Assembly: GCA_027310625.1 (NCBI GenBank)
Contig: DAIDAM010000003.1
Span: 2,239 to 66,238, forward strand
DNA from: a bacterium
GTDB lineage: Bacteria; Patescibacteriota; Minisyncoccia; UBA6257; 2-01-FULL-56-20
Direction of reading: 5' to 3'
Length of the DNA: 64,000 nucleotides
The position numbers and the translations under genes are program-made. Position 1 is the stretch's first letter. Every line of letters starts with the position of its first letter. The notes beneath the pieces were generated by a model that had not been told where the DNA came from, did no database searches, and saw only the letters and a program-made list of their open reading frames with translations. Positions 1-64,000 of this stretch are shown here, one piece after another.

Positions 1-46
1 TATTTGTAGATACTGATGGATATTAATAGATACTGACCCGCAAAAC

Positions 47-946
47 ATGCTCAATATCATTAACAACAAAAATATTTTTCTGACCATATCGCTGATTGTC
101 GTGGGTGCGGCGGTGGTTGCAATGACCGCTTTCGGATTCCGGCAGGGGATTGATTTCGCCGGCGGCACGCTTTGGCAATTTGTCATAACAAAGGACTCGC
201 CGTCAGCCGATAGTTTGGAAAACTTTTTTAAAATAAATCTGAATGGAGCAGATACAATCGTCACCTATGATTCTTCCAGCAGAACTTTCCTTGCGCGTCT
301 TCCGGAAATATCGGAAGAAAATCATCAGAAACTTCTCTCGGCTCTCAAAGAAAAATATCCTTCGCTCGAAGAATCGGGATTTCAGTCCATCGGGCCGTCA
401 ATCGGCAGCGAGCTTAGGAAAAAATCAATCACGGCGATGATAATCGTTCTCATCGGCATCTCGTTCTATGTCGCCTTCGCTTTCAGAAAAGTTTTCCAAC
501 CGGTGAGTTCGTGGACTTACGGGTTGATAACCCTCGTTACCCTCTTTCACGACGTCGCCGTGCCCGCCGGCCTGCTCGCTTTTCTCGGGCGATACGCAAA
601 CGTGGAAATAGACGGGAACTTCGTCGTTGCCCTTCTTGTCGTCATGGGCTTCTCGGTTCACGACACAATAGTCGTTTTTGACAGAATCAGGGAGAATCTT
701 TTGCTTGACCGCGGCAGGACGGCATTTACGGAAATTGTAAACCGGAGCGTAAATCAAACAATGGCGCGCTCAATCAACACTTCGCTCACTTTGATACTGG
801 TTTTGCTCGCGATTTACTTTGCGGGCCCGCCGACGCTCCAATATTTCATCCTTACGCTTCTCGTCGGGGTATCAACGGGGATATACTCGTCAATTTTTAT
901 CGCCAGCCCCCTTCTTGTGACATGGCACATGTGGAGAAAGCAATGA
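47..946 (+). CDS. secF: protein-export membrane protein SecF
   Basis: 299 aa. N-terminal TM, then the SecF signature 'GIDFAGGT', followed by a six-TM SecD/F-type C-terminal half ('VHDTIVVFDRIREN'). Confidence 0.85.
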   Translation: MLNIINNKNIFLTISLIVVGAAVVAMTAFGFRQGIDFAGGTLWQFVITKDSPSADSLENFFKINLNGADTIVTYDSSSRTFLARLPEISEENHQKLLSALKEKYPSLEESGFQSIGPSIGSELRKKSITAMIIVLIGISFYVAFAFRKVFQPVSSWTYGLITLVTLFHDVAVPAGLLAFLGRYANVEIDGNFVVALLVVMGFSVHDTIVVFDRIRENLLLDRGRTAFTEIVNRSVNQTMARSINTSLTLILVLLAIYFAGPPTLQYFILTLLVGVSTGIYSSIFIASPLLVTWHMWRKQ

Positions 947-964
947 TTTGACGCCTCACGCCAT

Positions 965-1030
965 AACGGCAATTGCGCCCGCCTACCGGCGGGCGCAGAT
1001 TCTCATGAAAGTTGCCGTTTGGTGTGGGGG
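965..1030. repeat. partial copy of an ~70-85 bp inverted-repeat (MITE-like) element; right arm TTGCCGTTTGGTGTGGGGG plus internal GC hairpin GCGCCCGCC-TACC-GGCGGGCGC
   Basis: Shares 'caattgcgc...gcgcagattc...aaagttgccgtttggtgtggggg' with the copies at 50421-50504 and 51084-51152. The left arm is truncated. Confidence 0.6.
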
Positions 1031-1072
1031 TTGACTACCATACCTCCTTGATTTACAATAATTCCCATCAAT

Positions 1073-2104
1073 ATGGCTACGGTAGACAAGGTTTTAAACT
1101 GGCTTTGGTCGCACTTGGACGAACGCCAGAGAAAAGTTATTGAAGGACGCTTCGGGGTGGGTGAAAACGACGAGTCCATGACGCTCGCCGAGCTCGGAGA
1201 GAAATACGGCATTACGAGGGAAAGAGTACGCCAAATAGAATCCGGCGCCCTTTCGATTTTGAGAGAAAAAGCAAAAGCGCACGATGATTTCTCCGAATTC
1301 GTCGAGAACGGGAAAAGGATTCTTAAAAATTCGGGCGGAGTGATTCTGAGAGAAAGATTTTTGGACGGGCACAGAAAAGTTTTCAGCGACATCGGCGGCA
1401 GCCACGTTGACCTCCTTGTGGAAATGCACGGCGGCTTCAATTTTCATCACGAAGACGACGAGTTTCATCCTTTTTACTTTTACGACAAGGAAAGCTTGAA
1501 TAACGCCCGCGGCTTCATAAATGATTGGGAAAAACTTTTGAAATCGGAGAGGGAAGAAATTCTCCTTTCGCCGAAGTATCATATCCACTTCAAAGCTTTC
1601 GTAAGGAAGTCGGGGGTCAATCCCAATCACGCGGAAAATTACGTTTTGATTTCGAAGAAATTTCACACGAACAGCTACGGCGACTCCGGACTCGCGGAAT
1701 GGCCGGAAATAAAACCGGTTACCGTCCGCGATTACATTTATCTCATTCTGAAAAAGGAAGAAAAGCCGATGCATTTCATTGACATAGCGGAACTGATAAA
1801 CGAGAAGAACGCTGCGAAACGAGCCGTCGGAGCCACCGTCCACAACGAACTCATAAAAGACAGGCGTTTCGTTCTTGTGGGGAGGGGAATTTACGGGCTC
1901 GCCGAAAACGGCTATCGTCCGGGAACGGCAAAAGAAGTGATACAAAGGATTTTGGATGAAAACGGGCCGATGCGAACGAGAGAAATAATCTCCGCGGTGC
2001 AAAAGGAAAGATTTTTCAAGCCCAACACGGTTTTGGTGAATCTTCAGAACAAAAAATACTTCTCGCGTCAGCCCGACGGAACTTATCTTATTCGCTCAAA
2101 ATAG
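1073..2104 (+). CDS. sigma-70 region-4-like HTH protein with C-terminal HARE-HTH-like winged helix domain
   Basis: N-terminus 'LTLAELGEKYGITRERVRQIESGALSILRE' is a textbook sigma-70 region 4 HTH. C-terminus 'VTVRDYIYLILKKEEKPMHFIDIAELI...RRFVLVGRGIYGLAENGY' resembles the HARE-HTH/RpoE-delta N-terminal domain. No regions 1-3 are present. Confidence 0.6.
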   Translation: MATVDKVLNWLWSHLDERQRKVIEGRFGVGENDESMTLAELGEKYGITRERVRQIESGALSILREKAKAHDDFSEFVENGKRILKNSGGVILRERFLDGHRKVFSDIGGSHVDLLVEMHGGFNFHHEDDEFHPFYFYDKESLNNARGFINDWEKLLKSEREEILLSPKYHIHFKAFVRKSGVNPNHAENYVLISKKFHTNSYGDSGLAEWPEIKPVTVRDYIYLILKKEEKPMHFIDIAELINEKNAAKRAVGATVHNELIKDRRFVLVGRGIYGLAENGYRPGTAKEVIQRILDENGPMRTREIISAVQKERFFKPNTVLVNLQNKKYFSRQPDGTYLIRSK

Positions 2105-2157
2105 GCCCTTTCTTGCGCGCCTTCAAAGAATGCGGGAGAATTAGGGGAATATAGCAC

Positions 2158-3555
2158 ATGCTTTCGGAATTCCTCGGAGTAATTTGGCAGATAATCTACA
2201 CAGGCGGCACGGGAGTTTTGAATTTCCTCGCGATAAGCTGGTGGCTTTGGACGTTTATAATACTTCTCGGGCTCACTTATTCGGCATGGTTCACGTGGAG
2301 AAAATTCATCTACAAGGAAAAAACCGATTTCATACTGCTGGAAATTAAAATCCCCCGCGAGCTGAAAGAAAATCCGAGGGCAATGGAGCAGGTTTTTACC
2401 GCGGTGCATTCTTTGCGAAACGTCTACAGCACATGGCTGGAGAAATGGTGGGACGGGGAAATAACGCGCTGGTATTCTTTTGAAATAGTAAGTTTCGGCG
2501 GCGAAACGCATTTTTACGTCCGCCTTTACAAAAAACAAAAGTCCCTGATGGAAGCGGCGTTTCTTTCTTATTATCCGGATATCGAGCTGGTGGAAGTTGA
2601 CGATTATATTGACCGTCTGCCGAAAAACGTATCGGAGATGTACGAGCAGGGATACGACATTTGGGGGAGCGAGATTGCGCTGACCAGAGAAGCGGCTTAT
2701 CCGATTAAAACGTACGTTGATTTCGAGTCGTCTCCCGACGAAGAAAAACAGTACGATACAATGTCGAGTTATCTTGAGTTTTTCTCAAGTTTAAAGAAGG
2801 AGGAGATAATAGCTTTTCAAATACTGGTGGCGCCAGCCGACCCCGACTGGTGGGAAAAATGGAAGGGACTTTTGGACAAACTCAACCAAAGAGCGGAAGA
2901 CAAACAAAAATCGGCAACCGCCACTTCCTTCCCGAGCGATTACGCAATCGGGCCGCTGCCGAGGTTTGAAATAGTGAAGCCGACAAAAGACGAGCTGAAA
3001 TTGCTGAAAACCGCTTTCAGAACTCCGGGGGAAACCGCCATCCTTGAAAAAGTCGCCAACAATTTGTCCAAGTTGGCTTTCGACACGACTATCCGCTTTA
3101 TCTATTTGGCGCCGAGGTCGATATATTACGATACCATACCGAGGCGAGGAGTGAAGGGAATTTTAGCCCACTTCGCCTCCCTCGACTTGAACTCCCTGGA
3201 TTACAAAATAAAAACCGACGTCGGTTCTGCGAGAGTGCTTCTCTTCAAGCCGCCGTACATCTTCCCAAAAAAAAGAGCGGAAAAAAGAAAAGCAAGAATT
3301 CTTTATAACTACATTCACAGAGAAATCCCGGAAGAAAATTTCGTCGGCGAAGTAATAACGTCGAGTTTATTCAGCTGGAGTTTTTCATCGAAGCGTTTTG
3401 AAATGAACACGGAGTGCCTGGCGACGATTTTCCATCCGCCGACGTACCTTTCGCTGACGGCGCCCCATATCGAGCGTGTAGAAAGCAAAAAGGGAGGGCC
3501 GCCCGCCGGACTGGCGATTTTCGGCGGCGAAGAAAACGTCGAAAAATTAAAATGA
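2158..3555 (+). CDS. hypothetical membrane-anchored protein (N-terminal 2 TM + ~400 aa soluble domain), upstream partner of ATPase copy 1
   Basis: 465 aa, no recognisable catalytic motif. Hydrophobic N-terminus 'FLAISWWLWTFIILLGLTYSAWF'. Same strand and close spacing with the ATPase at 4212. Confidence 0.5.
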   Translation: MLSEFLGVIWQIIYTGGTGVLNFLAISWWLWTFIILLGLTYSAWFTWRKFIYKEKTDFILLEIKIPRELKENPRAMEQVFTAVHSLRNVYSTWLEKWWDGEITRWYSFEIVSFGGETHFYVRLYKKQKSLMEAAFLSYYPDIELVEVDDYIDRLPKNVSEMYEQGYDIWGSEIALTREAAYPIKTYVDFESSPDEEKQYDTMSSYLEFFSSLKKEEIIAFQILVAPADPDWWEKWKGLLDKLNQRAEDKQKSATATSFPSDYAIGPLPRFEIVKPTKDELKLLKTAFRTPGETAILEKVANNLSKLAFDTTIRFIYLAPRSIYYDTIPRRGVKGILAHFASLDLNSLDYKIKTDVGSARVLLFKPPYIFPKKRAEKRKARILYNYIHREIPEENFVGEVITSSLFSWSFSSKRFEMNTECLATIFHPPTYLSLTAPHIERVESKKGGPPAGLAIFGGEENVEKLK

Positions 3556-3676
3556 CAGTATCTGCCAGTATCCATCAGTATCTACAAGTATCAACCAACA
3601 TCCACAAACATCTCGCCGATACCGATTGATACTCATCGATACTTATTGATGTTGTCTGAATTCGAAGAGTAAAAAC

Positions 3677-4174
3677 ATGGACCAACAAACAATCGTTTAT
3701 CTTTACGAACTTTTCAAAACGATTTTCACCGCCGCCAATGTTTTCTTGCTGGTATTTTTTGTTTTCTTGGTGATAAAGTCCGTAAAATACAGACCTAATT
3801 TCAAAATTGCAGAGGAAGAAAAAAAGGAGATAGTTTACACTCTGGGAAATGTTGTCATCCGCGAACGCTGGCAGTCCATCGTCAATAGGAGCAGAATAAA
3901 TTCTCCCGAAGCGATGAAACTCGCGGTGATTGACGCCGACAACCTTGTTGACGAACTTTTGAAAAGAATGGGTCTGGAAGGGGAGCACATGGCCGACCGC
4001 CTGGAAAATCTCACAACCGAGGACTTCAGAAGCCTCGATCGCATATGGGACGCCCATCGGCTGAGAAACAGATTGGTTCACGAATCGGGATTCGTTGTTT
4101 CACGCGAGGAAGCATGGAAAGCGATTGAGGATTACGCTTCGTTCCTTAAAGAAATAAGGGTGATTGAGGAATAA
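3677..4174 (+). CDS. small hypothetical protein with N-terminal TM helix (possible C-terminal Rx4H HEPN-like motif, weak)
   Basis: 165 aa. TM 'IFTAANVFLLVFFVFLVI'. C-terminal 'RLRNRLVHE' fits an R-x4-H pattern, which is speculative. Sits between the membrane protein and ATPase 1. Confidence 0.4.
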   Translation: MDQQTIVYLYELFKTIFTAANVFLLVFFVFLVIKSVKYRPNFKIAEEEKKEIVYTLGNVVIRERWQSIVNRSRINSPEAMKLAVIDADNLVDELLKRMGLEGEHMADRLENLTTEDFRSLDRIWDAHRLRNRLVHESGFVVSREEAWKAIEDYASFLKEIRVIEE

Positions 4175-4211
4175 CTAATAACTGATGACTGATAACTGAT
4201 GACTTAAATTT

Positions 4212-5651
4212 ATGCCAAAAGCCGGCAAAATTCAGATAATAAAATACGCCCCGCCTCCGCCGGAACTGCCAGTTTACGGAAGAGTGAAAACAAGGGACGT
4301 TTCTTTCGTCGGAAGGACAAACTACGTCGCCGCTCTTGAAGAAAAAAGATTTATTTTCGGGATAAAACGCATAGACCGCAGGCGCCACCTTTACATAATA
4401 GGAAAAACCGGCGTGGGCAAATCGAAGATGCTCGAACTGCTCATGCGGCAGGACATCGCCTACGGATACGGCGCGTGCTTCATCGACCCTCACGGCGACG
4501 TTATTGATTCGCTCCTGGATTTCGTTCCGGAAGAAAGAATGGACGACGTGGTTATCATCGACCCCTCGGACGCGAAACACCCGGTATCTTTCAATCCGCT
4601 CGCAAACGTAATAGCCGATTTCAAGCACCAGTTGGCGCAGGACCTGATTGAAGTGATGCAAAAACAGTTCGGAGCGAACTGGACTCCGCGACTGGAGCAC
4701 GTTTTTCGCTTCAGCGTTCTTGCGCTTCTCGATTATCCGCACGCGACCATGCGCGGAATGATTTCGCTTTTGACGGACAGGAATTACCGACAAAAAGTTA
4801 TCGAATACATAGAAGACGACATGGTGCGGCGTTTCTGGGCTATTGAGTTCGCCGATTGGAGCGAAAAGTTCGACACCGACGCCATCATTCCGCTTGTCAA
4901 CAAACTCGGGCAATTCCTTTCCAACCCGTTGCTCCGCAACATTTTCGGTCAAAAGGAAAACAAAATTGATTTGGACCGCTTCATGAAAGAGAAAAAAATA
5001 ATTTTCATCAATCTTTCCAAGGGACGGCTGGGAGAAGAAAACTCAAGCTTTTTCGGCTCTATGTTTCTGACAAAAATAAAGCAGGCAGGGATGGCGAGGG
5101 CAAGAATGAGGCCCGAAGAACGGGAGGACTTTTATTTGTACGTGGATGAGTTTCATAATGTCGTGACGGACACTTTTGAAAACCTTCTTACCGAATCGAG
5201 AAAATACGGCCTCTGCATAACCATCGCGCATCAGTACTTCGGCCAGCTGACGTCAAGGGTGCAATCGGCGGCGCTGGGAAACTCCGGAAACATAATTGTT
5301 TTCCGCGTCGGCGGTGAGGACGCGGTGAAACTCAAGCCGGAAATGTCGCCCGTATTTGATACGAAAGATATGATAAATCTCGGCACGCAGGAATTTTACA
5401 TAAAGGAAACGATAGACGGCGAAACCTATGACCCGTTTTCCGCAGAAACGCTGAAAGTAATGCCCGCGCCGCATCCGTCTTACCGGGAACGAATCATTGA
5501 GCAGTCGCGCGCGAAGTATTCCATCACCGCCGACGCGGCGAAAAAACTTATAAAAGAGGAGGAGTCGTCAATACTCCGGCATTCCCGCGAAAAAGCGATT
5601 ATAGAGGGTTCAACAAGCGCGGCGGAAAAAGAACCGGAACCATTAATTTAG
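4212..5651 (+). CDS. FtsK/HerA/TraD(VirD4)-superfamily P-loop ATPase (DUF87-like), copy 1
   Basis: 479 aa. Walker A 'IIGKTGVGKS', Walker B 'FYLYVDEFHN', Arg-finger/ATQ-type motif 'RKYGLCITIAHQYFGQL'. Paralogous to 11901-13652, aligning from 'RRHLYIIGKTG' to 'IAHQY'. Confidence 0.8.
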   Translation: MPKAGKIQIIKYAPPPPELPVYGRVKTRDVSFVGRTNYVAALEEKRFIFGIKRIDRRRHLYIIGKTGVGKSKMLELLMRQDIAYGYGACFIDPHGDVIDSLLDFVPEERMDDVVIIDPSDAKHPVSFNPLANVIADFKHQLAQDLIEVMQKQFGANWTPRLEHVFRFSVLALLDYPHATMRGMISLLTDRNYRQKVIEYIEDDMVRRFWAIEFADWSEKFDTDAIIPLVNKLGQFLSNPLLRNIFGQKENKIDLDRFMKEKKIIFINLSKGRLGEENSSFFGSMFLTKIKQAGMARARMRPEEREDFYLYVDEFHNVVTDTFENLLTESRKYGLCITIAHQYFGQLTSRVQSAALGNSGNIIVFRVGGEDAVKLKPEMSPVFDTKDMINLGTQEFYIKETIDGETYDPFSAETLKVMPAPHPSYRERIIEQSRAKYSITADAAKKLIKEEESSILRHSREKAIIEGSTSAAEKEPEPLI

Positions 5652-5698
5652 AATCCAGTATCTAGTATTTAGAATTTGGAACACAAGCAGAGTAGAGG

Positions 5699-6223
5699 TT
5701 ATAAATTCCTTCCTTTCAAAAAATCCCTTAAGGGGGTGGGCGATACGGCGAAGTGCGTCAGAAAACCGAAAATTCCTCCGAGAATTGATGATAAAAGAAT
5801 GTTATTGTATGTTCTTATGAAGAGATAGTGGAAAAGCGCGGAGAAAGCGAGGAATGTAAGAATTAAAACGAGAAGCCCCGAAATAATCGGTGGAGCGACT
5901 TTCTTGCCGCCGATAAAAAGAACGAAAACCACAAAAGCGCTGATGAGCGCGAGCGTCAAACTGAACCCCTGGTAAATATCGTTTCTCGGAAAACCGACTT
6001 TAAGGAAAACGCTCACCTGATAAACGAGAATTATGAGAAAAAGCATCACGCCCGCCCAATAGCCGGCGTTCATCGCCAAGCGGTGCTTTTTTTCCTCCGC
6101 CTTGTCAGCCATCGCTCTTATGAGCCAGATGCAAACCAAAAGAACGATGGGCACGGCGAGCCACACGATAAAATAAAAAACCAACTCCAAAGCGCTAGCC
6201 ATTTTTGCAACTTTATAATACAA
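5699..6223 (-). CDS. hypothetical integral membrane protein (5-6 TM)
   Basis: 174 aa, almost entirely hydrophobic helices. No motifs recognised. Confidence 0.5.
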   Translation of the reverse strand: MYYKVAKMASALELVFYFIVWLAVPIVLLVCIWLIRAMADKAEEKKHRLAMNAGYWAGVMLFLIILVYQVSVFLKVGFPRNDIYQGFSLTLALISAFVVFVLFIGGKKVAPPIISGLLVLILTFLAFSALFHYLFIRTYNNILLSSILGGIFGFLTHFAVSPTPLRDFLKGRNL

Positions 6224-6245
6224 TAAGGGATATTAAATTTCAACA

Positions 6246-7775
6246 ATGAAGATAGAACTCTCAAAAATCGTCAAACCTTCATCGGCTCCGGTGTTTTTGG
6301 TTGATGACGCAAGAAAAATAAAGGAGCACAAACTTTTTAAATTTCTCGGCGCGGAAGACAAAGATTACATCGTAAGGCTCTTTGAAGAAAACGGGGACGA
6401 AGAGTTTCTGCGTTTTATTGTCCTGCCGTCGGGCAAAAAGGCCTTAATCGGCTTTCTCAAAAACAAGAAAACTTCTTTGAGAAAAATGATAATCGCGATG
6501 CGCCGCGTAATTTCCCTTGCACACCGCGAAAAAATAAAAGAAATCGCAGTCAATCTCGGAGATTTTTTGACCGCCGGCTCAAAAAGCGAAGAAATTGCCG
6601 AACTTCTCGGAACGCAACTGGAACTGGCCAATTTTGAGTTTACCGGATATAAAACGGCGCCGAAAGAAGGATGGAATTTTGTCGAACGCGTTTTTGTAAT
6701 CGGTAAGGAAAGCTCACCCTCCAAAATTTCAAAAAGAAATTTAGGAGGGCAAGCCCTCAAAAAAGCGCTCGCCGACGGGAAAATAATCGGCGAAGAAATA
6801 AACAAAGCAAGAGCGCTATCGAATACGCCCGGCGGGGATATGACCCCACAACGACTTGCTGAGGCGGCAAGTCGTGAGGGGCGCAGCGCCGGCTTTCGCG
6901 TGAAGATTCTCAAAGAAGACCAAATCAAAAAACTCGGTATGGGCGGCGTGCTCGGGGTCGCCAAGGGCTCAGCAGAACGGCCGCGGTTCATTATTATGGA
7001 ATATTTCAAAGGAAAGAAAGGCGAAAAACCGGTCGTTCTCGTCGGCAAGGGCGTGACTTTCGACACGGGCGGGTTGAACCTTAAGCCCGACAATTATATC
7101 TACGAGATGCATATGGATATGTCCGGCGGCGCGGCGGTGATTCACGCCATCGCGGCGCTGGCGCGCTTGAAGGTAAAGAAAAATATCGTCGGCTTGGTTC
7201 CGGCGGTTGAAAATATGCCTTCCGGTTCGAGCTATCATCCGGGAGATTTGCTGAAAACGCTCGGCGGAAAAACAATCGAGGTTCTGAATACCGATGCCGA
7301 AGGGCGAGTGATTCTCGCGGACGCGCTTGAGTACGCAAAAAAATACAAGCCGCAACTCGTCATTGACGTCGCGACTTTGACGGGCGCGGCGATTGCGGCT
7401 TTGGGTCAGCGTGCGTCGGCGATTTTTTCTACCGACAAAAAAACAGAAAAAGAAATGATTGACGCCGGAGAAAAAACAGGGGATTACGTTTGGCCGCTGC
7501 CGCTTTGGGAAGAATACGAAGAGGAAATAAAAGGAACATTCGGCGATTTCGCGAATGTCGGCAAAACGCGCTACGGCGGCGCGATAACCGGCGCGGTGTT
7601 TCTCTGGCAATTCGTTAAAAACCAAGCTCCAAGTTCTAATCTCCAAGATTTTCCTTGGGTTCATCTCGACATCGCGCCGCGGATGACGACAATCGAAAGC
7701 GACTCGCTCGCCAAAGGCGCCGCCGGCGCGTCCATCGCGCTTTTAGTAAAGTTTTTACGAGAAGCAAATAGATAG
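6246..7775 (+). CDS. pepA: leucyl aminopeptidase (M17 family)
   Basis: M17 signature 'NTDAEGRVILADAL', 'VGKGVTFDTGG', 'DMSGGAAV'. Length 509 aa. Confidence 0.9.
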   Translation: MKIELSKIVKPSSAPVFLVDDARKIKEHKLFKFLGAEDKDYIVRLFEENGDEEFLRFIVLPSGKKALIGFLKNKKTSLRKMIIAMRRVISLAHREKIKEIAVNLGDFLTAGSKSEEIAELLGTQLELANFEFTGYKTAPKEGWNFVERVFVIGKESSPSKISKRNLGGQALKKALADGKIIGEEINKARALSNTPGGDMTPQRLAEAASREGRSAGFRVKILKEDQIKKLGMGGVLGVAKGSAERPRFIIMEYFKGKKGEKPVVLVGKGVTFDTGGLNLKPDNYIYEMHMDMSGGAAVIHAIAALARLKVKKNIVGLVPAVENMPSGSSYHPGDLLKTLGGKTIEVLNTDAEGRVILADALEYAKKYKPQLVIDVATLTGAAIAALGQRASAIFSTDKKTEKEMIDAGEKTGDYVWPLPLWEEYEEEIKGTFGDFANVGKTRYGGAITGAVFLWQFVKNQAPSSNLQDFPWVHLDIAPRMTTIESDSLAKGAAGASIALLVKFLREANR

Positions 7776-7815
7776 GATAGATTAGGATAATTTGTAAATT
7801 CTTATTTTGTCTATA

Positions 7816-7842
7816 CCCTCATTCGCGCGAATGGTAGAATAA
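7816..7842. promoter_or_regulatory. 27-bp operator/promoter motif CCCTCATTCGCGCGAATGGTAGAATAA (14-bp perfect palindrome CATTCGCGCGAATG fused to a TAGAAT -10-like box), copy 1, ~30 nt upstream of arsR-like gene
   Basis: The identical 27-mer occurs at 10078-10104. A 26-bp perfect-palindrome variant occurs at 8171-8196. All three sit immediately upstream of consecutive genes. Confidence 0.7.
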
Positions 7843-7872
7843 GAAAAGAGGTAAGGCAATCCAATGATATAA

Positions 7873-8148
7873 TTGCAATTGCAAACCATGAAAGAACTCG
7901 AACGAAATTTGAAAGCATTAGCCAATCGCAGGCGGCTGGCCATTTTGAAGTATCTCAAAGAAAATCGCGAAGCGTCGGTAGGCGATATTGCGGCAGAAAT
8001 AAATCTTTCGCTAAAAGCAACTTCAAAACATTTGGGAGTTCTCGCAGCGGCGGATATTGTGGAAAAAGACCAAAGAAGCTCGCAAGTATTTTATCGGCTT
8101 GCTTCTCCCGTAAAATCGGCGGCAAGGCATATTGTGTTACTTCTTTAA
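7873..8148 (+). CDS. ArsR/SmtB-family HTH transcriptional regulator
   Basis: 91 aa. 'NRRRLAILKYLKENREASVGDIAAEINLSLKATSKHLGVLAAADIV' is the classic ArsR wHTH. Confidence 0.85.
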   Translation: MQLQTMKELERNLKALANRRRLAILKYLKENREASVGDIAAEINLSLKATSKHLGVLAAADIVEKDQRSSQVFYRLASPVKSAARHIVLLL

Positions 8149-8170
8149 CTTTAGTGTTTTAACATCTTGA

Positions 8171-8196
8171 TTCCACCATTCGCGCGAATGGTGGAA
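8171..8196. promoter_or_regulatory. 26-bp perfect palindrome TTCCACCATTCGCGCGAATGGTGGAA (operator variant, copy 2) upstream of Zn-ribbon gene A
   Basis: The sequence equals its own reverse complement. It shares the CCATTCGCGCGAATGG core with the copies at 7816 and 10078. Confidence 0.7.
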
Positions 8197-8249
8197 TGTG
8201 GAAAACAAATGGAAAACAAAAAACTTTTGAAACAATCATCAAAAGTAAA

Positions 8250-10064
8250 ATGAATTCCGAAACGAGAAATTGTCAAAACTGCAAGCAGAATTTCGTCATT
8301 GATTCCGATGATTTTGCTTTCTATGAAAAAATGAAAGTTCCGCCGCCGACGTTCTGCCCGGAATGCAGAATGATAAGGCGATTCGTCTGGCGCAACGAGC
8401 GGCATCTTTTCCGGAGAAAAGACGATGCGACCGGAATGGTTCGACCCGGTTCACCACCACAGGAAATTTTCTCGAGTTTTCCGCCGCAGGTAACTGTAAA
8501 GGTTTATAACCATGATTACTGGTGGAGCGACAACTGGGACCCGTCGGACTACGGACGCGATTACGACTTTTCCCGTCCGTTTTTTGAACAATTCAGAGAA
8601 CTGTTTTACAGCGTCCCGTTGCCCGCAAGGAGCGTTTTCGACACAACCAATTCTGAATATTGCGACAACGCTTCTTATGTAAAAAATTCGTATCTTTCTT
8701 TCAATGTCGGATACTTGGAAAACTCCGCTTACTGCGTTACAACCTTCTACAGCAAAGATAATTTAGACCTCTACGAAGCAAGACACGCCGAGCTATCTTA
8801 TGAAAATTACATGTCGGACGAGGCGTATCGCGTCTTTTTTTCCGTTAATATTGAGGATTCAACCGACATCTGGTTTTCGCGAAATCTTATGGGGTGCAAT
8901 AACTGCTTCGGATGCGTGAATCTGCGCAACAAGTCCTATTACATTTTCAACAAACCGTACTCCAAAGAGGATTACTTCGCCTACATAAAACAATTTGACC
9001 TCGGCTCTTACAAAACAAAAGAAGAATTGTTGAATCGCGCCCGCAAATTCTGGATGCAGTTTCCGATGCGCTTCACGCTCGCGATAAACGTCGTTAATTC
9101 CACAGGCGAACACATTGAGCACTCGCGGAACCTGAAAAGGTGCTATTCCATCCACAAAGGAGAAAATATGGCTTACTGTCAAATTTTTGAACCGCCGGGG
9201 GCCGATTCGTACGATTGCACGGTTTTTGGCTGGGGCGCATCGCGGAGTTATGAATCCCTTGTCTGCGGCGAAGAGTGCTATGATTTAAAGTTTTGCATTG
9301 AGTGCTGGCCGAGTTTAACCAATCTTGAATATTCCGCCCATTGTCATTCCTCCAATAATCTCTTCGGCTGTATTGGTTTGAAGAAAAAAGAATACTGCAT
9401 TTTGAACAAGCAATACTCGAAAGAAGAGTATTTCAAACTCCGCGAAAAAATAATACAACATATGAACGAAATGCCCTACATAGGCAAAATCCGAAATCAG
9501 AAATCCGAAATCCGAAACATTGAATACAAATACGGGGAATTTTTTCCGGCGGAGCTTTCTCCGTTCGCTTACAACGAAACACTTGCAAACGACTTCTTCC
9601 CGCTGACGAAAGAAGAAGCGGAGGCAAAAGGATTTCTCTGGCGCGAACAGGAACGGAGGGAATACGAAACGACGATAAACGCTTTGGATTTGCCGGACAA
9701 CATCAAAGACGTTCAGGATTCCATTCTCAAGGAAATCATAAAATGCGGCGACTGCGGACGGGCGTACAGAATAATTGAGATGGAGCTTCAGTTTTACCGC
9801 CGCATCCCGCTTCCGCTGCCGCGAAAATGTCCGGAGTGCAGATTCAAAGACAGATTCAAATTTGTAAACCCGCCGAAGTTGTGGAAAGGGAAATGTCAGT
9901 GCGCGGGAGAAACCAGTGACCAGCGACCAGAGACCAGTTACAGAAACGCTGTAAAGCATTTTCACGGAGCGGAACATTGCCCGAATGAATTTGAAACATC
10001 TTACCAACCCAACAGGCCGGAAATTGTTTACTGCGAAAGCTGTTATAACAGCGAGGTTGCTTGA
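8250..10064 (+). CDS. multi-zinc-ribbon protein A (N-terminal CxxC...CPxCR ribbon, internal Cys-containing repeats, C-terminal double ribbon)
   Basis: Start moved to 'MNSETRNCQNCKQNF' by analogy with paralog B ('MNNETKTCQNCKNQF'); the ORF-track start at 8196 lies inside the palindrome. Motifs 'KVPPPTFCPECRMIRR', 'NCFGCVNLRNKSYYIFNKPYSKEDYF', 'FGCIGLKKKEYCILNKQYSKEEYF', 'CGDCGRAYRIIEMELQFYRRIPLPLPRKCPECR'. Confidence 0.7.
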   Translation: MNSETRNCQNCKQNFVIDSDDFAFYEKMKVPPPTFCPECRMIRRFVWRNERHLFRRKDDATGMVRPGSPPQEIFSSFPPQVTVKVYNHDYWWSDNWDPSDYGRDYDFSRPFFEQFRELFYSVPLPARSVFDTTNSEYCDNASYVKNSYLSFNVGYLENSAYCVTTFYSKDNLDLYEARHAELSYENYMSDEAYRVFFSVNIEDSTDIWFSRNLMGCNNCFGCVNLRNKSYYIFNKPYSKEDYFAYIKQFDLGSYKTKEELLNRARKFWMQFPMRFTLAINVVNSTGEHIEHSRNLKRCYSIHKGENMAYCQIFEPPGADSYDCTVFGWGASRSYESLVCGEECYDLKFCIECWPSLTNLEYSAHCHSSNNLFGCIGLKKKEYCILNKQYSKEEYFKLREKIIQHMNEMPYIGKIRNQKSEIRNIEYKYGEFFPAELSPFAYNETLANDFFPLTKEEAEAKGFLWREQERREYETTINALDLPDNIKDVQDSILKEIIKCGDCGRAYRIIEMELQFYRRIPLPLPRKCPECRFKDRFKFVNPPKLWKGKCQCAGETSDQRPETSYRNAVKHFHGAEHCPNEFETSYQPNRPEIVYCESCYNSEVA

Positions 10065-10077
10065 GTGGAAATTATGT

Positions 10078-10104
10078 CCCTCATTCGCGCGAATGGTAGA
10101 ATAA
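10078..10104. promoter_or_regulatory. operator/promoter motif copy 3 (identical 27-mer to copy 1) upstream of Zn-ribbon gene B
   Basis: CCCTCATTCGCGCGAATGGTAGAATAA, ~50 nt upstream of the start at 10153. Confidence 0.7.
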
Positions 10105-10152
10105 ACAAAACAACAAAATCATAGGCGCTATGACTAGTCATAGCGGTATAAA

Positions 10153-11880
10153 ATGAACAACGAAACCAAAACCTGTCAAAATTGCAAAAACCAGTTTGCC
10201 GTCGAGCCAGATGATTTTGATTTCTACGCCAAAATCAAAGTCCCGCCGCCGACGTTCTGCCCGCCGTGCCGACTGCAGAGGCGGCTGGCGTTTTTCAATA
10301 TTTTCAATCTCTATAAACGGCCGTGCGATTTATGCAAGAAAGATTTCATTTCGATGTATCGAGCCGACACGCCGTACACTATTTACTGCCCGAAATGCTG
10401 GTGGAGCGACGATTGGGATACTTTTGAATACGGCAGAGAATACGATTTTTCGCGGCCGTTTTTCGAGCAATACAACGAACTACTGCATCGAGTTCCGCTC
10501 ATCGGCGCTTCGATAGATATTCCGACAATGGAAACATCGCCGTACACGAACCATGCCGGCCATCTCAAGAATTCTTACCTTTTGTTCCACGTCGATTATG
10601 TCGAAGATTCCGCTTACGGATTTAACACATTCAACAATAAATCATTATTTGACTGTACCAATTTAATTCTATCCGAATTATCTTATGACATAATTCACGC
10701 CTACAAGATATCGCGCTCCGCCGGCTCGCAGGATTTGCTCGAATCCATCAATTGTTTCTTTATGAAGGATTCGGAAAATTGCCAAGATTGTTTTGCGTCC
10801 GCGAATTTACGGAATAAAAAACACTACATTTTCAATGAGCCGTATTCCAAAGAGGACTATTTTGACGAAATCAAGAAATGGAATTTAGGTTCTTATAAAA
10901 TTTATCAAGAAGTTAAAAAACGGGCGGAAGAGCACTGGAAAAAATTTCCGCCAGACCCGATTTATCAAAAATTTGCCATTAATTCAACGGGGAACAGGAT
11001 ATATGAGTCGAAAAACTGCAAGGAATGTTTTGAGGTCTCTTATGCCGAGGACTGCAAATGGGCGATGATGATGTACATTCGGACAATTAAGGATTGTTAC
11101 GACGTCGTCAGTTGGGGAAATAATATGTCGCGTTCGTACGAGTGCTGCAATGTCGGCGAGGATGTTTCCGAAGCGCGGTTCTGCAGCGAATCCGGACTGG
11201 GATTGATGGACGCAGAATATTGCAAACTCTCGACGGGCAACCATCATTTCGGCTGCGTATCCGTAAAGAAAGGCGATTACGTAATTCTAAACAAAAAATA
11301 TTCAGAGGATGAGTACCGGAAATTGCGCGAAAAAATTATCGCGCAAATGAACGAGTTGCCCTACGTTTCAAGGGCGACCAGCAACCGGGGACCAGAGACA
11401 AGGGAGATAATTTACAAATACGGGGAATTTTTCCCGGCGGAAATCAGCCCCTTTGCCTACAACGAAACGATTGCAAATAATTTCTTTCCCTTGGAAAAAG
11501 AAAAGGTCTTGGCGAACAGCTGGCGATGGAACGAACCGGAAACGCACGCCTACTCAATTACAAAACACGCCCAAGATTTGCCCGACCACATAAAAGACGC
11601 CGGTGACGATATTTTGAAAGAGGTAATCGCCTGCGCGAAATGCGGACGGGGATTCAGAATCATACGAATGGAACTCGATTTTCTGCGGCGGATGAATTTG
11701 CCTTTGCCGCGCGAGTGTCCGTTTTGCCGCATCGGCGAGAAATTCAATTACTGGGTCAAAGAATCGCGGCTGGTGAAACGAACCTGCGACAAATGCGGCG
11801 CGGAATTCGACAGCCCGCACACGAAAGAGAACTATCCGAAAATTCTTTGCAAAAAACACTGGCTGGAAGAAGTGGTGTAA
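10153..11880 (+). CDS. multi-zinc-ribbon protein B (tandem paralog of A)
   Basis: 575 aa, collinear with A: 'KVPPPTFCPPCRLQRR', 'YDFSRPFFEQYNEL', 'ANLRNKKHYIFNEPYSKEDYF', 'FGCVSVKKGDYVILNKKYSEDEYRKLREKIIAQMNELPYV', 'CAKCGRGFRIIRMELDFLRRMNLPLPRECPFCR'. It carries an extra CxxC...CPKCWW ribbon where A has lost the cysteines. Confidence 0.7.
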   Translation: MNNETKTCQNCKNQFAVEPDDFDFYAKIKVPPPTFCPPCRLQRRLAFFNIFNLYKRPCDLCKKDFISMYRADTPYTIYCPKCWWSDDWDTFEYGREYDFSRPFFEQYNELLHRVPLIGASIDIPTMETSPYTNHAGHLKNSYLLFHVDYVEDSAYGFNTFNNKSLFDCTNLILSELSYDIIHAYKISRSAGSQDLLESINCFFMKDSENCQDCFASANLRNKKHYIFNEPYSKEDYFDEIKKWNLGSYKIYQEVKKRAEEHWKKFPPDPIYQKFAINSTGNRIYESKNCKECFEVSYAEDCKWAMMMYIRTIKDCYDVVSWGNNMSRSYECCNVGEDVSEARFCSESGLGLMDAEYCKLSTGNHHFGCVSVKKGDYVILNKKYSEDEYRKLREKIIAQMNELPYVSRATSNRGPETREIIYKYGEFFPAEISPFAYNETIANNFFPLEKEKVLANSWRWNEPETHAYSITKHAQDLPDHIKDAGDDILKEVIACAKCGRGFRIIRMELDFLRRMNLPLPRECPFCRIGEKFNYWVKESRLVKRTCDKCGAEFDSPHTKENYPKILCKKHWLEEVV

Positions 11881-11900
11881 AGATGGTATAGTTTTGCGAA

Positions 11901-13652
11901 ATGGCTCCGTTTTTCAAAACCGACAAGCAGAAAGACGTCGTTTATTTCGCGCGCACCGATTTCCGCAATCAGAATCGGCTTTTCGGCATTAAAAGAAAAG
12001 ACCGCCGCCAGCACACGTACGTCGTCGGCAAAACCGGCACCGGTAAAACCGCGCTCCTCAACAATTTAATTGTTCAAGACATCGCAAACGGCGAAGGCGT
12101 CTGCGTCATTGACCCGCACGGCGAGCTCGTCGAGGGATTGCTCGACAAAATTCCGGCCGAGCGGATAAACGACATCATCTATTTCAATCCCGCCGACCCC
12201 GACCACCACATCGGTTTCAACATTCTGGAATTGCCCGACCCGAAATACAAACATCTGGTCGCTTCCGGTTTGATGGGAATTTTCACCAAAATCTGGTCGA
12301 ATGTCTGGTCGGCAAGAATGGAATACATTTTGAATAACGCCGTTTTGGCGCTTCTCGAAAATCCCGGCTCGACTTTGCTCGGCATCAACCGCATTCTTGT
12401 CGACAAGGACTACCGACAGCAAATCATTTCCAACGTCAAAGACCCGGTGATCAAGGCGTTTTGGGTCAACGAATACGAACAGTGGCGCGACCAGTTCCGG
12501 AACGAAGCCATCGCCCCGATTCAAAACAAAGTCGGCCAGTTCCTTTCGACGGCGATGATTCGAAACATCGTCGGGCAGGAAAAAAGCACGATAAACATTT
12601 TCGATTTGATGAACGAGAAAAAAATACTTCTCGTGAATGTCTCCAAGGGAAGAATAGGGGAGGACAATTCGGCGCTTCTGGGCGCGATGCTCATCACCAA
12701 AATTCAGCTTTCGGCGATGGAACGCGTCAGGATTCCCGAAGACGAGCGTCCGGATTTTTATCTTTACGTCGACGAGTTCCAGAATTTCGCCACCGATTCT
12801 TTTGCCGGCATTTTGTCCGAAGCAAGAAAATATCGCCTGAATCTCATCGTCGCGCATCAGTACATCGGACAATTGGTCACCGATGTTTCCACAAAAGTCC
12901 GCGACGCGGTCTTCGGGAACGTTGGGACAATGATTCTTTTCAGAATAGGCGCGGCGGACGCGGAATTTCTGGAAACGGAATTTGAACCGGAATTCGCCAT
13001 TCAGGACATGGTCAATCTGCCGAACTACCGCATTTACCTGAAATTGATGGTTGACGGCATCACCTGCCGTCCGTTTTCCGCGCAAACTTTGCCGCCGTTC
13101 AATCTCGAATCATCGGAGGAAATAAAAGATAAAATCATCGCCGTTTCGAGGAAACTTCATTCAAAGCCGAGCGTGGAAGTGGAAAAGGCGATCAATCGCT
13201 GGAGCGGAATGATGGGCGAAACTGCGGCACAGCTGCCCGGAGCCAAAATGTTTCCGGCTGTTTGCTCGAACTGCGGTAAAAACACCATGGTGCCTTTCGA
13301 GCCGGCGAAGGGCAGACCGGTTTACTGCGACGATTGTTTTGAAAAGATACAATCGGGAAAACTCGCTCCCGTCGGCGGCGCAGGAAGACAGGGAAAACCA
13401 TCGGAAGAATTCTCGCGCGACCTTGCGGAACTCGGAATAGAATTCGAATTCAGAAAACCGCCGGCGAGACGTTTGGAAGAAGTGCCCTCGGCGATTCCCG
13501 TTGAAAGAAAAGGAATTTCGCTCGCGGAATTGAAGCCGCAGGAGGAGAAAGAGAGAAAAGAAAAGACGAAGCAGGCGGGCGAAAAACCGAAAGTGGATAT
13601 AAACGAACTCCGCGAAGCGATAAAAGAATCGCTTAAGAAAGCAGAGGGTTAA
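11901..13652 (+). CDS. FtsK/HerA/TraD(VirD4)-superfamily P-loop ATPase (DUF87-like), copy 2, with C-terminal zinc ribbon and K/E-rich tail
   Basis: 583 aa. Walker A 'YVVGKTGTGKT', Walker B 'FYLYVDEFQNF', 'RKYRLNLIVAHQYIGQL'. C-terminal 'CSNCGKNTMVPFEPAKGRPVYCDDCF' followed by 'KPQEEKERKEKTKQAGEKPK'. Confidence 0.8.
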   Translation: MAPFFKTDKQKDVVYFARTDFRNQNRLFGIKRKDRRQHTYVVGKTGTGKTALLNNLIVQDIANGEGVCVIDPHGELVEGLLDKIPAERINDIIYFNPADPDHHIGFNILELPDPKYKHLVASGLMGIFTKIWSNVWSARMEYILNNAVLALLENPGSTLLGINRILVDKDYRQQIISNVKDPVIKAFWVNEYEQWRDQFRNEAIAPIQNKVGQFLSTAMIRNIVGQEKSTINIFDLMNEKKILLVNVSKGRIGEDNSALLGAMLITKIQLSAMERVRIPEDERPDFYLYVDEFQNFATDSFAGILSEARKYRLNLIVAHQYIGQLVTDVSTKVRDAVFGNVGTMILFRIGAADAEFLETEFEPEFAIQDMVNLPNYRIYLKLMVDGITCRPFSAQTLPPFNLESSEEIKDKIIAVSRKLHSKPSVEVEKAINRWSGMMGETAAQLPGAKMFPAVCSNCGKNTMVPFEPAKGRPVYCDDCFEKIQSGKLAPVGGAGRQGKPSEEFSRDLAELGIEFEFRKPPARRLEEVPSAIPVERKGISLAELKPQEEKERKEKTKQAGEKPKVDINELREAIKESLKKAEG

Positions 13653-13717
13653 AAGTTATCAGACAACAGTAATCAGACATCAGAAGTAATTTTTAATTCT
13701 CTGATTTCTGATGACTA

Positions 13718-14443
13718 ATGATTAATCTCTTAACTATGCATTTTGATATTATTACTATCTTCCCGAAGATTTTCAATTCTTTTTTAAAGGAGTCGCTTAT
13801 TAAGCGCGCCATCAAAAAGAAAATCATCGAGGTAAAAATAACGAACCTCAGGAATTTTTCCGACGACAGAAAGCACAGGAAAATTGACGACCGTCCCTAC
13901 GGCGGGGGACCGGGAATGGTCTTACAAATTGGACCTATCTATCGCGCAGTCCAATTTGTAATTTCAAAGTTCTCCGCCAAAGGCGGATCCGCCTCCGGAG
14001 GAAAAGTTCAAAGTTCAAAAACTCGGACAATTCTTTTTTCAACGCGCGGCAGAAAATTTGACGCAAAAACGGCGAAGCGGCTTTCAAAATACGGTTCGCT
14101 TATTCTGATTTGCGGACGCTACGAGGGCGTTGACGAAAGGGTTGCGAAATACATCGCCGACGAAGAAATCTCCATCGGCGATTACGTTTTGAACGGCGGA
14201 GAAGTGGCGGCAATGGCGCTTATGGAAGCGGTAAGCAGATTTTTGCCGGGATTTCTCGGCAAAACGGAATCGCTTGAAGAAATAAAGGGTCATTACGCCA
14301 CTTACACCCGTCCTGCCGAATTCGTCCCCGACGTTTCTTCAAGAAAAAAATTTTTTCCGAGAACGCCGAGGAAGTGGAGCGTTCCGAGCGTTCTTATGTC
14401 GGGACACCATGAAAAAATAAACAAATTGAGAAAATCGCGGTAG
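13718..14443 (+). CDS. trmD: tRNA (guanine37-N1)-methyltransferase
   Basis: 'HFDIITIFP', 'DDRPYGGGPGMV', 'LICGRYEGVDERV', 'SIGDYVLNGGE'. The true start may be the Met at 13736 (MHFDII...). Confidence 0.9.
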   Translation: MINLLTMHFDIITIFPKIFNSFLKESLIKRAIKKKIIEVKITNLRNFSDDRKHRKIDDRPYGGGPGMVLQIGPIYRAVQFVISKFSAKGGSASGGKVQSSKTRTILFSTRGRKFDAKTAKRLSKYGSLILICGRYEGVDERVAKYIADEEISIGDYVLNGGEVAAMALMEAVSRFLPGFLGKTESLEEIKGHYATYTRPAEFVPDVSSRKKFFPRTPRKWSVPSVLMSGHHEKINKLRKSR

Positions 14444-14449
14444 AGCAAA

Positions 14450-15859
14450 ATGCCGATTTACGATGTAGCTTTTTACGGAGCGCTGTCGTTTATTGCAGGG
14501 GCGCTTGCCGCCGGATTGAATTTATCGGCCGCAAAAGCGGTTTTCTTTTTTGCAATCCTCGCCCTTATTCTCGCCTACGTAAAAATCTGGGGAAAATTTC
14601 CGGCTTTTTTCTTCATTTTTTTCTTTGTCTTCGGAACGTTTTATTACAATTTTTTCTTTGCCATCAAAGAATCAAGCCAAAAAATAACTTTTGAAAAAAC
14701 CGTAGAATTTTCCGGAATGATAACAAGCGAGCCGCAACTCAACGAAAAATTCCAGAAAGCGACCATTGAACTTAATCCGCCATTTTCAGGGGAAATAAGC
14801 GTTCTTGCGCCGCTTTATCCTCAAATAAACTACGGCGACGTAATTGAAGCAAAAGGAGAAATAAGGCCATCCGTTTCAAAAAACCAAAGCCCCGTCTCAT
14901 TTTTCCCTGAATTAAAAATCATGGAAAGTCATCGCGGCTTCTGGCTGAAAGAAAAACTTCTTAACATCAAAAAGGGGATGATATCGCAGTTTAGAAATCT
15001 CCTGCCGGGCGATCCCGCGGCGCTTTTAAGCGGCATGACGCTCGGCTGGCGCGGCGATTTCACGGAAAAATTCAAGAAAGAAATGTCCTTGAGCGGCACG
15101 ACGCACATCGTCGCGCTTTCGGGATACAACATAACCATTCTTGTCATCGCCGTCGCCGCCGTTTTCGGCAACTGGCTCTCGCGGAGAATGACGTTTTTCC
15201 TCACCTCTTTCATAATTCTTCTCTTTATTTTTATGGTCGGCGCCGAAGAATCTGTGGTGCGCGCCGCAATAATGGGCTTCATTGCCCTCATTGCAAAGGA
15301 ATCGGGCAGAAGATTCAGTTTCAGGAACGCGATTGCGCTCACGGCGGCGGCAATGATTCTTTTCCGTCCCGATGTTTTATTCGATATCGGATTCATTCTC
15401 TCCTTTCTGAGCTTAATCGGGATAATCTATATCGCCCCGGAGCTGAAAGAGATTTTCAGAATCGGCGAATCGGGAAGTTTTATGTCATGGAAAGAAAACG
15501 CGATAACGACATTGTCGGCGCAGATGATGGTCGCGCCCGTTCTCATAAACGTTTTCGGAAATTTTTCGCTGACGAGCATCGCCGCGAACGTTCTCATTCT
15601 TGAATTCGTCCCGTTGACGATGCTTTTGGGTTTTGTGATCGCCGTTTTCGGATGGATTTTCTATTACGCCGGTTTCATTTTTTCGGTTTTCGGGAATATT
15701 CTTCTCCGCTACGAAATCGGGGTCATAAAATTTTTCGCGTTCTGGAGTATGCCCGTTTTTTCGGGAACACGCTCGCTGATTTTTTCTTTTTTTTATTACA
15801 TTGCATTGCTCGTTTTTCTTCTCTACAGAAAGGAAATTAAATCCCGCGAATTGATATAA
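14450..15859 (+). CDS. comEC: ComEC/Rec2 competence protein, N-terminal part (DUF4131 + competence channel domain)
   Basis: Polytopic membrane protein with 'GTTHIVALSGYNITIL' (the ComEC 'HxxAISGxHv' motif). It ends with TGA 8 nt before the MBL-domain ORF. Confidence 0.75.
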   Translation: MPIYDVAFYGALSFIAGALAAGLNLSAAKAVFFFAILALILAYVKIWGKFPAFFFIFFFVFGTFYYNFFFAIKESSQKITFEKTVEFSGMITSEPQLNEKFQKATIELNPPFSGEISVLAPLYPQINYGDVIEAKGEIRPSVSKNQSPVSFFPELKIMESHRGFWLKEKLLNIKKGMISQFRNLLPGDPAALLSGMTLGWRGDFTEKFKKEMSLSGTTHIVALSGYNITILVIAVAAVFGNWLSRRMTFFLTSFIILLFIFMVGAEESVVRAAIMGFIALIAKESGRRFSFRNAIALTAAAMILFRPDVLFDIGFILSFLSLIGIIYIAPELKEIFRIGESGSFMSWKENAITTLSAQMMVAPVLINVFGNFSLTSIAANVLILEFVPLTMLLGFVIAVFGWIFYYAGFIFSVFGNILLRYEIGVIKFFAFWSMPVFSGTRSLIFSFFYYIALLVFLLYRKEIKSRELI

Positions 15860-15866
15860 TCAAAAA

Positions 15867-16745
15867 ATGTCCGGCAACAAGGGCAAAAACAAACCGGGGA
15901 ATATTATTATTTCCTTCTTTATATTATCAATTGTCGTTGATTTCTTTGTCTGGTATCGCGTAATTTTCGGAGGTTACGAATCGAAACCGAAAGCGTATTT
16001 CCTCGACGTCGGGCAGGGGGACGCCGAGCTCGTAATTTTTCCGGGAAACACAAAGATTCTCACCGATGCCGGGCCCGACTCAAAAATCGTTGGCGAACTT
16101 GAGAAAATTCAGGAACTTGCCGGCAAATACATCGATTTGGCCGTAATAACCCATCCTCAGCTGGATCATTTCAACGGCTTTCTCGGTCTCCTTGATAGAT
16201 ATAATTTCGGCGCATTTATTTACAACGGGCGCTCCGACTCTCAAGAAGGATGGAGTGAGTTAATCGCAAAAATAAAAGAAAAGAAGATACCGCTGATAGC
16301 GCTGAAAGCGGGCGATGTGATAAAAAACGGCGAGAATAGAATAAATTTCCTCTCTCCCGACGAGAATCTCCTCGGGAGCGCGGAGTTGAACGACACGGGA
16401 CTTGTCCAGTTGACGGATATTTCCGGCTTAAAAATGCTTCTTGCGGCGGACATAGGAGGGGAAATAGAAAAATATCTCGCCGAAAATTTTGATTTGAAAG
16501 CGGATGTTTTGAAAGTGGCGCATCACGGCTCAAAATTCTCTTCGTCGGAGGAATTCCTAAAAGCCGTCGGTTCCCGAGTTGCGATAATTGAAGTCGGGGA
16601 AAACAACAAATACGGCCATCCTGCCTCCTCAACCCTTGAAAAACTTTCTGATTTTTCGCCGGCAATCCTGAGAACGGACGTCAACGGGCAGATTATGGCG
16701 CTCTTGGACAACGAAAAACTCAAAATTTTCGCAGAAAAGGAATAA
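15867..16745 (+). CDS. comEC: ComEC C-terminal metallo-beta-lactamase domain encoded as a separate ORF
   Basis: 'YFLDVGQGDAELVIFPGNTKILTDAG', 'VAHHGSKFSSS', 'NKYGHPASSTLEKL' are typical of the ComEC MBL domain. Confidence 0.75.
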   Translation: MSGNKGKNKPGNIIISFFILSIVVDFFVWYRVIFGGYESKPKAYFLDVGQGDAELVIFPGNTKILTDAGPDSKIVGELEKIQELAGKYIDLAVITHPQLDHFNGFLGLLDRYNFGAFIYNGRSDSQEGWSELIAKIKEKKIPLIALKAGDVIKNGENRINFLSPDENLLGSAELNDTGLVQLTDISGLKMLLAADIGGEIEKYLAENFDLKADVLKVAHHGSKFSSSEEFLKAVGSRVAIIEVGENNKYGHPASSTLEKLSDFSPAILRTDVNGQIMALLDNEKLKIFAEKE

Positions 16746-16768
16746 AATCTGTATAATTACAACGAATA

Positions 16769-18292
16769 ATGACCGTAATTATAAAAAACGTACGGCCGCT
16801 CGCAGCCGCGCGGCAACTTCCGCAGCAGGTTGACGTCCTCATAAGCGGCGACAAAATCTCCGCCTTCGGAAGTTTTCCCTCAAAAGGGGCGGATGAAACG
16901 ATAGACGGACAGGGAGCGTATTTAAGCCCCGGATTTGTAGACGTAAATACGGACTCCGACCACTACCTCACTCTTTTTGACGACCCGGCGCAGGAAGATT
17001 TTTTGATGCAGGGCGTCACGACAATCATCGGCGGACAGTGCGGTTCGTCGCTTGCGCCCCTCATCTACGGCGGACTTGAATCCGTAAGGAAGTGGGCGGA
17101 CATAAGCAAAGTAAACGTCGGCTGGCATTCTCTTGCAGAATTTGTTTCGGTTCTTGAAAAAAAACGCATCGGCGTCAATTTCGGCACGCTTGTGGGTCAT
17201 TCCACGATAAGAAGAGCTCTCGTCGGCGAATCGCAAAGGGCGCTTACGAAAAACGAACTGTCGATTTTTCTGGAAGTGCTCAAAAAATCCCTTCACGAGG
17301 GCGGCTTCGGTTTTTCAACCGGCCTCGGATATATTCACAGCAGAAACACCCCCTACCAGGAAATAAAGTCCTTTCTTAAAATAGTAAAAAACTACGACGG
17401 CGTATACGCCACGCATTTAAGAAAGAGCGGCGACGGCCTCGCCGAATCAATAGAGGAAACGCTTAAGGTTCACAACGAGACCGGCGTTAAAACCGTTATC
17501 AGCCACTTCCTGCCGCATTTCGGCGAAGAGGAAGAATACGAAAAAGCGCTTGAAGAATTCGCGAAACTGCCGGGGACGAGCGATTTTAACTTTGACGTTT
17601 ATCCTTTCAATCACACAATAGTTCCTCTTTACACGCTTTTGCCGGAATGGGCGCAAAGGGACAATCTTGAAACAATGAACAAACTTTTGCAGGATGAGTG
17701 GCAGCGTTCAAAAATACTGAAAGAGATTCCCAAACTTGAACCAGATAGCATCGTCGTTTCGAAAGCGCCCAAAAACGAAGCGGTTGTCGGGCATTCGTTG
17801 GGGGAACTCTCGTCAATTTACGGAATGAAGAATCCGAAAGACGCGCTGATGCGGCTGATGATGACGACGAATCTCAAAGCCGTCGTTTTTTACAAAAATA
17901 TAAACGAAAGGCTGATTAAAACGGCGCTTTCTCATCCGCGCTCTCTTATTGCGTCCAATGCCGCAAGCTCAGCCGACAAAAGCGATGAAAAATCGCTTAA
18001 ATCCGAGCGCGCTTTGTCAACTTTCAAGAAATTCATTTCTCTTGCGGCAAACGAAAATCTTATGCCTCTTGAAAAAGCGGTGAGAAAAATAACTTCCATT
18101 CCCGCGGAAAAGTTCAATTTGCGGGGCAGAGGAGAACTAAAAGAAGGTAATTTCGCCGATTTGGTCGTTTTCGGCGCCGGGGAAGGAAAAGATACGGAAA
18201 TAAAAGCGGTGGTCGCAAACGGCAAAGTGGCCGTAAAAGACGGCATCCTTAAAAACGGCGAAGCCGGAAAAATTCTGCGGCATGAAATATAA
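16769..18292 (+). CDS. amidohydrolase-family protein (D-aminoacylase/N-acyl-D-amino-acid deacylase-like), metal-binding motif degenerate
   Basis: 507 aa. 'LSPGFVDVNTDSDHY' sits at the position of the canonical 'FIDVHTHSD', with His replaced by Asn/Asp. The overall layout matches Amidohydro_3. Confidence 0.55.
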   Translation: MTVIIKNVRPLAAARQLPQQVDVLISGDKISAFGSFPSKGADETIDGQGAYLSPGFVDVNTDSDHYLTLFDDPAQEDFLMQGVTTIIGGQCGSSLAPLIYGGLESVRKWADISKVNVGWHSLAEFVSVLEKKRIGVNFGTLVGHSTIRRALVGESQRALTKNELSIFLEVLKKSLHEGGFGFSTGLGYIHSRNTPYQEIKSFLKIVKNYDGVYATHLRKSGDGLAESIEETLKVHNETGVKTVISHFLPHFGEEEEYEKALEEFAKLPGTSDFNFDVYPFNHTIVPLYTLLPEWAQRDNLETMNKLLQDEWQRSKILKEIPKLEPDSIVVSKAPKNEAVVGHSLGELSSIYGMKNPKDALMRLMMTTNLKAVVFYKNINERLIKTALSHPRSLIASNAASSADKSDEKSLKSERALSTFKKFISLAANENLMPLEKAVRKITSIPAEKFNLRGRGELKEGNFADLVVFGAGEGKDTEIKAVVANGKVAVKDGILKNGEAGKILRHEI

Positions 18293-18375
18293 AATCTGAA
18301 GCATGAAGCCCGAAATCCCAAACAACAAGTGAATTTTGTTTAAAATTTAAAATTTGAGATTTCGGATTTAGCAAC

Positions 18376-19476
18376 ATGTTTTTTAAAAGAAGCTACAAAC
18401 CAGATTACCTCCTGATGAGCGTTTTATTCATTCTCACCGTCCTCGGGATGGTCATTCTTGCAAGCGCTTCCTCAGAGCTCGGCAAATCCAAATTCAACGA
18501 CAGTTATTATTATCTGAAACACCAGATTATTTTCGGGCTGTCGTTCGGAATCATCGGTTTCATCGCGGCATATTTCATTCCTTATAAAAACTGGAGATAT
18601 TTTTCATTCGCTCTTTTAATTTTGAGCATCATTTTCCTTTCGCTTGTTTTCACCAAACTCGGGATTTCGTCCGGCGGCGCATCGCGATGGGTTAAAATCG
18701 GTCCCGTCTCCTTCCAACCCGCCGAAATAATCAAACTTACTTTCATCGTTTATCTCGCGGCATGGCTCAGTAATCCGAAAATGGACAGGATAAAAGATTT
18801 TTGGGTGGGTTTCATCCCCTTTATCCTTGTATCCGGCTTTATCGCAACTATGTTGATTCTCCAGCCGGCAACAAGCGTTGTTATGATACTTTTGGGCACG
18901 GCTTTGGTCATGTACTTGGTAAGCGGCGCGCGTCTTTTGCACATCGCCATCGCCATTGCAGCCGGAGCGGCCGTTATCGCCGTTGCGATACTCGCCACCC
19001 CCTACCGACTCCAAAGAATAATGACTTTTATAAATCCGCAAAAAGATACGACAACTTATTCTTATCAGATAAATCAATCCCTTAACGCCATAGGTTCGGG
19101 GGGAATTTTCGGGGTCGGCTATGGACGCTCGGTGACAAAAGGCGGATTTCTTCCAGGGCCCGCCGACGACTCCATCTTCGCGGTCGCGGCGGAAGAACTG
19201 GGTTTTGCGGGAGCGGGCACGATAGTGGCCCTTTTCGCCATTTTCGTTTTCCGTCTCTTTTGGCTGGCGAAGAATCTCCGCGACAAATTCGGCCAGCTGA
19301 TTCTGGTCGGCTTTGGTTCTCTGGTTGCTTTCCAATCGCTGATAAACATGGCGGCTTTGTCGGGGCTTATGCCGCTCACGGGAATCCCGCTTCCGTTCAT
19401 AAGTTACGGCGGAACCGCCCTCGCGGTCTTTTTGACTCTCGGGGGCATATCGGCAAACATATCGAAATATGTCTGA
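18376..19476 (+). CDS. ftsW: SEDS-family peptidoglycan glycosyltransferase FtsW/RodA
   Basis: 366 aa, 10 TM. 'SGGASRWVKIGPVSFQPAEIIKL', 'PADDSIFAVAAEELGF'. Lies immediately upstream of murG. Confidence 0.85.
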   Translation: MFFKRSYKPDYLLMSVLFILTVLGMVILASASSELGKSKFNDSYYYLKHQIIFGLSFGIIGFIAAYFIPYKNWRYFSFALLILSIIFLSLVFTKLGISSGGASRWVKIGPVSFQPAEIIKLTFIVYLAAWLSNPKMDRIKDFWVGFIPFILVSGFIATMLILQPATSVVMILLGTALVMYLVSGARLLHIAIAIAAGAAVIAVAILATPYRLQRIMTFINPQKDTTTYSYQINQSLNAIGSGGIFGVGYGRSVTKGGFLPGPADDSIFAVAAEELGFAGAGTIVALFAIFVFRLFWLAKNLRDKFGQLILVGFGSLVAFQSLINMAALSGLMPLTGIPLPFISYGGTALAVFLTLGGISANISKYV

Positions 19477-19529
19477 AAAATTGAATAATGAATTACGAAT
19501 TATGAATAAAGCGGAGATAAACTAAAACC

Positions 19530-20672
19530 ATGAAAACAATAAGAATTGCACTCACGGGAGGAGGAAGCGGGGGACACATATATCCCCTGGTCGCCGTGGC
19601 GGAAAAGCTGGAGCTCATCGCTATCGAACAGAAACTCTACATGGAGATAACGTATTTCGGTCCCGTTGACGTCTATAAACCCGTTCTTGAAGACGCCGGG
19701 ATAAAAACAAGCAAAATCGTTTCGGGAAAAATCCGGAGATACGGTTCTTTTTCAAACATAACCGACATACCGAAGTTTCTAATAGGGTTTTTGCAGGCGC
19801 TCGCGAAATTATTATTTTTCATGCCCGACGTTCTTTTTTCAAAAGGCGGCAGCGGGGCGTTCCCCGTCGTCCTTGCGGCGTGGTTTTACAGAATCCCCGT
19901 GGTGATTCACGAATCCGACGCGCAGCCGGGGCTCAACAATCTTTTTTCGGCGCGCTTTGCAAAAAGAATAGCGGTAAGTTTTGAAAAAGCCCTGAATTAT
20001 TTTGAGCCGAAAAAGACGGCATTGACGGGAACCCCGATAAGAAAATCAATGACGGACAACAGACAGGACGCGGGACTTGTCAAAGAAGAACTTGGATTCA
20101 ATTCCGACAAGCCGCTTGTCCTTTTTCTCGGCGGCTCACAGGGCTCCGAGAGAATAAACAAACTCCTGCTTTCCGTATTGAAGGATTTGACGAAAGAAGC
20201 GCAAATTCTTCATCAAACCGGGTTCGCGAATTTTTCGGCGGTTGAAGAAAGCGTCAAATCTTCCGCGTTGGAACTCATGCAAAAAACTCAGGAGGGGATA
20301 AAATATCTTCCCGTTCCCTATCTTGACCCGAAGGAAATGAAAATGGCGATGACGGCGGCGGATTTGATAGTTTCAAGAGGAGGAAGCAACACAATTTTTG
20401 AAATAGCGGCTTTTTCGAAGCCGTCCGTTATAATTCCGCTCCCGGAATCGGCGAACGACCATCAGCGCATAAATGCTTACGAGTTTGAAAAAATCGGGGC
20501 AACAATAGTCATAGAGGAAACGAATCTTTTCCCGAATCTGTTTCTCAACCAAATATCAAATCTGTTCAAGAATAAGGAACTTCTTAAAAAGATGGGTGAT
20601 GCCGCCGGCGGATTTTTCAAGCCGGACGCATCCAAAATAATTGCGGAAGAAATAATGAAACTCGCAAAGTGA
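19530..20672 (+). CDS. murG: UDP-N-acetylglucosamine--N-acetylmuramyl-(pentapeptide) pyrophosphoryl-undecaprenol GlcNAc transferase
   Basis: 'IALTGGGSGGHIYPLVAVAEKL', 'LGGSQGS'. GT28 architecture, 380 aa. Confidence 0.9.
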   Translation: MKTIRIALTGGGSGGHIYPLVAVAEKLELIAIEQKLYMEITYFGPVDVYKPVLEDAGIKTSKIVSGKIRRYGSFSNITDIPKFLIGFLQALAKLLFFMPDVLFSKGGSGAFPVVLAAWFYRIPVVIHESDAQPGLNNLFSARFAKRIAVSFEKALNYFEPKKTALTGTPIRKSMTDNRQDAGLVKEELGFNSDKPLVLFLGGSQGSERINKLLLSVLKDLTKEAQILHQTGFANFSAVEESVKSSALELMQKTQEGIKYLPVPYLDPKEMKMAMTAADLIVSRGGSNTIFEIAAFSKPSVIIPLPESANDHQRINAYEFEKIGATIVIEETNLFPNLFLNQISNLFKNKELLKKMGDAAGGFFKPDASKIIAEEIMKLAK

Positions 20673-20837
20673 AACGCGATACAAATATACAAATGCATGC
20701 GAATGATACGAATAATGCTGATTCGTATTCATTTGTATCATTAGAACAATTCGTAATATTTCGTATATTGGCATCATAGTTTACTGGATTACCGTTGGAA
20801 AATATGTCAAAATTCGCCCCATGTCCCGTAGGAAACT

Positions 20838-20866
20838 ATGCGGAAATACCTGTGCATTTCCGCATA
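20838..20866. promoter_or_regulatory. perfect 9-bp-stem hairpin TGCGGAAAT-ACCTGTGC-ATTTCCGCA in gltX leader region
   Basis: Inverted repeat read directly from the sequence ~95 nt upstream of the gltX start. No T-box consensus was found. Confidence 0.35.
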
Positions 20867-20959
20867 AAAATCCTAAGGGAGACTCTCTTCTATTCACGCC
20901 AACCGATTTAAGAAATAAAAAGGTATGGGTCGCCGAAAATATTTAATTTCCTACGGGAT

Positions 20960-22501
20960 ATGACAGCCACTCAAAAAAGAGGGGTACGTGTTCGTTTTGC
21001 TCCGTCGCCGACGGGGTTTCTGCACGTCGGCTCCGTAAGAACCGCACTCTTCAACTGGATTTTTGCAAAACAGAATAGCGGAAAATTTATTCTCAGAATC
21101 GAAGATACTGATAAGGAACGCTCAAAACCGGAATATGAAAAAAACATTCTTGAAAGTTTGAAATGGCTGGGTCTTGACTGGGATGAAGGACCCTCGCCCA
21201 ATGGCGCGCAGAATAACGCAGACGATACGCAGAATAACGCAGAAAAAAGTCAGCGTGAGTCAGCGTCAAGTCGGCGCAAGTCAGCGTATATTGGAGATTA
21301 TGGTCCTTATCGTCAGTCGGAAAGGATAAAAATTTACAGAAATTACATTGAACGTTTGATTGGCGAAGGAAGGGCTTATCGCTGCTTTTGCTCCAAAGAA
21401 CAGCTTGAATCAGACCGGCAAACGATGCTTGCCGAAGGTTTGCCTCCGAAATACGGCGGGCGATGCAGAAACATAAAAAAAGAAGACGGCGAAAAGAGAA
21501 TGAAAAACGGCGAAGCGTGCGTCATACGTTTCGTCGTTCCCGAAACGGATGTAGAATTCAACGATTTGGTCAGAGGGAATGTGAAATTCAGCGGCGAACT
21601 GATGGGGGACATGATAATCGCCAAAAGCGAGGATGAGCCGCTTTATAACTTCGCCGCAACGATAGACGACGAACTGATGGAAATAACCCACGTCATAAGG
21701 GCGGAAGAACACCTTTCAAACACGCCGAAACAAATATTTCTTCAGCAGGCGCTGAATTTCAGAGAGATTAAATACGCCCACATCCCTCTCATACTCAATC
21801 CCGACAGAAGCAAAATGTCCAAACGCTATCTTGAATCGTCGGTAAACGATTACCGCTCGGGAGGTTATCTGCCGGAAGCAATGCTGAATTTTCTTTCGCT
21901 TCTCGGATGGCATCCGAAAGAAGAAAAAGAAATTCTCGGCATTGACGAAATAATAAAAGAATTTGACATCAAGCGCGTGCAAAAAGCCGGAGCCGTTTTC
22001 AATATTGAAAAGCTGAACTGGATAAATTCCCAATACATAAAGAAGAAAACGAATACAGAGTTGGCGGCGCTTTTGAGAATTTTTCTTGAAAATAAAAATA
22101 TTGACGCGGAAGATGAATTTGTCGCAAAGGTCGCCGGCGCCGAGAAAGAGCGCGTAAAGACCATTGCCGAATTAGCCGAAGCCGCCGAGTTTTTTTTCAA
22201 ACTTCCCGATTACGGTCCGGAGCTTTTGACATGGAAAAATAGAACAGCCGCCGAGACGAAAAATGCAATAAATGAATCGCTTAAGATGTTGGATGAGATA
22301 CCGGAAGAAAAATTCGCGAGGGAAGAAATCGGGAACGCGCTGCAGCAATTGATAGAAAAAACGGGCAGGGGAGAGGTTCTGTGGCCAATCAGAGCCGCAC
22401 TTTCAGGGCAAAAAGCTTCGCCGGACCCCCTTGAAATAATGGGGATTTTAGGCAAAAAGGAAACGGAAAGGCGATTAAAAATCGCGATGAAAAAATTATA
22501 A
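20960..22501 (+). CDS. gltX: glutamyl-tRNA synthetase (non-discriminating likely), with ~28-aa low-complexity insertion
   Basis: 'RFAPSPTGFLHVGSVRTALFNW' (HIGH region) and 'KMSKR'. An insertion 'NGAQNNADDTQNNAEKSQRESASSRRKSAY' lies between the conserved 'WDEGP' and 'GDYGPYRQSER'. Confidence 0.9.
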   Translation: MTATQKRGVRVRFAPSPTGFLHVGSVRTALFNWIFAKQNSGKFILRIEDTDKERSKPEYEKNILESLKWLGLDWDEGPSPNGAQNNADDTQNNAEKSQRESASSRRKSAYIGDYGPYRQSERIKIYRNYIERLIGEGRAYRCFCSKEQLESDRQTMLAEGLPPKYGGRCRNIKKEDGEKRMKNGEACVIRFVVPETDVEFNDLVRGNVKFSGELMGDMIIAKSEDEPLYNFAATIDDELMEITHVIRAEEHLSNTPKQIFLQQALNFREIKYAHIPLILNPDRSKMSKRYLESSVNDYRSGGYLPEAMLNFLSLLGWHPKEEKEILGIDEIIKEFDIKRVQKAGAVFNIEKLNWINSQYIKKKTNTELAALLRIFLENKNIDAEDEFVAKVAGAEKERVKTIAELAEAAEFFFKLPDYGPELLTWKNRTAAETKNAINESLKMLDEIPEEKFAREEIGNALQQLIEKTGRGEVLWPIRAALSGQKASPDPLEIMGILGKKETERRLKIAMKKL

Positions 22502-22521
22502 AATTCATCGTCGGAATTAAA

Positions 22522-23817
22522 ATGAGAATATACATATCGGTACTCCTCGTAATTTTCTTCTTTGGAAATTTTCTTTCGGTTGTTTTCGGACAGGAAGCAA
22601 CATCAACTTCTCCGCAAACCGAGCTGCAATCAAAAATACAGGAAAGAACACGGCAACTGGAGGAAATAAACGGTAAGCTTAAGGAAGCTGAAAAAAATCT
22701 CTCGGAAACGCAAAACCAGCGCCAAACTCTTCAAAATCAGGTAAAAATTTATCAAAACACGATAAACCAGCTTAACCTCAACATTAATAACGACAACGTC
22801 TCAATTCAGAAATTAAGTTTAGAAGTGGAATCTCTCAACTACGATTTAAGAGACATACAGGAATCAATAGACAATAAAAAAATCGCAATAAATAAACTCC
22901 TCGTCGAGATTCAAAAAAACGACTACGAAAATTCCAATTTGCTGGCGGTTTTTCTCAAAAGCAAAACTCTTGCCGACGGCGTAATGGAAGCGCAGTCACT
23001 TGTGAATATAAGAAGTCAGCTCGATGACGATATCCAGAATCTTTCAACTCTCAGCGAACAATACACCTCCAAAATACAGGATAAAAACGGAAAAATCTCG
23101 GAAACGGAAATTCGTAAAAACAATCTTTCCGCAAGAAAATCAATAGTGGCTGGTCAAAAAGAAGAACAACAGACGCTCCTGACGCAAACAAGAGAGCGGG
23201 AGAGTGTCTACCAGAAACAACTCTCCGATATATACGCGCTGCAGGAAAAAGTCGCCGCCGAAATAGAAGAGATGGATAGGCAGCTGCGGCAGAATATTGA
23301 TCCTTCTCTTTTACCGCCGACAGACCCGAATACTTTCCTGAACCCCGTTCCCGCCGCCTATTTAACGCAGGGGTACGGAAGCACAAGTTTTGCCTTAAGA
23401 AATTACCGCGGAAAATGGCACAACGGGATAGATTTGGGCGCCCCTCTCGGCACCGAAATTTTCGCCGCCGCTGACGGCGTTGTGATCAATGTTGGAAATC
23501 AGGACAAATTTTGCCCCAAAGCCGGCTACGGAAAATTCGTGGTCATCAAGCACAATAACGGTCTGACAACGCTGTACGCGCACATGTCACTCTACGTTGT
23601 CTCCATCGGAGACAAAGTATCCCGCGGCCAGCTGATCGGATACGTCGGAAGAACGGGGTATGCGACGGGACCCCATACGCACCTCACCGTTTTCGCGAGC
23701 CAAACGCTGACACCCGCAAGAAGCGGCTACCCGGAAGGCGCAAAACCGTCAAGCTGCGGGCCTACGCCGGTGGGCGGCGACCTGAACCCGTTGCTCTATG
23801 TTTCCGTCAGAAAATAA
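22522..23817 (+). CDS. secreted coiled-coil M23-family peptidoglycan metalloendopeptidase (EnvC/NlpD-like)
   Basis: Signal peptide, long Q/N/E-rich coiled coil, and a C-terminal M23 domain with 'HNGIDLGAPLGTEIFAAADGVV', 'LYAHMS', 'GPHTHL'. Confidence 0.85.
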   Translation: MRIYISVLLVIFFFGNFLSVVFGQEATSTSPQTELQSKIQERTRQLEEINGKLKEAEKNLSETQNQRQTLQNQVKIYQNTINQLNLNINNDNVSIQKLSLEVESLNYDLRDIQESIDNKKIAINKLLVEIQKNDYENSNLLAVFLKSKTLADGVMEAQSLVNIRSQLDDDIQNLSTLSEQYTSKIQDKNGKISETEIRKNNLSARKSIVAGQKEEQQTLLTQTRERESVYQKQLSDIYALQEKVAAEIEEMDRQLRQNIDPSLLPPTDPNTFLNPVPAAYLTQGYGSTSFALRNYRGKWHNGIDLGAPLGTEIFAAADGVVINVGNQDKFCPKAGYGKFVVIKHNNGLTTLYAHMSLYVVSIGDKVSRGQLIGYVGRTGYATGPHTHLTVFASQTLTPARSGYPEGAKPSSCGPTPVGGDLNPLLYVSVRK

Positions 23818-23831
23818 CTTCCGACGATTCG

Positions 23832-25049
23832 ATGCAAATTTTCAGCACGCTTAAAAAAATAGTAAGAAATTTTCTGCCGGATTCTCTCATCAGCTTTTAT
23901 CATTTTGTTTTGGCATATTTGAGCGCTTTAATTTACGGTTTTCCGTCGCACCAGCTTTGCGTAATCGGCGTGACGGGCACAAAAGGCAAAACAACCGTAA
24001 CCGAACTGCTTACCGCGATTCTTGAATCGTCCGGGAAAAAAGTGGCGCTGGCGAACGGTCTCCGCTTCAAAATCGGAGACAATGAAACTCCCAACCTTTT
24101 CAAAATGACGATGCCCGGGCGGGGAAGGCTTCAAAAATTTCTGTCTGAGGCACGAAAATCGGGATGCAGCTATGCGGTACTTGAAGTCACTTCGGAAGGC
24201 ATCCGTCAGCATAGAAACGCATTTATCCGGTTTGCAATCGCCTCGTTAACGAATGTGCAAAAAGAACATTTGGAATCGCACGGTTCTTTTGATGCCTACC
24301 GCGCGGAAAAGGGCAAATTTTTCCGAGAAGTAGGGGATACCCATGTCATTAACGCCGAAGACCCGAACGCGGAATATTTCGGAAGATTCCCGGCAAAGAA
24401 AAAAATATTTTATTCACTGAAAGATGCCGAGAGATTAAAACTCAAGCCGCGCATTTGGGGCGAATTCAATATCATGAACGCGGTTTGCGCCGCGACGATT
24501 GCCGAAACGCTCGGCATCCCCGTTGAAAAAATACGGAAGGCAGTTTCCGATTTCAGAGGAACGCCGGGAAGGATGGAATCAATGCAGCGCGAACCTTTCA
24601 CGGTGATAGTGGATTACGCCCATACGCCCGATTCTTTAGAATCCGTTTATCGGGCAATCCGGGACAACATTAAACCCGCTCATATGGTGTGCCTGCTCGG
24701 CGCCGCAGGAAATCGCGACAAGTGGAAAAGACCGGTTATGGGCGGCATTGCCGCGCAATATTGCGATTTGATTTTCCTTGCAGACGAAGACCCGTACGAC
24801 GAAAACCCGGCCGAGATATTAAATGAAATAAAGTCGGGGATACCGAACGCCAAAATAAAACAAACAAATGTGGTGCCGGACAGAAAAAAGGCGATCGGAG
24901 AAGCGATTAAATCGGCGGGGGCGGGCGATGCCGTAATCATTACCGGCAAAGGAGCGGAACAATACATGATTGTCGGTTCAAAAAAAATCCCTTGGGACGA
25001 CCGCGAGGTGGTTCGCCAGGAATTAAGAAAAATGGTAAAATCGCATTGA
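23832..25049 (+). CDS. Mur ligase family protein (MurE-like, lacks N-terminal domain)
   Basis: 'VIGVTGTKGKTTVTELL' (P-loop), 'DYAHTPDSLESVYRAI', 'GNRDK'. 405 aa. Confidence 0.7.
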   Translation: MQIFSTLKKIVRNFLPDSLISFYHFVLAYLSALIYGFPSHQLCVIGVTGTKGKTTVTELLTAILESSGKKVALANGLRFKIGDNETPNLFKMTMPGRGRLQKFLSEARKSGCSYAVLEVTSEGIRQHRNAFIRFAIASLTNVQKEHLESHGSFDAYRAEKGKFFREVGDTHVINAEDPNAEYFGRFPAKKKIFYSLKDAERLKLKPRIWGEFNIMNAVCAATIAETLGIPVEKIRKAVSDFRGTPGRMESMQREPFTVIVDYAHTPDSLESVYRAIRDNIKPAHMVCLLGAAGNRDKWKRPVMGGIAAQYCDLIFLADEDPYDENPAEILNEIKSGIPNAKIKQTNVVPDRKKAIGEAIKSAGAGDAVIITGKGAEQYMIVGSKKIPWDDREVVRQELRKMVKSH

Positions 25050-25054
25050 TAAAA

Positions 25055-25462
25055 ATGAAAAAAATCCTTGTTATTTTTACAACCGTTGTTTTGCTGATAC
25101 CGACGTTATCGTTGGCGGAAATTTCACTCCAAACGCCGCAGAGCACATTGAATCTTCAAAGCTTGCCGTCGCCGTTCAGTGAATTCATCGGGAACCTTCG
25201 AGACATAAACAATTCTTTCAATACTCAAATAAGCAAATACTTCAGCATCTCGCCGATTCAGGCGCCGATAAGTTTTGAACAAATAAGCAAACTAAGTCCC
25301 AATCAATGGATCCAAAACATTCAAAACATGTTCCAAAATACGCCGCTGTCTGGTTTATATTCCATAGTAGTTAAAATTATCCAGACGGTGGGAAACATAG
25401 TTCTTTGGATTCTTGAAACGGCGATAGATCTCATAAAAGGCGGGTTGTCCATGTTGCGTTGA
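25055..25462 (+). CDS. small secreted hypothetical protein
   Basis: Start moved to 'MKKILVIFTTVVLLIPTLSLA' (signal peptide). The longer ORF-track start overlaps the preceding Mur ligase gene. Confidence 0.45.
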   Translation: MKKILVIFTTVVLLIPTLSLAEISLQTPQSTLNLQSLPSPFSEFIGNLRDINNSFNTQISKYFSISPIQAPISFEQISKLSPNQWIQNIQNMFQNTPLSGLYSIVVKIIQTVGNIVLWILETAIDLIKGGLSMLR

Positions 25463-25522
25463 TTGCGCTGATAGTCAAAGTAGATTTTATGATATTTGCT
25501 GGGCAAATGTTATAAAATTCAC

Positions 25523-25548
25523 GTCAACCTTGTTACGTCAGATATCAG
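25523..25548. promoter_or_regulatory. perfect palindrome ACGTCAGATAT-CAGA-ATATCTGACGT upstream of murC
   Basis: 11-bp arms with a 4-nt spacer, ~40 nt upstream of the murC start. No T-run follows, so an operator is more likely than a terminator. Confidence 0.4.
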
Positions 25549-25586
25549 AATATCTGACGTAAAAGGTATATTGGGCGACATATCTT

Positions 25587-26603
25587 ATGGCGAAGAAACA
25601 AAAAGAAAACCAATATCCCCTAGCAGATGTGCCATTCCTCTCAATAAGCCCGAAATCCGTTCATTTTATCGGCGTTCTGGGCATCGGCATAAGCTCCCTT
25701 GCCCAGTGGTTTATGGCCCGCCCTGAGCGCGGTCGAAGGGCTCAAAAATGGGCTGTTTCGGGGTCGGATACGGCAATTGGTCCTACCTATCAAATGCTCA
25801 AAAAAGCCGGTTTAAAAGCAAAAATTGGGCATAAAAGAGGCAATATTCCAGCAAAATGCGGTCTTGTTATATATAGCCGGGCGATAAAAAAGAATAACCC
25901 CGAACTTAAAGAAGCAAAAAGAATGGACATACCCGCGCTCTCCTATCCGCAGGCCGTCGGGAAGCTGACAAAGTTCTACAAAACGATTTGCATTTCCGGC
26001 ATGCACGGAAAGAGCACTACAACGGCGCTGACTGCGTTTCTTTTAATTAATGCGGGGTTGGATCCGACGGTAATCATCGGCACGCGCCTGAAGGAATTCG
26101 GATACAGAAATTTCCGCAATGGAAAAAACGAATTTCTTGTTTTAGAGGCGGACGAATACAAAGACGCTTTTTTGAACTACTCCCCTGCTTTTGCGATAGT
26201 CACCAATATAGACAAAGAACATCTGGACTATTTCAAAAACATAAACGAAATAAAAAATTCTTTTCTGAATTTTTTCCGCCGCGTAAAAAAAGGCGGAATA
26301 ATTATATTAAACCGCGACGATGCAATGCTTTATTCCCTCAAACGAAAAATAGATAAATTAAGCAAAATCAGAAACATAAAAACAAAATGGTATTCACTGC
26401 GAGACAAAGAAGCGGCGGAAGTAAAAAAGTATATAAAGTTGCCGGGAATGCATAATGTATCAAATGCTCTAGCGGTATATTGTTTGTCAAAGTTTCTCGG
26501 AATAAGCGGAAAAACCTTCTTAAAAACCATCTCCGAATACGCCGGTTCGTGGAGAAGAATGGAATACCGCGGCAAGTATCAAGTATCAAGTATCAGTTTA
26601 TGA
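25587..26603 (+). CDS. murC: UDP-N-acetylmuramate--L-alanine ligase, N-terminal and central domains (reading frame broken at 3' end)
   Basis: 'HFIGVLGIGISSLAQWF', 'CISGMHGKSTTTAL', 'LVLEADEY'. The ORF terminates inside the tandem heptamer AAGTATC x3 at 26582-26602. Confidence 0.8.
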   Translation: MAKKQKENQYPLADVPFLSISPKSVHFIGVLGIGISSLAQWFMARPERGRRAQKWAVSGSDTAIGPTYQMLKKAGLKAKIGHKRGNIPAKCGLVIYSRAIKKNNPELKEAKRMDIPALSYPQAVGKLTKFYKTICISGMHGKSTTTALTAFLLINAGLDPTVIIGTRLKEFGYRNFRNGKNEFLVLEADEYKDAFLNYSPAFAIVTNIDKEHLDYFKNINEIKNSFLNFFRRVKKGGIIILNRDDAMLYSLKRKIDKLSKIRNIKTKWYSLRDKEAAEVKKYIKLPGMHNVSNALAVYCLSKFLGISGKTFLKTISEYAGSWRRMEYRGKYQVSSISL

Positions 26604-27093
26604 CGATTACGCTCATCATCCGACGGAGATAAAAGCGACGCTTGCCGCGTTCAGGGAAAAGTTTCCTAAAAGCGAGATTGTCTGCGTTTTCCAGCCGCAT
26701 CAGGCGGAGCGGCTCAAGCTTTTATTCAAAGAATTTCGTAACGCCTTTGACGGCGCTGATAAAACAATAATTATGCCGATTTACAAAGTCGCCGGCCGCG
26801 AATCGTCGGTTAACTCCGAATATGACGCCGCGGCGCTCGTAAAATCAATCCAAAAAATGAAACCGCCGCGGAAAGTTTTTTATCTGAAAGACCCGAAAAA
26901 CTTGAAAAAGGCGCTAAAAATTCTCTTGTCCGATTACTCGCTCCCCTGCCCCCTTCCGCGTAAGTCGGCGTTAAGTCAGCGTGAGTCTGCGTCAGGTCCG
27001 CGTCAGTCCGCGGTCGTGATAATGATGGGCGCCGGCGACATTGTAAATTACACGGATTCACTCATTAAAAAAGACAGGGCCAGCAAGCGCTAG
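26596..27093 (+). pseudogene. murC: murC C-terminal domain in shifted frame (frameshift at AAGTATC x3; alternatively a sequencing or population variant)
   Basis: The frame gives 'VYDDYAHHPTEIKATLAAF...VCVFQPHQ...IMMGAGDI', the canonical MurC C-terminal motifs. Deleting one 7-bp unit restores a single ORF ('...RGKYQVSVYDDYAHHPTEI'). Confidence 0.7.
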
Positions 27094-27115
27094 CCCTTTA
27101 TCCCCGACGCCCCGT

Positions 27116-27345
27116 TCAGAATGGCCGCGACAGATGCGGATGGACGGAAGATTCGTACGACTCGTGGATTGAATCCCAACAGCTTCCGCAGAAGAGAAGC
27201 CCTTCTGGATAGTGCGGGGAAGGCGTCCCACGATCGCAGACATCGTAGTAGTTGCCGCTTCCGCACCCCGCACACCTGCCCTGCTTGGATAGCTTCTTCA
27301 TTCGCCCTATTTCTTCTTTTGAAGGTTCATAACCCCCGAACGTCA
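27116..27345 (-). CDS. small zinc-finger protein (CxxC...CxxC)
   Basis: 76 aa starting 'MTFGGYEPSKEE'. A strong SD 'AAAGGAGGTG' lies 5 nt upstream of the ATG. 'CAGCGSGNYYDVC...CGSCW'. Confidence 0.5.
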
Positions 27346-27516
27346 TAGAACCACCTCCTTTCACGCCCGAGTTAATACAAAAAATATCACAGGAAATATT
27401 TTCTTGCAACACGATTGTAAATTACCTGACTTTGCTGATAAAATGACACAGCAGTAATCAGCAATTAGACATCAGTAATCAGTTGTCGGCAGTCGGTTCC
27501 TAATGTCTAATGACTA

Positions 27517-28326
27517 ATGTCAATTGTCTATCTTACTTATATGTCCGAATACTATTCAACGCCCGAAAGTTTCAAGGAAGCCAACGGATATATTATTGAG
27601 GGCATTTGGTATCCGCGAGTAACAAAAATCGTTTCCATCAAGGCGAAGCCCGCTCTTTACCGCTTTTACGCCGAGCAGGAAAGCTTTGAAGCGAGCAGAA
27701 AAATAACGGAGCAATCGGCGGCCGAGGGAACGCTCGTCCACGAAGCGGCGGAGGCGATTCTCCTCGGACAAGCTCCGGAAATTGACGAGTCAATAAAGCC
27801 GGCCATAAAGGCGTTCCAAAAATTTCTGGAAGAGAAAAATATTCAGACCTCTCCGGAATACGTCGAGCGGCAAATTTTTCATCCCGGACACAGATACGCC
27901 GGAACAATAGACGTAATGGCGCTGATTGACGGAAAATTCGGCGTCCTCGACATAAAAACTTCACAGGGAATTTATCGCGATTACAATTTGCAAACGGCGG
28001 CGTATATGGGCGCGCTCAAAGACCAGTTTCAGCATTTGCAGACAAGATGGATTTTGAGAATTGATCAGATTCAAACCTGTCTCCGATGCGGCGCCACAAG
28101 GAGAACAAAAGGCGGACGCGAAAAGATAAGTTTGTGGAACAAAAACGGCGCGATGAACAAAGAAAAGATGAAAAAATGCGAACACGAGTGGTCAGAGGTT
28201 CGGGGAGAAATAGAATTCAAAGAATTCCCCTACTGGGAAAGCGATTTCGAAGCGTTCTTGGGGGCGAAAAAATTGTGGGAATGGGAAAATGAGAATTGGT
28301 TGCGGAAAATAGGATATTTAACTTAA
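27517..28326 (+). CDS. PD-(D/E)xK nuclease superfamily protein (Cas4/RecB-nuclease-like fold) with C-terminal Cys cluster
   Basis: 'GTIDVMALIDGKFGVLDIKTSQ' gives D...D-x-K after 'LVHEAAE'. C-terminal 'CLRCG...CEHEW'. Not adjacent to any cas genes. Confidence 0.55.
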   Translation: MSIVYLTYMSEYYSTPESFKEANGYIIEGIWYPRVTKIVSIKAKPALYRFYAEQESFEASRKITEQSAAEGTLVHEAAEAILLGQAPEIDESIKPAIKAFQKFLEEKNIQTSPEYVERQIFHPGHRYAGTIDVMALIDGKFGVLDIKTSQGIYRDYNLQTAAYMGALKDQFQHLQTRWILRIDQIQTCLRCGATRRTKGGREKISLWNKNGAMNKEKMKKCEHEWSEVRGEIEFKEFPYWESDFEAFLGAKKLWEWENENWLRKIGYLT

Positions 28327-28336
28327 ATCGGCGAAA

Positions 28337-29455
28337 ATGTTTGACCTTCTTTATTTGGTAACCTATAGAACGGGAGAAATTATCGCCTCAGTGGCGGCAG
28401 TTTTCGTCGCTTTTTCGCAACCGAGCGTCGAAATAATAAATCCCTCGCCGATTTTGGTTCTGCCCGTTCCGACTTCAACCGAGTTAATTGAAACTGCAGT
28501 GTCAACAACAACATCAACGGCTTTAGCTGCCGCCGTTGCTCCACTGTCTTCCCCAAAGCCGGCCCCAACCGCAAGCGTTCCTAAACCAAAGCAATCCTTT
28601 GCCCCCAAACCGGCAACAGTTCAGTCAATTCTTGAAGGAACAACGTTTTCTCTCGGCAAACGCTCCGACGGAACCTACTGGGTTTCTTTGCGTACAGATA
28701 TTGGAAACGGCTCGGGATTTGACTGGGGTTTCAGCGACTCATCGATAGGAGGAAGCGGGTCCGTTCCGCAAATGAAAACGTCTTTTTTATGCGACCCGCA
28801 ATGGATTTCACCGCCGTCCAATTCACCGGACCAAAACCCGATTTTTGATGTAAACACATCTTACAGCTGCAACATCTCGCTCACTGACGCCATGCTGCGA
28901 ATCGCCGAGAAAAAAATAACTTTCAAAACCGAGAACGGCCGATTAGTTGTTAAGTCGTCCAATTTAGGCACCACCCTAAGAAGCGGCACCGACAATAATG
29001 GTTTTGTCTTTGACAACCAAAGCGACTCGCCGATAAACGTCAATGGAATTGTCGTAGACGTTTCTTTCAGGTCGCTTAATACTTCATCCCCTATTGCGCT
29101 TCGTTTTTACAGCCCCGACAACGAGTCGCTTATCTCCGATTTCCAAATTCAAAATAGCCCGCCAGACCCACTCAAGTTAAATTTCAAAACAACCCAGGGG
29201 ATAGTTGTTTCGTTTCCTTTCACGTTTACGGTCAAGCCGCGGAGTCAACGCATGCTGCCGGTGCAGATTCTCGGCGTACAGCCGCTGAACGAGGTAGGAA
29301 TAAACCCTGAAATAGACATTGTGTTGAGACAGGTAAATTACGACAACCAGGGAATAAAAATTTCCTTGGTGTCGCCCGCAATATCGTGGAGCTGCATTCC
29401 TTACGATGCCCTTACTTCCGGAGGAAACCTACCGAACGAAAGCAACTGTCAGTAG
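28337..29455 (+). CDS. hypothetical secreted/membrane-anchored protein with Thr/Pro-rich linker
   Basis: N-terminal hydrophobic anchor, a 'PKPAPTASVPKPKQSFAPKP' linker, and a beta-rich C-terminus. No motif assignment. Confidence 0.45.
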   Translation: MFDLLYLVTYRTGEIIASVAAVFVAFSQPSVEIINPSPILVLPVPTSTELIETAVSTTTSTALAAAVAPLSSPKPAPTASVPKPKQSFAPKPATVQSILEGTTFSLGKRSDGTYWVSLRTDIGNGSGFDWGFSDSSIGGSGSVPQMKTSFLCDPQWISPPSNSPDQNPIFDVNTSYSCNISLTDAMLRIAEKKITFKTENGRLVVKSSNLGTTLRSGTDNNGFVFDNQSDSPINVNGIVVDVSFRSLNTSSPIALRFYSPDNESLISDFQIQNSPPDPLKLNFKTTQGIVVSFPFTFTVKPRSQRMLPVQILGVQPLNEVGINPEIDIVLRQVNYDNQGIKISLVSPAISWSCIPYDALTSGGNLPNESNCQ

Positions 29456-29483
29456 TCACTAGTCCGTCGCCTGTCGCCCGATT

Positions 29484-29645
29484 TACGATTTTAATTCGCA
29501 CTTCTCTATTACTATCGGCGCGTGATTAAACTCGCGGTTAGCAAGATATCCCAGGGCGAAATTTATCGTCGCCACCAAGAAAATCACCACGGCGAAAATG
29601 ATTTCCTTCTTGTAAAAAATAACCCAGTCGCGCAGTTTTTCCATA
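29484..29645 (-). CDS. possible 53-aa single-TM micro-protein
   Basis: 'MEKLRDWVIFYKKEIIFAVVIFLVATINFALGYLANREFNHAPIVIEKCELKS'. Below the ORF-track cutoff and speculative. Confidence 0.25.
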
Positions 29646-29767
29646 TTTCTGATTGTTTATGGCTAGTAGCTAACAGCTAATGGCTAAAGACCAATTACTA
29701 TCATTATATCACAATTGTGACATAATAATAAGTAATAAACTTTTTAATTAAATTTCGTTTTTTATGA

Positions 29768-30241
29768 TTACGAATGGAAAAGTTTTTTACACTCGTCTCG
29801 CATAAAGTCTTTGACGATTTCAATTTTTCCCGGCGATTTCTTTACAATTTCCTTTGAAGATATTTTTATCGTGCGCCAACTATATCTCTGATTGCCGTGA
29901 TTTTTGCCATGGTCGTTCATGTCAGAAACCCTGCTGCCATAAACGATACCATTCAATTTCGCCCATACCGCGGCAGAAGAGCACATCGGGCAAGGTTCGT
30001 GAGTAGTATACAACACACAATCACTCATATGCCTCCGTTTAAGAACTTTACTAGCTTGCAGAATCGCCAATGTTTCTGCGTGGCCGATTGGATTTTCATC
30101 CCTAATGCTGCGATTGCTCGCCGATGAAATTATCCTGTTTCCTCTCGCCATCACGGCGCCGATTGCGTAATCGCCCATCCGCTTCGCGGCTTTAGCCTCG
30201 CGAATCGCTCTTTCCATAAACTTTTTCTGCGGTTTCAGCAT
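29768..30241 (-). CDS. CMP/dCMP-type zinc deaminase (TadA/guanine deaminase-like)
   Basis: 'HAE' and 'PCPMC' zinc-binding motifs in 'PIGHAETLAILQAS...HEPCPMCSSA'. Confidence 0.75.
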   Translation of the reverse strand: MLKPQKKFMERAIREAKAAKRMGDYAIGAVMARGNRIISSASNRSIRDENPIGHAETLAILQASKVLKRRHMSDCVLYTTHEPCPMCSSAAVWAKLNGIVYGSRVSDMNDHGKNHGNQRYSWRTIKISSKEIVKKSPGKIEIVKDFMRDECKKLFHS

Positions 30242-30274
30242 AGTTATCAGTTATTAGTTATTGGTTATTGGTCA

Positions 30275-30994
30275 TCAAAATTTTAAGTACTTCTCCCATT
30301 TTTCATAAAGTTCTTTCGTCGCGTTTAAATCGCCGGCGTTATAGCGCGCTATTTCGGCGTATTTTTTTTCTTTGAAAAGTTTTCCGACATCGTCGCCGGT
30401 TATGCCGCCTGCCTTCGGGCTTGTTATGCCGAAAGCCCTCGTCCAAAGGTGGAGATTGCCTTTTCTCCGCACCGCGCCGTAAAAAGAAAGCTGGTCCAAA
30501 AGGTCAACATGGACGGCGTCGAAATTCTGCTGCGAAAAATATCTTCCGCGCATCAAATCTTTTGCGGGCCTGATGCTGTGCACCGCGGAACGGACCATCA
30601 AAAAAGGAATATCGAACGCCCTGCCGTTGAAAGTTATGAAGTAATTGTAATTCTTCGCGATATCCCAGAAATTCCGGAGCATCTCCTTTTCGGAACATTT
30701 TTTAAACGAAAAATTGTTTTCTCTGAAATCGCCGGCGTCGCTCTCCGGCGCCTGAAAATAAACCGCTCCTTCGTTTTTTTCACATTCAAGAACTCCTATC
30801 GCAACAACTTCCGCCGTAAGCGGCGAAAAGCCGAGACGATTTTTCAACTCGCTCAACGCTTCATCATAATCGGCATTGCTCTCCGATTCTTTCCTTATCC
30901 AGCGCGTGAGATTTTCCCTTGTCGCCTCATCAAGAGAATCAAAATCTTCCCCAACTGTTTCTATGTCCAAAACGAGTTTCTTAAAGGTTGACAT
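30275..30994 (-). CDS. RNase H-like 3'-5' exonuclease (PolB-exonuclease-like, YprB/RNase_H_2 family)
   Basis: 'LVLDIETVGEDF' (Exo I, DxE), 'FITFNGRAFDIPFL' (Exo II), 'YNAGDLNATKELY' (Exo III, YxxxD). Confidence 0.7.
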   Translation of the reverse strand: MSTFKKLVLDIETVGEDFDSLDEATRENLTRWIRKESESNADYDEALSELKNRLGFSPLTAEVVAIGVLECEKNEGAVYFQAPESDAGDFRENNFSFKKCSEKEMLRNFWDIAKNYNYFITFNGRAFDIPFLMVRSAVHSIRPAKDLMRGRYFSQQNFDAVHVDLLDQLSFYGAVRRKGNLHLWTRAFGITSPKAGGITGDDVGKLFKEKKYAEIARYNAGDLNATKELYEKWEKYLKF

Positions 30995-31120
30995 TCGTCT
31001 GAATTATATACTATAATCTTTTTTCATAAGTATCCATTAGTATCAACAAATATCGATGAGTATCATCTTTGATATTCGTAGATACTCGCTTCGCGATATT
31101 GATGGAAATTATCTCAAACT

Positions 31121-31393
31121 ATGGCTCACACAAAAAGTGGTGGTTCAACTAAATTAGGAAGGGACTCGGAAGCAAAACGCCTTGGCGTGAAAGTCCAGGA
31201 CGGCATGCCGGTACTTGCCGGACAAATAATAATACGCCAGCGCGGCACCAAATATTTTCCGGGAACAAACGTTTTGAGAGGCGCGGACGACACGCTTTAC
31301 GCCGCGCGCAATGGAAAAGTGAAATTCTACGAAAAGAATAAAACGAGATTTGACGCTTCGCGCCGAAAATCTACTTTTGTGAGCGTGGTGTAA
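31121..31393 (+). CDS. rpmA: 50S ribosomal protein L27
   Basis: '[24 protein letters not shown]...[11 protein letters not shown]'. Confidence 0.95.
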
Positions 31394-31404
31394 TGGTATA
31401 GTAT

Positions 31405-31854
31405 TTACTTTTCGGGGCGTAGTATAACTTTCAGTTCCGCAACTATCCCCTTCTTCAGACGGACTTCAATCTTGTGTTCGCCGAGTTCCTTGAGCGGCTT
31501 ATCAAGCTTTATTTCCACTCTTTCGGCGCGCACAAGCCCGGCGCCCCTTAAACCTTTGAGTATCATTTCTTTCGTAACCGAACCGAAAACTTCTCCTGAT
31601 TTTCCGGTTTTTATATCAAATTCCAGATAACGCTCTTTAAGATTTCTTGCGATTTCTTCAAGGCGTTTTTTTAATTCCCTGTTTTCCTTATCCGCTTCCG
31701 CTTTTTCTTTCTCCAGTTCCTTTAAGGAGCTTGGCGTAGCCGGTTTTGCAAGTTTGTTCGGAAAAAGAAAATTTCTCGCGTAGCCGTCAGCAACATTCTT
31801 GACTTCATCTTTTTTGCCGAGATTGCGGACGTCTTCAAGTAAAATTACCTGCAT
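31405..31854 (-). CDS. rplI: 50S ribosomal protein L9
   Basis: '[36 protein letters not shown]'. Confidence 0.9.
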
Positions 31855-31957
31855 AATTTTGTTTGAAAATCCTAAATTCTAAATCTGAAATCCGAAACAA
31901 ATTCTAAACACTAAATTCCAAATTGCAAACGTTTGGGATTTGGAATTTGTGATTTGT

Positions 31958-33199
31958 TTAGGATTTAGTGCTTCGAATTTCGGATTTGATAACTTCCAGT
32001 GCCTTGTCCAGCTGGGGGTCGCGTTTGTTTTTAACGTCGTCTTCCGTCATTTTAACCTCGAAATCGGGTGTCAAGCCGCCGTTTTCAAGCGACTTTCCGC
32101 TCGGCAAAACCCAGCGCGCTATCGTAAGCTTTACAGTAGAGCCCTCCGACAGCGGTATAACCTGCTGAACCGTTCCCTTGCCGAAACTTTTTTCGCCAAC
32201 CAGTTTCACTCTCCTGTTGTCGCGGAGCGCTCCGGCGATGATTTCAGAGGCCGAGGCGGAACCGCCGTTTATCAGGACAACAACCGGAACATCGGAAAGC
32301 GCTTCGTTGCCGACAGCGCGGAAATCTTTCTTGCCTTCCTCTTTTGACTCTTCACTCACTATCAAAGCTCCTCTCTTCAAAAACCATCCGCCCAAATCAA
32401 CGGCGACTTCAAGATATCCGCCGGGGTTGTTGCGAAGATCCAAAATTACTCCTTTCGCGCCTTCGGAAGCAAGTTTGTAAACAGCATTGTAGAAAAGATA
32501 ACCGGTGTTCGCGTTGAAACTGTAGAGCTGAATGTACGCCACATTTCCGTCTTTCATTGAAAAATCGAGGGTCGGCACCGTTATCGTGTCGCGGATTATT
32601 TCAAAGTCCTTCGATTTCTCCCAGCCCTCGCGGATTATTGAAAGCGTCACCTTCGTTCCTTGCGGACCGCGTATCAGTCGCACCGCCTCATCAACCGACA
32701 TTCCTTCCGTTGAGGTTGAATTTATCGCAAGTATGATGTCGCCCGCCGTTATCCCGGCCCTCATCGCGGGGGTGTCCTTAAGCGGAGCGACTACGACGAT
32801 GTTGTTTTTCTTTGAACCGATTTCGGCTCCTATGCCGCCGAAGCTTCCCTGAACGTCCTCCTGGAATTTTTTGTTGTCTTTCGGGGAGAGGAAAACGGAA
32901 TAAGGGTCTTTCAGCGATTGAACAAGACCGCTTATTGCTCCGTAGACCTTGTCCTGGGGCGATATTTTGTCGGCTCCGATGTAGCTTTTATTTATCACGT
33001 CCCACGTCTGCCAGAAAGTGCCGAAATTCACGGAGGACGGTTGTCCCGCGGACGTATTGCTGACTTCGGTAACGGTTATGTTTTGCGGGTACATTTTCCC
33101 CAAACTGAAACCGGCGGCAAAACCGCTTCCCAAAAGAGCGGCTCCGGCAATAACCCCCAATCCCCACCAGATCGCTTTGTCCCTTAAAAATTTCTTCAT
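31958..33199 (-). CDS. ctpA: carboxyl-terminal processing protease (S41 family)
   Basis: N-terminal anchor, PDZ region, and 'VVLINGGSASASEIIAGAL' with the catalytic Ser/Lys arrangement. Confidence 0.85.
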   Translation of the reverse strand: MKKFLRDKAIWWGLGVIAGAALLGSGFAAGFSLGKMYPQNITVTEVSNTSAGQPSSVNFGTFWQTWDVINKSYIGADKISPQDKVYGAISGLVQSLKDPYSVFLSPKDNKKFQEDVQGSFGGIGAEIGSKKNNIVVVAPLKDTPAMRAGITAGDIILAINSTSTEGMSVDEAVRLIRGPQGTKVTLSIIREGWEKSKDFEIIRDTITVPTLDFSMKDGNVAYIQLYSFNANTGYLFYNAVYKLASEGAKGVILDLRNNPGGYLEVAVDLGGWFLKRGALIVSEESKEEGKKDFRAVGNEALSDVPVVVLINGGSASASEIIAGALRDNRRVKLVGEKSFGKGTVQQVIPLSEGSTVKLTIARWVLPSGKSLENGGLTPDFEVKMTEDDVKNKRDPQLDKALEVIKSEIRSTKS

Positions 33200-33246
33200 T
33201 GCTCTCTATTCAAACGCAAGAACTTAATTGTACACTGCGTGAAAAA

Positions 33247-33798
33247 CTATTGCAAAAAATCCCAGTTCCCCATTTTGAAATATTCCGCACCGCTTCGTTT
33301 CAGAACTGATTCAAATAAATCAATGCTTTCCGGCTCGAACCGCACTTCAAAAGGCGACTCCGTTTTTTTGCGCGGTTGCGCCACCGGAAAGCGGGCGATT
33401 GTAACATGACCGTTGAATTTCCTGGATTCCTGCGCGAATTTTATCCCTTTCTCCGCCATCGCTTTCTCCAAAAATTCTTTAATTTCCAAGAGAATTTGCG
33501 ATGTTTTTTCGCTTGTCGTCAGCCAAATCATCCGCGGGGTTCTTCCGGGAGGGCCGAGCTCGAACCTGTCAAAAACTATTTCCGGCGGTTTGAAATTCTC
33601 CGCCGTTTCGCGGACGGCGTCAGTTATTTTCGGAATTTCGCCGTCATCCTGCGCGCCCAAAAAAGAAAGGGTTATGTGCAAGTTTTTTCCTGCAATAAAG
33701 CGAGCGTGGTCACCGAAGTTAATCTTTACAATTTCACTTTCTACTTTTTTCTTAATCCAATCCGGTAAATCCACGCCCACGAACAATCTTTTCTTCAT
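33247..33798 (-). CDS. thpR: RNA 2',3'-cyclic phosphodiesterase (2H phosphoesterase, LigT/ThpR)
   Basis: Two H-x-T/S-x motifs, 'HITLSF' and 'HVTIARF'. 183 aa. Confidence 0.8.
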   Translation of the reverse strand: MKKRLFVGVDLPDWIKKKVESEIVKINFGDHARFIAGKNLHITLSFLGAQDDGEIPKITDAVRETAENFKPPEIVFDRFELGPPGRTPRMIWLTTSEKTSQILLEIKEFLEKAMAEKGIKFAQESRKFNGHVTIARFPVAQPRKKTESPFEVRFEPESIDLFESVLKRSGAEYFKMGNWDFLQ

Positions 33799-33863
33799 TT
33801 CTAAATGATATTATTTACGGCCGAAAAATTGAAATTTATCGCTAAAAATCATAGAGTTTACGG

Positions 33864-34145
33864 ATGGGGCTTAAGGAAAATTACCTTAAAGAACTCAAAA
33901 AAAGGGCTGCGGAATCGAGAGTTTATAAAAAATATCAGCTCTTCGGACTTGAAATCGCTTCGCTTCTCGGAGACGAAAAACACAAATCGCTTTACATAAA
34001 ACTTGCGAAAGAAAACAACCCGGAAAAACTCTTGGGTATAGCCAAAAAAATCTCTGAAAACAAGAATGTAAAAAACAAAGGAGCGTATTTTATGACAATT
34101 GTTAAGACATCAGTCATCAGACACAAGACACCAGGGAGAAAATGA
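33864..34145 (+). CDS. hypothetical Lys-rich small protein
   Basis: ORF only, AT/Lys-rich. Confidence 0.25.
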   Translation: MGLKENYLKELKKRAAESRVYKKYQLFGLEIASLLGDEKHKSLYIKLAKENNPEKLLGIAKKISENKNVKNKGAYFMTIVKTSVIRHKTPGRK

Positions 34146-34516
34146 GCAAAATAAAATCTTTTCAGGAATTGAAAGTTTGGCAGGACGCGCACAAATTTAC
34201 GATTCTCATTTATAAAATAACAGAGAAGTTTCCCGCCAGCGAACAATTTGGACTAACCCTACAATTAAGACGCTCGGCGTCGTCAATCGGCGCGAACATT
34301 GCCGAAGGATTTGGAAGATATCACTACAGAGAGAAAGTAAAGTTTTATCTAAACGCGAGAGGTTCAGCAGTTGAATCAGAAAATCATATTTTGCTTGCGA
34401 GAGATTTAAAATACACAACAACAATCGAATACGAAGCACTGCATGAGTTAATAAAAGAAATATTGAGAGAATTGAACGGCTTAATAAATTCAACCGGTAA
34501 AACTCGTAACGATTGA
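34142..34516 (+). CDS. four-helix-bundle protein (23S rRNA-intervening-sequence protein family), copy 1
   Basis: 'FQELKVWQDAHKFTILIYKITEKFPASEQFGLTLQLRRSASSIGANIAEGFGR'. Confidence 0.8.
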   Translation: MSKIKSFQELKVWQDAHKFTILIYKITEKFPASEQFGLTLQLRRSASSIGANIAEGFGRYHYREKVKFYLNARGSAVESENHILLARDLKYTTTIEYEALHELIKEILRELNGLINSTGKTRND

Positions 34517-34565
34517 TGTTTTATACTTCTGATTACTGATGTCTAGTTACTGATTACTGATCATC

Positions 34566-35135
34566 ATGGATAAAATAGTCACAATAGAAAATAAAAAGGA
34601 CGAAAAATTTCTTCGCGAGAAAACGAAGAATTTTGACTTCGAAAAATTCAACAGAAAAGAAATAAATTCGCTGGTGGAAGGGATGAGGAAAGCGATGAAA
34701 ACGGCGAACGGCATAGGATTGAGCGCAAACCAAATCGGATTGGACATGCGCGTTTTCGTCGCCCAGATACAAAAAACCGACAGAATAGGCAAGGCGCGGC
34801 ATCTTTCGGCGGGAGAACAGAAATTTTACGCAATTTTCAATCCCGAAATAATAAAATCATCCGGAGAAAAAACGAAATCAGAGGAAGGATGTTTGAGCAT
34901 TCCCGGCTTTTATGGCGAAGTTGAAAGACCGGAGAAAATAACACTTGTCGGCATGGATAAAAACGGAAGGAAAATAAAAATAAACGCCTGGGGACTGCTC
35001 GCAAGAGTGTTCCAGCACGAAATGGACCACCTGAACGGCAAGCTGTTTATAGATAGGGCGAAAAAAGTTTATCATGTCCCGACTTCCGAGCGGTTAAAAG
35101 AGTATCAAGAATCAAGAAATATGAAGCATGAATGA
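34566..35135 (+). CDS. def: peptide deformylase
   Basis: 'EGCLSIPG', 'HEMDHLNG', 'GIGLSANQIG'. Confidence 0.9.
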   Translation: MDKIVTIENKKDEKFLREKTKNFDFEKFNRKEINSLVEGMRKAMKTANGIGLSANQIGLDMRVFVAQIQKTDRIGKARHLSAGEQKFYAIFNPEIIKSSGEKTKSEEGCLSIPGFYGEVERPEKITLVGMDKNGRKIKINAWGLLARVFQHEMDHLNGKLFIDRAKKVYHVPTSERLKEYQESRNMKHE

Positions 35136-35514
35136 AAATTCCAAAAAAATAAAAAATTTTACAGACCTGATTGCTTGGCAGGAAGCCCAAAAATTGATCC
35201 TGAGAATATACAAAATAACCAAAAATTTTCCGAGAGAAGAGCGATATTCTTTAACAGACCAAATAAGAAGAGCAGCAATTTCTGTTACGTCAAATATAGC
35301 TGAAGGATTCTCACGTAATTCCTACAAAGAAAAAATTTATTTCTATTCCATAGCGCAAGGTTCTTTAACAGAATTGCAGAATCAACTAATTCTCAGCAAA
35401 GATCTTGGATACCTCTCTAATAGTGATTTTGATGAAATTTTTGCGCACTCTGTTTCAACGCATAAGCTTATAAATGGATTAATAAAAGGAGCAAGAAAGA
35501 TTTCTCTTGCATGA
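35128..35514 (+). CDS. four-helix-bundle protein (23S rRNA IVS protein family), copy 2
   Basis: 'FTDLIAWQEAQKLILRIYKITKNFPREERYSLTDQIRRAAISVTSNIAEGFSR'. Its start overlaps the def stop. Confidence 0.8.
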   Translation: MNENSKKIKNFTDLIAWQEAQKLILRIYKITKNFPREERYSLTDQIRRAAISVTSNIAEGFSRNSYKEKIYFYSIAQGSLTELQNQLILSKDLGYLSNSDFDEIFAHSVSTHKLINGLIKGARKISLA

Positions 35515-35524
35515 TTCTTGATTC

Positions 35525-36448
35525 ATGATTCTTAATTCTCGATTTGTTTTCTTCGGCACGCCGGAATTTGCCGCAACAATCCTTGAAAAGCTGATAAGTT
35601 CCGGATTTGTTCCGGAGGCGGTTGTCTGCAACCCCGACCGCCCCGTCGGCAGGAAGAAGGTTATCACTCCCCCGCCGGTGAAACTGCTAATTATGAAGCA
35701 GGAAGCAAGAATCAAGAAGCAAGTTAAAATTTTTCAGCCAGAAAAATTAGATAAACAATTTCTTGATTCATTATTCTTGATTCATGATTCTTTTGATTTT
35801 TTTGTCGTTGCCGCCTATTCCCAAATTCTCCCTAAAGAAATAATCGAAATACCGCGGCTCGGAACAATCGGCGTCCATCCTTCGCTTCTGCCGAAATACC
35901 GCGGCGCCTCCCCCATCCAAGGCGCGATACTGAACGGAGAAAAGGAAACAGGCGTAACGCTTTATTTGATGGACGAGAAAACGGACCATGGGAAAATAGT
36001 ATCAAGTATCAGGTATCAAGTATCAGGGAATGAGAATTACAAAACATTGGAAAAAGAACTTGCGGAACTCGCGGGAAATCTGCTTGTGGAAACGTTGCCG
36101 AAATTCATCAAAGGAGAAATAAAACCCGTGCCGCAGGACGAATCAAAGGCGACCTACACGAAAAAATTCACGACTGAAGACGCGTTCATTGATGAAAAAA
36201 CTCTGGAAGAAGCGCTAAACGGAGAAAATGAAGAAACGGCTGAAAAAATCTATCGCAAAATTCTGGCTCTCAATCCCGAGCCGGGAACATGGACGTATGC
36301 GCGAGCACTGGAACATTCCAACGTTCTTGAGAATGTTGGAATGTCGTCTTCCGGCAAACGGATTAAGATTTTGGAGGCAAAAATTGAAAACGGAAAACTT
36401 GTTCTGAAAAAAATCCAGATTGAAGGAGAAAAACCCAAAGCCGTTTAG
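35525..36448 (+). CDS. fmt: methionyl-tRNA formyltransferase
   Basis: 'VFFGTPEFAATILEKL', 'NPDRPVGRKK', 'GVHPSLLPKYRGASPIQ'. Contains short in-frame repeat words (aagaatcaagaagcaag; agtatcaagtatcaggtatcaagtatcag). Confidence 0.9.
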   Translation: MILNSRFVFFGTPEFAATILEKLISSGFVPEAVVCNPDRPVGRKKVITPPPVKLLIMKQEARIKKQVKIFQPEKLDKQFLDSLFLIHDSFDFFVVAAYSQILPKEIIEIPRLGTIGVHPSLLPKYRGASPIQGAILNGEKETGVTLYLMDEKTDHGKIVSSIRYQVSGNENYKTLEKELAELAGNLLVETLPKFIKGEIKPVPQDESKATYTKKFTTEDAFIDEKTLEEALNGENEETAEKIYRKILALNPEPGTWTYARALEHSNVLENVGMSSSGKRIKILEAKIENGKLVLKKIQIEGEKPKAV

Positions 36449-38544
36449 CCGCGTCCCGATTCTTCCTCAACTTCCCAAACCTCTTTGCCGATATAGCGGC
36501 TGACCGCGTCCAGGTCCTTCATAAGTTTTTCTTCGCGGAGTTTTTCCTCCACGGAAATTTCTTTGCTCAATTTCACCTTGCGGATGACATTAAGTTCCGC
36601 TTCTATGTCGCGCTTCAAAATGGAAAACCCGCGGCGAACTGACTCTTCCGCTTCCTTAAGCATCGCATTGAGCCGGCGTTTCTTAACGTTGTAGTGATAA
36701 GCATGATAGACGGTGTAGGCGAGCAAACCGAGGAATGCAACAATGAATATGATGAAGAGAACGAGGTAAAGGTTCTCGAAACTCAAGCGCTTGCCGCCTA
36801 TTTGTATCGCCGTCTTCGCGACCGAAAGGTCCACTCGCGGGCTCGGCGGACTCACGCTGTCGCCATTCTGCAGCTGTGTCCAGGCGATATACTTGCCGGC
36901 GTCAAAGAATTTGGGGAAGGAGAAAAACCACGAACCGTCTTTGTCGGTCGTCGCCGTCTCCCCTATTGTGCTGCCGGTCTCCAGATTCTGAAGATAAATG
37001 AGAACTTTCGCCTGCGGAATTCCGGCGTTGCCGCCGATGTAAAGAATCTCGTCGTTCGAAATCGCCTGCGGGAAGAGAGTGACCACGGGCGGCTGCAGCG
37101 GAACGTTGTCTGTCGCCTGTGATTGCGATTGCGCGGCTTTCGCGGGAATGCCGGCGAACATCGAAAGCGAAAAGACGATTGCGAAGATGAGCGCTATCGC
37201 CAAATGTCTCCCGCCATATCCTTTGAATCTTTCCCTCATTTTTTTCAATTCTTCCAGTCCCGGAAGAATCGAGGGATGCTTCAGGCCGCCGTGCGCGAGG
37301 TGCTCTTCGATTTCGCGGTGCCGTTCCCAAAGCAGTTTCGCGAAATAGAAAAGTCCGATGAGAATTACGGCGCCGAGCGGCAGGGCGTAAATCCAGGGAA
37401 TGACGTATTCTCCTATGCCGATTCCTTCCAAATAAATAAATTCGAAGAATAGTTTTGTGATTGTCAGGTTTTGTTCCGTCTGATAATAGTTTCCCGCTTT
37501 GTCGTAGGCTTTGACGATGACTTTATAGCGTCCTTCGTCCAAATTGCGCGAATAAGGAGGCGCGGCCTCTATGAAAAACGGATTATTTCCCTGCGACGCG
37601 AGAGCGAGCTGTTTGTCGAGAGACGTGATGTTAAGTTCGTAATGGTCGATTCCGGAGGCGGCGTCGGTGGTTGCAAAATCGATAATCGGCCTGCGGTTGG
37701 AAGTTTGCCTGCTCGGCGAAATGTTTACTTTGAAAGACGCCGGCGGCGTGTTGTCCACATTTATGATGTAATCCGTTATTCCACCCCAGCTGCCGCTTCT
37801 CAGCGTTTTGATATGAAAATAGTAAACGCCGTCTGCTAAATTGTTGTACACTGCTCTCGTCTTAATACCTTCGGGAACATCGTCCACATCCGTAACAGGA
37901 TTCTGGTCGAGAATGTAACTGTAACCCTCGATATCCGGCGGGGAAGTCCATTCTAAAGAAACGGTTTTGGTGTTGTACCATTTTTCCTGGTCGGGGTTGG
38001 TTCTCGACGTGACTATCGGGCCAGCGGGCGGCGGCAGCGTGAGATAATAAACGCCGTCGGTCATTTGACCGAGAACGTTCGTGCCGCGGCCGTCGTTCAA
38101 AAGCACGCGCGAACTGTCGGAAAATTTCAAAACCGCCGTCCCGATGCTCTTTACGCGGAAAGTGACAGTTGAAATCAGTCCACCGTCGGTATTCAGCCCC
38201 GGCGCCGGTATCGCGCCCTGAAAATTAAGCGTGCCGTTCAGATTATCGTAAGACGGTTGGTTGACCCAGACCTGTATGGAAGACCTGCCCGCCGTAGGCG
38301 AAGCAACCTGCAGTTTATCCGGCGGAAAAGTGAGATTGGCTTCGACGGCGTTGACCGACTGCCCTCCCGTATCCACGTAAATGGAAACGGAAAAAGTGCT
38401 CCCGCTCGTGAAACTTCCGCTCGCCGGTGAAACGTAAAGCGAAGCGGCGGCATTCGCTCCTGACGGCGAAATAAAAAAACCGACGAAAAGGGCGCTTACC
38501 AAAACAACGGAAAAACGACAGGTTTTTGTCTGTTTATCCATCAC
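36445..38544 (-). CDS. large surface protein: signal peptide, cohesin-like domain, Ig/FN3-like domains, TM helix, cytoplasmic coiled-coil tail
   Basis: N-terminus 'LYVSPASGSFTSGSTFSVSIYVDTGGQSVNAVEANLTFPPDKLQV...TVTFRVKSIGTAVLKF' is cohesin-like. 'DNTPPASFKVNISPSRQTSNRRPIIDFATTDAASGIDHYEL' is paralogous to the 45030-45989 protein. TM 'VIPWIYALPLGAVILIGLFYF'. Confidence 0.65.
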   Translation of the reverse strand: MMDKQTKTCRFSVVLVSALFVGFFISPSGANAAASLYVSPASGSFTSGSTFSVSIYVDTGGQSVNAVEANLTFPPDKLQVASPTAGRSSIQVWVNQPSYDNLNGTLNFQGAIPAPGLNTDGGLISTVTFRVKSIGTAVLKFSDSSRVLLNDGRGTNVLGQMTDGVYYLTLPPPAGPIVTSRTNPDQEKWYNTKTVSLEWTSPPDIEGYSYILDQNPVTDVDDVPEGIKTRAVYNNLADGVYYFHIKTLRSGSWGGITDYIINVDNTPPASFKVNISPSRQTSNRRPIIDFATTDAASGIDHYELNITSLDKQLALASQGNNPFFIEAAPPYSRNLDEGRYKVIVKAYDKAGNYYQTEQNLTITKLFFEFIYLEGIGIGEYVIPWIYALPLGAVILIGLFYFAKLLWERHREIEEHLAHGGLKHPSILPGLEELKKMRERFKGYGGRHLAIALIFAIVFSLSMFAGIPAKAAQSQSQATDNVPLQPPVVTLFPQAISNDEILYIGGNAGIPQAKVLIYLQNLETGSTIGETATTDKDGSWFFSFPKFFDAGKYIAWTQLQNGDSVSPPSPRVDLSVAKTAIQIGGKRLSFENLYLVLFIIFIVAFLGLLAYTVYHAYHYNVKKRRLNAMLKEAEESVRRGFSILKRDIEAELNVIRKVKLSKEISVEEKLREEKLMKDLDAVSRYIGKEVWEVEEESGRG

Positions 38545-38574
38545 AATTATTATAACATTCTTGTTTTCGCGTTT

Positions 38575-39441
38575 TTATTTTGTTTTATAAAACCTTCCAA
38601 AAAAGAAAATAAACGAAAAAACAATAAGCACAACCAGCAAGGTTATCCCCGGCCCCCGGATAAACGCTTTCCAGTCATAGGCAGCCACGAGAGCGACATT
38701 GCCTTTATTGTCGGAAGCTGAAATTTCAACTGCCCAGACATTTTTCCCGACGGCGGCAGGATTGGTTATCTCCTGCCAATCCGTCCACAAAAACCAATTT
38801 TTCAGACGACCGCGAATTTCCTTGACGCCCGAGCCGGCGTCTTTGACGAGGAAACCGACTAGTTTTTGTTCCGGATTCAACGGGTCGGCGCTTAGAGAAA
38901 GCTCCTTTATTTCTGGCGGGGTTTTGTCGGTGACGCCCGATTCGCTTGCAAGATACTCTGAAGTTGACTTGGTAAGAACAATTGGCGCGGGTTCGACGAT
39001 TGGAGTATACTCCGTCCCCTTTCCGTCATTTACATAAACAAGCGGGTTTATAAACGAAAGCTCAATTTTCCCTTCTTTAAGAACTTGGAATCGCGCGATG
39101 ATTATCTCTCCGCCGCCGCCGCTGAACGGCGTTATGCTTACTCCGGCAAGCGCTATCGCCCCGCTTTCCGAAAAAGCAGGTCTTGTCTGCCATACGCTTA
39201 TAATGGAACGGCTGTCATCAAAGGAAACAATCTTAATCTTGTCCGCGGGAAAAGAAATGCCCAAAGAATACCCGTTCAACGGAGAATCGGAGTCAATCAA
39301 TGCCTTGACGGAAATTTCGGAACCGACGGCGGCAGACTCGGGAGCCGAAAAATAAACTTTTGTTGAAGAAGCGTCGGCGAAATGTGAAGAAACAAAGAAA
39401 GTCAGTGCGGATATAAGGATGATTAAATTTGTTTTTTTCAT
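38575..39441 (-). CDS. cohesin-like domain surface protein with C-terminal TM anchor
   Basis: Signal peptide, 'VYFSAPESAAVGSEISVKALIDSDSPLNGYSLGISFPADKIKIVSF...IIIARFQVLKEGKIELSF', C-terminal TM. Confidence 0.6.
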   Translation of the reverse strand: MKKTNLIILISALTFFVSSHFADASSTKVYFSAPESAAVGSEISVKALIDSDSPLNGYSLGISFPADKIKIVSFDDSRSIISVWQTRPAFSESGAIALAGVSITPFSGGGGEIIIARFQVLKEGKIELSFINPLVYVNDGKGTEYTPIVEPAPIVLTKSTSEYLASESGVTDKTPPEIKELSLSADPLNPEQKLVGFLVKDAGSGVKEIRGRLKNWFLWTDWQEITNPAAVGKNVWAVEISASDNKGNVALVAAYDWKAFIRGPGITLLVVLIVFSFIFFFGRFYKTK

Positions 39442-39480
39442 TTTTTCTAATTTCCAGATTCTAGTTTCCAGATTCTATTT

Positions 39481-40515
39481 TCACGATGCTATAGACCGGT
39501 AATATCTCTCGCCCGTCCAATAAAACATCATCACGGAAATGTCGGCGAAATCGACTCTGCTGTTTCCGTCAAAATCATATCGCGCAAACTCCGCTCCCCG
39601 CTCGCCATAAAAATAAATAAGTATTGAGAGGTCTATAAGATTAATTTTTCCGTCGCGATTCAGGTCAATCCTTGTGAAATCTTCCAGCGATGGTACGCGC
39701 GGGCCGAAGGGAGGCAAAAAGAACCCCGTTCCACCTCCCCCGCCTTGCTGAACGCCGCCACCATTATTGTTATTTTGCTGCTGTTGTTGCTGCTGGGAGC
39801 CGAAGAGCGCGAAGGAACTAAAATTGGCGGTAGAGAAAGTAACCGTTTTATTTGTAGTGTCGACTGTTGCCCCTGAAATTAATTGCCAAGAAGCATCACC
39901 GCTGCCCCACTTATAAGGGGCAAGGGTGCTTTGATCTATTCCGATAACATCGGAGTCGATATAAGTTGAAACAATAGTTGCCGTTTGCAGAAGAGTTGAA
40001 ACTGTCTCGCCGTCTGGGTTCACAAAAATGAAATCATAGGTTTTTCCTATAAAGTTTTTACCCGAGGGGGCCGGTTTGGTTGACGAAAAGAAACCGTTGG
40101 TATACGAAAACGCCTGCATCTGCAAGTCTTGAGTGTAAAAACCTGCCGGCAGAGTTATTTTAGCGGAGTCACCGCCGTTGGTTAGGGTGTAAGCACCACC
40201 AGTTGAAGCAGTAAAAGTTGGCTGTGCAGTTACCTCCGCACTGGTAGTGCAATTTGTTGTATTGAAAGTGCAAGAAGCGGAACAACTCAAAGTTCCGCTA
40301 CTAAAGCCGAGGTCGGTGCAACTTTTTACTCTCAAATCACTGCCATCGCACATTTCGCCGCCCTCCGCAGTATTATTTCCGCAAACCGAAATCTTGATTG
40401 TCGTATTTACCGTGGCATCTGGTGCGGCAAAACTAAATTTATGAAAAATAAAAAACGCGCCTCCAAAAACGAGTATGAAAAAGAAAAAATAAATAATTGA
40501 TTGATTGCTTTTCAT
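39481..40515 (-). CDS. secreted dockerin-domain protein with poly-Q/N/G linker
   Basis: C-terminal pair of Ca-binding dockerin repeats 'DLNRDGKINLIDLSIL' and 'DFDGNSRVDFADISVM'. Linker 'QQQQQQQNNNNGGGVQQGGGGG'. N-terminal signal peptide and Cys-rich module. Confidence 0.75.
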   Translation of the reverse strand: MKSNQSIIYFFFFILVFGGAFFIFHKFSFAAPDATVNTTIKISVCGNNTAEGGEMCDGSDLRVKSCTDLGFSSGTLSCSASCTFNTTNCTTSAEVTAQPTFTASTGGAYTLTNGGDSAKITLPAGFYTQDLQMQAFSYTNGFFSSTKPAPSGKNFIGKTYDFIFVNPDGETVSTLLQTATIVSTYIDSDVIGIDQSTLAPYKWGSGDASWQLISGATVDTTNKTVTFSTANFSSFALFGSQQQQQQQNNNNGGGVQQGGGGGTGFFLPPFGPRVPSLEDFTRIDLNRDGKINLIDLSILIYFYGERGAEFARYDFDGNSRVDFADISVMMFYWTGERYYRSIAS

Positions 40516-40564
40516 TCATCTCTAAAATATTCACCCCATTAGAAACGATGATTTTTTGATAGGG

Positions 40565-41179
40565 TCATTTTCTCGCTATTTGAAATTTAAACCTTTTGGA
40601 AATATACCAAAGCAAGGCCGCGACAAAAATCACCGCCAAAACAATGGTATCCCATGGGTGATAGCGCGAGTATAAACTGATAAAGCGGTAATAGATTCCT
40701 TGGAAAAAATTGGCTGGCGCAATTGTGAACCAAAGCTGAGTGGCAGCGGCAATGCCGATCGAAGTTTCGCCGGCAACAGATTTTTTCATCGGCTGGGCTT
40801 CCAAAAGCGCATAATAATTCCCCGGCGTTACTTTGGTCGGAAGAGTAAGTGTTACTTTGACGGTCTGGACCTTACCTGGTTCAAGAGAAAATGTTTGAGG
40901 CGTAAAAGTGAACCATTCTTCTGCCGGTCTAAGTCCCATATCGCTTCTCGTTTCCTGTTTTTCAAAGTATTGAACCGAAACTTGGTAATTAGCCGTCTCA
41001 TCGCCGGTGTTTAAAACCGGAACCGCCGGTAAATCATAAATACCGCCGGCTCTAAGCTGTTCATCTGTATAGATTTTGCCAGCACCAACTCCAACCCCGA
41101 TTCTGGCAAATACCGCAGCTGGCAGAATTAAAATCAGCGCAGATAATATTAAAAATTTTAACGCAGATTTAAAACTCAT
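40565..41179 (-). CDS. secreted beta-rich protein with C-terminal TM anchor and basic tail
   Basis: Signal peptide, then a C-terminal 'IVLAVIFVAALLWYISKRFKFQIARK'. The architecture recalls DUF916-type partners in WxL loci, which is an inference. Confidence 0.45.
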   Translation of the reverse strand: MSFKSALKFLILSALILILPAAVFARIGVGVGAGKIYTDEQLRAGGIYDLPAVPVLNTGDETANYQVSVQYFEKQETRSDMGLRPAEEWFTFTPQTFSLEPGKVQTVKVTLTLPTKVTPGNYYALLEAQPMKKSVAGETSIGIAAATQLWFTIAPANFFQGIYYRFISLYSRYHPWDTIVLAVIFVAALLWYISKRFKFQIARK

Positions 41180-41275
41180 AAATTATGATCGCAAAAACTT
41201 CCCATAGCCACATCCCGCTAGAAATGAAGCGCACAAAATTTTAATTTAACTTCGGCGTCAATTTCTAACGGGATT

Positions 41276-41797
41276 TTAAAAGGCAATAGCTGTGAGAGTA
41301 ACATTGGGGCTCTGCTGTGTGAACACGGTTGAAGGATTCGGCGTTGTGATCTGCAAGTTCAAGGTCGAGGTTCCCGCCGCCGCTATATTAGTCGCCAGGT
41401 CCTGATCCGAAGTGGTTAACGCCGTGCCACCAGAAAAAGTGGAACAAGTACCATTCTTGAACTGATGCACATATTGATCGCTTGCCGTCGTAGCTCCCAA
41501 TGCCCAGTTGGCGGTGGCCACCCCCTTGATCCTGAAAGTTTCCGCCACATTGCCATCATTAGTAACGGTTTGAGCATCGTTTAGTTCTGAAGTGCATGTG
41601 CTCTTGCTGGTATTAGAGCCGAGTGTTCCATACGCGACCGCACCATCAGCAACGGAAAGCGAAATACTCTGCACCGTAACCGTGGCCGTAACTGTTGCCG
41701 AAGAACCAGCCAAAGCCACTGAATAAGCGACGAGTATCCCAGCTAGCCCGATTATTCCAGTAGAAACAACGAACGGTTTTGTAATTTTTCTTGACAT
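41276..41797 (-). CDS. small secreted protein; whole protein is the domain shared with the C-terminus of 42104-43981 (W-x-L motif)
   Basis: 'TCTSELNDAQTVTNDGNVAETFRIKGVATANWALGATTASDQYVHQFKNGTCSTFSGGTALTTSDQ' aligns with 'TKSTCSTELNDAQTVTNNGNVNENFNIRGQNSANWTLGATAGSNQYVQKFLNGTCSTFSGGTALTTSDQ'. Confidence 0.55.
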   Translation of the reverse strand: MSRKITKPFVVSTGIIGLAGILVAYSVALAGSSATVTATVTVQSISLSVADGAVAYGTLGSNTSKSTCTSELNDAQTVTNDGNVAETFRIKGVATANWALGATTASDQYVHQFKNGTCSTFSGGTALTTSDQDLATNIAAAGTSTLNLQITTPNPSTVFTQQSPNVTLTAIAF

Positions 41798-41924
41798 ATC
41801 TTTGTTAATTTAAATTTATACCAAACTTATAATTCGACCATTTAATAAACACAAAAAGCGCCGCTAAAACAGCGCCTTAAGTGTCTACGATTATAAGTAA
41901 AGAAGTAAAATCGCGGAGCGATTT

Positions 41925-41959
<35 letters not shown>

Positions 41960-42103
41960 TTTTGACTCCGAGGTTTGATAAAATAAAATAAGTGTCCTTA
42001 TCATAGCCATATATAAACTACGAGTTTATTATACCACATATCAACTTGAAATGTAACCAATACAATTCCATTATATCACTAATCAGCTTGATAATCTACA
42101 ATT

Positions 42104-43981
42104 TTACGGTTGTACGGCGGTAATCGTCACATCCACTGACTGTTGAGTGTAAACCGTGGAAGGATTCGGGGTGTTAATTTGAAGATTCAGCGTGGCTGTC
42201 CCGCTCGGCGCAATACCAGTCGCAAATGACTGATCGGAAGTCGTCAGGGCAGTACCCCCAGAAAAAGTGGAACAAGTACCATTCAAAAATTTCTGCACAT
42301 ACTGGTTGCTTCCCGCTGTCGCCCCCAGCGTCCAGTTGGCGGAATTCTGACCACGGATATTGAAATTCTCGTTTACATTTCCATTATTAGTAACCGTTTG
42401 AGCATCATTTAATTCAGTAGAACAAGTGCTTTTGGTGGTGTTCGCCGGGATCGTCCCATAAGTGACCACTCCATCGGAAACGGTGACAGAAATAGTCGGC
42501 GTCAATGTGGTGAAAGTGTTGCAAGTCGTAGAATCTGTGAAAGTATTACTGCCATCAGGGTCTTTGACTGACGCCTTCCACCAGTATTGGGTGTTGTAGG
42601 AGAGTGCATCAGCTGACTGTAAAGTAAAACTGCCTTGAGTGCCGGAGTTATAGCATGATGTTGGATTATTGGTGCAGGTCGCGTCAGTTCCGCCCCAACC
42701 GGTAGAATTAGTTGATTGGTCATGAGCATTTCCTACAACCGTCGTGCATGCGCTGTTCGAATAAATTGTGACTTTATAGCTCAAATGGTCTGGGTCGGGA
42801 TCGGTCGCGGTCATTAAAAAAGTTGGGGTTACCGAAACGCCAGTCGCGCTATTTGCCGGCGAATCCTGCGAAGGCGCGTTGGGCGCGACATTAGTGTTTT
42901 TTTTCGCGTAAACCACATTGAAATAGAGCGGCATGTTGTCCGTACCGGTATTGAAAGTGGCAGTAAGGGTATGGGTATGCGTCGAACCGGCGGCCGCGGT
43001 GCCACTTGTTGAGCTGCCCTTTGTTTTGGCGCTGGCTGCGCCGGACGCGCCGCTGGTTTCGTTGGCATGATCATGGGTTGTGGCGCCCTGTGAAGTGCCA
43101 TTATAACTCGTGAAGTCGCGAATAAATTGCTGATAAAAGGGGCCTCCACTTGCCGATTTTATTGTCCATGCCGAACCCGGATCGCCGTCGAACATGGCAA
43201 TCATTCCATTGGGCAAAGATGCAGTATTAGAATTCGCCTTGGCGATGATTACTTGAATATAAGGCGGGAGAGCTGTCATGCTTGCGGTTTGCGTAGCAGC
43301 GGGGGCAGTATGGGTATGCGTAGTTGCGGCACCTGCATTAGCTGTACCAGAGCAAGTATTGAGCGTACCGTTTGCAGTTCCAAGAGAACTCCAAGTAAGC
43401 GAATGGGTATGCGTGTCTGATCCTCCCGTGCCGACCGTGGAGTTAACTTCAATCATTTTATTGTTGATGGTGCCCGATTGATCAGTCCATCCTGAAGGAG
43501 CAGCTGCGTCAAAAATCGCGATTGCGCCGGCCGGAATGGAAACAGGAATGCCGGCGTCAAATTGAATGAGTTTATAACTTTGATAAGCCGGCAAATTGTT
43601 CGCCGACCCAACCGTGACGGAAAGCGAAGCGTGTGTGTGATTGTAGGAAGAACAAGAGTTGGTAGAAGCCGCAGTCGTTCCTGCTGATGGCGCGCTGTTT
43701 GTGACACTTGCTACCGTTGGCGTATGCGTGGAATTTCCTCCAGTCGTGCCGAAATTCGCCACCGCCTCTCCGCGCGGGAACTTTCCGTCATAAGTTGTTA
43801 CGATACTCCAGCCGGTCGGAGCAGACGCACCATCCCAAAAAAGAAGCATGCGCACTGTGGCGGCTTTTGCATCTTTTGCCCCCGGGGGCACGGGTGGATT
43901 ATTCCAAATTCGCGGCCAGCCGGAAAAAATCCAACCTGCTATTAAAACTATAATTAAAAATTTTTTTATATAACGAGACAT
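42104..43981 (-). CDS. large surface protein: N-terminal anchor, three phage-tail-collar-like repeats each followed by THTH segments, C-terminal shared (W-x-L motif) domain
   Basis: 'MLLFWDGASAPTGWS', 'IAIFDAAAPSGWTDQSGT', 'MIAMFDGDPGSAWTIK' resemble the 'FAGxxAPxGW' motif of phage tail collar/Mdp domains. 'GGSDTHTHSLTW', 'TTHTHTAPAAT'. C-terminal 160 aa homologous to 41276-41797. Confidence 0.55.
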   Translation of the reverse strand: MSRYIKKFLIIVLIAGWIFSGWPRIWNNPPVPPGAKDAKAATVRMLLFWDGASAPTGWSIVTTYDGKFPRGEAVANFGTTGGNSTHTPTVASVTNSAPSAGTTAASTNSCSSYNHTHASLSVTVGSANNLPAYQSYKLIQFDAGIPVSIPAGAIAIFDAAAPSGWTDQSGTINNKMIEVNSTVGTGGSDTHTHSLTWSSLGTANGTLNTCSGTANAGAATTHTHTAPAATQTASMTALPPYIQVIIAKANSNTASLPNGMIAMFDGDPGSAWTIKSASGGPFYQQFIRDFTSYNGTSQGATTHDHANETSGASGAASAKTKGSSTSGTAAAGSTHTHTLTATFNTGTDNMPLYFNVVYAKKNTNVAPNAPSQDSPANSATGVSVTPTFLMTATDPDPDHLSYKVTIYSNSACTTVVGNAHDQSTNSTGWGGTDATCTNNPTSCYNSGTQGSFTLQSADALSYNTQYWWKASVKDPDGSNTFTDSTTCNTFTTLTPTISVTVSDGVVTYGTIPANTTKSTCSTELNDAQTVTNNGNVNENFNIRGQNSANWTLGATAGSNQYVQKFLNGTCSTFSGGTALTTSDQSFATGIAPSGTATLNLQINTPNPSTVYTQQSVDVTITAVQP

Positions 43982-43983
43982 AC

Positions 43984-44535
43984 TTAAGGCGTACCCAATA
44001 CATTGGGATTTGTAATATCAAAAAGTGTTTCGGAAATAAAATTGGAGCTATTTTTGCAGGATTCGTAACTCACTCCCGCACCGGAGCCAATACAAGCATC
44101 GAAATCATAGCCGTATTCTACAAAGCTATAATGGCCCGGCGGTAAATTGGTAAGAGGGGTGCCATTATTGCCGAAACACTGCGGAGTGCATAAAGAAAAT
44201 TCTCCGACAGTCCGCATGGAATTGATATCTTGATCAAAATATTTAATCGCAGCACAGAGGTTATTGGCGGCATCCAGATTATTACTAATGGCAATCGGAT
44301 GGTCGGGTTTATCTAAATTATAGATAAAGCCGTTATGATTATTAAAATCAAAATCGCTGAAAGCTATTGCGCAAGCATTATCTGCCGCTGGAGTGGCAAT
44401 ATTTATCGCCCGCGCCTCTCTAATTTCTGGCGGTATTCGTAGATTTTGCCAAATCTGCGGCCGGCCGGAAAAAATCCAAGCAAAAATAATAAGAAATATA
44501 ATTCCTGTCCGTAAATATTTAATGTGCGCATTCAT
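43984..44535 (-). CDS. hypothetical protein sharing N-terminal anchor motif with 42104-43981
   Basis: 'IFAWIFSGRPQIWQNLRIPPE' versus 'IAGWIFSGWPRIWNNPPVPPG'. The DNA is also similar (ccaaat(c/t)tgcggcc(g/a)gccggaaaaaatccaa). Confidence 0.45.
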   Translation of the reverse strand: MNAHIKYLRTGIIFLIIFAWIFSGRPQIWQNLRIPPEIREARAINIATPAADNACAIAFSDFDFNNHNGFIYNLDKPDHPIAISNNLDAANNLCAAIKYFDQDINSMRTVGEFSLCTPQCFGNNGTPLTNLPPGHYSFVEYGYDFDACIGSGAGVSYESCKNSSNFISETLFDITNPNVLGTP

Positions 44536-44606
44536 CTGCTATTAATCTATATTATAACAAGTGGAACGGCGTGCAATACTTAATTGCTTCTTGACTGCTT
44601 TACTTT

Positions 44607-44677
44607 ACCCCGTTAGAAATCGGACGAATAACGAATTCAGGCGGAGTTATGCAACTATGTCTGATTTCTAACGGGGT
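44607..44677. other. long near-perfect inverted repeat ACCCCGTTAGAAATCGGAC...(33 nt)...GTCTGATTTCTAACGGGGT
   Basis: 18 of 19 bp complementary arms in a 500-bp non-coding gap. Possible structured RNA or regulatory site. Confidence 0.4.
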
Positions 44678-44935
44678 TTATATTCAATCAAAATTTCCTG
44701 CTTATCTTTTAAAACATGATTTTCGTAGTCGGCATTCGGCTAACTGTCAACAGACGTTACAGTTTTGCGACTGTCATCGGTTTGATAATCCAAAATTTGG
44801 TTTTTGAAAAACAGCTTGCCTCAGACGCTGAAAAAATCTGCAAGCATTAGGGGGATTTACCGAAAAATTCTCGCTTTCACTCCCTAGCCGGGAGTTTGGA
44901 CGCTCAAACAAACGCCGGACAAGCGCCGGAGAGTC

Positions 44936-45030
44936 AAACTGCTTGAGGCAAAAATTGAAAACGGAAAATTAATTCTCCGAAAAATTCAGACGGAGGGAGA
45001 AAAACCGAAACGCCTTTACGGTGTTTGAGT
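44936..45030 (+). pseudogene. fmt: relic duplicate of fmt 3' end (encodes ...KLLEAKIENGKLILRKIQTEGEKPKRLYGV*)
   Basis: Matches the fmt C-terminus 'KILEAKIENGKLVLKKIQIEGEKPKAV*' at 36365-36448. The first 22 nt are identical (ggcaaaaattgaaaacggaaaa), then ~75% identity. No upstream ORF. Confidence 0.7.
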
Positions 45031-45989
45031 CAGCGCTTGAAGCCGTCTTTTTCTATTTTGTTTATTTCTCGCCGTAATTCTTTGCCAAATTCGGCGGCAT
45101 CGCGCTCAACCGCATCTCTCAATCTCTTGAACCGCAGACCAATTAAGTACAAAGTGAATAAAACCTCGATTATCGTGAGCGGCAAAATCCACCAACTGGT
45201 GAAAAATATCAGCAACCGGTAAAGAAGCGACGCCGGCTCGGTTTTGGGCACAACGCTGAACTGAATCACCGAATCGCGGAAATTTCCCGCGAAATCGTAG
45301 GCGCGAACGGCCAGAATTCTTGAATACTTCGTAGATTGTTCGGGTAAAACGTAATCTCCGTCTTCGTTTTTCAAAATTTCGGGATTAAACCATTCCCCTT
45401 CCCCGATTTTCGCTTTCTCGTAGGCAACGCCGGATACTCTGTCGCTTGCTTTCCAGCCGAAAACCGGACGATTGCTTGAAATATCTTTGTCAACGCGCGT
45501 TATGTCAAATGACTCCGGCGGCGTCCTGTCCAAAAGAAAATGTTTTACTGTAATCGGCCCCCAATAACCCCTTTCGTTAAAGGCGACGGAAAAATAACGG
45601 TCGCCGTCAACAAGCGGCCTCAGGTCATACGCGGCTTCCGACACTCTTCCTTTGCTGACTTTCGGAAATTCGTAATTGAGATTTTCCGAAAAAACATAAT
45701 TCACGCCTTCCACTGCCGGAGGAATTTCCCAGCTGAATTTTATCGAATCCAAACTGTAGTACCTGCATTCAATTACATTCACGGGCGGTTCCGAATAAAT
45801 CACCGGAGCCGGGATGTAAGGAACTGTTGATGTTGTGCGATAGAGCGTAAACTCGTTCGGCAGAAGTATGCAGGAACCGGTCCACTTGCAAACAATCGGC
45901 GTGCTTCTCACCCACAAAAGAGAAAAAATTATCGCGGCGGTGACGGCGATTATCAAAACAATCACGCCGACGTTGCCTTTGGCATTCAT
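45030..45989 (-). CDS. membrane-anchored surface protein with Ig/FN3-like ectodomain, paralog of central part of 36445-38544
   Basis: N-terminal TM, 'DRTPPESFDITRVDKDISSNRPVFGWKASDRVSGVAYEKAKI', 'VRAYDFAGNFRDSVIQFSV', C-terminal TM plus charged cytoplasmic tail. Confidence 0.55.
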   Translation of the reverse strand: MNAKGNVGVIVLIIAVTAAIIFSLLWVRSTPIVCKWTGSCILLPNEFTLYRTTSTVPYIPAPVIYSEPPVNVIECRYYSLDSIKFSWEIPPAVEGVNYVFSENLNYEFPKVSKGRVSEAAYDLRPLVDGDRYFSVAFNERGYWGPITVKHFLLDRTPPESFDITRVDKDISSNRPVFGWKASDRVSGVAYEKAKIGEGEWFNPEILKNEDGDYVLPEQSTKYSRILAVRAYDFAGNFRDSVIQFSVVPKTEPASLLYRLLIFFTSWWILPLTIIEVLFTLYLIGLRFKRLRDAVERDAAEFGKELRREINKIEKDGFKR

Positions 45990-46306
45990 CCCGTTAGAGA
46001 CAGGAAGCGTTTCATTCTATTTTTCAGATAGCGCTTGCCCATGCCTGATTTAAGGTATCTTTCTCTCGACCTTGCGTCGGCGACGTTTTTAGAAAATTCT
46101 CCATAGATGAGTTCAAATGGACCCCTGCCCCTAGTCCAGCCGGCAACACCATCATTGTGCTCATTGAAGCGCTTCCGTAAGTTATCAGTGAAGCCTGTAT
46201 ACCACACACCGTCCCTCTTGCTGCGCAAGACATAGACATAGTAGAATTTATTGTCTCTAACGGGATTCACTTCCGCTAGATTATACCAGCGGCAGCCGAA
46301 TATCAA
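45986..46306 (-). CDS. GIY-YIG nuclease family protein (UPF0213-like)
   Basis: 'FYYVYVLRSKRDGVWYTGFTDNLRKRFNEHN'. Confidence 0.75.
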   Translation of the reverse strand: MIFGCRWYNLAEVNPVRDNKFYYVYVLRSKRDGVWYTGFTDNLRKRFNEHNDGVAGWTRGRGPFELIYGEFSKNVADARSRERYLKSGMGKRYLKNRMKRFLSLTG

Positions 46307-46310
46307 AAAA

Positions 46311-46382
46311 TGGGGGTTCGTCTAATGGTAGGACACATCCCTTTGAAGGATGGTATTGGGGTTCGAGTCCCTGACCCCCAGC
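46311..46382 (+). tRNA. tRNA-Gln (anticodon UUG)
   Basis: Cloverleaf folded by hand: acceptor TGGGGGT/ACCCCCA, D-arm GTCT-AATGGTA-GGAC, anticodon arm CATCC-CTTTGAA-GGATG, T-arm TGGGG-TTCGAGT-CCCTG, discriminator G. Confidence 0.7.
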
Positions 46383-46394
46383 AAATAAAAAATC

Positions 46395-46970
46395 ATGCGA
46401 ACTTACGGAAAAATGAGAAAACACAGGCCGTATGAATTAAAGGAATACGATCCTGAATGGAAAGAAAAATTCCTTGAATACGCCGGACGATTGAAACCGA
46501 TTTTGGGCGACAACCTTCTTGAGATAGAACACATGGGAAGCACTGCTATTGAAGGAATGGTTGCAAAACCGCAAATCGATATACTCGCAATTGTAAAAGA
46601 TTTAGATAAAATTAAAGATATTTATGACCGTTTCATCTCCGAAGGATTTACTCCTCGCGGGAGAGAGTATGTCGGAATCGGGGATGAATATGTGACTCTC
46701 GACGCTCCAAACGGGAAAAGACTCGCAAGCATCCATATTTTTCAAAAAGGCCACCCCCGAATTGCGGAGGACAGATTATTCAGAAAATACTTGTCTACGC
46801 ATGAATCGGATAAACAGCTGTATATAAAAACCAAAAAAGAACTTTATGCCAAACACCGTGATAATTATGAAGGATACGACACGGGCAAAAATAATGTAAT
46901 CAAGGCAATCAAATTACGCGCTCAACAGTGGGCCGACGAAATTGATGGAAGTTCAATTCCAAGCCCATAG
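46395..46970 (+). CDS. GrpB-family protein (UPF0157)
   Basis: 'YDPEWKEKFLEYAGRLKPILGDNLLEIEHMGSTAIEGMVAKPQIDILAIV'. Confidence 0.7.
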   Translation: MRTYGKMRKHRPYELKEYDPEWKEKFLEYAGRLKPILGDNLLEIEHMGSTAIEGMVAKPQIDILAIVKDLDKIKDIYDRFISEGFTPRGREYVGIGDEYVTLDAPNGKRLASIHIFQKGHPRIAEDRLFRKYLSTHESDKQLYIKTKKELYAKHRDNYEGYDTGKNNVIKAIKLRAQQWADEIDGSSIPSP

Positions 46971-46979
46971 CCGCAAATT

Positions 46980-47585
46980 ATGCCCCACGCTTTTAAAACA
47001 GATTTGGTCGTTTCTCTTGCGAGCGGAATTTTTATCGGCGGCGCGCTATTTGGCGTCTTTCCCGAATCGTCCGGAAAGATCGGGATGACGGCGGCCGCAT
47101 TGTGGCTGGCGGGCGGACTCGTCGGCTGGTGGATAGCAAAAGTTTCTCTGCAGAAATTAAAAAAGCCGGCGATGCCGATTCTCACCGCAATCACAATCTG
47201 GATTCATTCCGTTTTGGAAGGAGTTGTTACGGGTCTTGCTTTCGGCGTATCGCAAATATTCGGCGTTTTCGTATTCGTCGCAATAACGCTTCACGTCCTA
47301 CCGGAATTTTTCGCGGCAACGGTGCTTATGAAAGGAACGGGTTCGACAACGAAAGGTTCGATTGCGACCTCTCTTGCGGGGTTTGGTCTTCTTTACGCAA
47401 GCTTTGCGGCGACGTATTTGCTGCTGCCCGACTTCGGAGCAGTACTGCCCGCGGCGCTTGCCGTGTCCGGCGGCGCGTTCATCTTCATCGGCCTTGCGAG
47501 TTTCTGGAAAAGAAAATCGTTTTGGAATTTTGTTTCGCTCCTGGTCGGCGCGCTGGCCGTTTTCCTGCAAACAAACCTGCAGTAA
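46980..47585 (+). CDS. ZIP-family divalent metal transporter (short ZupT-like)
   Basis: 'HSVLEGVVTGLAFG' and 'HVLPEFFAATVLM', i.e. the HxxxEG / HxxPE ZIP motifs. 6-7 TM. Confidence 0.6.
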   Translation: MPHAFKTDLVVSLASGIFIGGALFGVFPESSGKIGMTAAALWLAGGLVGWWIAKVSLQKLKKPAMPILTAITIWIHSVLEGVVTGLAFGVSQIFGVFVFVAITLHVLPEFFAATVLMKGTGSTTKGSIATSLAGFGLLYASFAATYLLLPDFGAVLPAALAVSGGAFIFIGLASFWKRKSFWNFVSLLVGALAVFLQTNLQ

Positions 47586-47641
47586 GAAAAATACTGAAAC
47601 TAATTTCATCGATAATCGCAAACCAGTAAACGAGAGTTTCC

Positions 47642-47680
47642 GAAAACACAAAAGCCCCGCAAAGGGGCTTTTGTGTTTTC
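47642..47680. terminator. bidirectional intrinsic terminator, 17-bp perfect arms GAAAACACAAAAGCCCC-GCAAA-GGGGCTTTTGTGTTTTC
   Basis: Lies between convergent genes ending at 47585 and 47703. GC core stem with U-tracts on both sides. Confidence 0.8.
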
Positions 47681-47702
47681 GGCGTTTTCAGTTTTCAGAA
47701 AC

Positions 47703-47921
47703 TTACAGCGAATTCAAATCGGTATCAACAGGTCCGAAGTCCGGCTCCTGAACGTTTATGCTGTTCAGATTGCTGTTGATGGAAGCGGTGTTGTCGCTCG
47801 TTGACAAAGCTCCCGCCGGCGCGCCGGTTGTCGGAGCGGAAGCGGGCTGATTCGACCACCACCAAACACCGAGAATAATAATGACGACAACTGCGATTAA
47901 AATGTAGGTTGATTTGTTCAT
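47703..47921 (-). CDS. small membrane/secreted protein
   Basis: 'MNKSTYILIAVVVIIILGVWWWSNQ' anchor, then a low-complexity S/N/T tail. Confidence 0.4.
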   Translation of the reverse strand: MNKSTYILIAVVVIIILGVWWWSNQPASAPTTGAPAGALSTSDNTASINSNLNSINVQEPDFGPVDTDLNSL

Positions 47922-47931
47922 GGGCTAAAAT

Positions 47932-48663
47932 TTACTGGTTTGTAGATGTGGTAGTTGATGTTGCCGTGGAGGTTGGCTGCTTCAATTCGTCAACGCCGCG
48001 AATCTGACCCAAGGTTACCGCGGCGTTTCTCACTGCTTCGCGCGCCGCTTTTACGGCATCGCCAACTTTTTTCAAGTCCCCTTGCAACGCTTTGCGAGCT
48101 TCGCCTACAACGTTTTTGAGAGTCGCATCGGTCGTGACATTAAGCGTGTAAACTTTACTCACCTGCGCCGTTACGGCCGCACGCGCGGCGTCAATCGCCG
48201 TCTGCGCTTTTGTAATCGCCGTCCTCACAGAAGCGACGTCAAGGCCGCTGGTCTGCGCCTTGTCCGCGCGCGAAACAATCCTTTTCAGAACGTCGCTGAT
48301 TTGGTCAAGAACATTAGAATAGTGAGTTGTCATTCTGGCGTTGAGATCGGTCAAACTCTTATCAATCCGCTCAACTGCCGCTTTCTTTCTTTCGTCTTTT
48401 ATATTCTGAAGTTTCGTCTTCAGTTCCTCGCGGCTTGACTGTATCGCTGTTTTCAAATTCTCGCGCATAGATTCGACTTTCTGCTTGAAAGCTTCCCGCT
48501 CTTTCTGTATTTGTTCCTGAGTCGCCTGACGCATAACCTGAACCTGCTGTTTCGCCGCCGACCTTATATCCTGAACCCGCGTTGAGGTCGTAGAAGTCGT
48601 CTGCGCCGACGCGCTAAAAACGAGCGCTGACGAAAAAACGACCGTTAAAAATGTTTTAAGCAT
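47932..48663 (-). CDS. secreted alpha-helical coiled-coil protein
   Basis: Start moved to 'MLKTFLTVVFSSALVFSASA' (signal peptide). The rest is Q/K/A-rich coiled coil. Confidence 0.5.
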   Translation of the reverse strand: MLKTFLTVVFSSALVFSASAQTTSTTSTRVQDIRSAAKQQVQVMRQATQEQIQKEREAFKQKVESMRENLKTAIQSSREELKTKLQNIKDERKKAAVERIDKSLTDLNARMTTHYSNVLDQISDVLKRIVSRADKAQTSGLDVASVRTAITKAQTAIDAARAAVTAQVSKVYTLNVTTDATLKNVVGEARKALQGDLKKVGDAVKAAREAVRNAAVTLGQIRGVDELKQPTSTATSTTTSTNQ

Positions 48664-48742
48664 GGGGTAATTATAGCAAACCCGCCAGTGGCGCAAGCAT
48701 CCCCTGTGGATAAAATGTTTAACAGGGAACTCTTTTGATATA

Positions 48743-49198
48743 ATGATGATGTCCGAAGATAAAGACGAAATGACCAATAAAAATCTTACTTTGATAATAG
48801 TGGCTCTTTTGGCAATTGCCGCGGTTTTTTTGGCCTTTAAAACAAATTACAGAAACGAGGTGAGCAAATTTTCTGAAACCGCAGGTCTGGGCGGGCCGCT
48901 TTATGCGGTGATAGTCACTTACACAAACGACGGATTTTCTCCAAAAACCGTTGAAATACAGAACGGCGTTTCGGTTATTTTCAAAAACCAATCCTCCAAG
49001 AATCTCTGGGTTGCTTCCGGTCCGCACCCGACACATAACGCCTACCCGGAAATCGACGGCTGCATCGGGAGCACGTTTGATTCCTGCGCCAATATCCCGC
49101 CGAACGTCTCGTGGTCGTTCACCTTCAAAAATTCCGGTTCCTGGAAATACCATGATAATCTGAATCCCTCGCAAACAGGAACGGTAATCGTCAAGTAA
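48743..49198 (+). CDS. membrane-anchored cupredoxin-like domain protein
   Basis: TM anchor. 'TVEIQNGVSVIFKNQSSKNLWVASGPHPTH...CIGSTFDSC...YHDNLNPSQTGTVIV' fits the Cupredoxin_1-like fold with His/Cys/His ligands. Confidence 0.5.
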   Translation: MMMSEDKDEMTNKNLTLIIVALLAIAAVFLAFKTNYRNEVSKFSETAGLGGPLYAVIVTYTNDGFSPKTVEIQNGVSVIFKNQSSKNLWVASGPHPTHNAYPEIDGCIGSTFDSCANIPPNVSWSFTFKNSGSWKYHDNLNPSQTGTVIVK

Positions 49199-49200
49199 AA

Positions 49201-49416
49201 ATGCCTACAATCCACGGACACACAATCGAGGGCGACCCAACGGCGCTTCATTACCTTGCGAATCTCGACTACGGAGAAATAGAAACCCTCGTCAATCAGG
49301 CAAAGTACGGAGGGAAAGCGAAGTTCAAATACGACTACAAGCATTACGAAATTGCCTACACTTCATCCGGAACTTACGTCGTCACGAGAGTGGAAACGGA
49401 TTCGGGGTTGTTCTGA
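49201..49416 (+). CDS. small hypothetical protein
   Basis: 71 aa, 3 nt downstream of the preceding gene. Confidence 0.35.
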   Translation: MPTIHGHTIEGDPTALHYLANLDYGEIETLVNQAKYGGKAKFKYDYKHYEIAYTSSGTYVVTRVETDSGLF

Positions 49417-49425
49417 AAAAAAGAG

Positions 49426-49458
49426 CGGCTGTCCGCCTAGGGCGGACAGCCGTTTTTG
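49426..49458. terminator. intrinsic terminator CGGCTGTCCGCC-TAG-GGCGGACAGCCG + TTTTTG
   Basis: Perfect 12-bp GC-rich stem followed by a T-run. Confidence 0.85.
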
Positions 49459-49498
49459 TTTCGACACAGCGCGCCGGGCGCGGCGTGTCAGTGTACCG

Positions 49499-50173
49499 TC
49501 AGAACCTCATCCCCGGAATGAATCCCGTCGCCGGACCGTAGCTGCGGTCCGGTTCCGAAACTTTCCTCATGAGACACCGCCTCCTCCTCACAGAATAATC
49601 CAAGAAGGAATTGAGACAGGGGATCTTGGGAGAACCATTACCGTTAAAGTCCGCGTTGCCGGAGCAATCAATGCCGAGCTCGCCTGACTCTCCCGTCAGC
49701 CGCCCCGGATGCGTAACAAGGGCGGCAGCGGAGAGATAAAAATCAAGGCCGAATTCGTTTTTCTCGAGATTTCTTCTTGTTTTTTCCACGCATACTCCTG
49801 CGTAAAACCGGCCGAGCTGTCCCGGAATCAGCCAGAAATCGCCTCTGTAAAGTCGCCTCATCACCCTCAGCGCCTGAACCGTTCTCTCTTCCCTTTCAAG
49901 TTCATCGAGAGGAACGTGTTTCGTATCGATGCCGAGGTAGTAGAGCATGAACGCCGTCGCCTCGGCGAGCGACTTTCCGACCCTCCTGTCGTCCGGAATG
50001 ACGAAGAAGTCGTCGATGCCGTTCGGCGTGTTCCACGGCAAGCGACTAATAACTTCCTCTCCGTCAAGGTACGGCAGTATTTTTTTGAGAATTGAAACCT
50101 GCGCGTCCACTGGAACGCGGACATACGTCCGCGGATAGCCGAGCGGACGCAACGAAGGAATTATCTCTTGCAC
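49499..50173 (-). CDS. hypothetical protein in compositionally GC-rich segment
   Basis: 224 aa, no motif recognised. The local sequence is visibly more GC-rich than flanking DNA. Bounded by terminators at 49426 and 50513. Confidence 0.45.
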   Translation of the reverse strand: MQEIIPSLRPLGYPRTYVRVPVDAQVSILKKILPYLDGEEVISRLPWNTPNGIDDFFVIPDDRRVGKSLAEATAFMLYYLGIDTKHVPLDELEREERTVQALRVMRRLYRGDFWLIPGQLGRFYAGVCVEKTRRNLEKNEFGLDFYLSAAALVTHPGRLTGESGELGIDCSGNADFNGNGSPKIPCLNSFLDYSVRRRRCLMRKVSEPDRSYGPATGFIPGMRF

Positions 50174-50420
50174 AAAACCTCCTTATTCATTGTTACAAGT
50201 TGCACATTGGCCCGAAGGCCATCCGAAAACGAAACGAGCTCTTTATCCAAGAGCTCGTTTTTGATGTCGTATGTTTCTTGTAGTGAGTTTTATCGAATCA
50301 TTACAACAGCAAAAATGAACTCTCGGACGAGTTTCTAAAGAAGAAAAATCCAAAAAAGCGGCGTTTCGAGTTCATTTTGTTTATAGGAAAAATGTTAAAG
50401 CCGGCAAGAAAAAATGTCAA

Positions 50421-50504
50421 CCCCCACACCAAACGGCAATGTATTTAATTTTTGCGCTGCGCCTGCCTGCTGGCGGCAGGCATAGTTGCCGTTTGGTGTG
50501 GGGG
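50421..50504. repeat. MITE-like element with 19-bp terminal inverted repeats CCCCCACACCAAACGGCAA / TTGCCGTTTGGTGTGGGGG and internal hairpin GCCTGCCTGC-TGGC-GGCAGGC
   Basis: Arms are exact reverse complements. Located 3' of the major pilin gene. Confidence 0.7.
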
Positions 50505-50512
50505 TAAACGAA

Positions 50513-50539
50513 AAACGCCCGCCTAAGGCGGACGTTTTT
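50513..50539. terminator. intrinsic terminator-like hairpin AACGCCCGCC-TAA-GGCGGACGTTTTT
   Basis: GC stem plus T-run, downstream of the pilin gene (minus strand). Also A-run on the other side. Confidence 0.6.
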
Positions 50540-50555
50540 CAAGAAACCAGCGAAT

Positions 50556-51008
50556 TTACTGGGTCAAAGAAATTGCGGTTCCGAGTTCTGCTGATGGCGC
50601 GCTGACGGTTACGCGTCCGGTGCTGGATGAAACCGAAACGTTATAGCCGCTGTCGTAGTCGGAAGTGCTCGTCCAGTGCGCTCCCGTCGCCGACGGGTCG
50701 AAGGGCATATTCGGAAGATAGGTGGGAACAACGCAACCCGCTATGTCGTATCCCCCGGTGTTCGCCATTTTTGTAGCCGTTTGAGGCAAAGCCCCCGCGG
50801 CGCAAGTGAAGATGCCTTTGTTGTCGGCCATGTTTTGTCCGATGGCGTTAAGTATTGCAAGAACGTTGGACTGTCTTTGCGTATTCCTTGCCTGAGCAAA
50901 CTGCCTTGCGGGGTTCAACGCAACTATTACTACCGCCGCCAAGATAGCTATGATGCCGATCACAACGAGAAGTTCTATCAAAGTGAAACCTTTCCTTGAT
51001 TGAAACAT
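50556..51008 (-). CDS. pilA: type IV major pilin (PilA-like)
   Basis: 'MFQSRKG|FTLIELLVVIGIIAILAAVV', the class III prepilin leader with cleavage/methylation site. 150 aa. Confidence 0.85.
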   Translation of the reverse strand: MFQSRKGFTLIELLVVIGIIAILAAVVIVALNPARQFAQARNTQRQSNVLAILNAIGQNMADNKGIFTCAAGALPQTATKMANTGGYDIAGCVVPTYLPNMPFDPSATGAHWTSTSDYDSGYNVSVSSSTGRVTVSAPSAELGTAISLTQ

Positions 51009-51083
51009 AATTTGAAAACCTGTAATTTCTCGACCTTTCTGATTTGTTTGATTATACCAAAAAGGAGAATTAATTTATCCACA

Positions 51084-51152
51084 CCCCCACACCAAACAGC
51101 AATTGCGCTTCGCGCAGATTCAATTTTGCAAAAGTTGCCGTTTGGTGTGGGG
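51084..51152. repeat. MITE-like element copy (arms CCCCCACACCAAACAGCAA / TTGCCGTTTGGTGTGGGGG, internal GCGCTTCGCGC hairpin)
   Basis: Sits between the pilin start and the upstream pseudopilin stop. Its internal sequence matches the partial copy at 965-1030. Confidence 0.7.
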
Positions 51153-51153
51153 G

Positions 51154-51585
51154 TCAGAAATTAGGCAATTCTTCCCGTCTCACAACGGAAAGAGTTGAAG
51201 AATTCACGGTAACCTTGAGATTTGTAAATGAGGAATTGAACTGCGCCTGTGTTGAAATCACTTTTTCTGCGGTTCCGCTCGCAACAATTGAAATTATTCT
51301 GCACGTATCGCTTGCAATGGAAATCGTTTCATTGCCGGAGTAAGAACTGTTCTGTGATAACTTCAAGAGCGCTTCTTCCACGCACGCCCTTGCAAGCAGT
51401 GAGCTCTTTTCCTTGTAAGAGGTGGTGGAAATATTAACGCGCGAAAGAAAAGAACCCGTGCTGATTACAAAAATTATCACGAGAACCATCGCGCCGATGA
51501 AAATGGCGGAAGTCAGAGCGATGTATCCCCCACACAACTTGCTTATGCGGGGGACAAGCCCTTCTTTGTTTTTAGAAAAGCTCAT
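51154..51585 (-). CDS. pseudopilin/minor pilin with extended leader (…LVPRISKLCGG|YIALTSAIFIGAMVLVIIF)
   Basis: Hydrophobic pilin-like helix after a Gly. Conserved leader motif shared with 52118 and 54158. Confidence 0.6.
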   Translation of the reverse strand: MSFSKNKEGLVPRISKLCGGYIALTSAIFIGAMVLVIIFVISTGSFLSRVNISTTSYKEKSSLLARACVEEALLKLSQNSSYSGNETISIASDTCRIISIVASGTAEKVISTQAQFNSSFTNLKVTVNSSTLSVVRREELPNF

Positions 51586-52118
51586 CTCAGATAAATTGTA
51601 TTTTCAATGGTTGTGGAAGCCCTTACAACTGCCTCGGATGTGGAAGCAACCACAGATAAAGTTATCCGGACTGCTTCAGGCGCAGTTCCGGAAGCAACAA
51701 GATGAGAAAAAACGATTTCCGTCACGTTTACGTTCCCGTTTGTAAGCGGAGCGGCAGTTCCGCCACCGCGACCCAAACGGACAGAGCCGGACGAAACGTC
51801 AAAAGTAAGAGGATTTTGCGAAAAATTGTATCTACTAAGGGTTAGAACGGAAGACGTCGCTCCTGCGGCCGGCGAGGAAACGCTTTCCGCGGAATTCAAA
51901 GCCCAAACGATTTTTCTCATCAAAAAGTCGGCTTCCGTTTCAACCTCGCGACGTGTTCTGTTTTGCGATTCCAGCGAAACAATTTGATAAAAAATTATCA
52001 CCGCAAAGCTGATGACTATCGCAAAAAGACCGGAATAAACCAGGGTTTCTACAAGAGTGAATCCTCCGCATAACTTGCTTACGTGGGGGACAAGTCCCCT
52101 TTGCAGTTTCTTTCTCAT
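51582..52118 (-). CDS. pseudopilin/minor pilin (MRKKLQRGLVPHVSKLCGG|FTLVETLVYSGLFAIVI)
   Basis: Start moved to the internal Met. The extended ORF-track N-terminus has no support. Confidence 0.65.
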   Translation of the reverse strand: MRKKLQRGLVPHVSKLCGGFTLVETLVYSGLFAIVISFAVIIFYQIVSLESQNRTRREVETEADFLMRKIVWALNSAESVSSPAAGATSSVLTLSRYNFSQNPLTFDVSSGSVRLGRGGGTAAPLTNGNVNVTEIVFSHLVASGTAPEAVRITLSVVASTSEAVVRASTTIENTIYLR

Positions 52119-52120
52119 TT

Positions 52121-53596
52121 TTACTGGCTTGAAGTTATGATTCTGAAGGCATCGTTCGACCTGACTGAAACGTAGACGAAGTTGTCCTCGTAATCTATCC
52201 CGGTGCCTACGTTGGGGAAATTGTACGAACTCCAGAGCGAAGGCGCGGAGGAAGTGGAGATATTCCATGCCTGGAACTCTTTATTCGTGTCCGATGTGGC
52301 AAGAAACGCAAGGTAATCTGTAACGTAAATCCCGTTAACCGATACGTTTCCCAAATTCGCAATGCCGAGCTGCGTCGGCGAGGAAGAATTGGAAACGTCG
52401 ATAATGATGAAATCGCTCGTTCCACCGGCTCTCCCGAGATAAGCTTTCGCGCCGGAAATGTAAATACTTTTCCCGTCGTCATTCCCCGAAGCGTTGAAAC
52501 TGCCGAGTTGCGCTATATGCGCGGGGTCGCTAACGTCGAGAATTAGAAGTTCCTTGGAATCGTCGGAGGTGGCGAGGTAAGCGGTCGTGCCGGAAACGAA
52601 AATGTCGTTCACGTCCGCTCCCACTTCGTAACTTCCGAACTCCGAGGGCGCCGCGGGATTAGAAACGTCGACGACATGAAACTCCGGTCCGCTCGCCGCT
52701 TTCGTGCCGATGTAGATTTTATTGTTGTAGAAAAACAGGCTTTGTCCCATTGCTCCTGAGCCGGAAACGCCTGGGAGTTTGAAAGACGCGAGAACGTAGG
52801 GCGCGGCGGGATTGTTCATATCTATCACCTGCAGCTGGGCGTTAGTGTCGGAATTGGCGACGTAGGCGTAATTTTGGACGGCATCGACAGCATTAAGTCC
52901 CGGACCGGTGTCAATTTTGGAAACGAGGTAGGGATTCCGGCCGTCGGTGGCGTTGATGATGAAAAAGTCGGGCTTGGTGCGATCCGACGCGGTGGCCGAC
53001 ATATAAATTATTTTGTTGATGACGTCTAAGCCGGTGGCGGACTCACCCGGCCCCAGGTCTATCGAGCCGAATGTGGTCGGATTTTTCCAATCGCCTGTCA
53101 CTCCCCCGCCACTGGTGTCTCCGCCGGTTGCCTGATTAACCTGCCAATTGGTGACAATTGTCGTCAGTTCAATTTTTTGGATGCGCAAGGGGTCGGTGCT
53201 CCAGCTCACTCGGCTCGTAATTTTTTTCTTGTTCGCGTCAACGTTTTCAACAATTATTTCTTTTAGAAATTCTCCTTGTGTGCTTGAACTTGAAACAAGT
53301 CCGCCGAAGTCGTTTTTCGCAAAAGCGATGGAATTCTCAATTGATTGCCTCGCCAAGTTAACGGCTCGGTTTGATTCCTGTGTATCCGCCAAAAGCGATT
53401 GACTGCTCGAAATTACCACTGCTATCGCCGACAAACTTATCGCGATAACGGCAAAGGCGATAAGAATTTCAAGCGTTGACTGCCCGGCTGCTCTAGAGAC
53501 CAGAGACCAGAAAGTAGAAACCGGGGGACGGAAACTAGAGACTAGAAACCGGAGACCAGAGAAAGAGAATAGGTTTGTTATTTTTGCGTTGTCCAT
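52121..53596 (-). CDS. large pilin-like protein with C-terminal LVIVD-repeat beta-propeller (putative pilus tip adhesin)
   Basis: 'AAGQSTLEILIAFAVIAISLSAIAVV' prepilin-like helix. Repeated 'YAYVANSDTNAQLQVIDMNNPAAP', 'AYLATSDDSKELLILDVSDPAHIA', 'FIIIDVSNSSSP' match LVIVD repeats. The N-terminal leader is encoded by GACCAGAGACCAG-type tandem repeats. Confidence 0.6.
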   Translation of the reverse strand: MDNAKITNLFSFSGLRFLVSSFRPPVSTFWSLVSRAAGQSTLEILIAFAVIAISLSAIAVVISSSQSLLADTQESNRAVNLARQSIENSIAFAKNDFGGLVSSSSTQGEFLKEIIVENVDANKKKITSRVSWSTDPLRIQKIELTTIVTNWQVNQATGGDTSGGGVTGDWKNPTTFGSIDLGPGESATGLDVINKIIYMSATASDRTKPDFFIINATDGRNPYLVSKIDTGPGLNAVDAVQNYAYVANSDTNAQLQVIDMNNPAAPYVLASFKLPGVSGSGAMGQSLFFYNNKIYIGTKAASGPEFHVVDVSNPAAPSEFGSYEVGADVNDIFVSGTTAYLATSDDSKELLILDVSDPAHIAQLGSFNASGNDDGKSIYISGAKAYLGRAGGTSDFIIIDVSNSSSPTQLGIANLGNVSVNGIYVTDYLAFLATSDTNKEFQAWNISTSSAPSLWSSYNFPNVGTGIDYEDNFVYVSVRSNDAFRIITSSQ

Positions 53597-53645
53597 ATTT
53601 TTATTTCTTGCCCGGTTGCCGGTCACTGGTTACTGGTCGCTCTTT

Positions 53646-54158
53646 TCACCAATCAATCCTACCCTCGGAATTAACGAACACATTTAGCGTTTTCACGCCG
53701 TTGGAAATTGAAACCGTGCCGGAGACGTTGGAGTTACCATCAAGTTGCGAAAAAACAATCTCCGGTGCACCGCTGATATTCATTCCGCCCGTTCTTGGAA
53801 AAAACTCGTCGTAAACGGGATTTCTCGAGGCGTATAAGCTGCCCTGAAAAATGACGTAATTCCCCGCTGAGCCGAAGTAAATGCCGTGAGCGGACTGGTT
53901 CACGTTGTTCTGCGCGCTGTTGCGGGCTTTTTTCAAAATATAGACAACTGTATCGCGCTCCGCGCTTATTACCTTTTGCCTGTAAAAATCAACGCTTACG
54001 AGCAAACCGAGCGAAAAAATCACAACCATTATGAAAGCGGATATGGAAATTTCCCACAGAGTGAATCCCCCGCATAAATCATACTTTGTGCGGGGGAGCC
54101 CCTCACATAACTTGCTTATGCGGGGGGTATCGTCAGCGAATACTTGAGGTAACTTCAT
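53646..54158 (-). CDS. pseudopilin with extended leader (…DTPRISKLCEGLPRTKYDLCGG|FTLWEISISAFIMVVIF)
   Basis: Pilin-like N-terminal helix. The leader motif is duplicated. Confidence 0.6.
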   Translation of the reverse strand: MKLPQVFADDTPRISKLCEGLPRTKYDLCGGFTLWEISISAFIMVVIFSLGLLVSVDFYRQKVISAERDTVVYILKKARNSAQNNVNQSAHGIYFGSAGNYVIFQGSLYASRNPVYDEFFPRTGGMNISGAPEIVFSQLDGNSNVSGTVSISNGVKTLNVFVNSEGRIDW

Positions 54159-55215
54159 AAATCGGCGTTATTATGGAGAGAGCAACAAAACCGACGATTA
54201 ACCCCATGAAAACAAGGAGTGCCGGCTCAAGCAACTCAGTTAACCTTGAAACCATCAACTGCACTTCTTCGGCGTAGTAGTCGGAAAGATAAAAAAGATT
54301 TTCCTCCAAATTGCCCGTGTTCTCCCCTATTTCAATCAAACTCAAAAGTATGTAAGGGAAAAACTTTTTGTTCTTGTTCAAAATGTTCACGAATTGCTCT
54401 CCTTTTCTTATATCGTCCGCCGTCTGAAGAAGTATCCTCCTGTAAACGAGATTGTTCAGCGTATAAGCCGTTATACTAACGGCTTCAACTATTTTTACGC
54501 CGCTTTTAAGAAGGACGGCCATCGTCCTCGTGAAATTGGACATCGCCATTCCCACTGTGAGCGACGAAACAATCGGCGTATAAAAGAGAAGCATATTTGA
54601 AACGTACTTCACCGGCTGGAAGCGAAGAGCGATTCTCAAAACAACGATGACCAAAACGAGCGCAACAATTAAAGTCCACCAGTAATTGAGGAGGAAATTG
54701 AAAACAACTATGAGAATTTTTGTCGTAATCGGAAGTTCTATCCTTAAGCTTGAAAATATCGGGAGGACCTTCGGGAAAACGGAGAAAGTAAGAAGAGCCG
54801 TTATGCCTATCGTTGCCGTAAAAATCACGATGGGATAAATCATCGCCGAACGGATTTTGTTTTTAAGTTCCTTCGCTTTTTTCATTTCGTCCGCAAGATA
54901 AAGAAGATTCTGAAAAAGCGTCCCGCTTTGCTCGCCGACGTGGACGATGCTTATGAAAAAATCGCTGAAAACGTTTCTGTGTTTTTCCATTCCCTGCGCG
55001 AGAAATTGTCCGCCTTCCACGCTTGAAATGATGTCCCCTATTGCCCGCTTCAGCGCGCCGGATTGCGTTTGTTTTTCAACTATTTTCAGCGATTCCAAAA
55101 GGGGCATCCCCGACTTTATCGTCAGAGAAAGGTGACGCGCGAAATTTATCTTTTCCTGTTCGGAGACGTGCGAAAAAACGCGCTTCCACCAAGGAAATTT
55201 TCCCTTTTTATTCAT
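54133..55215 (-). CDS. pilC: type IV pilus assembly platform protein PilC / GspF family
   Basis: Two GspF repeats, 'ARHLSLTIKSGMPLLESL', 'MAVLLKSGVKIVEAV'. 360 aa, 3 TM. Confidence 0.8.
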   Translation of the reverse strand: MNKKGKFPWWKRVFSHVSEQEKINFARHLSLTIKSGMPLLESLKIVEKQTQSGALKRAIGDIISSVEGGQFLAQGMEKHRNVFSDFFISIVHVGEQSGTLFQNLLYLADEMKKAKELKNKIRSAMIYPIVIFTATIGITALLTFSVFPKVLPIFSSLRIELPITTKILIVVFNFLLNYWWTLIVALVLVIVVLRIALRFQPVKYVSNMLLFYTPIVSSLTVGMAMSNFTRTMAVLLKSGVKIVEAVSITAYTLNNLVYRRILLQTADDIRKGEQFVNILNKNKKFFPYILLSLIEIGENTGNLEENLFYLSDYYAEEVQLMVSRLTELLEPALLVFMGLIVGFVALSIITPIYEVTSSIR

Positions 55216-56437
55216 GAATTATCCTCAAAATTTCCTGTACGGTCGTTATTCCCATCCTCGCTTTTTCAATGCCGTCCTGAAGCATTGTTGTCATGCCGTT
55301 TTTGATTGCGGCTTCCTTTATCTGTTTTGCGTTTGCCCGCGACATAATGAGCTCTCTTATTTCGTCGTTTATCTCGAGAACTTCGCGGATGCCGATTCTC
55401 CCCTCGTAACCCGTGCCTCCGCATTTGTCGCAGCCCTCGCCGGCGTAAAAAGTTTTCATGTCGCCGACGTCGGGGATTATTTCCTTCAAACTCGCCAGTT
55501 CTTCTTTCTTTATGTCGCGTTCTTTCTTGCAATTTTTGCAAATCATTCTCACGAGACGCTGTCCCATCGCGATGTTCACAGTTGAGGCGACAAGGAACGG
55601 CGGAACACCCATATCAATGAGGCGCGGGAAAGTGGTGGCGGCGTCGTTTGTGTGCAGCGTTGAAAGAACAAGGTGTCCGGTGAGCGCGGCGTTGACGGCG
55701 ATGTCGGCCGTTTCCTCATCGCGGATTTCTCCGACCATAATGACGTTCGGGTCCTGGCGGAGAATGGAGCGGAGACCGTTCGCGAATGTGAGACCAACTT
55801 TCGCGTCCACTTGTATCTGCGTGGTTCCTGCAAGCGAATATTCAATCGGGTCTTCTATCGTGATGATGGAAATCTCCGGCTTGTTGAGATTTTTAAGAAT
55901 GGTGTAGAGGGTCGTTGTCTTTCCGGAACCGGTCGGACCGTTGGCAAGAATCATTCCGTAGGGCTTTTTGATGGAGCGTTTTACTCTTTCAAGGTCGTTT
56001 TTGGAAAAGCCGAGGTCTTCAAGATTGAAGGCGCGCGTCTCCGCAAGAATTCTCAAAATGGCGTTCTCGCCGTGGTATGTCGGCATGATGGAAACTCTTA
56101 TGTCCACGTCGCCGAAGCCCTCAATGTTAACCCTGAATCTTCCATCCTGCGGCAGAAGGTGTTCGTCCGTGCGGAGACCGGCAAGAACCTTGATTCTCGT
56201 AATCACTTCCTGATGCAAATCTTTGGAAAGCCCTTTATCAAGGATATCGCGGAGCATTCCGTCTATCCTGAAACGCAGGCGCACCGCGTCGACTTCCGGC
56301 TCTATATGAATATCGGAAGAGCGCGAGCTGTAGGCGTATTCTATGAAAAGGTCAACTATTTCAACTATGGAAACTTCGTCCGCTTTGACGCTCAATTTTT
56401 TCTCGATCAGCGGCTTGAGGGTTTTTATGTCGCGCAT
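55208..56437 (-). CDS. pilB: type IV pilus assembly ATPase PilB / GspE family (short form)
   Basis: Walker A 'LANGPTGSGKTTTLYTIL', 'VMVGEIRD', His box, and C-terminal tetracysteine 'CKNC...CDKCGGTGY'. Confidence 0.85.
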   Translation of the reverse strand: MRDIKTLKPLIEKKLSVKADEVSIVEIVDLFIEYAYSSRSSDIHIEPEVDAVRLRFRIDGMLRDILDKGLSKDLHQEVITRIKVLAGLRTDEHLLPQDGRFRVNIEGFGDVDIRVSIMPTYHGENAILRILAETRAFNLEDLGFSKNDLERVKRSIKKPYGMILANGPTGSGKTTTLYTILKNLNKPEISIITIEDPIEYSLAGTTQIQVDAKVGLTFANGLRSILRQDPNVIMVGEIRDEETADIAVNAALTGHLVLSTLHTNDAATTFPRLIDMGVPPFLVASTVNIAMGQRLVRMICKNCKKERDIKKEELASLKEIIPDVGDMKTFYAGEGCDKCGGTGYEGRIGIREVLEINDEIRELIMSRANAKQIKEAAIKNGMTTMLQDGIEKARMGITTVQEILRIIHE

Positions 56438-56484
56438 TTTGAAAAGTTGTCAGTTGCTAGTTGTCAGTTACTGGTTACTAGTTA

Positions 56485-57393
56485 CTAGTTCTTCAGATAC
56501 CTTCTGACGGCGAGGAAGCTCGAAAGTCCGCCGATTATTACCGCGAAGAGAATTTGATAAAGCGTGAGGCGGAAAATATTGGAAACGAAATATCCAAAAA
56601 CGTTCAGTTGCGGAACGAAAGAATTCAAATACGGCGAAGCGGAATAAACGATGGGCGCCGAAATTATTACGCTCACGACCGCGGCAAGCACTCCGTTTAT
56701 AATTCCCTCCACGACGTAAGGTCCGCGCACGAGACCGTTGGAAGCTCCGACCGCGCGCATTATCCCTATCTCTTCGCGGTTGGAGTAAATGGCGAGGCGA
56801 ATGGTGTTGAAAACGACAAGCCCCGCAATAACCGCCATTGCGATTGTGACAACCAGCCCGCCGCGGCTTATGCTTTGGATAATCGCGTTAAGCCGGTCTA
56901 TCGCCGTCTGATTTTCGGTGTAAGTAACGCTGTCCACATACTGCTTGAGGTCGGGGGAATCAAAATAGGAAGCGATTGTCTTGTACTGGTCCGGCTGTTT
57001 TGCCTTGATGTTCAAAGACGCCTCAAGCGGATTTATGTTAAGTTCGTTTATCGCCTGACTGATTGTTTCATCGCCGGCGTGTTTGCTTTTGAAAATCTCA
57101 AGCGCCTGGTCTTTGGAAACATATTCGGCGCTTTTGACTTCCGCCATTTTTTCAAGAGTGCTTTTAATGTTTAATATCTCGTCTTCGGGAGCGTCGGTTT
57201 TGAAGTAAACGCTGATGTCGATTTTTTCCTGAATGGAAGCGACTGCTTTGGCGGTGACGTATCCGAAAAGCATCAGCCCCATGGAAACCAAAAGTGCGAG
57301 CGTCATCACGACAACCGTCGTCGCCGACAGCCATCCGTTTCTCCGGAAACTCGTCATCCCGTACTGAATTATTCTTGAAATGACCGTGAACAT
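56485..57393 (-). CDS. ftsX: cell division permease FtsX
   Basis: 4 TM with a large periplasmic loop, FtsX-like C-terminus. Sits downstream of ftsE. Confidence 0.75.
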   Translation of the reverse strand: MFTVISRIIQYGMTSFRRNGWLSATTVVVMTLALLVSMGLMLFGYVTAKAVASIQEKIDISVYFKTDAPEDEILNIKSTLEKMAEVKSAEYVSKDQALEIFKSKHAGDETISQAINELNINPLEASLNIKAKQPDQYKTIASYFDSPDLKQYVDSVTYTENQTAIDRLNAIIQSISRGGLVVTIAMAVIAGLVVFNTIRLAIYSNREEIGIMRAVGASNGLVRGPYVVEGIINGVLAAVVSVIISAPIVYSASPYLNSFVPQLNVFGYFVSNIFRLTLYQILFAVIIGGLSSFLAVRRYLKN

Positions 57394-57605
57394 GCCAATT
57401 TTACCCGCGAGGGCAAGTTTTTATCTGCATTTATTCAATACTACACGCAGCCCGAGTGGTTGTAAAATTGAGCACCCCGCACCATTTGTGGCACGGTGCA
57501 TGCACATTCTTTGTCTGTAGCCGATAGGCGGCTTCGCCTTTATTGTGTAATATATTGACGTTCATACTTGCAAATGGTGCGGGGTTAAGATTTTGTAGAA
57601 AAAAT

Positions 57606-58286
57606 CTAAACAAGGATGTACTTTCCTTTCTCCTCGTCTCTTATCATCCTCCCTTTGTCCAGCGTGACAACCCTTTTCTCCAGGTCATTGACGATGTCTT
57701 TCTCGTGAGTCGCAAGAATCAAAGTCGTGCCGAGGTCATTGATTTTTTTCAAAAGCCCGATGATTTCCGCGCTATGAAACGGGTCGAGGTTCCCCGTCGG
57801 CTCGTCGGCGATTATCACTTCGGGGCGGTTCGCCATCGCGCGCGCTATCGCGACTCTCTGTTTCTCTCCGCCAGAAAGTTCGTGCGGAAAATTCTTCATC
57901 TTGTCGCTCAACCCAACCATCTCAAGAACCTGCGGGGCGATTTCTTTTATCTCGCTCTGCGGGCGGCTGGCGGCTTCCATCGCGAAGGCGACGTTTTCAA
58001 AAGAGTTTTTGTTCGGCAAAAGGCGGAAATCCTGAAAAACGACTCCGATGTGTCTCCTGAAAAGCGGCAGCTCATCGTCCGCAAGCTTATTCACTTCGTA
58101 CTGACCGAAAAATATTCTCCCTTTCGTCGGTTTTTCGGTGCCGATAAGGAGATTTATCGCCGTCGTTTTGCCCGCGCCCGAGCGGCCGACGAGTATCACA
58201 AACTCGCCGGGATCCACCTTCAAATTGAAGTCCTCAAGAGCAGTAGTGCCGTTATACAGCTTATAAACGTTCTGGAAAGAAATCAT
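57606..58286 (-). CDS. ftsE: cell division ATP-binding protein FtsE
   Basis: ABC ATPase 'GRSGAGKTT', '[14 protein letters not shown]', 'ILATHE'. 226 aa. Confidence 0.85.
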
Positions 58287-58322
58287 TGTATCCGAATGCC
58301 TTAACGAATAGGCACATACGAA

Positions 58323-59445
58323 TTAAATTCGCGACATTCGCATGGAATTCGCGTCATTCGCATCGCACAGTAATTCTACCTCACTCTCAATAAATATGTC
58401 TATGTCTCCTTCAAGAACATTATCCACCTGCGTCGTTTCCACATTTGTCCTGTTGTCTTTCACGAGTTTATAAGGATTCAGAACATAGGAGCGTATCTGA
58501 TTTCCCCATTCCGGCTTGACGTTCACGCGCAACTTGGAAAGCTCATCAACCTTGTTTTTTTCCATCAACTGCATGAGTTTTGATTTCAGCAAGCTCAGCG
58601 CTTTCTGCCTGTTTTGCTCCTGCGAACGCTCGGCGCGCGAACTGGCGGAAATTCCGGTCGGGACGTGAACGACGCGGACGGCGGTTTCCACTTTGTTGAC
58701 ATTCTGCCCTCCGGGTCCGCCGGAGCGCGAAAATTCAAGTTTCAAATCTTTTTCGGGAATCTCCAGTTTTGACTCTTCAATTTCCGGAAGTTCGGGAACA
58801 ACCTCAACCAAAGCGAAAGAAGTGTGGCGGAGTTTTTTTGCCGAAAATGGCGAAACTCTAACGAGGCGGTGCACGCCTGATTCGTTCTTCAAATAACCAT
58901 AAATGTAATCCCCCTTCCCGCCCGAGGCGGGTCCCTGCCCGACGGCGGGCGTGGCGCCTCTGGCGGAGATTTCGAGCGTCCGACGATTCGGAGTATCGTC
59001 AAGAATTGCTATTTGCCATTTGCGCTTCGCCGCATAGCTTCTGTACATTTCAAAAAGCATTCTCGCCCAATCAGCCGCGTCCTCTCCTCCCGCGCCGGGA
59101 TAAACCGAAATCACCGCCGGCTCTTTGTCGTATTTGCCTTTGAAAAGTTCTTCCAGTTCCAGCTGGCGGAATTTCCGCTTCGTTTCGTAAAACTTATTCT
59201 CGTCAAAATTCTTTTCTAGTATCTCAATATCATTTTCAATATCCGAGTATCGCTTCAATAGATTATCCAATTCGCCGAACTCCTTTATTTTTTGGTCAGC
59301 CCTCTTTCTGTCCGCCCAAAAATCCGGCTGCGACATTTCCGCCTCGATTTCGTTTTTCAGTTGTTCTTTTCCGGCGACGTCAAAGCCGGCCGCCTAAGCG
59401 GCGGCATTCAACTGCTAAATCCTTTAATTCCTGTCTGAGGTCCAT
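58323..59445 (-). CDS. prfB: peptide chain release factor 2 with programmed +1 ribosomal frameshift
   Basis: Frame 0 reads '[21 protein letters not shown]' and stops at CTT TGA C (plus-strand ~59380-59386). The +1 frame continues '[22 protein letters not shown]...[20 protein letters not shown]'. An SD-like 'TAGGCGGCC' lies upstream of the shift site. Confidence 0.85.
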
Positions 59446-59547
59446 GAGGGAAGTATTACACAAATTAGAGAACTTGAAAATAACACGCCCGTACTCGCTT
59501 TTCCGCAACCGAATTTCGTGACAGCTAAGCTGGTGCGCCGCTTAAAA

Positions 59548-61059
59548 TTAAGCGAATAACGTCAATTCTCGTTTTGCGGGATGCAAATCAAATTCTTTCA
59601 CCAAAGTAGAATTTATTGGGAGTTTTTCAAGTGATCTTGGCTCAACCTTAATGGCACCCGAGCCATAAGATTTCCCAACCAACTGTAGATTTGAAATTGT
59701 ACTTGGGTGTTGCAGAACTTGCCAAAGCTTCTCGATGAATTCCTTATCGTTTGAACGAGGATATACACAAAGAAATCCGGTGAGGGGAACGATGCCCGCC
59801 TCATTTTTGATAAATCGGGCATTACGCCGTCCCAAATATGCAAAGAGGAACATTGGTACTTCTCTCACTTCCATTTTATACCAAGGTTGTCGTGTGGAAA
59901 TTAGAGCGCGTTTTGCTAGGCCACTTTTTTCCCCCTCTTGAATATAACTTTTGACCGATTCTGGTAAATCTTCCCATTTAACACCGTTCGGAAAGAAAAG
60001 CAGTGTCGGTCGTCCTTTTTCTTCAAGTCTTTTAATCGTTTCTTCTGTGATAAAAGATTCCTCCGCATCTCTTGTTCTACCTATTGCGGGCAAGAAAAAT
60101 TTTTCTGGAATTTGAAGATTTTTTGCCTGTTCTTTTGTGAGAAAGAAAAACTCATTTGCACCCGTAGCAATTCCTCGCATTACTCGAGCGAAATCGGCAA
60201 GCGTAAATTCAAAATGATGATCTTCGAGCGGTTTTCGAGAAAGCCCAACAGATAGAGCTTCTTCTAAACTGCGATTGTAAATTTCTAAATCATCAAAGTT
60301 GTCATCGAGGAGATCATTTTTTAGAAATTCAAATAATCCTCGGCTTTGTGGCTCAAGACAACGACCCCATTTCAGTTTTTCTTGGGGTCTGGCATTTCTT
60401 ATCAAGAAAATAACAGCATTTGTATCAACACCAGGGAATGGTGTTGCCTTCTGATCAAAAGTGATAACTCCATCAATGCAGAATTTCTTTGAAATCCAAT
60501 TCCAAAGTTTTTTTGAAAATACGCCCTCGCAGGTATCGGCTGGCATAATAAACGCCAATCTTCCGCTTTTATCGAGCAAACTCAATGCTTGTATCAAAAA
60601 GTAAATATGAAGCCCTGCTCGTCCGTCCAAAGTATCGCCAATGTTAAGCAAACTTATTTTGCGGAACTGATCTTTTTGCTCTTGTGAGAGGCGGTGGTGG
60701 CGGATATAGGGCGGATTTGCAACGATGGCTTTAAAAAGTTTTTGGGGTGGATTAAGAATAAAATCCCGCATTTCTAGTTGAGCATTACGATCAAAAATTC
60801 CTTTTTCTTTTGCTTGAGAAATCACTTCTGGATCAATATCTATTCCAAAAAACATTCTTCTTGGAGTAACTTTCTTTAGTGCAGTGTAAAAAGCTCCCAT
60901 TCCCACGCCAGGGTCAAAAATTAAATCAGCATCGTGCGAGACATACGCCACCATCGCCTCTGCAACCCAGTCAGGTGTCCAAAATTGCCCTTTATCGCGC
61001 AATTTTTCGCGTTCGTTCCATTGCTTATTAGGTAATTTTTGATGAATTACTTTTTTCAT
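59548..61059 (-). CDS. N6-adenine DNA methyltransferase, gamma-class (type II R-M, PstI/BsuBI-like size and organisation)
   Basis: 'GQFWTPDWVAEAMV' (motif X), 'DPGVGMGAF' (motif I), 'ANPPYIRHH' (motif IV NPPY). 503 aa. Confidence 0.8.
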   Translation of the reverse strand: MKKVIHQKLPNKQWNEREKLRDKGQFWTPDWVAEAMVAYVSHDADLIFDPGVGMGAFYTALKKVTPRRMFFGIDIDPEVISQAKEKGIFDRNAQLEMRDFILNPPQKLFKAIVANPPYIRHHRLSQEQKDQFRKISLLNIGDTLDGRAGLHIYFLIQALSLLDKSGRLAFIMPADTCEGVFSKKLWNWISKKFCIDGVITFDQKATPFPGVDTNAVIFLIRNARPQEKLKWGRCLEPQSRGLFEFLKNDLLDDNFDDLEIYNRSLEEALSVGLSRKPLEDHHFEFTLADFARVMRGIATGANEFFFLTKEQAKNLQIPEKFFLPAIGRTRDAEESFITEETIKRLEEKGRPTLLFFPNGVKWEDLPESVKSYIQEGEKSGLAKRALISTRQPWYKMEVREVPMFLFAYLGRRNARFIKNEAGIVPLTGFLCVYPRSNDKEFIEKLWQVLQHPSTISNLQLVGKSYGSGAIKVEPRSLEKLPINSTLVKEFDLHPAKRELTLFA

Positions 61060-62003
61060 AGTGAGTCTAGGATTTCAACAGCTTCCTTGCGAATTTTCAA
61101 TTTTCCGCCATCGAATTTTACATAAGGCAAAATGTGTCCATTTTTGTCCTCGACATACGCTGAAACAAGTTTCGGCTCCTCAACAGCATCACCGAGTGGG
61201 TATCCGTACCGATAGTAAATTTTGTATATTGCTTTCTTTGTTGTCGCGCCGCCTGGAGCTTGGAATGTTTGAATTGTCGGCTGAATAAGGCCGTCGTTTA
61301 TTAAACGCTCTGCTTCATCAAGAGGAATGCCAAATGCTTGATCGTAAAATACATGCCAAACATGAATTGGCACATGATTTTGATCTTGCCATTTCTTTAG
61401 TGGCTCACGATCTTCTTCTTTAATAATGATTGTCGGCAATACTGCGGTCTTTTTTAATCCAAGTTTTCCATTCAACCTTTTTTGAGCCGAGAATTCCGTC
61501 GCATAATCCGGCATTTTCTTTGACTTCCATAAACTGTTTTCACATTCAATCGCGGCAACAGCTTTCTTGAGCAATGGCTTTAATTTATCTTCTTGGATAA
61601 ACGGCAATTCCTGCACTCCGCCAATCACCTTCAAAAATTTATCAATTTCGCTCTTGTCTTCTTTTTTGAAAACGAGCAAATCCGGTCTTTTGATGTTTCC
61701 AAGTCCAGCGGCCTCCAATCGTTCGAAATATAACTCGAATGCACGGACATCATCCGTTGGGGCAGTGCCGCTTGGTCCATAAGGAATCGCAAAATATCCA
61801 CCATTTTCGTTTACGGCTTCAATCAAGCGATTTTCGCTCCACACACCTTGCGACCACCGCATTAGAAAGTCGCTTCCGCGAAGCCGTCGAGGATTTAGAA
61901 GAAAATCAGTCCAAGGCAACAAAGGAAAATCATGTATCTCCAGGGCGATGTTTTCTTTCGAAACACTTAAGACTTTTTCAAATGAGTGAATGTGTTTTTT
62001 CAT
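61056..62003 (-). CDS. putative cognate type II restriction endonuclease
   Basis: 315 aa. 4-nt overlap with the downstream MTase gene (translationally coupled). Candidate PD...ExK elements 'RPDLLVF' and 'AIECENSLWK'. Assignment is by context. Confidence 0.55.
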   Translation of the reverse strand: MKKHIHSFEKVLSVSKENIALEIHDFPLLPWTDFLLNPRRLRGSDFLMRWSQGVWSENRLIEAVNENGGYFAIPYGPSGTAPTDDVRAFELYFERLEAAGLGNIKRPDLLVFKKEDKSEIDKFLKVIGGVQELPFIQEDKLKPLLKKAVAAIECENSLWKSKKMPDYATEFSAQKRLNGKLGLKKTAVLPTIIIKEEDREPLKKWQDQNHVPIHVWHVFYDQAFGIPLDEAERLINDGLIQPTIQTFQAPGGATTKKAIYKIYYRYGYPLGDAVEEPKLVSAYVEDKNGHILPYVKFDGGKLKIRKEAVEILDSL

Positions 62004-62197
62004 AATTACTTATTTAAAGTAGTATAGCTTTGTTTAATAGATTTACGGCTTCAATCTTACAATACTAGTGGGCCAGGAAGGACTCTCCGCCCGAGGCGGA
62101 TGCGCCCTGGGCGCAGAACCTAGAACCTCGAGGTATATGAAACAAAACTTCGTTTTGTTTCATCAATCAGGTCGCTCGTCGAAGATTAGAATATTTG

Positions 62198-62271
62198 TGG
62201 GCATGCCTGGACTCGAACCAGGAACCGCTAAGGTATAAGCTTAGTGCTCTAACCAGTTGAGCTACATGCCC
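62198..62271 (-). tRNA. tRNA-Ile (anticodon UAU)
   Basis: Reverse-complement fold: GGGCATG acceptor, TAGCTCAACTGGTTAGAGC D-arm (Ile-like), anticodon arm CTAAG-CTTATAC-CTTAG, T-arm CCTGG-TTCGAGT-CCAGG, discriminator A. Confidence 0.65.
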
Positions 62272-62299
62272 ATTTTAATATTCTAATCCTCTTCTCGCT

Positions 62300-62342
62300 A
62301 CTGATTGTAAGCTTAGCGCTCTGCCGTTGAGCTATGTGCGCA
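62300..62342 (-). pseudogene. 5'-half tRNA fragment related to adjacent tRNA-Ile
   Basis: GCGCACATAGCTCAACGGCAGAGCGCTAAGCTTACAA matches the tRNA-Ile 5' half (acceptor, D-arm and anticodon 5' stem) but has no T-arm. Confidence 0.5.
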
Positions 62343-62441
62343 TATTAGCAACCAGAATTTTGAGACCAGAAACCGGAGTTATTTTTACTCAACAGTCGCT
62401 TTGTCTCTGGTCGCTGGTCTCTGGTCGCTGGTCGCTGGTCG

Positions 62442-64000
62442 CTACACCGTCACCGGCTTTATCTTATAAGGTTTCAGCAAATTGTAAAATTCGTCGCCTT
62501 CGATAGTTTCTTTCTCAATGAGCGTTTCGGCGACTTTTTTGAGAGCGTTTTTGTTGGTCTGAAGAATTTTTTGCGCGACAGCGTGAGCGCGTTCAACGAA
62601 GGCGCGGACTTCTTCGTCTATTTTTTCCGCCATTTTCTCGGAGTAATTTTTCTCGGTGGCGATTTCCCGTCCGAGGAAAATGAGCTCTTCGGTTTTGCCG
62701 AAAGTCAGCGGGCCGAGTTTTTCGCTCATACCGTATTTGGTAACGAGAGCGCGGGCGAGTTCCGACGCCTGGCGCAAATCATTGGAAGCGCCGGTGGAAA
62801 CGTCGCCGAAAATTATTTTTTCCGAAGCGTAGCCGCCCATCATCACGGCGATGTCGTTCAAAAACTGCGTTTTGGTGCGAAGGTGCTGTTCCTCCATCGG
62901 CAGTTTCATCGTGTATCCTCCCGCCATCCCTCTGCTGATGATGGAAATTTTATGAACGGGGTCGGAGCCCTTGAGCGATGCGGCGACGAGCGCGTGCCCG
63001 CCTTCGTGATAAGCGGTGATTTTCTTTTCGTTTTCCGAAATCGCGCGGCTTCTCCTTTCAGGCCCGAGTATTACTTTCTCAATCGCTTCCTGAAGTTCTT
63101 CCTGACCGATTTCTTTTTTGTTCGCGCGTCCGGCAAGAATCGCCCCTTCGTTCATAAGATTCGCCAAGTCGGCGCCGGAAAACCCGGGTGTCCTGATGGC
63201 GAGTTTTCTTAAGTCAATGCCCTTTGCGAGAATTTTTCCCTTGCTGTGGATTTTTAAAATCTCCTCACGGTCGTTGATGTCCGGCAAATCAAGAACAACG
63301 CGCCTATCAAACCTTCCCGGACGGAGAAGCGCAGGGTCGAGAATGTCGGGGCGGTTGGTTGCAGCAAGAACGATAACGCGCGTGTCTCTGTCAAAGCCGT
63401 CGAGCTCCACGAGAATCTGGTTGAGCGTTTGTTCGCGCTCGTCGTTTCCCCCGCCGAGCCCCGCGCCGCGCTGGCGACCGACGGCATCAATTTCATCAAT
63501 GAAAAGTATGGAAGGCGCCGCTTTCTTTGCGGTCGCGAAAGCGTCGCGCGTTCTTGAGGCGCCGACGCCAACAAACATCTCAACGAACTCCGAAGCGGAA
63601 ATGTGGAAGAAAGGAACGTTTGATTCGCCCGCAACGGCCCGCGCCATAAGAGTTTTTCCGGTTCCCGGAGGACCCATCAAAAGGACGCCGCGCGGGATTC
63701 TCGCGCCCAAATCAAGAAATTTTTTCGGGTCCTTCAGAAACTGGACGATTTCCAGAAGTTCTTCTTTCGCCTCCTTCAACCCTGCAACGTCCTTGAAAGT
63801 TATTTTTTCTTTTTCAAAACCGGAGAGGCGGATGTTGGAACGCCCGAAGCTGAACGCCTGATTGACGCCCGTCCGCGCTTGACGGAGCATGAACCAAAAA
63901 ATCAGTCCGATTATCAAAACCGGCAAAACGGAGGGAATGAGAATCGCGGCCCAGTACTGAAATCCCGACTCGCTTTCAACGCCGATTTTAACTTTTTCAA
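62442..64000 (-). CDS. ftsH: ATP-dependent zinc metalloprotease FtsH (N-terminus beyond window)
   Basis: '[22 protein letters not shown]', SRH '[19 protein letters not shown]', 'HEGGHAL' zinc site. The frame stays open upstream of the TTG at 63926 to the window edge ('...[31 protein letters not shown]'). Confidence 0.9.

Follow-up and report, generated by a model that had tools for sequence, protein, structure and literature searches.

Gene content and conservation of the locus

The window, a 64,000-nucleotide stretch of bacterial DNA, carries two genes for related P-loop ATPases, designated here ATP1 and ATP2, together with the features listed in Table 1. The open reading frames (ORFs) proposed in an earlier, sequence-only reading of this DNA were all found where it had placed them, save for the start of the first zinc (Zn)-ribbon gene, which most likely lies at 8250, as in database entry P0241, rather than at 8196.

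Table 1. Features of the ATP1/ATP2 region and other window genes
Feature	Coordinates	Strand	Remarks
Sigma-70 region 4 + HARE-HTH protein, 343 aa	1073..2104	+	Sigma70_r4 E 5e-16, HARE-HTH E 1e-8 (Pfam)
DUF8128 protein, 465 aa, putative ATP1 membrane anchor	2158..3555	+	predicted two-helix N-terminal membrane hairpin and cytoplasmic VirB4-N-terminal-domain-like fold
Membrane-tethered protein, 165 aa, putative C-terminal Swt1-like HEPN domain	3677..4174	+	RNxxxH at residues 130-135
ATP1, T4CP-type (VirD4/TrwB-like) soluble P-loop ATPase, 479 aa	4212..5651	+	Walker A, Walker B and AHQ motif intact
Zn-ribbon/beta-solenoid protein, 604 aa, orthogroup "Zn622"	8250..10064	+	mechanical ORF starts 8196
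Zn-ribbon/beta-solenoid protein, 575 aa, orthogroup "Zn575"	10153..11880	+	stops 20 nt upstream of ATP2; in 13 loci
ATP2, ATP1 paralog, 583 aa	11901..13652	+	C-terminal CxxC-x17-CxxC treble-clef zinc finger (residues 449-482), charged tail
trmD	13718-14443		confirmed
comEC	14450-15859 (Competence domain); 15867-16745 (metallo-beta-lactamase domain)		confirmed
pilB + pilC	54133-56437	minus	~40 kb from the locus

The sequence-only reading had described two ATPase modules with different partners. Instead, the ATP1/ATP2 region is a single locus, conserved on the chromosomes of Parcubacteria (Paceibacteria), with ATP1 and ATP2 as neighbors across a variable Zn-ribbon array. Genes are usually ordered as follows in 57 related Parcubacteria genomes: secF, the gene for a sigma-70 region 4/HARE-HTH (sigma4/HARE-HTH) protein, the genes for the DUF8128 protein and the 165-aa protein, ATP1, one to six (1-6) Zn-ribbon paralogs, and ATP2. 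In the clade of the window, pepA, arsR, and a minus-strand membrane gene form an insertion that separates ATP1 from ATP2. The DUF8128 gene adjoins ATP1 in 36 of 48 loci and does not in the other 12; the gene for the 165-aa HEPN-like protein lies between the two in 35/48, and the sigma4/HARE-HTH gene is present upstream of DUF8128 in 33/46. Members of the Zn family occur in 26 of 30 loci, and ATP2 lies no more than 10 kb from ATP1 in 17 of the 30 loci that have 9 kb of downstream sequence. The ATPase is duplicated in Paceibacteria, and the Zn-ribbon family is found between or beside both copies.

The order sigma4/HARE-HTH, DUF8128, (TM-HEPN), ATPase is retained across distant lineages. The trio, including the sigma4/HARE-HTH protein, persists in the distant contexts L059, L061, and L062, where the HEPN gene is absent and other neighbors differ (the flanks of L061, for example). 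In distant lineages the lone ATPase beside DUF8128 is ATP2-like, with a long basic/acidic (K/R-rich) tail. The locus as a whole is near-universal and syntenic beside secDF, in a housekeeping context rather than in variable islands. Of the genes in the neighborhood, ATP1 shows the highest conservation (median identity 75%; SecF, measured across the same 25 loci, 59%), a level of identity that points to strong purifying selection.

The genes that had suggested a DNA uptake toolkit, comEC and the type IV pilus genes, are indeed present on the window. As an argument for uptake their presence is weak, because comEC lies near ATP2 (within ~5 kb) in 6 loci only, and the pilus genes are distant; in at least 8 loci with sufficient sequence, comEC is absent downstream of ATP2.

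The two ATPases and their relatives

The assignment of ATP1 and ATP2 as paralogs within the FtsK/HerA/T4CP superfamily holds: they are 43% identical over 399 aligned residues (E 3e-128). The collinearity claimed for them is borne out by this alignment, which runs from Walker A ("RRRHLYIIGKTG" in ATP1, "RRQHTYVVGKTG" in ATP2) through "YLYVDEF" (Walker B) to "IAHQY"/"VAHQY"; the Walker A, "YLYVDEF", and AHQ motifs are invariant in 24 family members. Several T4CP-type Pfam domains score above their gathering cut-offs in ATP1 and ATP2, respectively: TrwB_AAD_bind with 46.3 and 51.8 bits (cut-off 20.5) and T4SS-DNA_transf with 27.6 and 26.7 bits (cut-off 20.1). DUF87 and TraG-D_C also exceed threshold in both. 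When a profile of ATP1 is compared with solved structures, TrwB is the top match (E 1.6e-8), with DotL and HerA next. Homologs of ATP1 number over 6,460; identity is 75-100% among the top 120. Judged by their motifs, ATP1 and ATP2 appear to be catalytically intact T4CP-type ATPases.

Homology to conjugative coupling proteins, which the sequence-only reading had considered together with a nearby relaxase or T4SS, is therefore clear at the domain level. No adjoining T4SS gene was found among the selected ORFs scanned with Pfam in the window and the 57 loci, and the scanned window and locus ORFs contain no T4SS gene or relaxase detectable with a profile set that includes neither a relaxase nor a VirB4 model. 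Likewise, HMMs of the locus families, which would not detect VirB4, found no members on the window beyond ATP1 and ATP2.

With T4CPs (VirD4/TrwB/TraD/DotL) the ATPases share the P-loop NBD, a ~240-residue insert between Walker A and Walker B that is covered by TrwB_AAD_bind, and the TraG-D_C region. However, both ATP1 and ATP2 lack a hydrophobic N-terminal segment. Unlike in T4CPs, the membrane segment is encoded apart from the ATPase, in DUF8128, whose ~400-residue VirB4-like domain is not found in T4CPs, or is fused to the ATPase in a third paralog; in addition, each genome has two of the paralogs, one with a zinc-finger tail. None of the curated NCBIfam T4CP models comes near its cut-off (best: CD1115, 55.5 bits vs 250; SXT_TraD, 62.3 vs 366).

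For VirB4, the two ATPases stay under the 27.5-bit cut-off of AAA_10 (Pfam, VirB4-type), at 15.4 and 17.7 bits; VirB4_CagE (NCBIfam) gives 11-16 bits against 643, CagE_TrbE_VirB (Pfam) does not match, and the search of PDB profiles yields no VirB4 chain at E<=0.01. FtsK_SpoIIIE (Pfam) reaches 15.4 bits in ATP2 (cut-off 24) and has no match in ATP1, and Ftsk_gamma matches neither. HerA systems (HerA-NurA repair; HerA-Sir2, HerA-DUF4297, and MADS defense) have in common with the locus DUF87 above threshold and an adjoining, putative nuclease-like HEPN partner. They differ in that no HAS-barrel N-domain is detected here by sequence, the NCBIfam models helicase_HerA (11.9 bits) and HerA_antiphage (13.4 bits) fall far below their cut-offs of 970 and 800, and the locus is highly conserved and lies in a housekeeping context. 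PADLOC reports mad8 matches for the ATPases (E 1e-11 to 1e-15); its HerA-model matches are short local stretches only, at the P-loop or Walker B.

The partner proteins

A VirB6- or TraG-like fold had been considered for the 465-aa DUF8128 protein; it has neither, and its fold is instead like the VirB4 N-terminal domain. The AF2 model places N-terminal hydrophobic helices at residues 2-26 and 28-55, and two methods agree that the best match to its fold among all PDB chains is VirB4/TrwK. As modeled, then, the protein resembles a VirB3-like membrane hairpin followed by a VirB4-N-domain-like fold. Fusions of DUF8128 to an ATPase are found at L048 and L044, in phrog_5156, and in Bacillus phages. 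The fused paralogs (~790-870 aa) contain the hairpin, the N-domain, and then the ATPase, a layout like that of VirB3-VirB4 fusions. For one phage homolog, an HHpred match to the C-terminal domain of TrwK is on record. DUF8128 has a conserved C-terminal "PPxGLPI" peptide, and there is a shared "PPxxLP" junction motif. The picture of a split VirB4 rests on the fold of this partner, because the ATPases are T4CP-like rather than VirB4-like by sequence, closer to VirD4, with no sequence-level match to the VirB4 family; the locus also differs from VirB4 genes in lying outside any T4SS cluster.

Other systems contain comparable parts. TrsD, from the T4SS of Gram-positive bacteria and Patescibacteria, is like the VirB4 N-domain but stands alone. 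In mycobacterial type VII secretion, with its split EccC (EccCa1/EccCb1) and EccE, a membrane-anchored and a soluble FtsK-like ATPase are co-encoded. The resemblance of the locus to split EccC is architectural only, without a detectable sequence relation, and no EccB, EccD, MycP, or WXG100 genes are seen at the locus.

The small membrane protein had been read as possibly HEPN-like, and HEPN-like features recur in its orthologs. A single TM segment lies near the N-terminus of the 165-aa protein, which also carries "AHRLRNRLVHE" (in orthologs, "W.AHRLRN.LVHTPGF"); the R and H of RNxxxH are kept in 35 of 40 orthologs and the H is lost in 5. HEPN_Swt1 (Pfam) matches 16 of 32 scanned orthologs (best E 1.1e-4, none at the curated threshold); the protein of the window has no such match at E<=1. 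Its top PDB profile match, the HEPN motif of ApeA, is not significant.

The Zn-ribbon pair is real as well: the two proteins are 44% identical (E 2e-163). Copy number ranges from 0 to 6 per locus, with a lineage-specific expansion in L045. The two orthogroups show ~60% identity across genomes, with several predicted structural zinc sites per protein. A search for fold relatives of the Zn proteins detected none. The same type of treble-clef finger is common to ATP2 and the Zn family. In ATP2, residues 449-482 match zf_Tbcl_2 (61.9 bits, cut-off 27, E 4.6e-17) and TIGR04272 (63.6 bits, cut-off 36, E 1e-17); in the Zn family, zf_Tbcl matches 28 of 46 members (best E 4.9e-5), and the window Zn protein scores 20.3 bits, under the cut-off of 24. 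Protein-protein contacts are another role of treble-clef zinc fingers like these. For the CxxC-x17-CxxC-type domain, zinc binding has been shown in small proteins of Methanosarcina (PMC12704099).

Residues 12-69 of the 343-aa sigma4/HARE-HTH protein match region 4 of SigA/RpoD/RpoS structures, and the protein is predicted to bind DNA or RNA polymerase.

Possible functions of the locus

We tentatively favor the idea that the locus encodes a membrane-docked, VirB4/VirD4-related motor that translocates nucleic acid or nucleoprotein. In this scheme an ATP1 hexamer would be held at the cytoplasmic face of the membrane by DUF8128, probably by docking on its "PPxGLPI" peptide. ATP2, which carries a zinc finger and a charged tail, may bind and deliver the nucleic-acid or nucleoprotein substrate together with the Zn-ribbon and sigma4/HARE-HTH proteins, and the membrane-tethered HEPN domain may process RNA at the same site. 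From such parts (an anchored hexamer, substrate-binding partners, and HEPN) it would follow that the complex moves nucleic acid, whether DNA or RNA and whether by uptake or export, at the membrane. It could act alone or as the missing coupling ATPase of a chromosomal Patescibacteria T4SS encoded elsewhere. In favor of the motor are the paralogy and intact motifs of the ATPases, their T4CP-type domains, the fold and fusions of DUF8128, the synteny, the conservation of ATP1, and the published census of T4CP genes cited below. The HEPN and sigma4/HARE-HTH proteins, the treble-clef fingers, and the K/R-rich tails were counted in favor of a nucleic-acid cargo. Counted against the motor are that no obvious channel is encoded (DUF8128 provides two TM helices per subunit), that the ATPases are not VirB4-like by sequence, the losses of the HEPN H, the lack of any HEPN match at a curated threshold, the missing HEPN gene in distant lineages, the failure to find a fold relative for the Zn proteins, the other possible role of their fingers in protein contacts, and the loci in which DUF8128 is not beside ATP1.

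Patescibacteria have been reported to contain ~2 VirD4-type T4CP genes per genome, 148 of 5,713 of which lie near virB4, and the authors left their role open; chromosomal Patescibacteria T4SS clusters usually lack a T4CP of their own (PMC12102498). ATP1/ATP2-type genes would be these unexplained orphan T4CPs (PMC12102498), in which case thousands of "orphan" coupling-protein genes in Parcubacteria now have a genomic context. These reports also bear on a somewhat doubtful alternative, that ATP1 and DUF8128 dock as a conventional T4CP on the inner-membrane complex of the chromosomal T4SS, and that the Zn-ribbon paralogs are effectors or adaptors that one of the two ATPases recognizes and that are sent into the host cell. 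Pfam and NCBIfam both class the ATPases as T4CP-type, and they correspond to the T4CP homologs reported for these genomes, where the T4SS clusters elsewhere usually lack one; the VirB4-N-domain-like partner could take the contacts of VirB4 in the inner-membrane complex; and the variable copy number of the Zn family, with its expansion in L045, resembles that of an effector family. However, no T4SS gene adjoins the scanned loci, few T4CPs lie near virB4, and the structural zinc sites and cross-genome identity of the two Zn orthogroups are atypical for fast-evolving translocated effectors. The HEPN and sigma4/HARE-HTH proteins and the basic tails also favor nucleic acid over protein as cargo. 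Finally, in Southlakia the T4CP homolog was reported to be non-essential while the T4SS is essential (PMC12102498), a result that counts against the motor as well.

A housekeeping, FtsK-like role, in which the anchored hexamer is a pump for chromosomal DNA during division or its transfer to daughter cells, with DNA recognized through the sigma4/HARE-HTH protein, would fit the conservation of ATP1, its fixed place beside secDF, the retention of a multi-HTH, predicted DNA-binding partner even in distant lineages, and the membership of FtsK and SpoIIIE in the same superfamily. We consider it improbable, given the subthreshold FtsK_SpoIIIE score, the missing gamma domain, and a HEPN protein, Zn family, and second ATPase that it leaves unexplained. 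Anti-phage defense of the HerA type, also raised in the sequence-only reading, would make the ATPases sensors or motors and HEPN (possibly the Zn proteins too) the effectors. The PADLOC mad8 and local HerA matches, the variable Zn array, and the frequent use of HEPN domains as defense effectors, ApeA being the small protein's (non-significant) top PDB match, agree with this. Nevertheless, it is very unlikely, because the locus is near-universal and syntenic by secDF rather than part of a variable island and ATP1 is more conserved than SecF; moreover, the HerA_antiphage score is negligible and the HerA-model matches are confined to the P-loop or Walker B region. Least probable is that the genes are unrelated neighbors, still together only because gene order decays slowly in small genomes. 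The retention of secF upstream, the insertion of unrelated housekeeping genes (pepA, ribEH, a nucleotidyltransferase) in some loci, and the 12 loci without DUF8128 beside ATP1 could be read this way, yet the DUF8128-ATPase fusions already speak against it for DUF8128, and the persistence of the trio despite differing flanks, the shared "PPxxLP" motif, and the common finger of ATP2 and the Zn family likewise indicate that the partners are not chance neighbors.

If the translocating motor is correct, one specific form of it, which we think unlikely, is a nucleic-acid feeding route: DUF8128-anchored ATP1 would import host or environmental RNA or DNA, HEPN would cut RNA at the cytoplasmic face, and ATP2 and the Zn-ribbon proteins would handle the polymer next. 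Such a route would supply nucleotides to bacteria unable to make them. It would also account for the tolerance of Southlakia to comEC loss (PMC12857230), and it would provide the missing uptake step of a cultivated Patescibacterium reported to feed on host RNA (bioRxiv 10.64898/2026.06.21.733656).

A recurrent gene order around two ATPase paralogs

The proteins of the window were mapped onto 57 loci from species-level genomes, and these share a recurrent order: secF, a gene for a sigma-70 region 4/HARE-HTH protein (sigma4/HARE), a gene for a 465-aa protein, a gene for a 165-aa protein, the first ATPase gene (ATP1), one to six zinc-ribbon (Zn) paralogs, and the second ATPase gene (ATP2). Among loci with sufficient flank, the 465-aa gene lies immediately 5' of ATP1 in 36 of 48, the 165-aa gene is present in 35 of 48, the sigma4/HARE gene in 33 of 46, and at least one Zn gene in 26 of 30. 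ATP2 lies within 10 kb of ATP1 in 17/30, a count in which several of the loci scored as lacking ATP2 have a Zn array that extends past the fetched flank. The sequence-only reading had proposed two modules with different partners; by the synteny of the 57 loci, this is instead a single locus. What that reading observed is borne out, and its interpretation is upheld in part.

Between ATP1 and the Zn genes the conserved locus has received inserted genes: pepA and arsR, together with a membrane ORF on the minus strand, in the window's clade, and riboflavin or nucleotidyltransferase genes in other clades. The small ORFs that some loci have between ATP1 and ATP2 were considered as extra components and discarded, being unrelated insertions (riboflavin synthase, lumazine synthase, nucleotidyltransferase-like). 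The ORFs upstream of ATP1 in loci that lack the 465-aa gene are glutamate dehydrogenase-like, dihydrolipoamide dehydrogenase-like or other housekeeping genes, not a diverged version of it. In the window genome the ATP1 transcription unit is ended by the minus-strand membrane ORF, which also lies in the 595-nt gap 3' of ATP1 that had been a candidate RNA element. An Rfam scan of positions 1-30000 found no RNA family, and promoter and terminator predictions in a scan were no better than shuffled controls. A locus-family HMM scan found no additional member of the locus families within the window beyond the known locus genes.

Linkage to comEC, also part of the earlier proposal, is weak: comEC is about 5 kb or less from ATP2 in six loci only, and is missing in at least eight loci with sufficient sequence downstream of ATP2. 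The presence of trmD, comEC and pilB/pilC was borne out, with comEC occurring as two adjacent ORFs; the same split is seen in L008, L027, L035 and L056.

Conservation was expressed as median identity to the window proteins in the 25 loci that have all five genes. The medians are 75.5% for ATP1, 58.8% for SecF, 47.3% for the 465-aa protein, 46.8% for sigma4/HARE and 39.0% for the 165-aa protein; that of ATP2 is 65%. One ATPase paralog is thus among the best conserved proteins of its neighbourhood.

Coordinates of locus genes and other features (window positions, or positions in the named locus)
Feature	Source	Position	Strand	Remarks
DUF8128 protein	window	2158-3555		465 aa; C-terminal GxPPxG/NLPI peptide
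ATP1	window	4212-5651		479 aa
Membrane protein	window	5699-6202	-	167 aa, multi-pass; no Pfam hit; between ATP1 and pepA
ArsR/SmtB-type gene	window	7873-8148	+	
ArsR/SmtB-type gene	L003	7642-7899		
ArsR/SmtB-type gene	L010	15664-15930		
ArsR/SmtB-type gene	L026	5872-6138		
First Zn-ribbon gene	window	8250-10064		start probable
ATP2	window	11901-13652		583 aa
comEC, first ORF	window	14450-15859	+	DUF4131 + Competence domain
comEC, second ORF	window	15867-16745	+	metallo-beta-lactamase domain
Predicted surface protein	window	36445-38544	-	
Predicted surface protein	window	39481-40515	-	
Predicted surface protein	window	52121-53626	-	
DNA methyltransferase	window	59548-61059	-	Eco57I-type (type IIG-like), N6-adenine
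DUF8128 protein with long linker	L059	3371-5137		
DUF8128 protein with long linker	L061	2670-4319		
ATP2-like ATPase	L059	5141-7318		
Fused DUF8128-like/ATPase protein	L063	25589-28132		Bacillus phage 0105phi7-2

The ATPases and their DUF8128 partner

The ORF positions and the paralogy of the two ATPases in the earlier reading proved correct: ATP1 and ATP2 share motifs and are 43% identical over 399 aligned residues (E 3e-128). Across 24 aligned family members no variation is seen at G64, G67, G69 and K70 of Walker A, at D312 and E313 of Walker B, or at R330/K331 and Q341/Q345 in the 'AHQY' block; because of this, both ATPases look catalytically competent. The C-terminal part of ATP2 additionally contains a treble-clef zinc finger of CxxC-x17-CxxC type (residues 449-482). 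Homologs of ATP1 number more than 6,460; the best 120 are 75-100% identical, and the names attached to these homologs include Liptonbacteria, Jorgensenbacteria, Brennerbacteria and Minisyncoccia.

Database homologs of the 465-aa protein belong, by precomputed assignment, to Pfam family PF26449 (DUF8128). A confident AlphaFold2 model built with 46 homologs (pLDDT 82, pTM 0.79) predicts two N-terminal helices (residues 2-26 and 28-55) and, after them, an alpha/beta domain. By Foldseek, an independent method, the top nine hits of the model are all TrwK chains (E 9e-5 to 8e-3). Since basic residues follow helix 2, the predicted alpha/beta domain is placed in the cytoplasm, as for VirB4.

DUF8128 and the ATPase can also occur in a single polypeptide. 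The 824-position PHROG profile phrog_5156 is matched by the 465-aa protein at positions 13-213 and by both ATPases at 396-812. Loci L048 (874 aa) and L044 (791 aa) encode a third paralog, a single chain that joins a membrane segment to a DUF8128-like domain and an ATPase, and this architecture is also found in Bacillus phages G (gp156), SP-10, SBSphiC, 0105phi7-2 and others; annotators of one such phage reported that, by HHpred, the C-terminal part of its protein matches the C-terminal domain of TrwK. At its junction the fused protein reads 'SAPPPVNIP', the N-terminus of ATP1 reads 'YAPPPPELPV', and the DUF8128 C-terminus reads 'GxPPxG/NLPI', which is retained after long disordered linkers. 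The shared PPxxLP-type junction resembles a scar left by gene fission, and the PPxG/NLPI sequence is likely a docking peptide. From the fusions and the junction motif, DUF8128 and ATP1 are best described as a putative split motor. A DUF8128 profile search of 1.84 billion representatives put the family size at 2,473 clusters (E<=1e-3); the 150 best-ranked are all stand-alone proteins with no new architecture.

In two distant loci the linker before the terminal peptide comprises 100-150 disordered residues, rich in proline/glutamine or lysine/glutamate. The C-terminal extensions of longer DUF8128 proteins were examined for a fused HEPN domain and turned out to be such linkers, ending in PPxxLPI. 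In the plasmid-like prophage 0105phi7-2, the gene for the fused protein adjoins genes for RepB primase and for partition proteins of the ParA/RepA type; a fused DUF8128-like/ATPase protein is also encoded by jumbo phage G and by SP-10-like phages.

By sequence, the ATPases are closer to VirD4. Both exceed the Pfam curated thresholds for TrwB_AAD_bind, DUF87, T4SS-DNA_transf and TraG-D_C and fall below threshold for AAA_10 and VirB4_CagE, and the family profile matches TrwB (E 1.6e-8), HerA and DotL in the PDB, with no VirB4 chain at E<=0.01. Against curated T4CP equivalogs the scores lie far under the cut-off. In architecture the fused form resembles VirB3-VirB4 (hairpin, VirB4-like N-domain, ATPase). 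Features of both T4SS ATPases thus meet in this family. It is assigned to neither VirB4 nor VirD4, and the findings suggest a lineage within the VirB4/VirD4 family that mixes the traits of both.

Accessory proteins and deeper lineages

The 165-aa protein has an N-terminal TM segment with positive residues on its C-terminal side, so its soluble domain is expected to be cytoplasmic. Its orthologs share the block 'W.AHRLRN.LVHTPGF', whose histidine is missing from 5 of 40; Pfam HEPN_Swt1 is matched independently by 16/32 orthologs (best E 1.1e-4) and HEPN_RiboL-PSP by two. The best PDB profile match is not significant and aligns with the HEPN motif of ApeA. An HEPN domain, guessed at previously, is therefore supported, not proven. 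The 343-aa sigma4/HARE protein upstream combines an N-terminal sigma-70 region 4 domain with a HARE-HTH domain.

The two Zn-ribbon proteins of the window are paralogous (44% identity, E 2e-163). Treble-clef fingers at both ends (zf_Tbcl in 28/46 members, zf_Tbcl_2 in 4/46) enclose a cysteine-rich, beta-solenoid-like core with no relative in the PDB. The CxxC-x17-CxxC domain type that ATP2 carries has been shown to bind zinc in small proteins of Methanosarcina (PMC12704099). At least 7,995 proteins belong to the Zn family, and none of them is named; the window genes fall into two orthogroups that occur in 15 and 13 loci, beside many smaller groups and one lineage-specific expansion. In four separate loci an ArsR/SmtB-type HTH gene lies directly 5' of a Zn gene on the same strand, with the orthogroup of that Zn gene differing between loci; the product may be a metal-responsive regulator of the zinc-rich proteins.

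In the distant DUF8128 contexts L059, L061 and L062, the order sigma4/HARE-HTH, DUF8128, ATPase is kept despite different flanks, and neither an HEPN gene nor the Zn family is found. Since these three genes are retained there, the trio is taken as the ancestral unit, to which Paceibacteria added HEPN and Zn genes while duplicating the ATPase. The ATPase of the distant loci is ATP2-like, and a long K/R/D/E-rich tail replaces the zinc finger. In L059 this tail comprises about 300 residues of R/K/D/E repeats, e.g. RDDRDSRNSRDDRDRKPQRDRRDDK and 'KRKRRKRKR', and is reminiscent of nucleic-acid-binding low-complexity tails.

Possible roles of the locus

Genomes of Patescibacteria each carry about two genes for VirD4-type coupling proteins, almost never adjoining T4SS genes: a 2025 survey counted 5,713 homologs in 2,918 genomes, only 148 of them near virB4 (PMC12102498). 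This sole survey of such genes left their role open and their neighbourhood undescribed, its authors noting that exaptation "cannot be ruled out" (PMC12102498). They also note that in Southlakia the T4CP homolog is dispensable for epibiotic growth, whereas the T4SS is essential (PMC12102498). An excerpt of a 2025 review calls the Patescibacteria T4SS a remarkable newcomer (PMC12857230). The orphan genes now gain a defined, conserved context. Their companions are a membrane protein of VirB4-like fold, which in some cases is fused to the ATPase, an HEPN protein tethered to the membrane, a sigma4/HARE-HTH protein, and a large zinc-ribbon family that has no name. Context and conservation together replace a vague annotation by a machine that can be tested: a VirB4/VirD4-type motor, new in its split architecture and partners, that is widespread, unusually conserved and of predicted function. 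Anatomy, fusions, synteny and conservation are established. Beyond these, in the reading tentatively preferred, a hexameric ATP1 would be held at the membrane by DUF8128 and surrounded by accessory parts of nucleic-acid-binding or -cutting type (HEPN, sigma4/HARE-HTH, zinc fingers, basic tails), and the machine would move nucleic acid or nucleoprotein.

The main rival, in which the locus serves the distant T4SS as a conventional coupling device for protein effectors, is a weaker but serious possibility. FtsK-like chromosome handling seems unlikely. A literature search gave no usable published account of FtsK in Parcubacteria. Defence is more doubtful still, since the conservation pattern, with its high value for ATP1, speaks against a defence island, as does the fixed position in a housekeeping setting. 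Chance neighbours are highly improbable. As to what a DUF8128-anchored translocator would serve, a route for import and processing of RNA or DNA that feeds nucleotide-auxotrophic cells is a rather speculative extension. A cultivated member is reported to take up host RNA by a mechanism that the authors call unresolved (2026 preprint, bioRxiv 10.64898/2026.06.21.733656), and the same review excerpt states that deletion of comEC abolishes competence and keeps viability (PMC12857230). For organisms that rely on external nucleotides, the locus is a concrete candidate for the trafficking of nucleic acids.

Elsewhere in the window, the three predicted surface proteins, with cohesin, dockerin and LVIVD-repeat domains, are encoded upstream of pilB/pilC and may form a cell-surface attachment apparatus of this small-genome bacterium. 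The DNA methyltransferase gene adjoins a release factor gene.

What the first reader, a model, noticed from the sequence alone, without database searches (positions are those of the whole stretch)
3556..3660. Three recurring families of short tandem 'stutter' repeats filling intergenic spacers
Almost every intergenic gap contains degenerate tandem words from one of three families.
- (i) GATACT/AGTATC: 1-45, 3556-3660, 5651-5685, 31021-31090, plus in-CDS copies at 26578 and 36003.
- (ii) CAGTAATCAG / CTGATTACTGAT: 4176-4205, 13655-13720, 27440-27535, 30240-30275, 34522-34562, 56440-56500.
- (iii) GACCAGAGACCAG / CTGGTCGCTGGTC: 62340-62440 intergenic, 53480-53560 encoding a pilin leader, 9895-9935 and 11375-11400 in the Zn-ribbon proteins.
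There are also GAAATCCGAAAT arrays at 18290-18380, 31870-31990 and in-CDS at 9489-9520. Such consistent repeat families are unusual. They could be replication-slippage hotspots, protein-binding arrays such as nucleoid or terminator signals, or remnants of a repeat-generating mechanism.
Basis: seen in the sequence. Interest (0 to 1): 0.5.

Follow-up and report, generated by a model that had tools for sequence, protein, structure and literature searches.

The report
Heptamer repeat hairpins between CPR genes
The "stutter" repeats are real 7-base (some 10-base) tandem arrays of a kind already known from cyanobacteria, Beggiatoa and Xanthomonas, found here in a candidate-phyla-radiation (CPR) bacterium, usually paired with their mirror copy so that a spacer folds into a long hairpin; the same paired arrays bracket a small gene family otherwise known from intervening sequences in 23S rRNA, which may be a clue to where such repeats come from.

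Summary
The window holds 71 tandem-repeat rows against 14±4.5 in shuffles, and period 7/14/21 accounts for 37 against 2.2. Every listed coordinate checks out. "Almost every gap" is too strong: about half of the spacers (17-19 of 38) carry an array.

The host is a Patescibacteria (Paceibacteria-type) MAG. The arrays are heptanucleotide simple-sequence repeats of the STRR / TAACTGA / Xanthomonas GGGAATC kind.

Typical anatomy is one array directly after a stop codon and its reverse complement shortly before the next start codon. The spacer then forms one segmented hairpin. The focal 3556-3657 element is one of these.

The arrays are young. Orthologous spacers in the closest relatives are 9-18 nt, or they carry different words. 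Arrays also sit in frame inside gltX, fmt, murC and a prepilin leader. One extra 7-nt unit frameshifts murC.

The most likely origin is replication slippage plus template switching, with arrays kept wherever they are tolerated. Any RNA-level effects are secondary.

One unexpected result: PF05635 "23S rRNA intervening-sequence protein" genes are bracketed by inverted arrays. This holds in both window copies, in ten CPR loci, in cyanobacteria, in Riemerella, and in a true 23S IVS in Azospirillum.

The parts
1..45 (+). Decamer array (TAGATACTGA x2.8) just upstream of the secF start at 47.
3556..3657 (+). Focal element. The left arm holds six CAGTATCnnn units (3556-3615). The right arm holds four GATACTnnnn/GATGTTGTCT units (3618-3657). 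Together they form a segmented hairpin that starts inside the stop codon TGA 3553-3555 and ends 20 nt before ATG 3677.
   Evidence: RNA fold -24.6 kcal/mol, z -2.5. The orthologous spacer is 9-18 nt in L001, L003 and L056.
4171..4206 (+). Direct heptamer array TAACTGA TGACTGA TAACTGA TGAC, in forward orientation. It ends 5-11 nt before ATG 4212 and there is no SD motif.
   Evidence: An identical sequence is present in the independent Logan contig.
5650..5681 (.). AGTATCT/AGTATTT/AGAATTT array in a convergent spacer.
   Evidence: L001 and L003 carry different-word array hairpins at this spacer and L056 has none.
9484..9520 (+). In-CDS (GAAATCC)n array that encodes KIRNQKSEIRN before the conserved YKYGEFFP motif in a Zn-ribbon/TrwB-like protein.
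9908..9941 (+). In-CDS (GACCAGN)n array that encodes ETSDQRPETS.
11375..11405 (+). In-CDS GACCAG-type array in the paralogue. It sits at the linker homologous to 9484-9520 and encodes ATSNRGPETR.
13654..13717 (+). Stop-to-start hairpin. The ATCAGAC/AACAGTA arm pairs with the TCTGATT/TCTGATG arm, and the element ends 3 nt before the trmD ATG.
   Evidence: z -3.2. The spacer is much shorter in L001 and L056 and carries no such array.
18293..18375 (+). Stop-to-start hairpin with a CGAAATCCCAAA arm and a TTTGAGATTTCGGATTT arm, upstream of ftsW.
   Evidence: (z -3.3)
19480..19509 (+). Direct heptamer array ATTGAAT AATGAAT TACGAAT TATGAAT upstream of murG.
20679..20770 (+). ATACAAAT / ACGAAT array hairpin downstream of murG.
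   Evidence: z -2.4
21207..21288 (+). In-frame hairpin made of decamers, (CGCAGAATAA)x3.7 followed by (AAGTCAGCGT)x4.1. It forms most of a 30-residue insertion (query residues 82-111) in GluRS, between DEGPSPN and GDYGPYRQSER.
   Evidence: z -4.5. In one search, PDB chain 2o5r aligns across the gap as 86|87.
26573..26595 (+). (CAAGTAT)x3.3 array in a variable loop of murC. The reading frame shifts exactly here. Removing one 7-nt unit restores GKYQVSVYDDYAHHP.
26955..27012 (+). In-frame AAGTCAGCGT-type decamer array in the murC C-terminal part. It encodes the same SQRESAS peptide as the gltX insert.
27440..27530 (.). CAGTAAT and CTAATGT arrays in a divergent spacer. They abut ATG 27517.
   Evidence: no significant fold, z -0.7
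30240..30277 (-). Direct array that reads TAACCAA TAACCAA TAACTAA TAACTGA TAACT on the sense strand, followed immediately by the ATG of the deaminase gene.
31021..31090 (.). AGTATC/GATACT decamer hairpin in the divergent spacer upstream of rpmA.
   Evidence: z -2.8 and -3.0
31867..31956 (-). Stop-to-start hairpin with an AAATCCC/AAATTCC arm and TTTGGAA/TTTAGAA/CGGATTT arms, between ctpA and rplI.
   Evidence: (z -2.7)
34108..34135 (+). Upstream arm (ACATCAG TCATCAG ACACAAG ACACCAG) that brackets the PF05635 gene at 34142-34516.
34529..34563 (+). Downstream arm (CTGATTA CTGATGT CTAGTTA CTGATTA CTGATCA) of the same cassette. It also serves as the leader of def, whose ATG is at 34566.
   Evidence: flank-to-flank duplex -33.5 kcal/mol
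35104..35118 (+). Upstream arm (ATCAAGA x2) that brackets the PF05635 gene at 35128-35514. It lies inside the 3' end of def.
35510..35544 (+). Downstream arm (TGATTCT TGATTCA TGATTCT TAATTCT) of that cassette. It overlaps the fmt start.
   Evidence: duplex -52.5 kcal/mol. The Wolfebacteria locus L139 has the same def|IVP|fmt layout.
35693..35804 (+). Inverted pair of arrays inside fmt: GAAGCAA/AAGAATC at 35693-35724 and TTCTTGA at 35760-35804. They encode variable segments of the formyltransferase N-domain.
35996..36029 (+). In-CDS (AGTATCA)x4 array in fmt that encodes IVSSIRYQVS.
39442..39482 (-). 14-mer/heptamer array that reads AATCTGG AAACTAG AATCTGG AAATTAG on the sense strand, just before ATG 39441.
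53493..53562 (-). (GGTCTCT)n array on the sense strand, translated as part of a 37-residue prepilin leader. A related GACCAGT AACCAGT array lies at 53606-53645.
56445..56494 (-). Direct array that reads TAACTAG TAACCAG TAACTGA CAACTAG CAACTGA on the sense strand, upstream of the T2SSE ATPase gene.
62340..62448 (-). Strongest hairpin in the window. (CGACCAG)x6 follows directly after the ftsH stop and pairs with CTGGTCTC/CTGGTTGC upstream of tRNA-Ile.
   Evidence: -42.6 kcal/mol, z -6.0

Best explanation
The repeats are heptanucleotide (and a few decanucleotide) simple-sequence arrays. They belong to the same class as cyanobacterial STRR, Beggiatoaceae TAACTGA repeats and Xanthomonas GGGAATC repeats. 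Here they occur in a Patescibacteria (Paceibacteria-type) genome.

Shown:
- Arrays are concentrated in spacers.
- Most are paired with their reverse complement. A whole spacer, a small cassette gene, or a stretch inside a coding region then becomes a long, A+T-rich, segmented hairpin.
- The hairpin usually begins at the stop codon and ends a few bases before the next start codon.
- Arrays are evolutionarily young and lineage-specific.
- They also occur, free of stop codons, inside variable loops of essential proteins.

Inferred mechanism: arrays grow and shrink by replication slippage in 7-nt steps. The mirror arm is made or kept in step by intrastrand template switching, or by copying from other arrays of the same word family. 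The products persist wherever they do little harm, namely short spacers, protein loops and leader peptides.

They behave as near-neutral or selfish DNA rather than as required signals. In the transcript they must still form RNase III-type stems. Where they are unpaired they give stop-rich, structure-free, SD-less leaders, so side effects on mRNA processing and translation are likely but secondary.
For: Period and excess:
- Period 7 is uniquely enriched in the window.
- In 1.62 Mb of related CPR loci there are 110 strict period-7 arrays, against at most 20 for any other period except 14.
- 70 of 124 arrays lie in the 13% of sequence that is non-coding.

Youth and independent origin:
- Synteny is kept in L001, L003 and L056.
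- The 121-nt focal spacer is 18, 11 and 9 nt there.
- The 37-nt TAACTGA spacer is about 6-10 nt in L001 and L056.
- L002, L001 and L003 carry hairpins built from different words at the same spacers.

Slippage in action:
- murC is frameshifted by exactly one extra CAAGTAT unit.

Hairpin anatomy:
- Folding z-scores run from -2.4 to -6.0.
- In 31 co-directional array-bearing spacers from many CPR genomes, most spacers longer than about 85 nt fold as one stem from stop codon to just before ATG. Variant units are mirrored in the other arm.

DNA-level origin rather than sense-RNA selection:
- Sense and antisense minimum free energies do not differ (p=0.46).
- G-U pairs make up 7% of pairs on both strands.

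Tolerated-site distribution:
- The gltX insertion is in frame and 30 residues long.
- Arrays also lie in fmt, in murC, in the Zn-ribbon proteins and in a prepilin leader.
- Arrays occur in co-directional, convergent and divergent spacers.

Precedent:
- Heptamers are the dominant long SSR in bacteria, with slippage proposed as the cause (Mrazek 2007 as summarised in PMC4679880).
- In Xanthomonas, 70 of 186 GGGAATC sites are convergent pairs (PMC4692102).
Against: - Pure slippage from local seeds does not explain why the same few words recur at many loci in one genome: 30 pairs within one mismatch against 11.8 expected.
- It does not explain why 7 nt is the favoured unit.
- It does not explain why the arrays travel with PF05635 genes across phyla.
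- The strict placement from stop codon to start codon could reflect selection for a function such as processing or coupling.
- A streamlined genome keeping about 100-nt inserts in half of its spacers hints at some benefit or at an active spreading mechanism.
- No population or read-level data were available, so copy-number instability rests on one frameshift that could be an assembly error (searches found no second assembly).
Confidence: 0.55

Rival explanations
1. IVS-like mobile hairpin elements. The inverted arrays are the stems of a family of selfish elements. The full-length form carries a PF05635 four-helix-bundle gene in the loop, which is the architecture of 23S rRNA intervening sequences. 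The ORF-less 100-150-nt array hairpins in spacers and in protein loops are then miniature derivatives, or landing sites, of that family. The PF05635 protein would be the trans-acting partner that binds or propagates the heptamer arrays. RNase III cleavage of the stem would insulate host transcripts from the insert.
For: In CPR:
- All 10 PF05635 genes examined are bracketed by an array and its reverse complement.
- 5 of 6 testable PF05635 genes meet the criterion 'both flanks periodic and flank-to-flank duplex at or below -30 kcal/mol', against 6 of 1426 other genes.

Outside CPR (13 of 14 sampled plasmid hits have tandem arrays on both sides; Gemmatirosa L162 was unclear):
- Nine pairs are inverted: Calothrix, N. 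punctiforme, Geminocystis, Nostoc C052, Anabaena 90, Nostoc 53789, Leptolyngbya, Picosynechococcus (period about 8-16 rather than 7) and Riemerella.
- Pseudanabaena and Oscillatoria carry direct arrays on both sides, and Nostoc 7120 carries non-complementary ones.
- In 50 kb of Riemerella DNA, the only real period-7 arrays are the two that flank the gene.
- A true 23S rRNA IVS in Azospirillum has heptamer-array stems (Rfam LSU match).

Co-distribution:
- A tblastn search of 72,556 plasmids finds the family almost only in heptamer-rich taxa: Nostoc 21, Calothrix 4, Riemerella 4.
- The nearest PDB relative is XCC0516 from Xanthomonas campestris, another heptamer-rich genome.

Word matching:
- Words flanking the genes in L077/L096 and L001 match family iii and the GAAATCC family.
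Against: - No transposase, target-site duplication or conserved terminal sequence was found, and words differ between elements.
- The association could arise because PF05635 genes prefer to land in existing hairpins.
- ORF-less hairpins carry no detectable remnant of the gene.
- No binding or mobility data exist.
- No whole-genome correlation was computed.
- Cyanobacterial genomes are so rich in arrays that flanking there is weak evidence on its own.
Confidence: 0.3
2. Host-selected intercistronic RNA elements. The hairpins are functional mRNA signals, such as RNase III processing sites, 3'-end stabilisers, U-tract-independent terminators or devices for translational coupling. The tandem structure is then only how they evolved.
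For: - Stems begin at or within 1-3 nt of the stop codon and end 3-20 nt before the start codon in many independent genomes.
- Stems of 20-30 bp are long enough for RNase III (established knowledge).
- Folding z-scores run from -2.4 to -6.
- In Nostoc, deleting heptamer repeats changes reporter expression 1.5-2.9 fold (bioRxiv 10.1101/2022.06.06.494920).
Against: - Closest relatives manage with 9-18-nt spacers at the same gene junctions, so the elements are dispensable.
- The same hairpins sit inside coding regions (gltX, fmt), where such signals would be harmful.
- Arrays also lie in divergent spacers.
- There is no sense-strand bias in stability or in G-U pairs.
- Classical G+C-rich terminators with U tracts exist elsewhere in the window.
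Confidence: 0.2
3. SD-independent translation leaders, or binding arrays for a post-transcriptional regulator, as proposed for TAACTGA repeats in Beggiatoaceae. In this reading the forward-oriented, structure-free, stop-rich heptamers just upstream of start codons recruit ribosomes or an RNA-binding protein.
For: - Direct-only arrays at 4171-4206, 30240-30277, 34529-34563, 39442-39482 and 56445-56494 all read NAACTGA/NAACTAG-like on the sense strand and end 0-11 nt before the start codon.
- 4 of the 6 exact TAACTGA copies in the window lie in such arrays.
- SD motifs are not enriched upstream of genes: 7 of 62 against a 13% background.
- This matches the BOGUAY pattern (PMC4679880).
Against: - There are only five such arrays, so the orientation test is weak (about 1 in 16).
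- It is biased, because stop-free orientations would be absorbed into ORFs.
- Exact TAACTGA is not enriched overall (6 against 4.4 expected).
- Most arrays use other words, are paired into hairpins that would occlude the leader, or lie after stop codons, in convergent spacers or in CDS.
- Orthologous genes in relatives lack the arrays.
Confidence: 0.12
4. Chance or assembly artefact.
For: MAG assemblies can mis-assemble repeats. The Logan contig L058 ends 2 nt after the gene's stop, at the start of the 5650-5681 array.
Against: - The excess over shuffles is large.
- One array has an identical sequence in an independent assembly.
- The same architecture appears in dozens of independent CPR assemblies and in finished cyanobacterial and Riemerella records.
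Confidence: 0.01

Closest known systems
Heptanucleotide long simple sequence repeats (LSSR) of prokaryotes (Mrazek, Guo and Shah 2007, as summarised in PMC4679880) and cyanobacterial STRR repeats (Calothrix/Nostoc; Mazel et al. 1990, from my own knowledge and as cited in PMC4692102)
   Same: Tandem 7-nt units that are degenerate, mostly intergenic, patchy across lineages and genome-specific in their words. Slippage is the proposed origin.
   Different: - Here the host is a small-genome CPR bacterium.
- Arrays are short, at 3-10 units.
- They are usually paired with a mirror array.
- They are wedged between stop and start codons of tightly packed operons.
TAACTGA direct repeats of marine Beggiatoaceae, some Cyanobacteria and Bacteroidetes (MacGregor 2015, PMC4679880)
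   Same: - Identical or one-mismatch words occur here (TAACTGA, TGACTGA, TTACTGA, CAACTGA, TAACTAG).
- They are in forward orientation and end within a few nt of start codons that lack an SD motif.
- In-ORF copies use the stop-free orientation.
   Different: - Exact TAACTGA is not enriched in the window (6 against 4.4 expected).
- Only one 'split' set of exact units is present.
- Several other word families are equally common.
- Inverted pairing dominates here but was seen only once in BOGUAY.
GGGAATC heptamer repeats of Xanthomonas (Rehm et al. 2015, PMC4692102)
   Same: Intergenic heptamer arrays lying close to the upstream ORF's 3' end. Many occur as convergent (inverted) pairs that can form a stem-loop or cruciform. 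They vary between related species.
   Different: The Xanthomonas words are G-rich and can form G-quadruplexes. Here the words are A+T-rich, there are multiple families, and arrays also occur in frame within genes.
23S rRNA intervening sequences (IVS) with or without a PF05635/TIGR02436 ORF (J Bacteriol 2024, PMC11270868; older literature from my own knowledge)
   Same: - A long stem is formed by the two ends of an insert.
- The loop optionally carries the four-helix-bundle ORF.
- ORF-less forms are about 100-150 nt.
- The Azospirillum IVS stem is itself a heptamer array.
   Different: The inserts here are in mRNA spacers and protein-coding loops, not in rRNA helices. RNase III cleavage was not tested.
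Rickettsia palindromic elements (RPE; Ogata et al. 2000, from my own knowledge) and REP/BIME elements
   Same: Short palindromic selfish DNA found in spacers. For RPE, it is also inserted in frame into essential protein genes at surface loops, as with the 30-residue gltX insert here.
   Different: RPE and REP have conserved family consensus sequences and no internal tandem periodicity. REPs are mobilised by RAYT transposases, and none was seen here.
Borg tandem repeats (PMC9879509)
   Same: Recently formed tandem repeats that arise independently in intergenic regions and in ORFs, where they add low-complexity peptide segments.
   Different: Borg repeats are perfect and have variable unit lengths, with multiples of 3 inside genes. 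They are not period-7 and are not arranged as inverted pairs.

Membership tests
Heptanucleotide LSSR / STRR-type tandem repeats | Head-to-tail repeats with a 7-nt unit, in excess over the composition-based expectation. | tested here: met
   37 period-7/14/21 TRF rows against 2.2±1.6. 15 strict period-7 segments against 0-2 for other periods.
Heptanucleotide LSSR / STRR-type tandem repeats | Predominantly intergenic location. | tested here: met
   8 of 15 strict arrays lie in the 9.5% of the window that is non-coding. 70 of 124 arrays lie in the 13% that is non-coding across CPR loci.
Heptanucleotide LSSR / STRR-type tandem repeats | Copy-number variability between strains or species. | tested here: inconclusive
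   Arrays are present, absent or differently worded between species, and there is a +7 frameshift in murC. No strain-level or read-level data could be obtained.
TAACTGA direct repeats (MacGregor 2015) | At least two direct copies of the exact unit TAACTGA, or a 'split' set. | tested here: met
   TAACTGA-TGACTGA-TAACTGA lies at 4179-4199. Single exact units sit within related arrays at 30247 and 56464.
TAACTGA direct repeats (MacGregor 2015) | TAACTGA is favoured over related heptamers, genome-wide. | tested here: not met
   6 copies against 4.4±2.2 expected. Other word families are at least as frequent. Only 64 kb was examined.
TAACTGA direct repeats (MacGregor 2015) | Forward orientation within a few nt upstream of a start codon that lacks an SD motif. 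| tested here: met
   5 of 5 direct-only arrays meet this. An SD core is present upstream of 7 of 62 genes, against a 13% background.
Xanthomonas-type inverted heptamer pairs | Two arrays of the same word in convergent orientation close together. | tested here: met
   Seen at 3556-3657, 13654-13717, 18293-18375, 31867-31956, 62340-62448 and 35693-35804, and in most of the longer (over about 85 nt) spacers among the 31 CPR spacers folded.
Xanthomonas-type inverted heptamer pairs | G-rich unit able to form a G-quadruplex. | tested here: not met
   Units are A+T-rich and have no G3 tracts.
23S rRNA intervening sequence (IVS) | Insert lies within an rRNA helix. | tested here: not met
   The window has no rRNA gene. 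The inserts lie in mRNA spacers and in CDS.
23S rRNA intervening sequence (IVS) | The ends of the insert pair into a long stem, and the loop optionally carries a PF05635 ORF. | tested here: met
   The PF05635 genes at 34142-34516 and 35128-35514 have flank-to-flank duplexes of -33.5 and -52.5 kcal/mol.
23S rRNA intervening sequence (IVS) | Excision by RNase III without re-ligation. | not testable with these tools
   This needs transcript-end mapping or in vitro cleavage.
Intrinsic (rho-independent) terminators | G+C-rich stem of 5-12 bp followed by a U tract. | tested here: not met
   The consensus terminator scan placed only one minor, antisense-strand match in an array (3553-3567). The stems are A+T-rich, segmented and lack U tails. 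Classical terminators exist elsewhere, for example in 47586-47931.
REP/BIME or MITE | A conserved family consensus, or terminal inverted repeats with a target-site duplication. | tested here: not met
   Only 6-7-nt words are shared between copies. No TSD appears when filled and empty orthologous spacers are compared.
Known RNA families (Rfam 15) | Match at the gathering score. | tested here: not met
   Only two tRNAs matched in the whole window.

The most novel reading that the evidence does not exclude
Heptamer tandem repeats have been an unexplained feature of cyanobacterial, Xanthomonas, Beggiatoa, Bacteroidetes and now CPR genomes since 1990. They may be the stems, and the ORF-less relics or landing pads, of one widespread class of selfish 'intervening-sequence' elements. 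The full form of such an element would carry a PF05635/TIGR02436 four-helix-bundle (Avd-like) gene between inverted arrays. The PF05635 protein would be the long-sought partner that recognises or propagates the arrays. The same element type would account for 23S rRNA IVSs, for intercistronic array hairpins and for in-frame hairpin inserts in housekeeping proteins.
Probability: 0.3. Interest if true: 0.8.

Novelty: new member of a known kind. Interest (0 to 1): 0.55.

Why it matters
The repeats themselves are an ordinary though under-studied class. Their presence in a CPR genome shows three things. The 7-nt slippage phenomenon reaches very small, streamlined genomes. It can fill about half of their spacers. 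It can also reshape essential proteins, as with the 30-residue insert in GluRS, the repeat-encoded segments of Fmt and MurC, and a frameshift in murC. This matters for MAG annotation, because such arrays can cause false pseudogenes, mis-called start codons and contig breaks.

The link to PF05635 genes is the part worth following. PF05635 is a very large protein family of unknown function, with more than 7,900 close hits in the database. The link offers a concrete, testable candidate for what heptamer repeats are associated with, and it ties them to rRNA intervening sequences. I found no paper that makes this link. The literature search was limited, so the link may be known elsewhere.

Tried and rejected
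- Strain or assembly variants were sought to measure copy-number change. Exact-protein look-ups for 27517-28326, for the PF05635 protein, for both murC ORFs and for gltX found nothing. The one hit (L058) was identical to the window.
- The metagenome scan with MurC returned only relatives at 42-50% identity. These were useful as a CPR sample but not as strain variants.
- A test for sense-strand RNA selection, comparing minimum free energies and G-U pair counts on sense and antisense strands, was negative.
- A test for stop codons in all frames on the sense strand was weak: 18 arrays had more stop-containing frames on the sense strand, 11 had more on the antisense strand and 20 were equal. I dropped the 'all-frame stop array' idea as a general explanation. 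GACCAG, GAAATCC and GATACT units carry no stop codons.
- Classical terminator and promoter readings were rejected.
- Rfam gave no family match.
- A telomere-like reading of TTTGGGA was dismissed, because the unit is not a permutation of known telomere units.
- A DGR context for the Avd-like genes was rejected. Their neighbours are def and fmt, the small upstream ORF 33864-34145 was not scanned, and the matches to the Avd equivalog score far below its cut-off.
- Mrazek 2007 and Mazel 1990 are not in the searchable library, so I cite them second-hand or from memory.
Full report
**1. The observation**

The focal stretch 3556-3660 reads CAGTATCTGC CAGTATCCAT CAGTATCTAC AAGTATCAAC CAACATCCAC AAACATCTCG CC GATACCGATT GATACTCATC GATACTTATT GATGTTGT. 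It is six decamer units with an AGTATC core, followed by four units of the reverse complement.

Tandem Repeats Finder lists 71 rows in the window. Thirty dinucleotide-preserving shuffles give 14.0±4.5. Rows of period 7, 14 or 21 number 37 against 2.2±1.6, and rows of period 10 or 20 number 11 against 2.9±1.9.

A strict autocorrelation scan finds 15 period-7 segments and 9 period-14 segments. Every other period from 4 to 15 gives 0-2, and shuffled sequence gives none.

This includes the long prepilin leader encoded by the (GGTCTCT)n array at 53493-53562.

The word families are real. Array units share words far more often than letter-shuffled units do. Identical canonical units occur in 7 pairs against 0.9 expected. 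Pairs within one mismatch number 30 against 11.8±3.2, reached by 0 of 500 nulls. AGTATC occurs 41 times against 12.6 expected.

The claim that "almost every" gap is filled is too strong. 17 of 38 spacers of at least 25 nt carry a TRF array, or 19 with two further cases. The arrays are concentrated in the first 36 kb.

An independent Logan assembly of SRR5161795 reproduces the 4171-4206 array exactly.

**2. Organism and context**

The genes are housekeeping genes of a Patescibacteria (Paceibacteria/Parcubacteria-type) bacterium. They include secF, a sigma factor, TrwB-like ATPases, pepA, trmD, ftsW, murG, gltX, murC, rpmA, rplI, ctpA, def, fmt, ftsH and type IV pilus genes.

The nearest genomes are MAGs labelled Patescibacteria group, Liptonbacteria and Paceibacterota. 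They show 85-87% protein identity in one gene.

Shine-Dalgarno cores are not enriched upstream of genes: 7 of 62 against a 13% background.

**3. Anatomy**

Most arrays come with a mirror copy. The examples are 3556-3657, 13654-13717, 18293-18375, 20679-20770, 31021-31090, 31867-31956 and 62340-62448. Each folds into a segmented hairpin in which 4-9-bp helices (the words) are separated by small symmetric loops (the variable linker bases). Z-scores against shuffles run from -2.4 to -6.0.

Direct-only arrays do not fold. These are 4171-4206, 30240-30277, 34529-34563, 39442-39482 and 56445-56494. All five read NAACTGA/NAACTAG-like on the sense strand and end 0-11 nt before a start codon.

In the hairpin spacers, the arm next to the stop codon is the ATCAG-type orientation. 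The arm next to the start codon is the CTGAT-type orientation.

**4. The phenomenon in relatives**

I examined 1.62 Mb from 137 CPR loci fetched with two proteins.
- There are 110 strict period-7 arrays. No other period except 14 exceeds 20.
- 61 loci have at least one array.
- 70 of 124 arrays lie in the 13% of sequence outside long ORFs.

In 31 co-directional array-bearing spacers, most of those longer than about 85 nt (typically about 105-150 nt) form a single long hairpin. It begins at or within 1-3 nt of the stop codon and ends 3-14 nt before the ATG. Variant units in one arm are mirrored in the other arm.

The sense and antisense strands fold equally well (p=0.46), and both carry 7% G-U pairs. 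I therefore see no sign of selection acting specifically on the sense RNA.

**5. Age**

Synteny around the focal element is conserved in L001, L003 and L056.
- The 121-nt focal spacer is 18, 11 and 9 nt in those genomes.
- The 37-nt TAACTGA spacer is about 6-10 nt in L001 and L056.
- At the same junctions, L002, L001 and L003 carry array-plus-mirror hairpins made of quite different words (ATGCGAA/TTCGCAT, ATGAAC/GTTCAT and others).

The elements are therefore recent, dispensable and independently acquired. Their architecture is nevertheless constant.

**6. Arrays inside genes**

- gltX carries an in-frame insertion of 30 residues between DEGPSPN and GDYGPYRQSER, mostly encoded by the 82-nt hairpin at 21207-21288. 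The hairpin is built from (CGCAGAATAA)n followed by (AAGTCAGCGT)n, with fold z -4.5. The T. maritima GluRS structure aligns across the insertion without a gap in its own sequence.
- The same AAGTCAGCGT word, read in the same frame as SQRESAS, recurs in the C-terminal part of murC at 26955-27012.
- fmt contains an inverted pair of arrays (35693-35724 and 35760-35804) and an (AGTATCA)4 array. All of them encode variable segments without changing the protein's length.
- Two paralogous Zn-ribbon proteins carry different word families at the homologous linker before YKYGEFFP.
- In murC the frame changes exactly at (CAAGTAT)3.3. Conserved WRRMEYRG is in one frame and VYDDYAHHPTEI is in the next. Deleting one 7-nt unit restores a loop of normal length. 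Whether this is a real allele or an assembly error could not be settled.

**7. What is known**

- Heptanucleotide repeats are the commonest long SSR in many bacteria, with polymerase slippage proposed as the cause (Mrazek 2007, as summarised in PMC4679880).
- TAACTGA repeats in Beggiatoaceae, Cyanobacteria and Bacteroidetes lie in forward orientation just upstream of SD-less start codons. In-ORF copies use the stop-free orientation.
- Xanthomonas has 186 GGGAATC sites, of which 70 occur as convergent pairs able to form stem-loops.
- In Nostoc, deleting heptamer repeats changes reporter activity 1.5-2.9 fold, and an unidentified binding partner has been postulated.
- Searches for such repeats in CPR bacteria returned nothing.

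The finding is therefore a new member of a known kind, found in a new phylum. It comes with an unusually regular stop-to-start hairpin form.

**8. The unexpected association**

The window has two PF05635/TIGR02436 genes, annotated as "23S rRNA intervening sequence protein" and four-helix bundle, Avd-like. One is inserted upstream of def and the other between def and fmt. Each is bracketed by an array just upstream of its ATG and by the reverse complement just after its stop:
- 34108-34135 and 34529-34563
- 35104-35118 and 35510-35544

The same holds for every other CPR copy examined: L001, L031, L077, L096, L137, L139, L142 and L146. L139 is a Wolfebacteria locus with the same def|IVP|fmt layout.

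By an objective criterion, 5 of 6 testable PF05635 genes qualify, against 6 of 1426 other genes. The criterion is that both flanks are periodic and the flank-to-flank duplex is at or below -30 kcal/mol.

A tblastn search of 72,556 plasmids finds the family almost only in Nostoc, Calothrix and other cyanobacteria, and in Riemerella. Thirteen of the 14 sampled hits carry tandem arrays on both sides; boundaries in the Gemmatirosa hit (L162) were unclear. Nine of the non-rRNA pairs are inverted (Picosynechococcus with period about 8-16), Pseudanabaena and Oscillatoria carry direct arrays, and Nostoc 7120 carries non-complementary ones.

In 50 kb of Riemerella DNA, the only genuine period-7 arrays are the two that flank the gene.

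One sampled hit lies inside a bacterial LSU rRNA gene in Azospirillum (Rfam). It is therefore a true IVS. Its stem is CAGAGGA CGGATGA CAGAGGA CGGAGGA paired with TCCGTCC TCTGTCT TCTGTCA TCCGTCT.

The nearest solved structure is XCC0516 of Xanthomonas campestris, itself a heptamer-rich genome.

I found no paper that reports this link.

**9. Interpretation**

I commit to the following as most likely, with probability about 0.55. The arrays are slippage-generated heptamer SSRs. Their mirror arms arise by template switching or by copying. They are near-neutral or selfish and persist where tolerated. Any effects on transcripts are secondary.

The steps that are shown:
- the period-7 excess;
- the hairpin form;
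- the youth of the arrays;
- their dispensability;
- their tolerated-site distribution;
- one +7 event in murC.

The steps that are inferred are the slippage and template-switch mechanism and the lack of a required function.

This account leaves three things unexplained: word recurrence within a genome, the preference for 7 nt, and the PF05635 link. Those three motivate the IVS-like mobile-element rival (about 0.3). That rival overlaps with the main account rather than excluding it.

Host-selected RNA signals (about 0.2) and SD-less translation leaders (about 0.12) remain possible for subsets of the arrays. Chance or artefact is excluded for the class as a whole.

**10. Verdict**

The repeat class is already known, and this is a new host phylum and a new variant form. 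Interest is moderate, and is raised by the PF05635/IVS association, which deserves a genome-wide test.

Noticed in passing
window 25587-27093 (array at 26573-26595): murC is split into two ORFs by a frameshift that lies exactly at a (CAAGTAT)x3.3 array. Removing one 7-nt unit restores GKYQVSVYDDYAHHP. This is either a live slippage allele or pseudogene in an essential gene, or an assembly error.
   Followed up: partly
window 21203-21292: GluRS carries a 30-residue in-frame insertion between DEGPSPN and GDYGPYRQSER. The DNA of the insertion is a decamer-array hairpin (z -4.5). The same AAGTCAGCGT word, read in the same frame as SQRESAS, recurs in murC at 26955-27012.
   Followed up: yes
window 34108-34563 and 35104-35544; loci L001, L031, L077, L096, L137, L139, L142, L146, L150-L163: PF05635/TIGR02436 '23S rRNA intervening sequence protein' genes are bracketed by inverted heptamer arrays. 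This holds in CPR, cyanobacteria and Riemerella, and in a true 23S rRNA IVS in Azospirillum lipoferum plasmid AZO_p2. In 50 kb of Riemerella DNA, these two flanking arrays are the only real period-7 arrays.
   Followed up: partly
L139 97-1590, L154, L157, L158: The four-helix-bundle genes sit inside operons: def|IVP|fmt in two distant CPR lineages, cas6|IVP|cas4 in L154, IVP upstream of cas4 in L157, and cas10|IVP|cmr3 in L158. This is what one would expect of a self-insulating selfish cassette.
   Followed up: no
L060 2192-2236, L072 1717-1751, L081 10227-10266, L091 2076-2105, L092 1325-1362, L112 1235-1276, L128 42-75, L134 10232-10259: Many CPR murC genes carry a heptamer array (AAAGCTA / AAACTAC / AAGCTTC) at the same position in the protein. 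It encodes the conserved-length segment ELLKAKSYKLKAISYPEALG. This looks like either an old array kept inside a gene or periodic homogenisation without a change in length.
   Followed up: partly
window 7820-7833, 8177-8190, 10082-10095: The perfect palindrome CATTCGCGCGAATG, within CC(C/A)TCATTCGCGCGAATGGT(A/G)GAAT, occurs three times. Each copy lies just upstream of a gene in the Zn-ribbon/TrwB-like cluster. It is probably an operator for a dimeric regulator.
   Followed up: no
window 1011-1030, 50421-50504, 51084-51153: A second dispersed repeat family consists of hairpins built from CCCCCACACCAAACGGCAA(C/T) ... GTTGCCGTTTGGTGTGGGGG. They lie in spacers and resemble REP elements.
   Followed up: no
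window 20830-20957, 41214-41272, 44609-44675, 45990-46264: Long-range inverted repeats of the form CCCGTTAGAAAT ... ATTTCTAACGGG have a 3' arm that abuts a start codon (20960, 41275-, 45989-). A similar pair lies in L003 upstream of the TrwB-like gene. This may be a 5'-leader structure.
   Followed up: no
window 51533-51548, 52069-52084, 54106-54121: A GCATAAGCAAGTTATG-centred motif flanked by CCCCC/GGGGG runs is repeated at gene junctions in the pilus gene cluster, overlapping the 3' ends of ORFs.
   Followed up: no
window 41927-41956: A perfect (CT)15 dinucleotide run lies in a 306-nt spacer.
   Followed up: no
L058 (window 3979-5653): The independent Logan contig ends 2 nt after the gene's stop, at the start of the 5650-5681 array, so such arrays may break short-read assemblies.
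   Followed up: no
window, all gene starts: There is no enrichment of Shine-Dalgarno cores upstream of genes: 7 of 62 against a 13% background. By my own knowledge (not tested here), Bacteroidetes and many cyanobacteria are also SD-poor, and both host heptamer repeats.
   Followed up: partly
window 52121-53626 (-): The LVIVD-repeat protein has a type IV prepilin-like N-terminus (G|QSTLEILIAF) preceded by an unusually long 37-residue leader. That leader is encoded by the (GGTCTCT)n array. The likely start codon is ATG 53596 rather than GTG 53626.
   Followed up: partly
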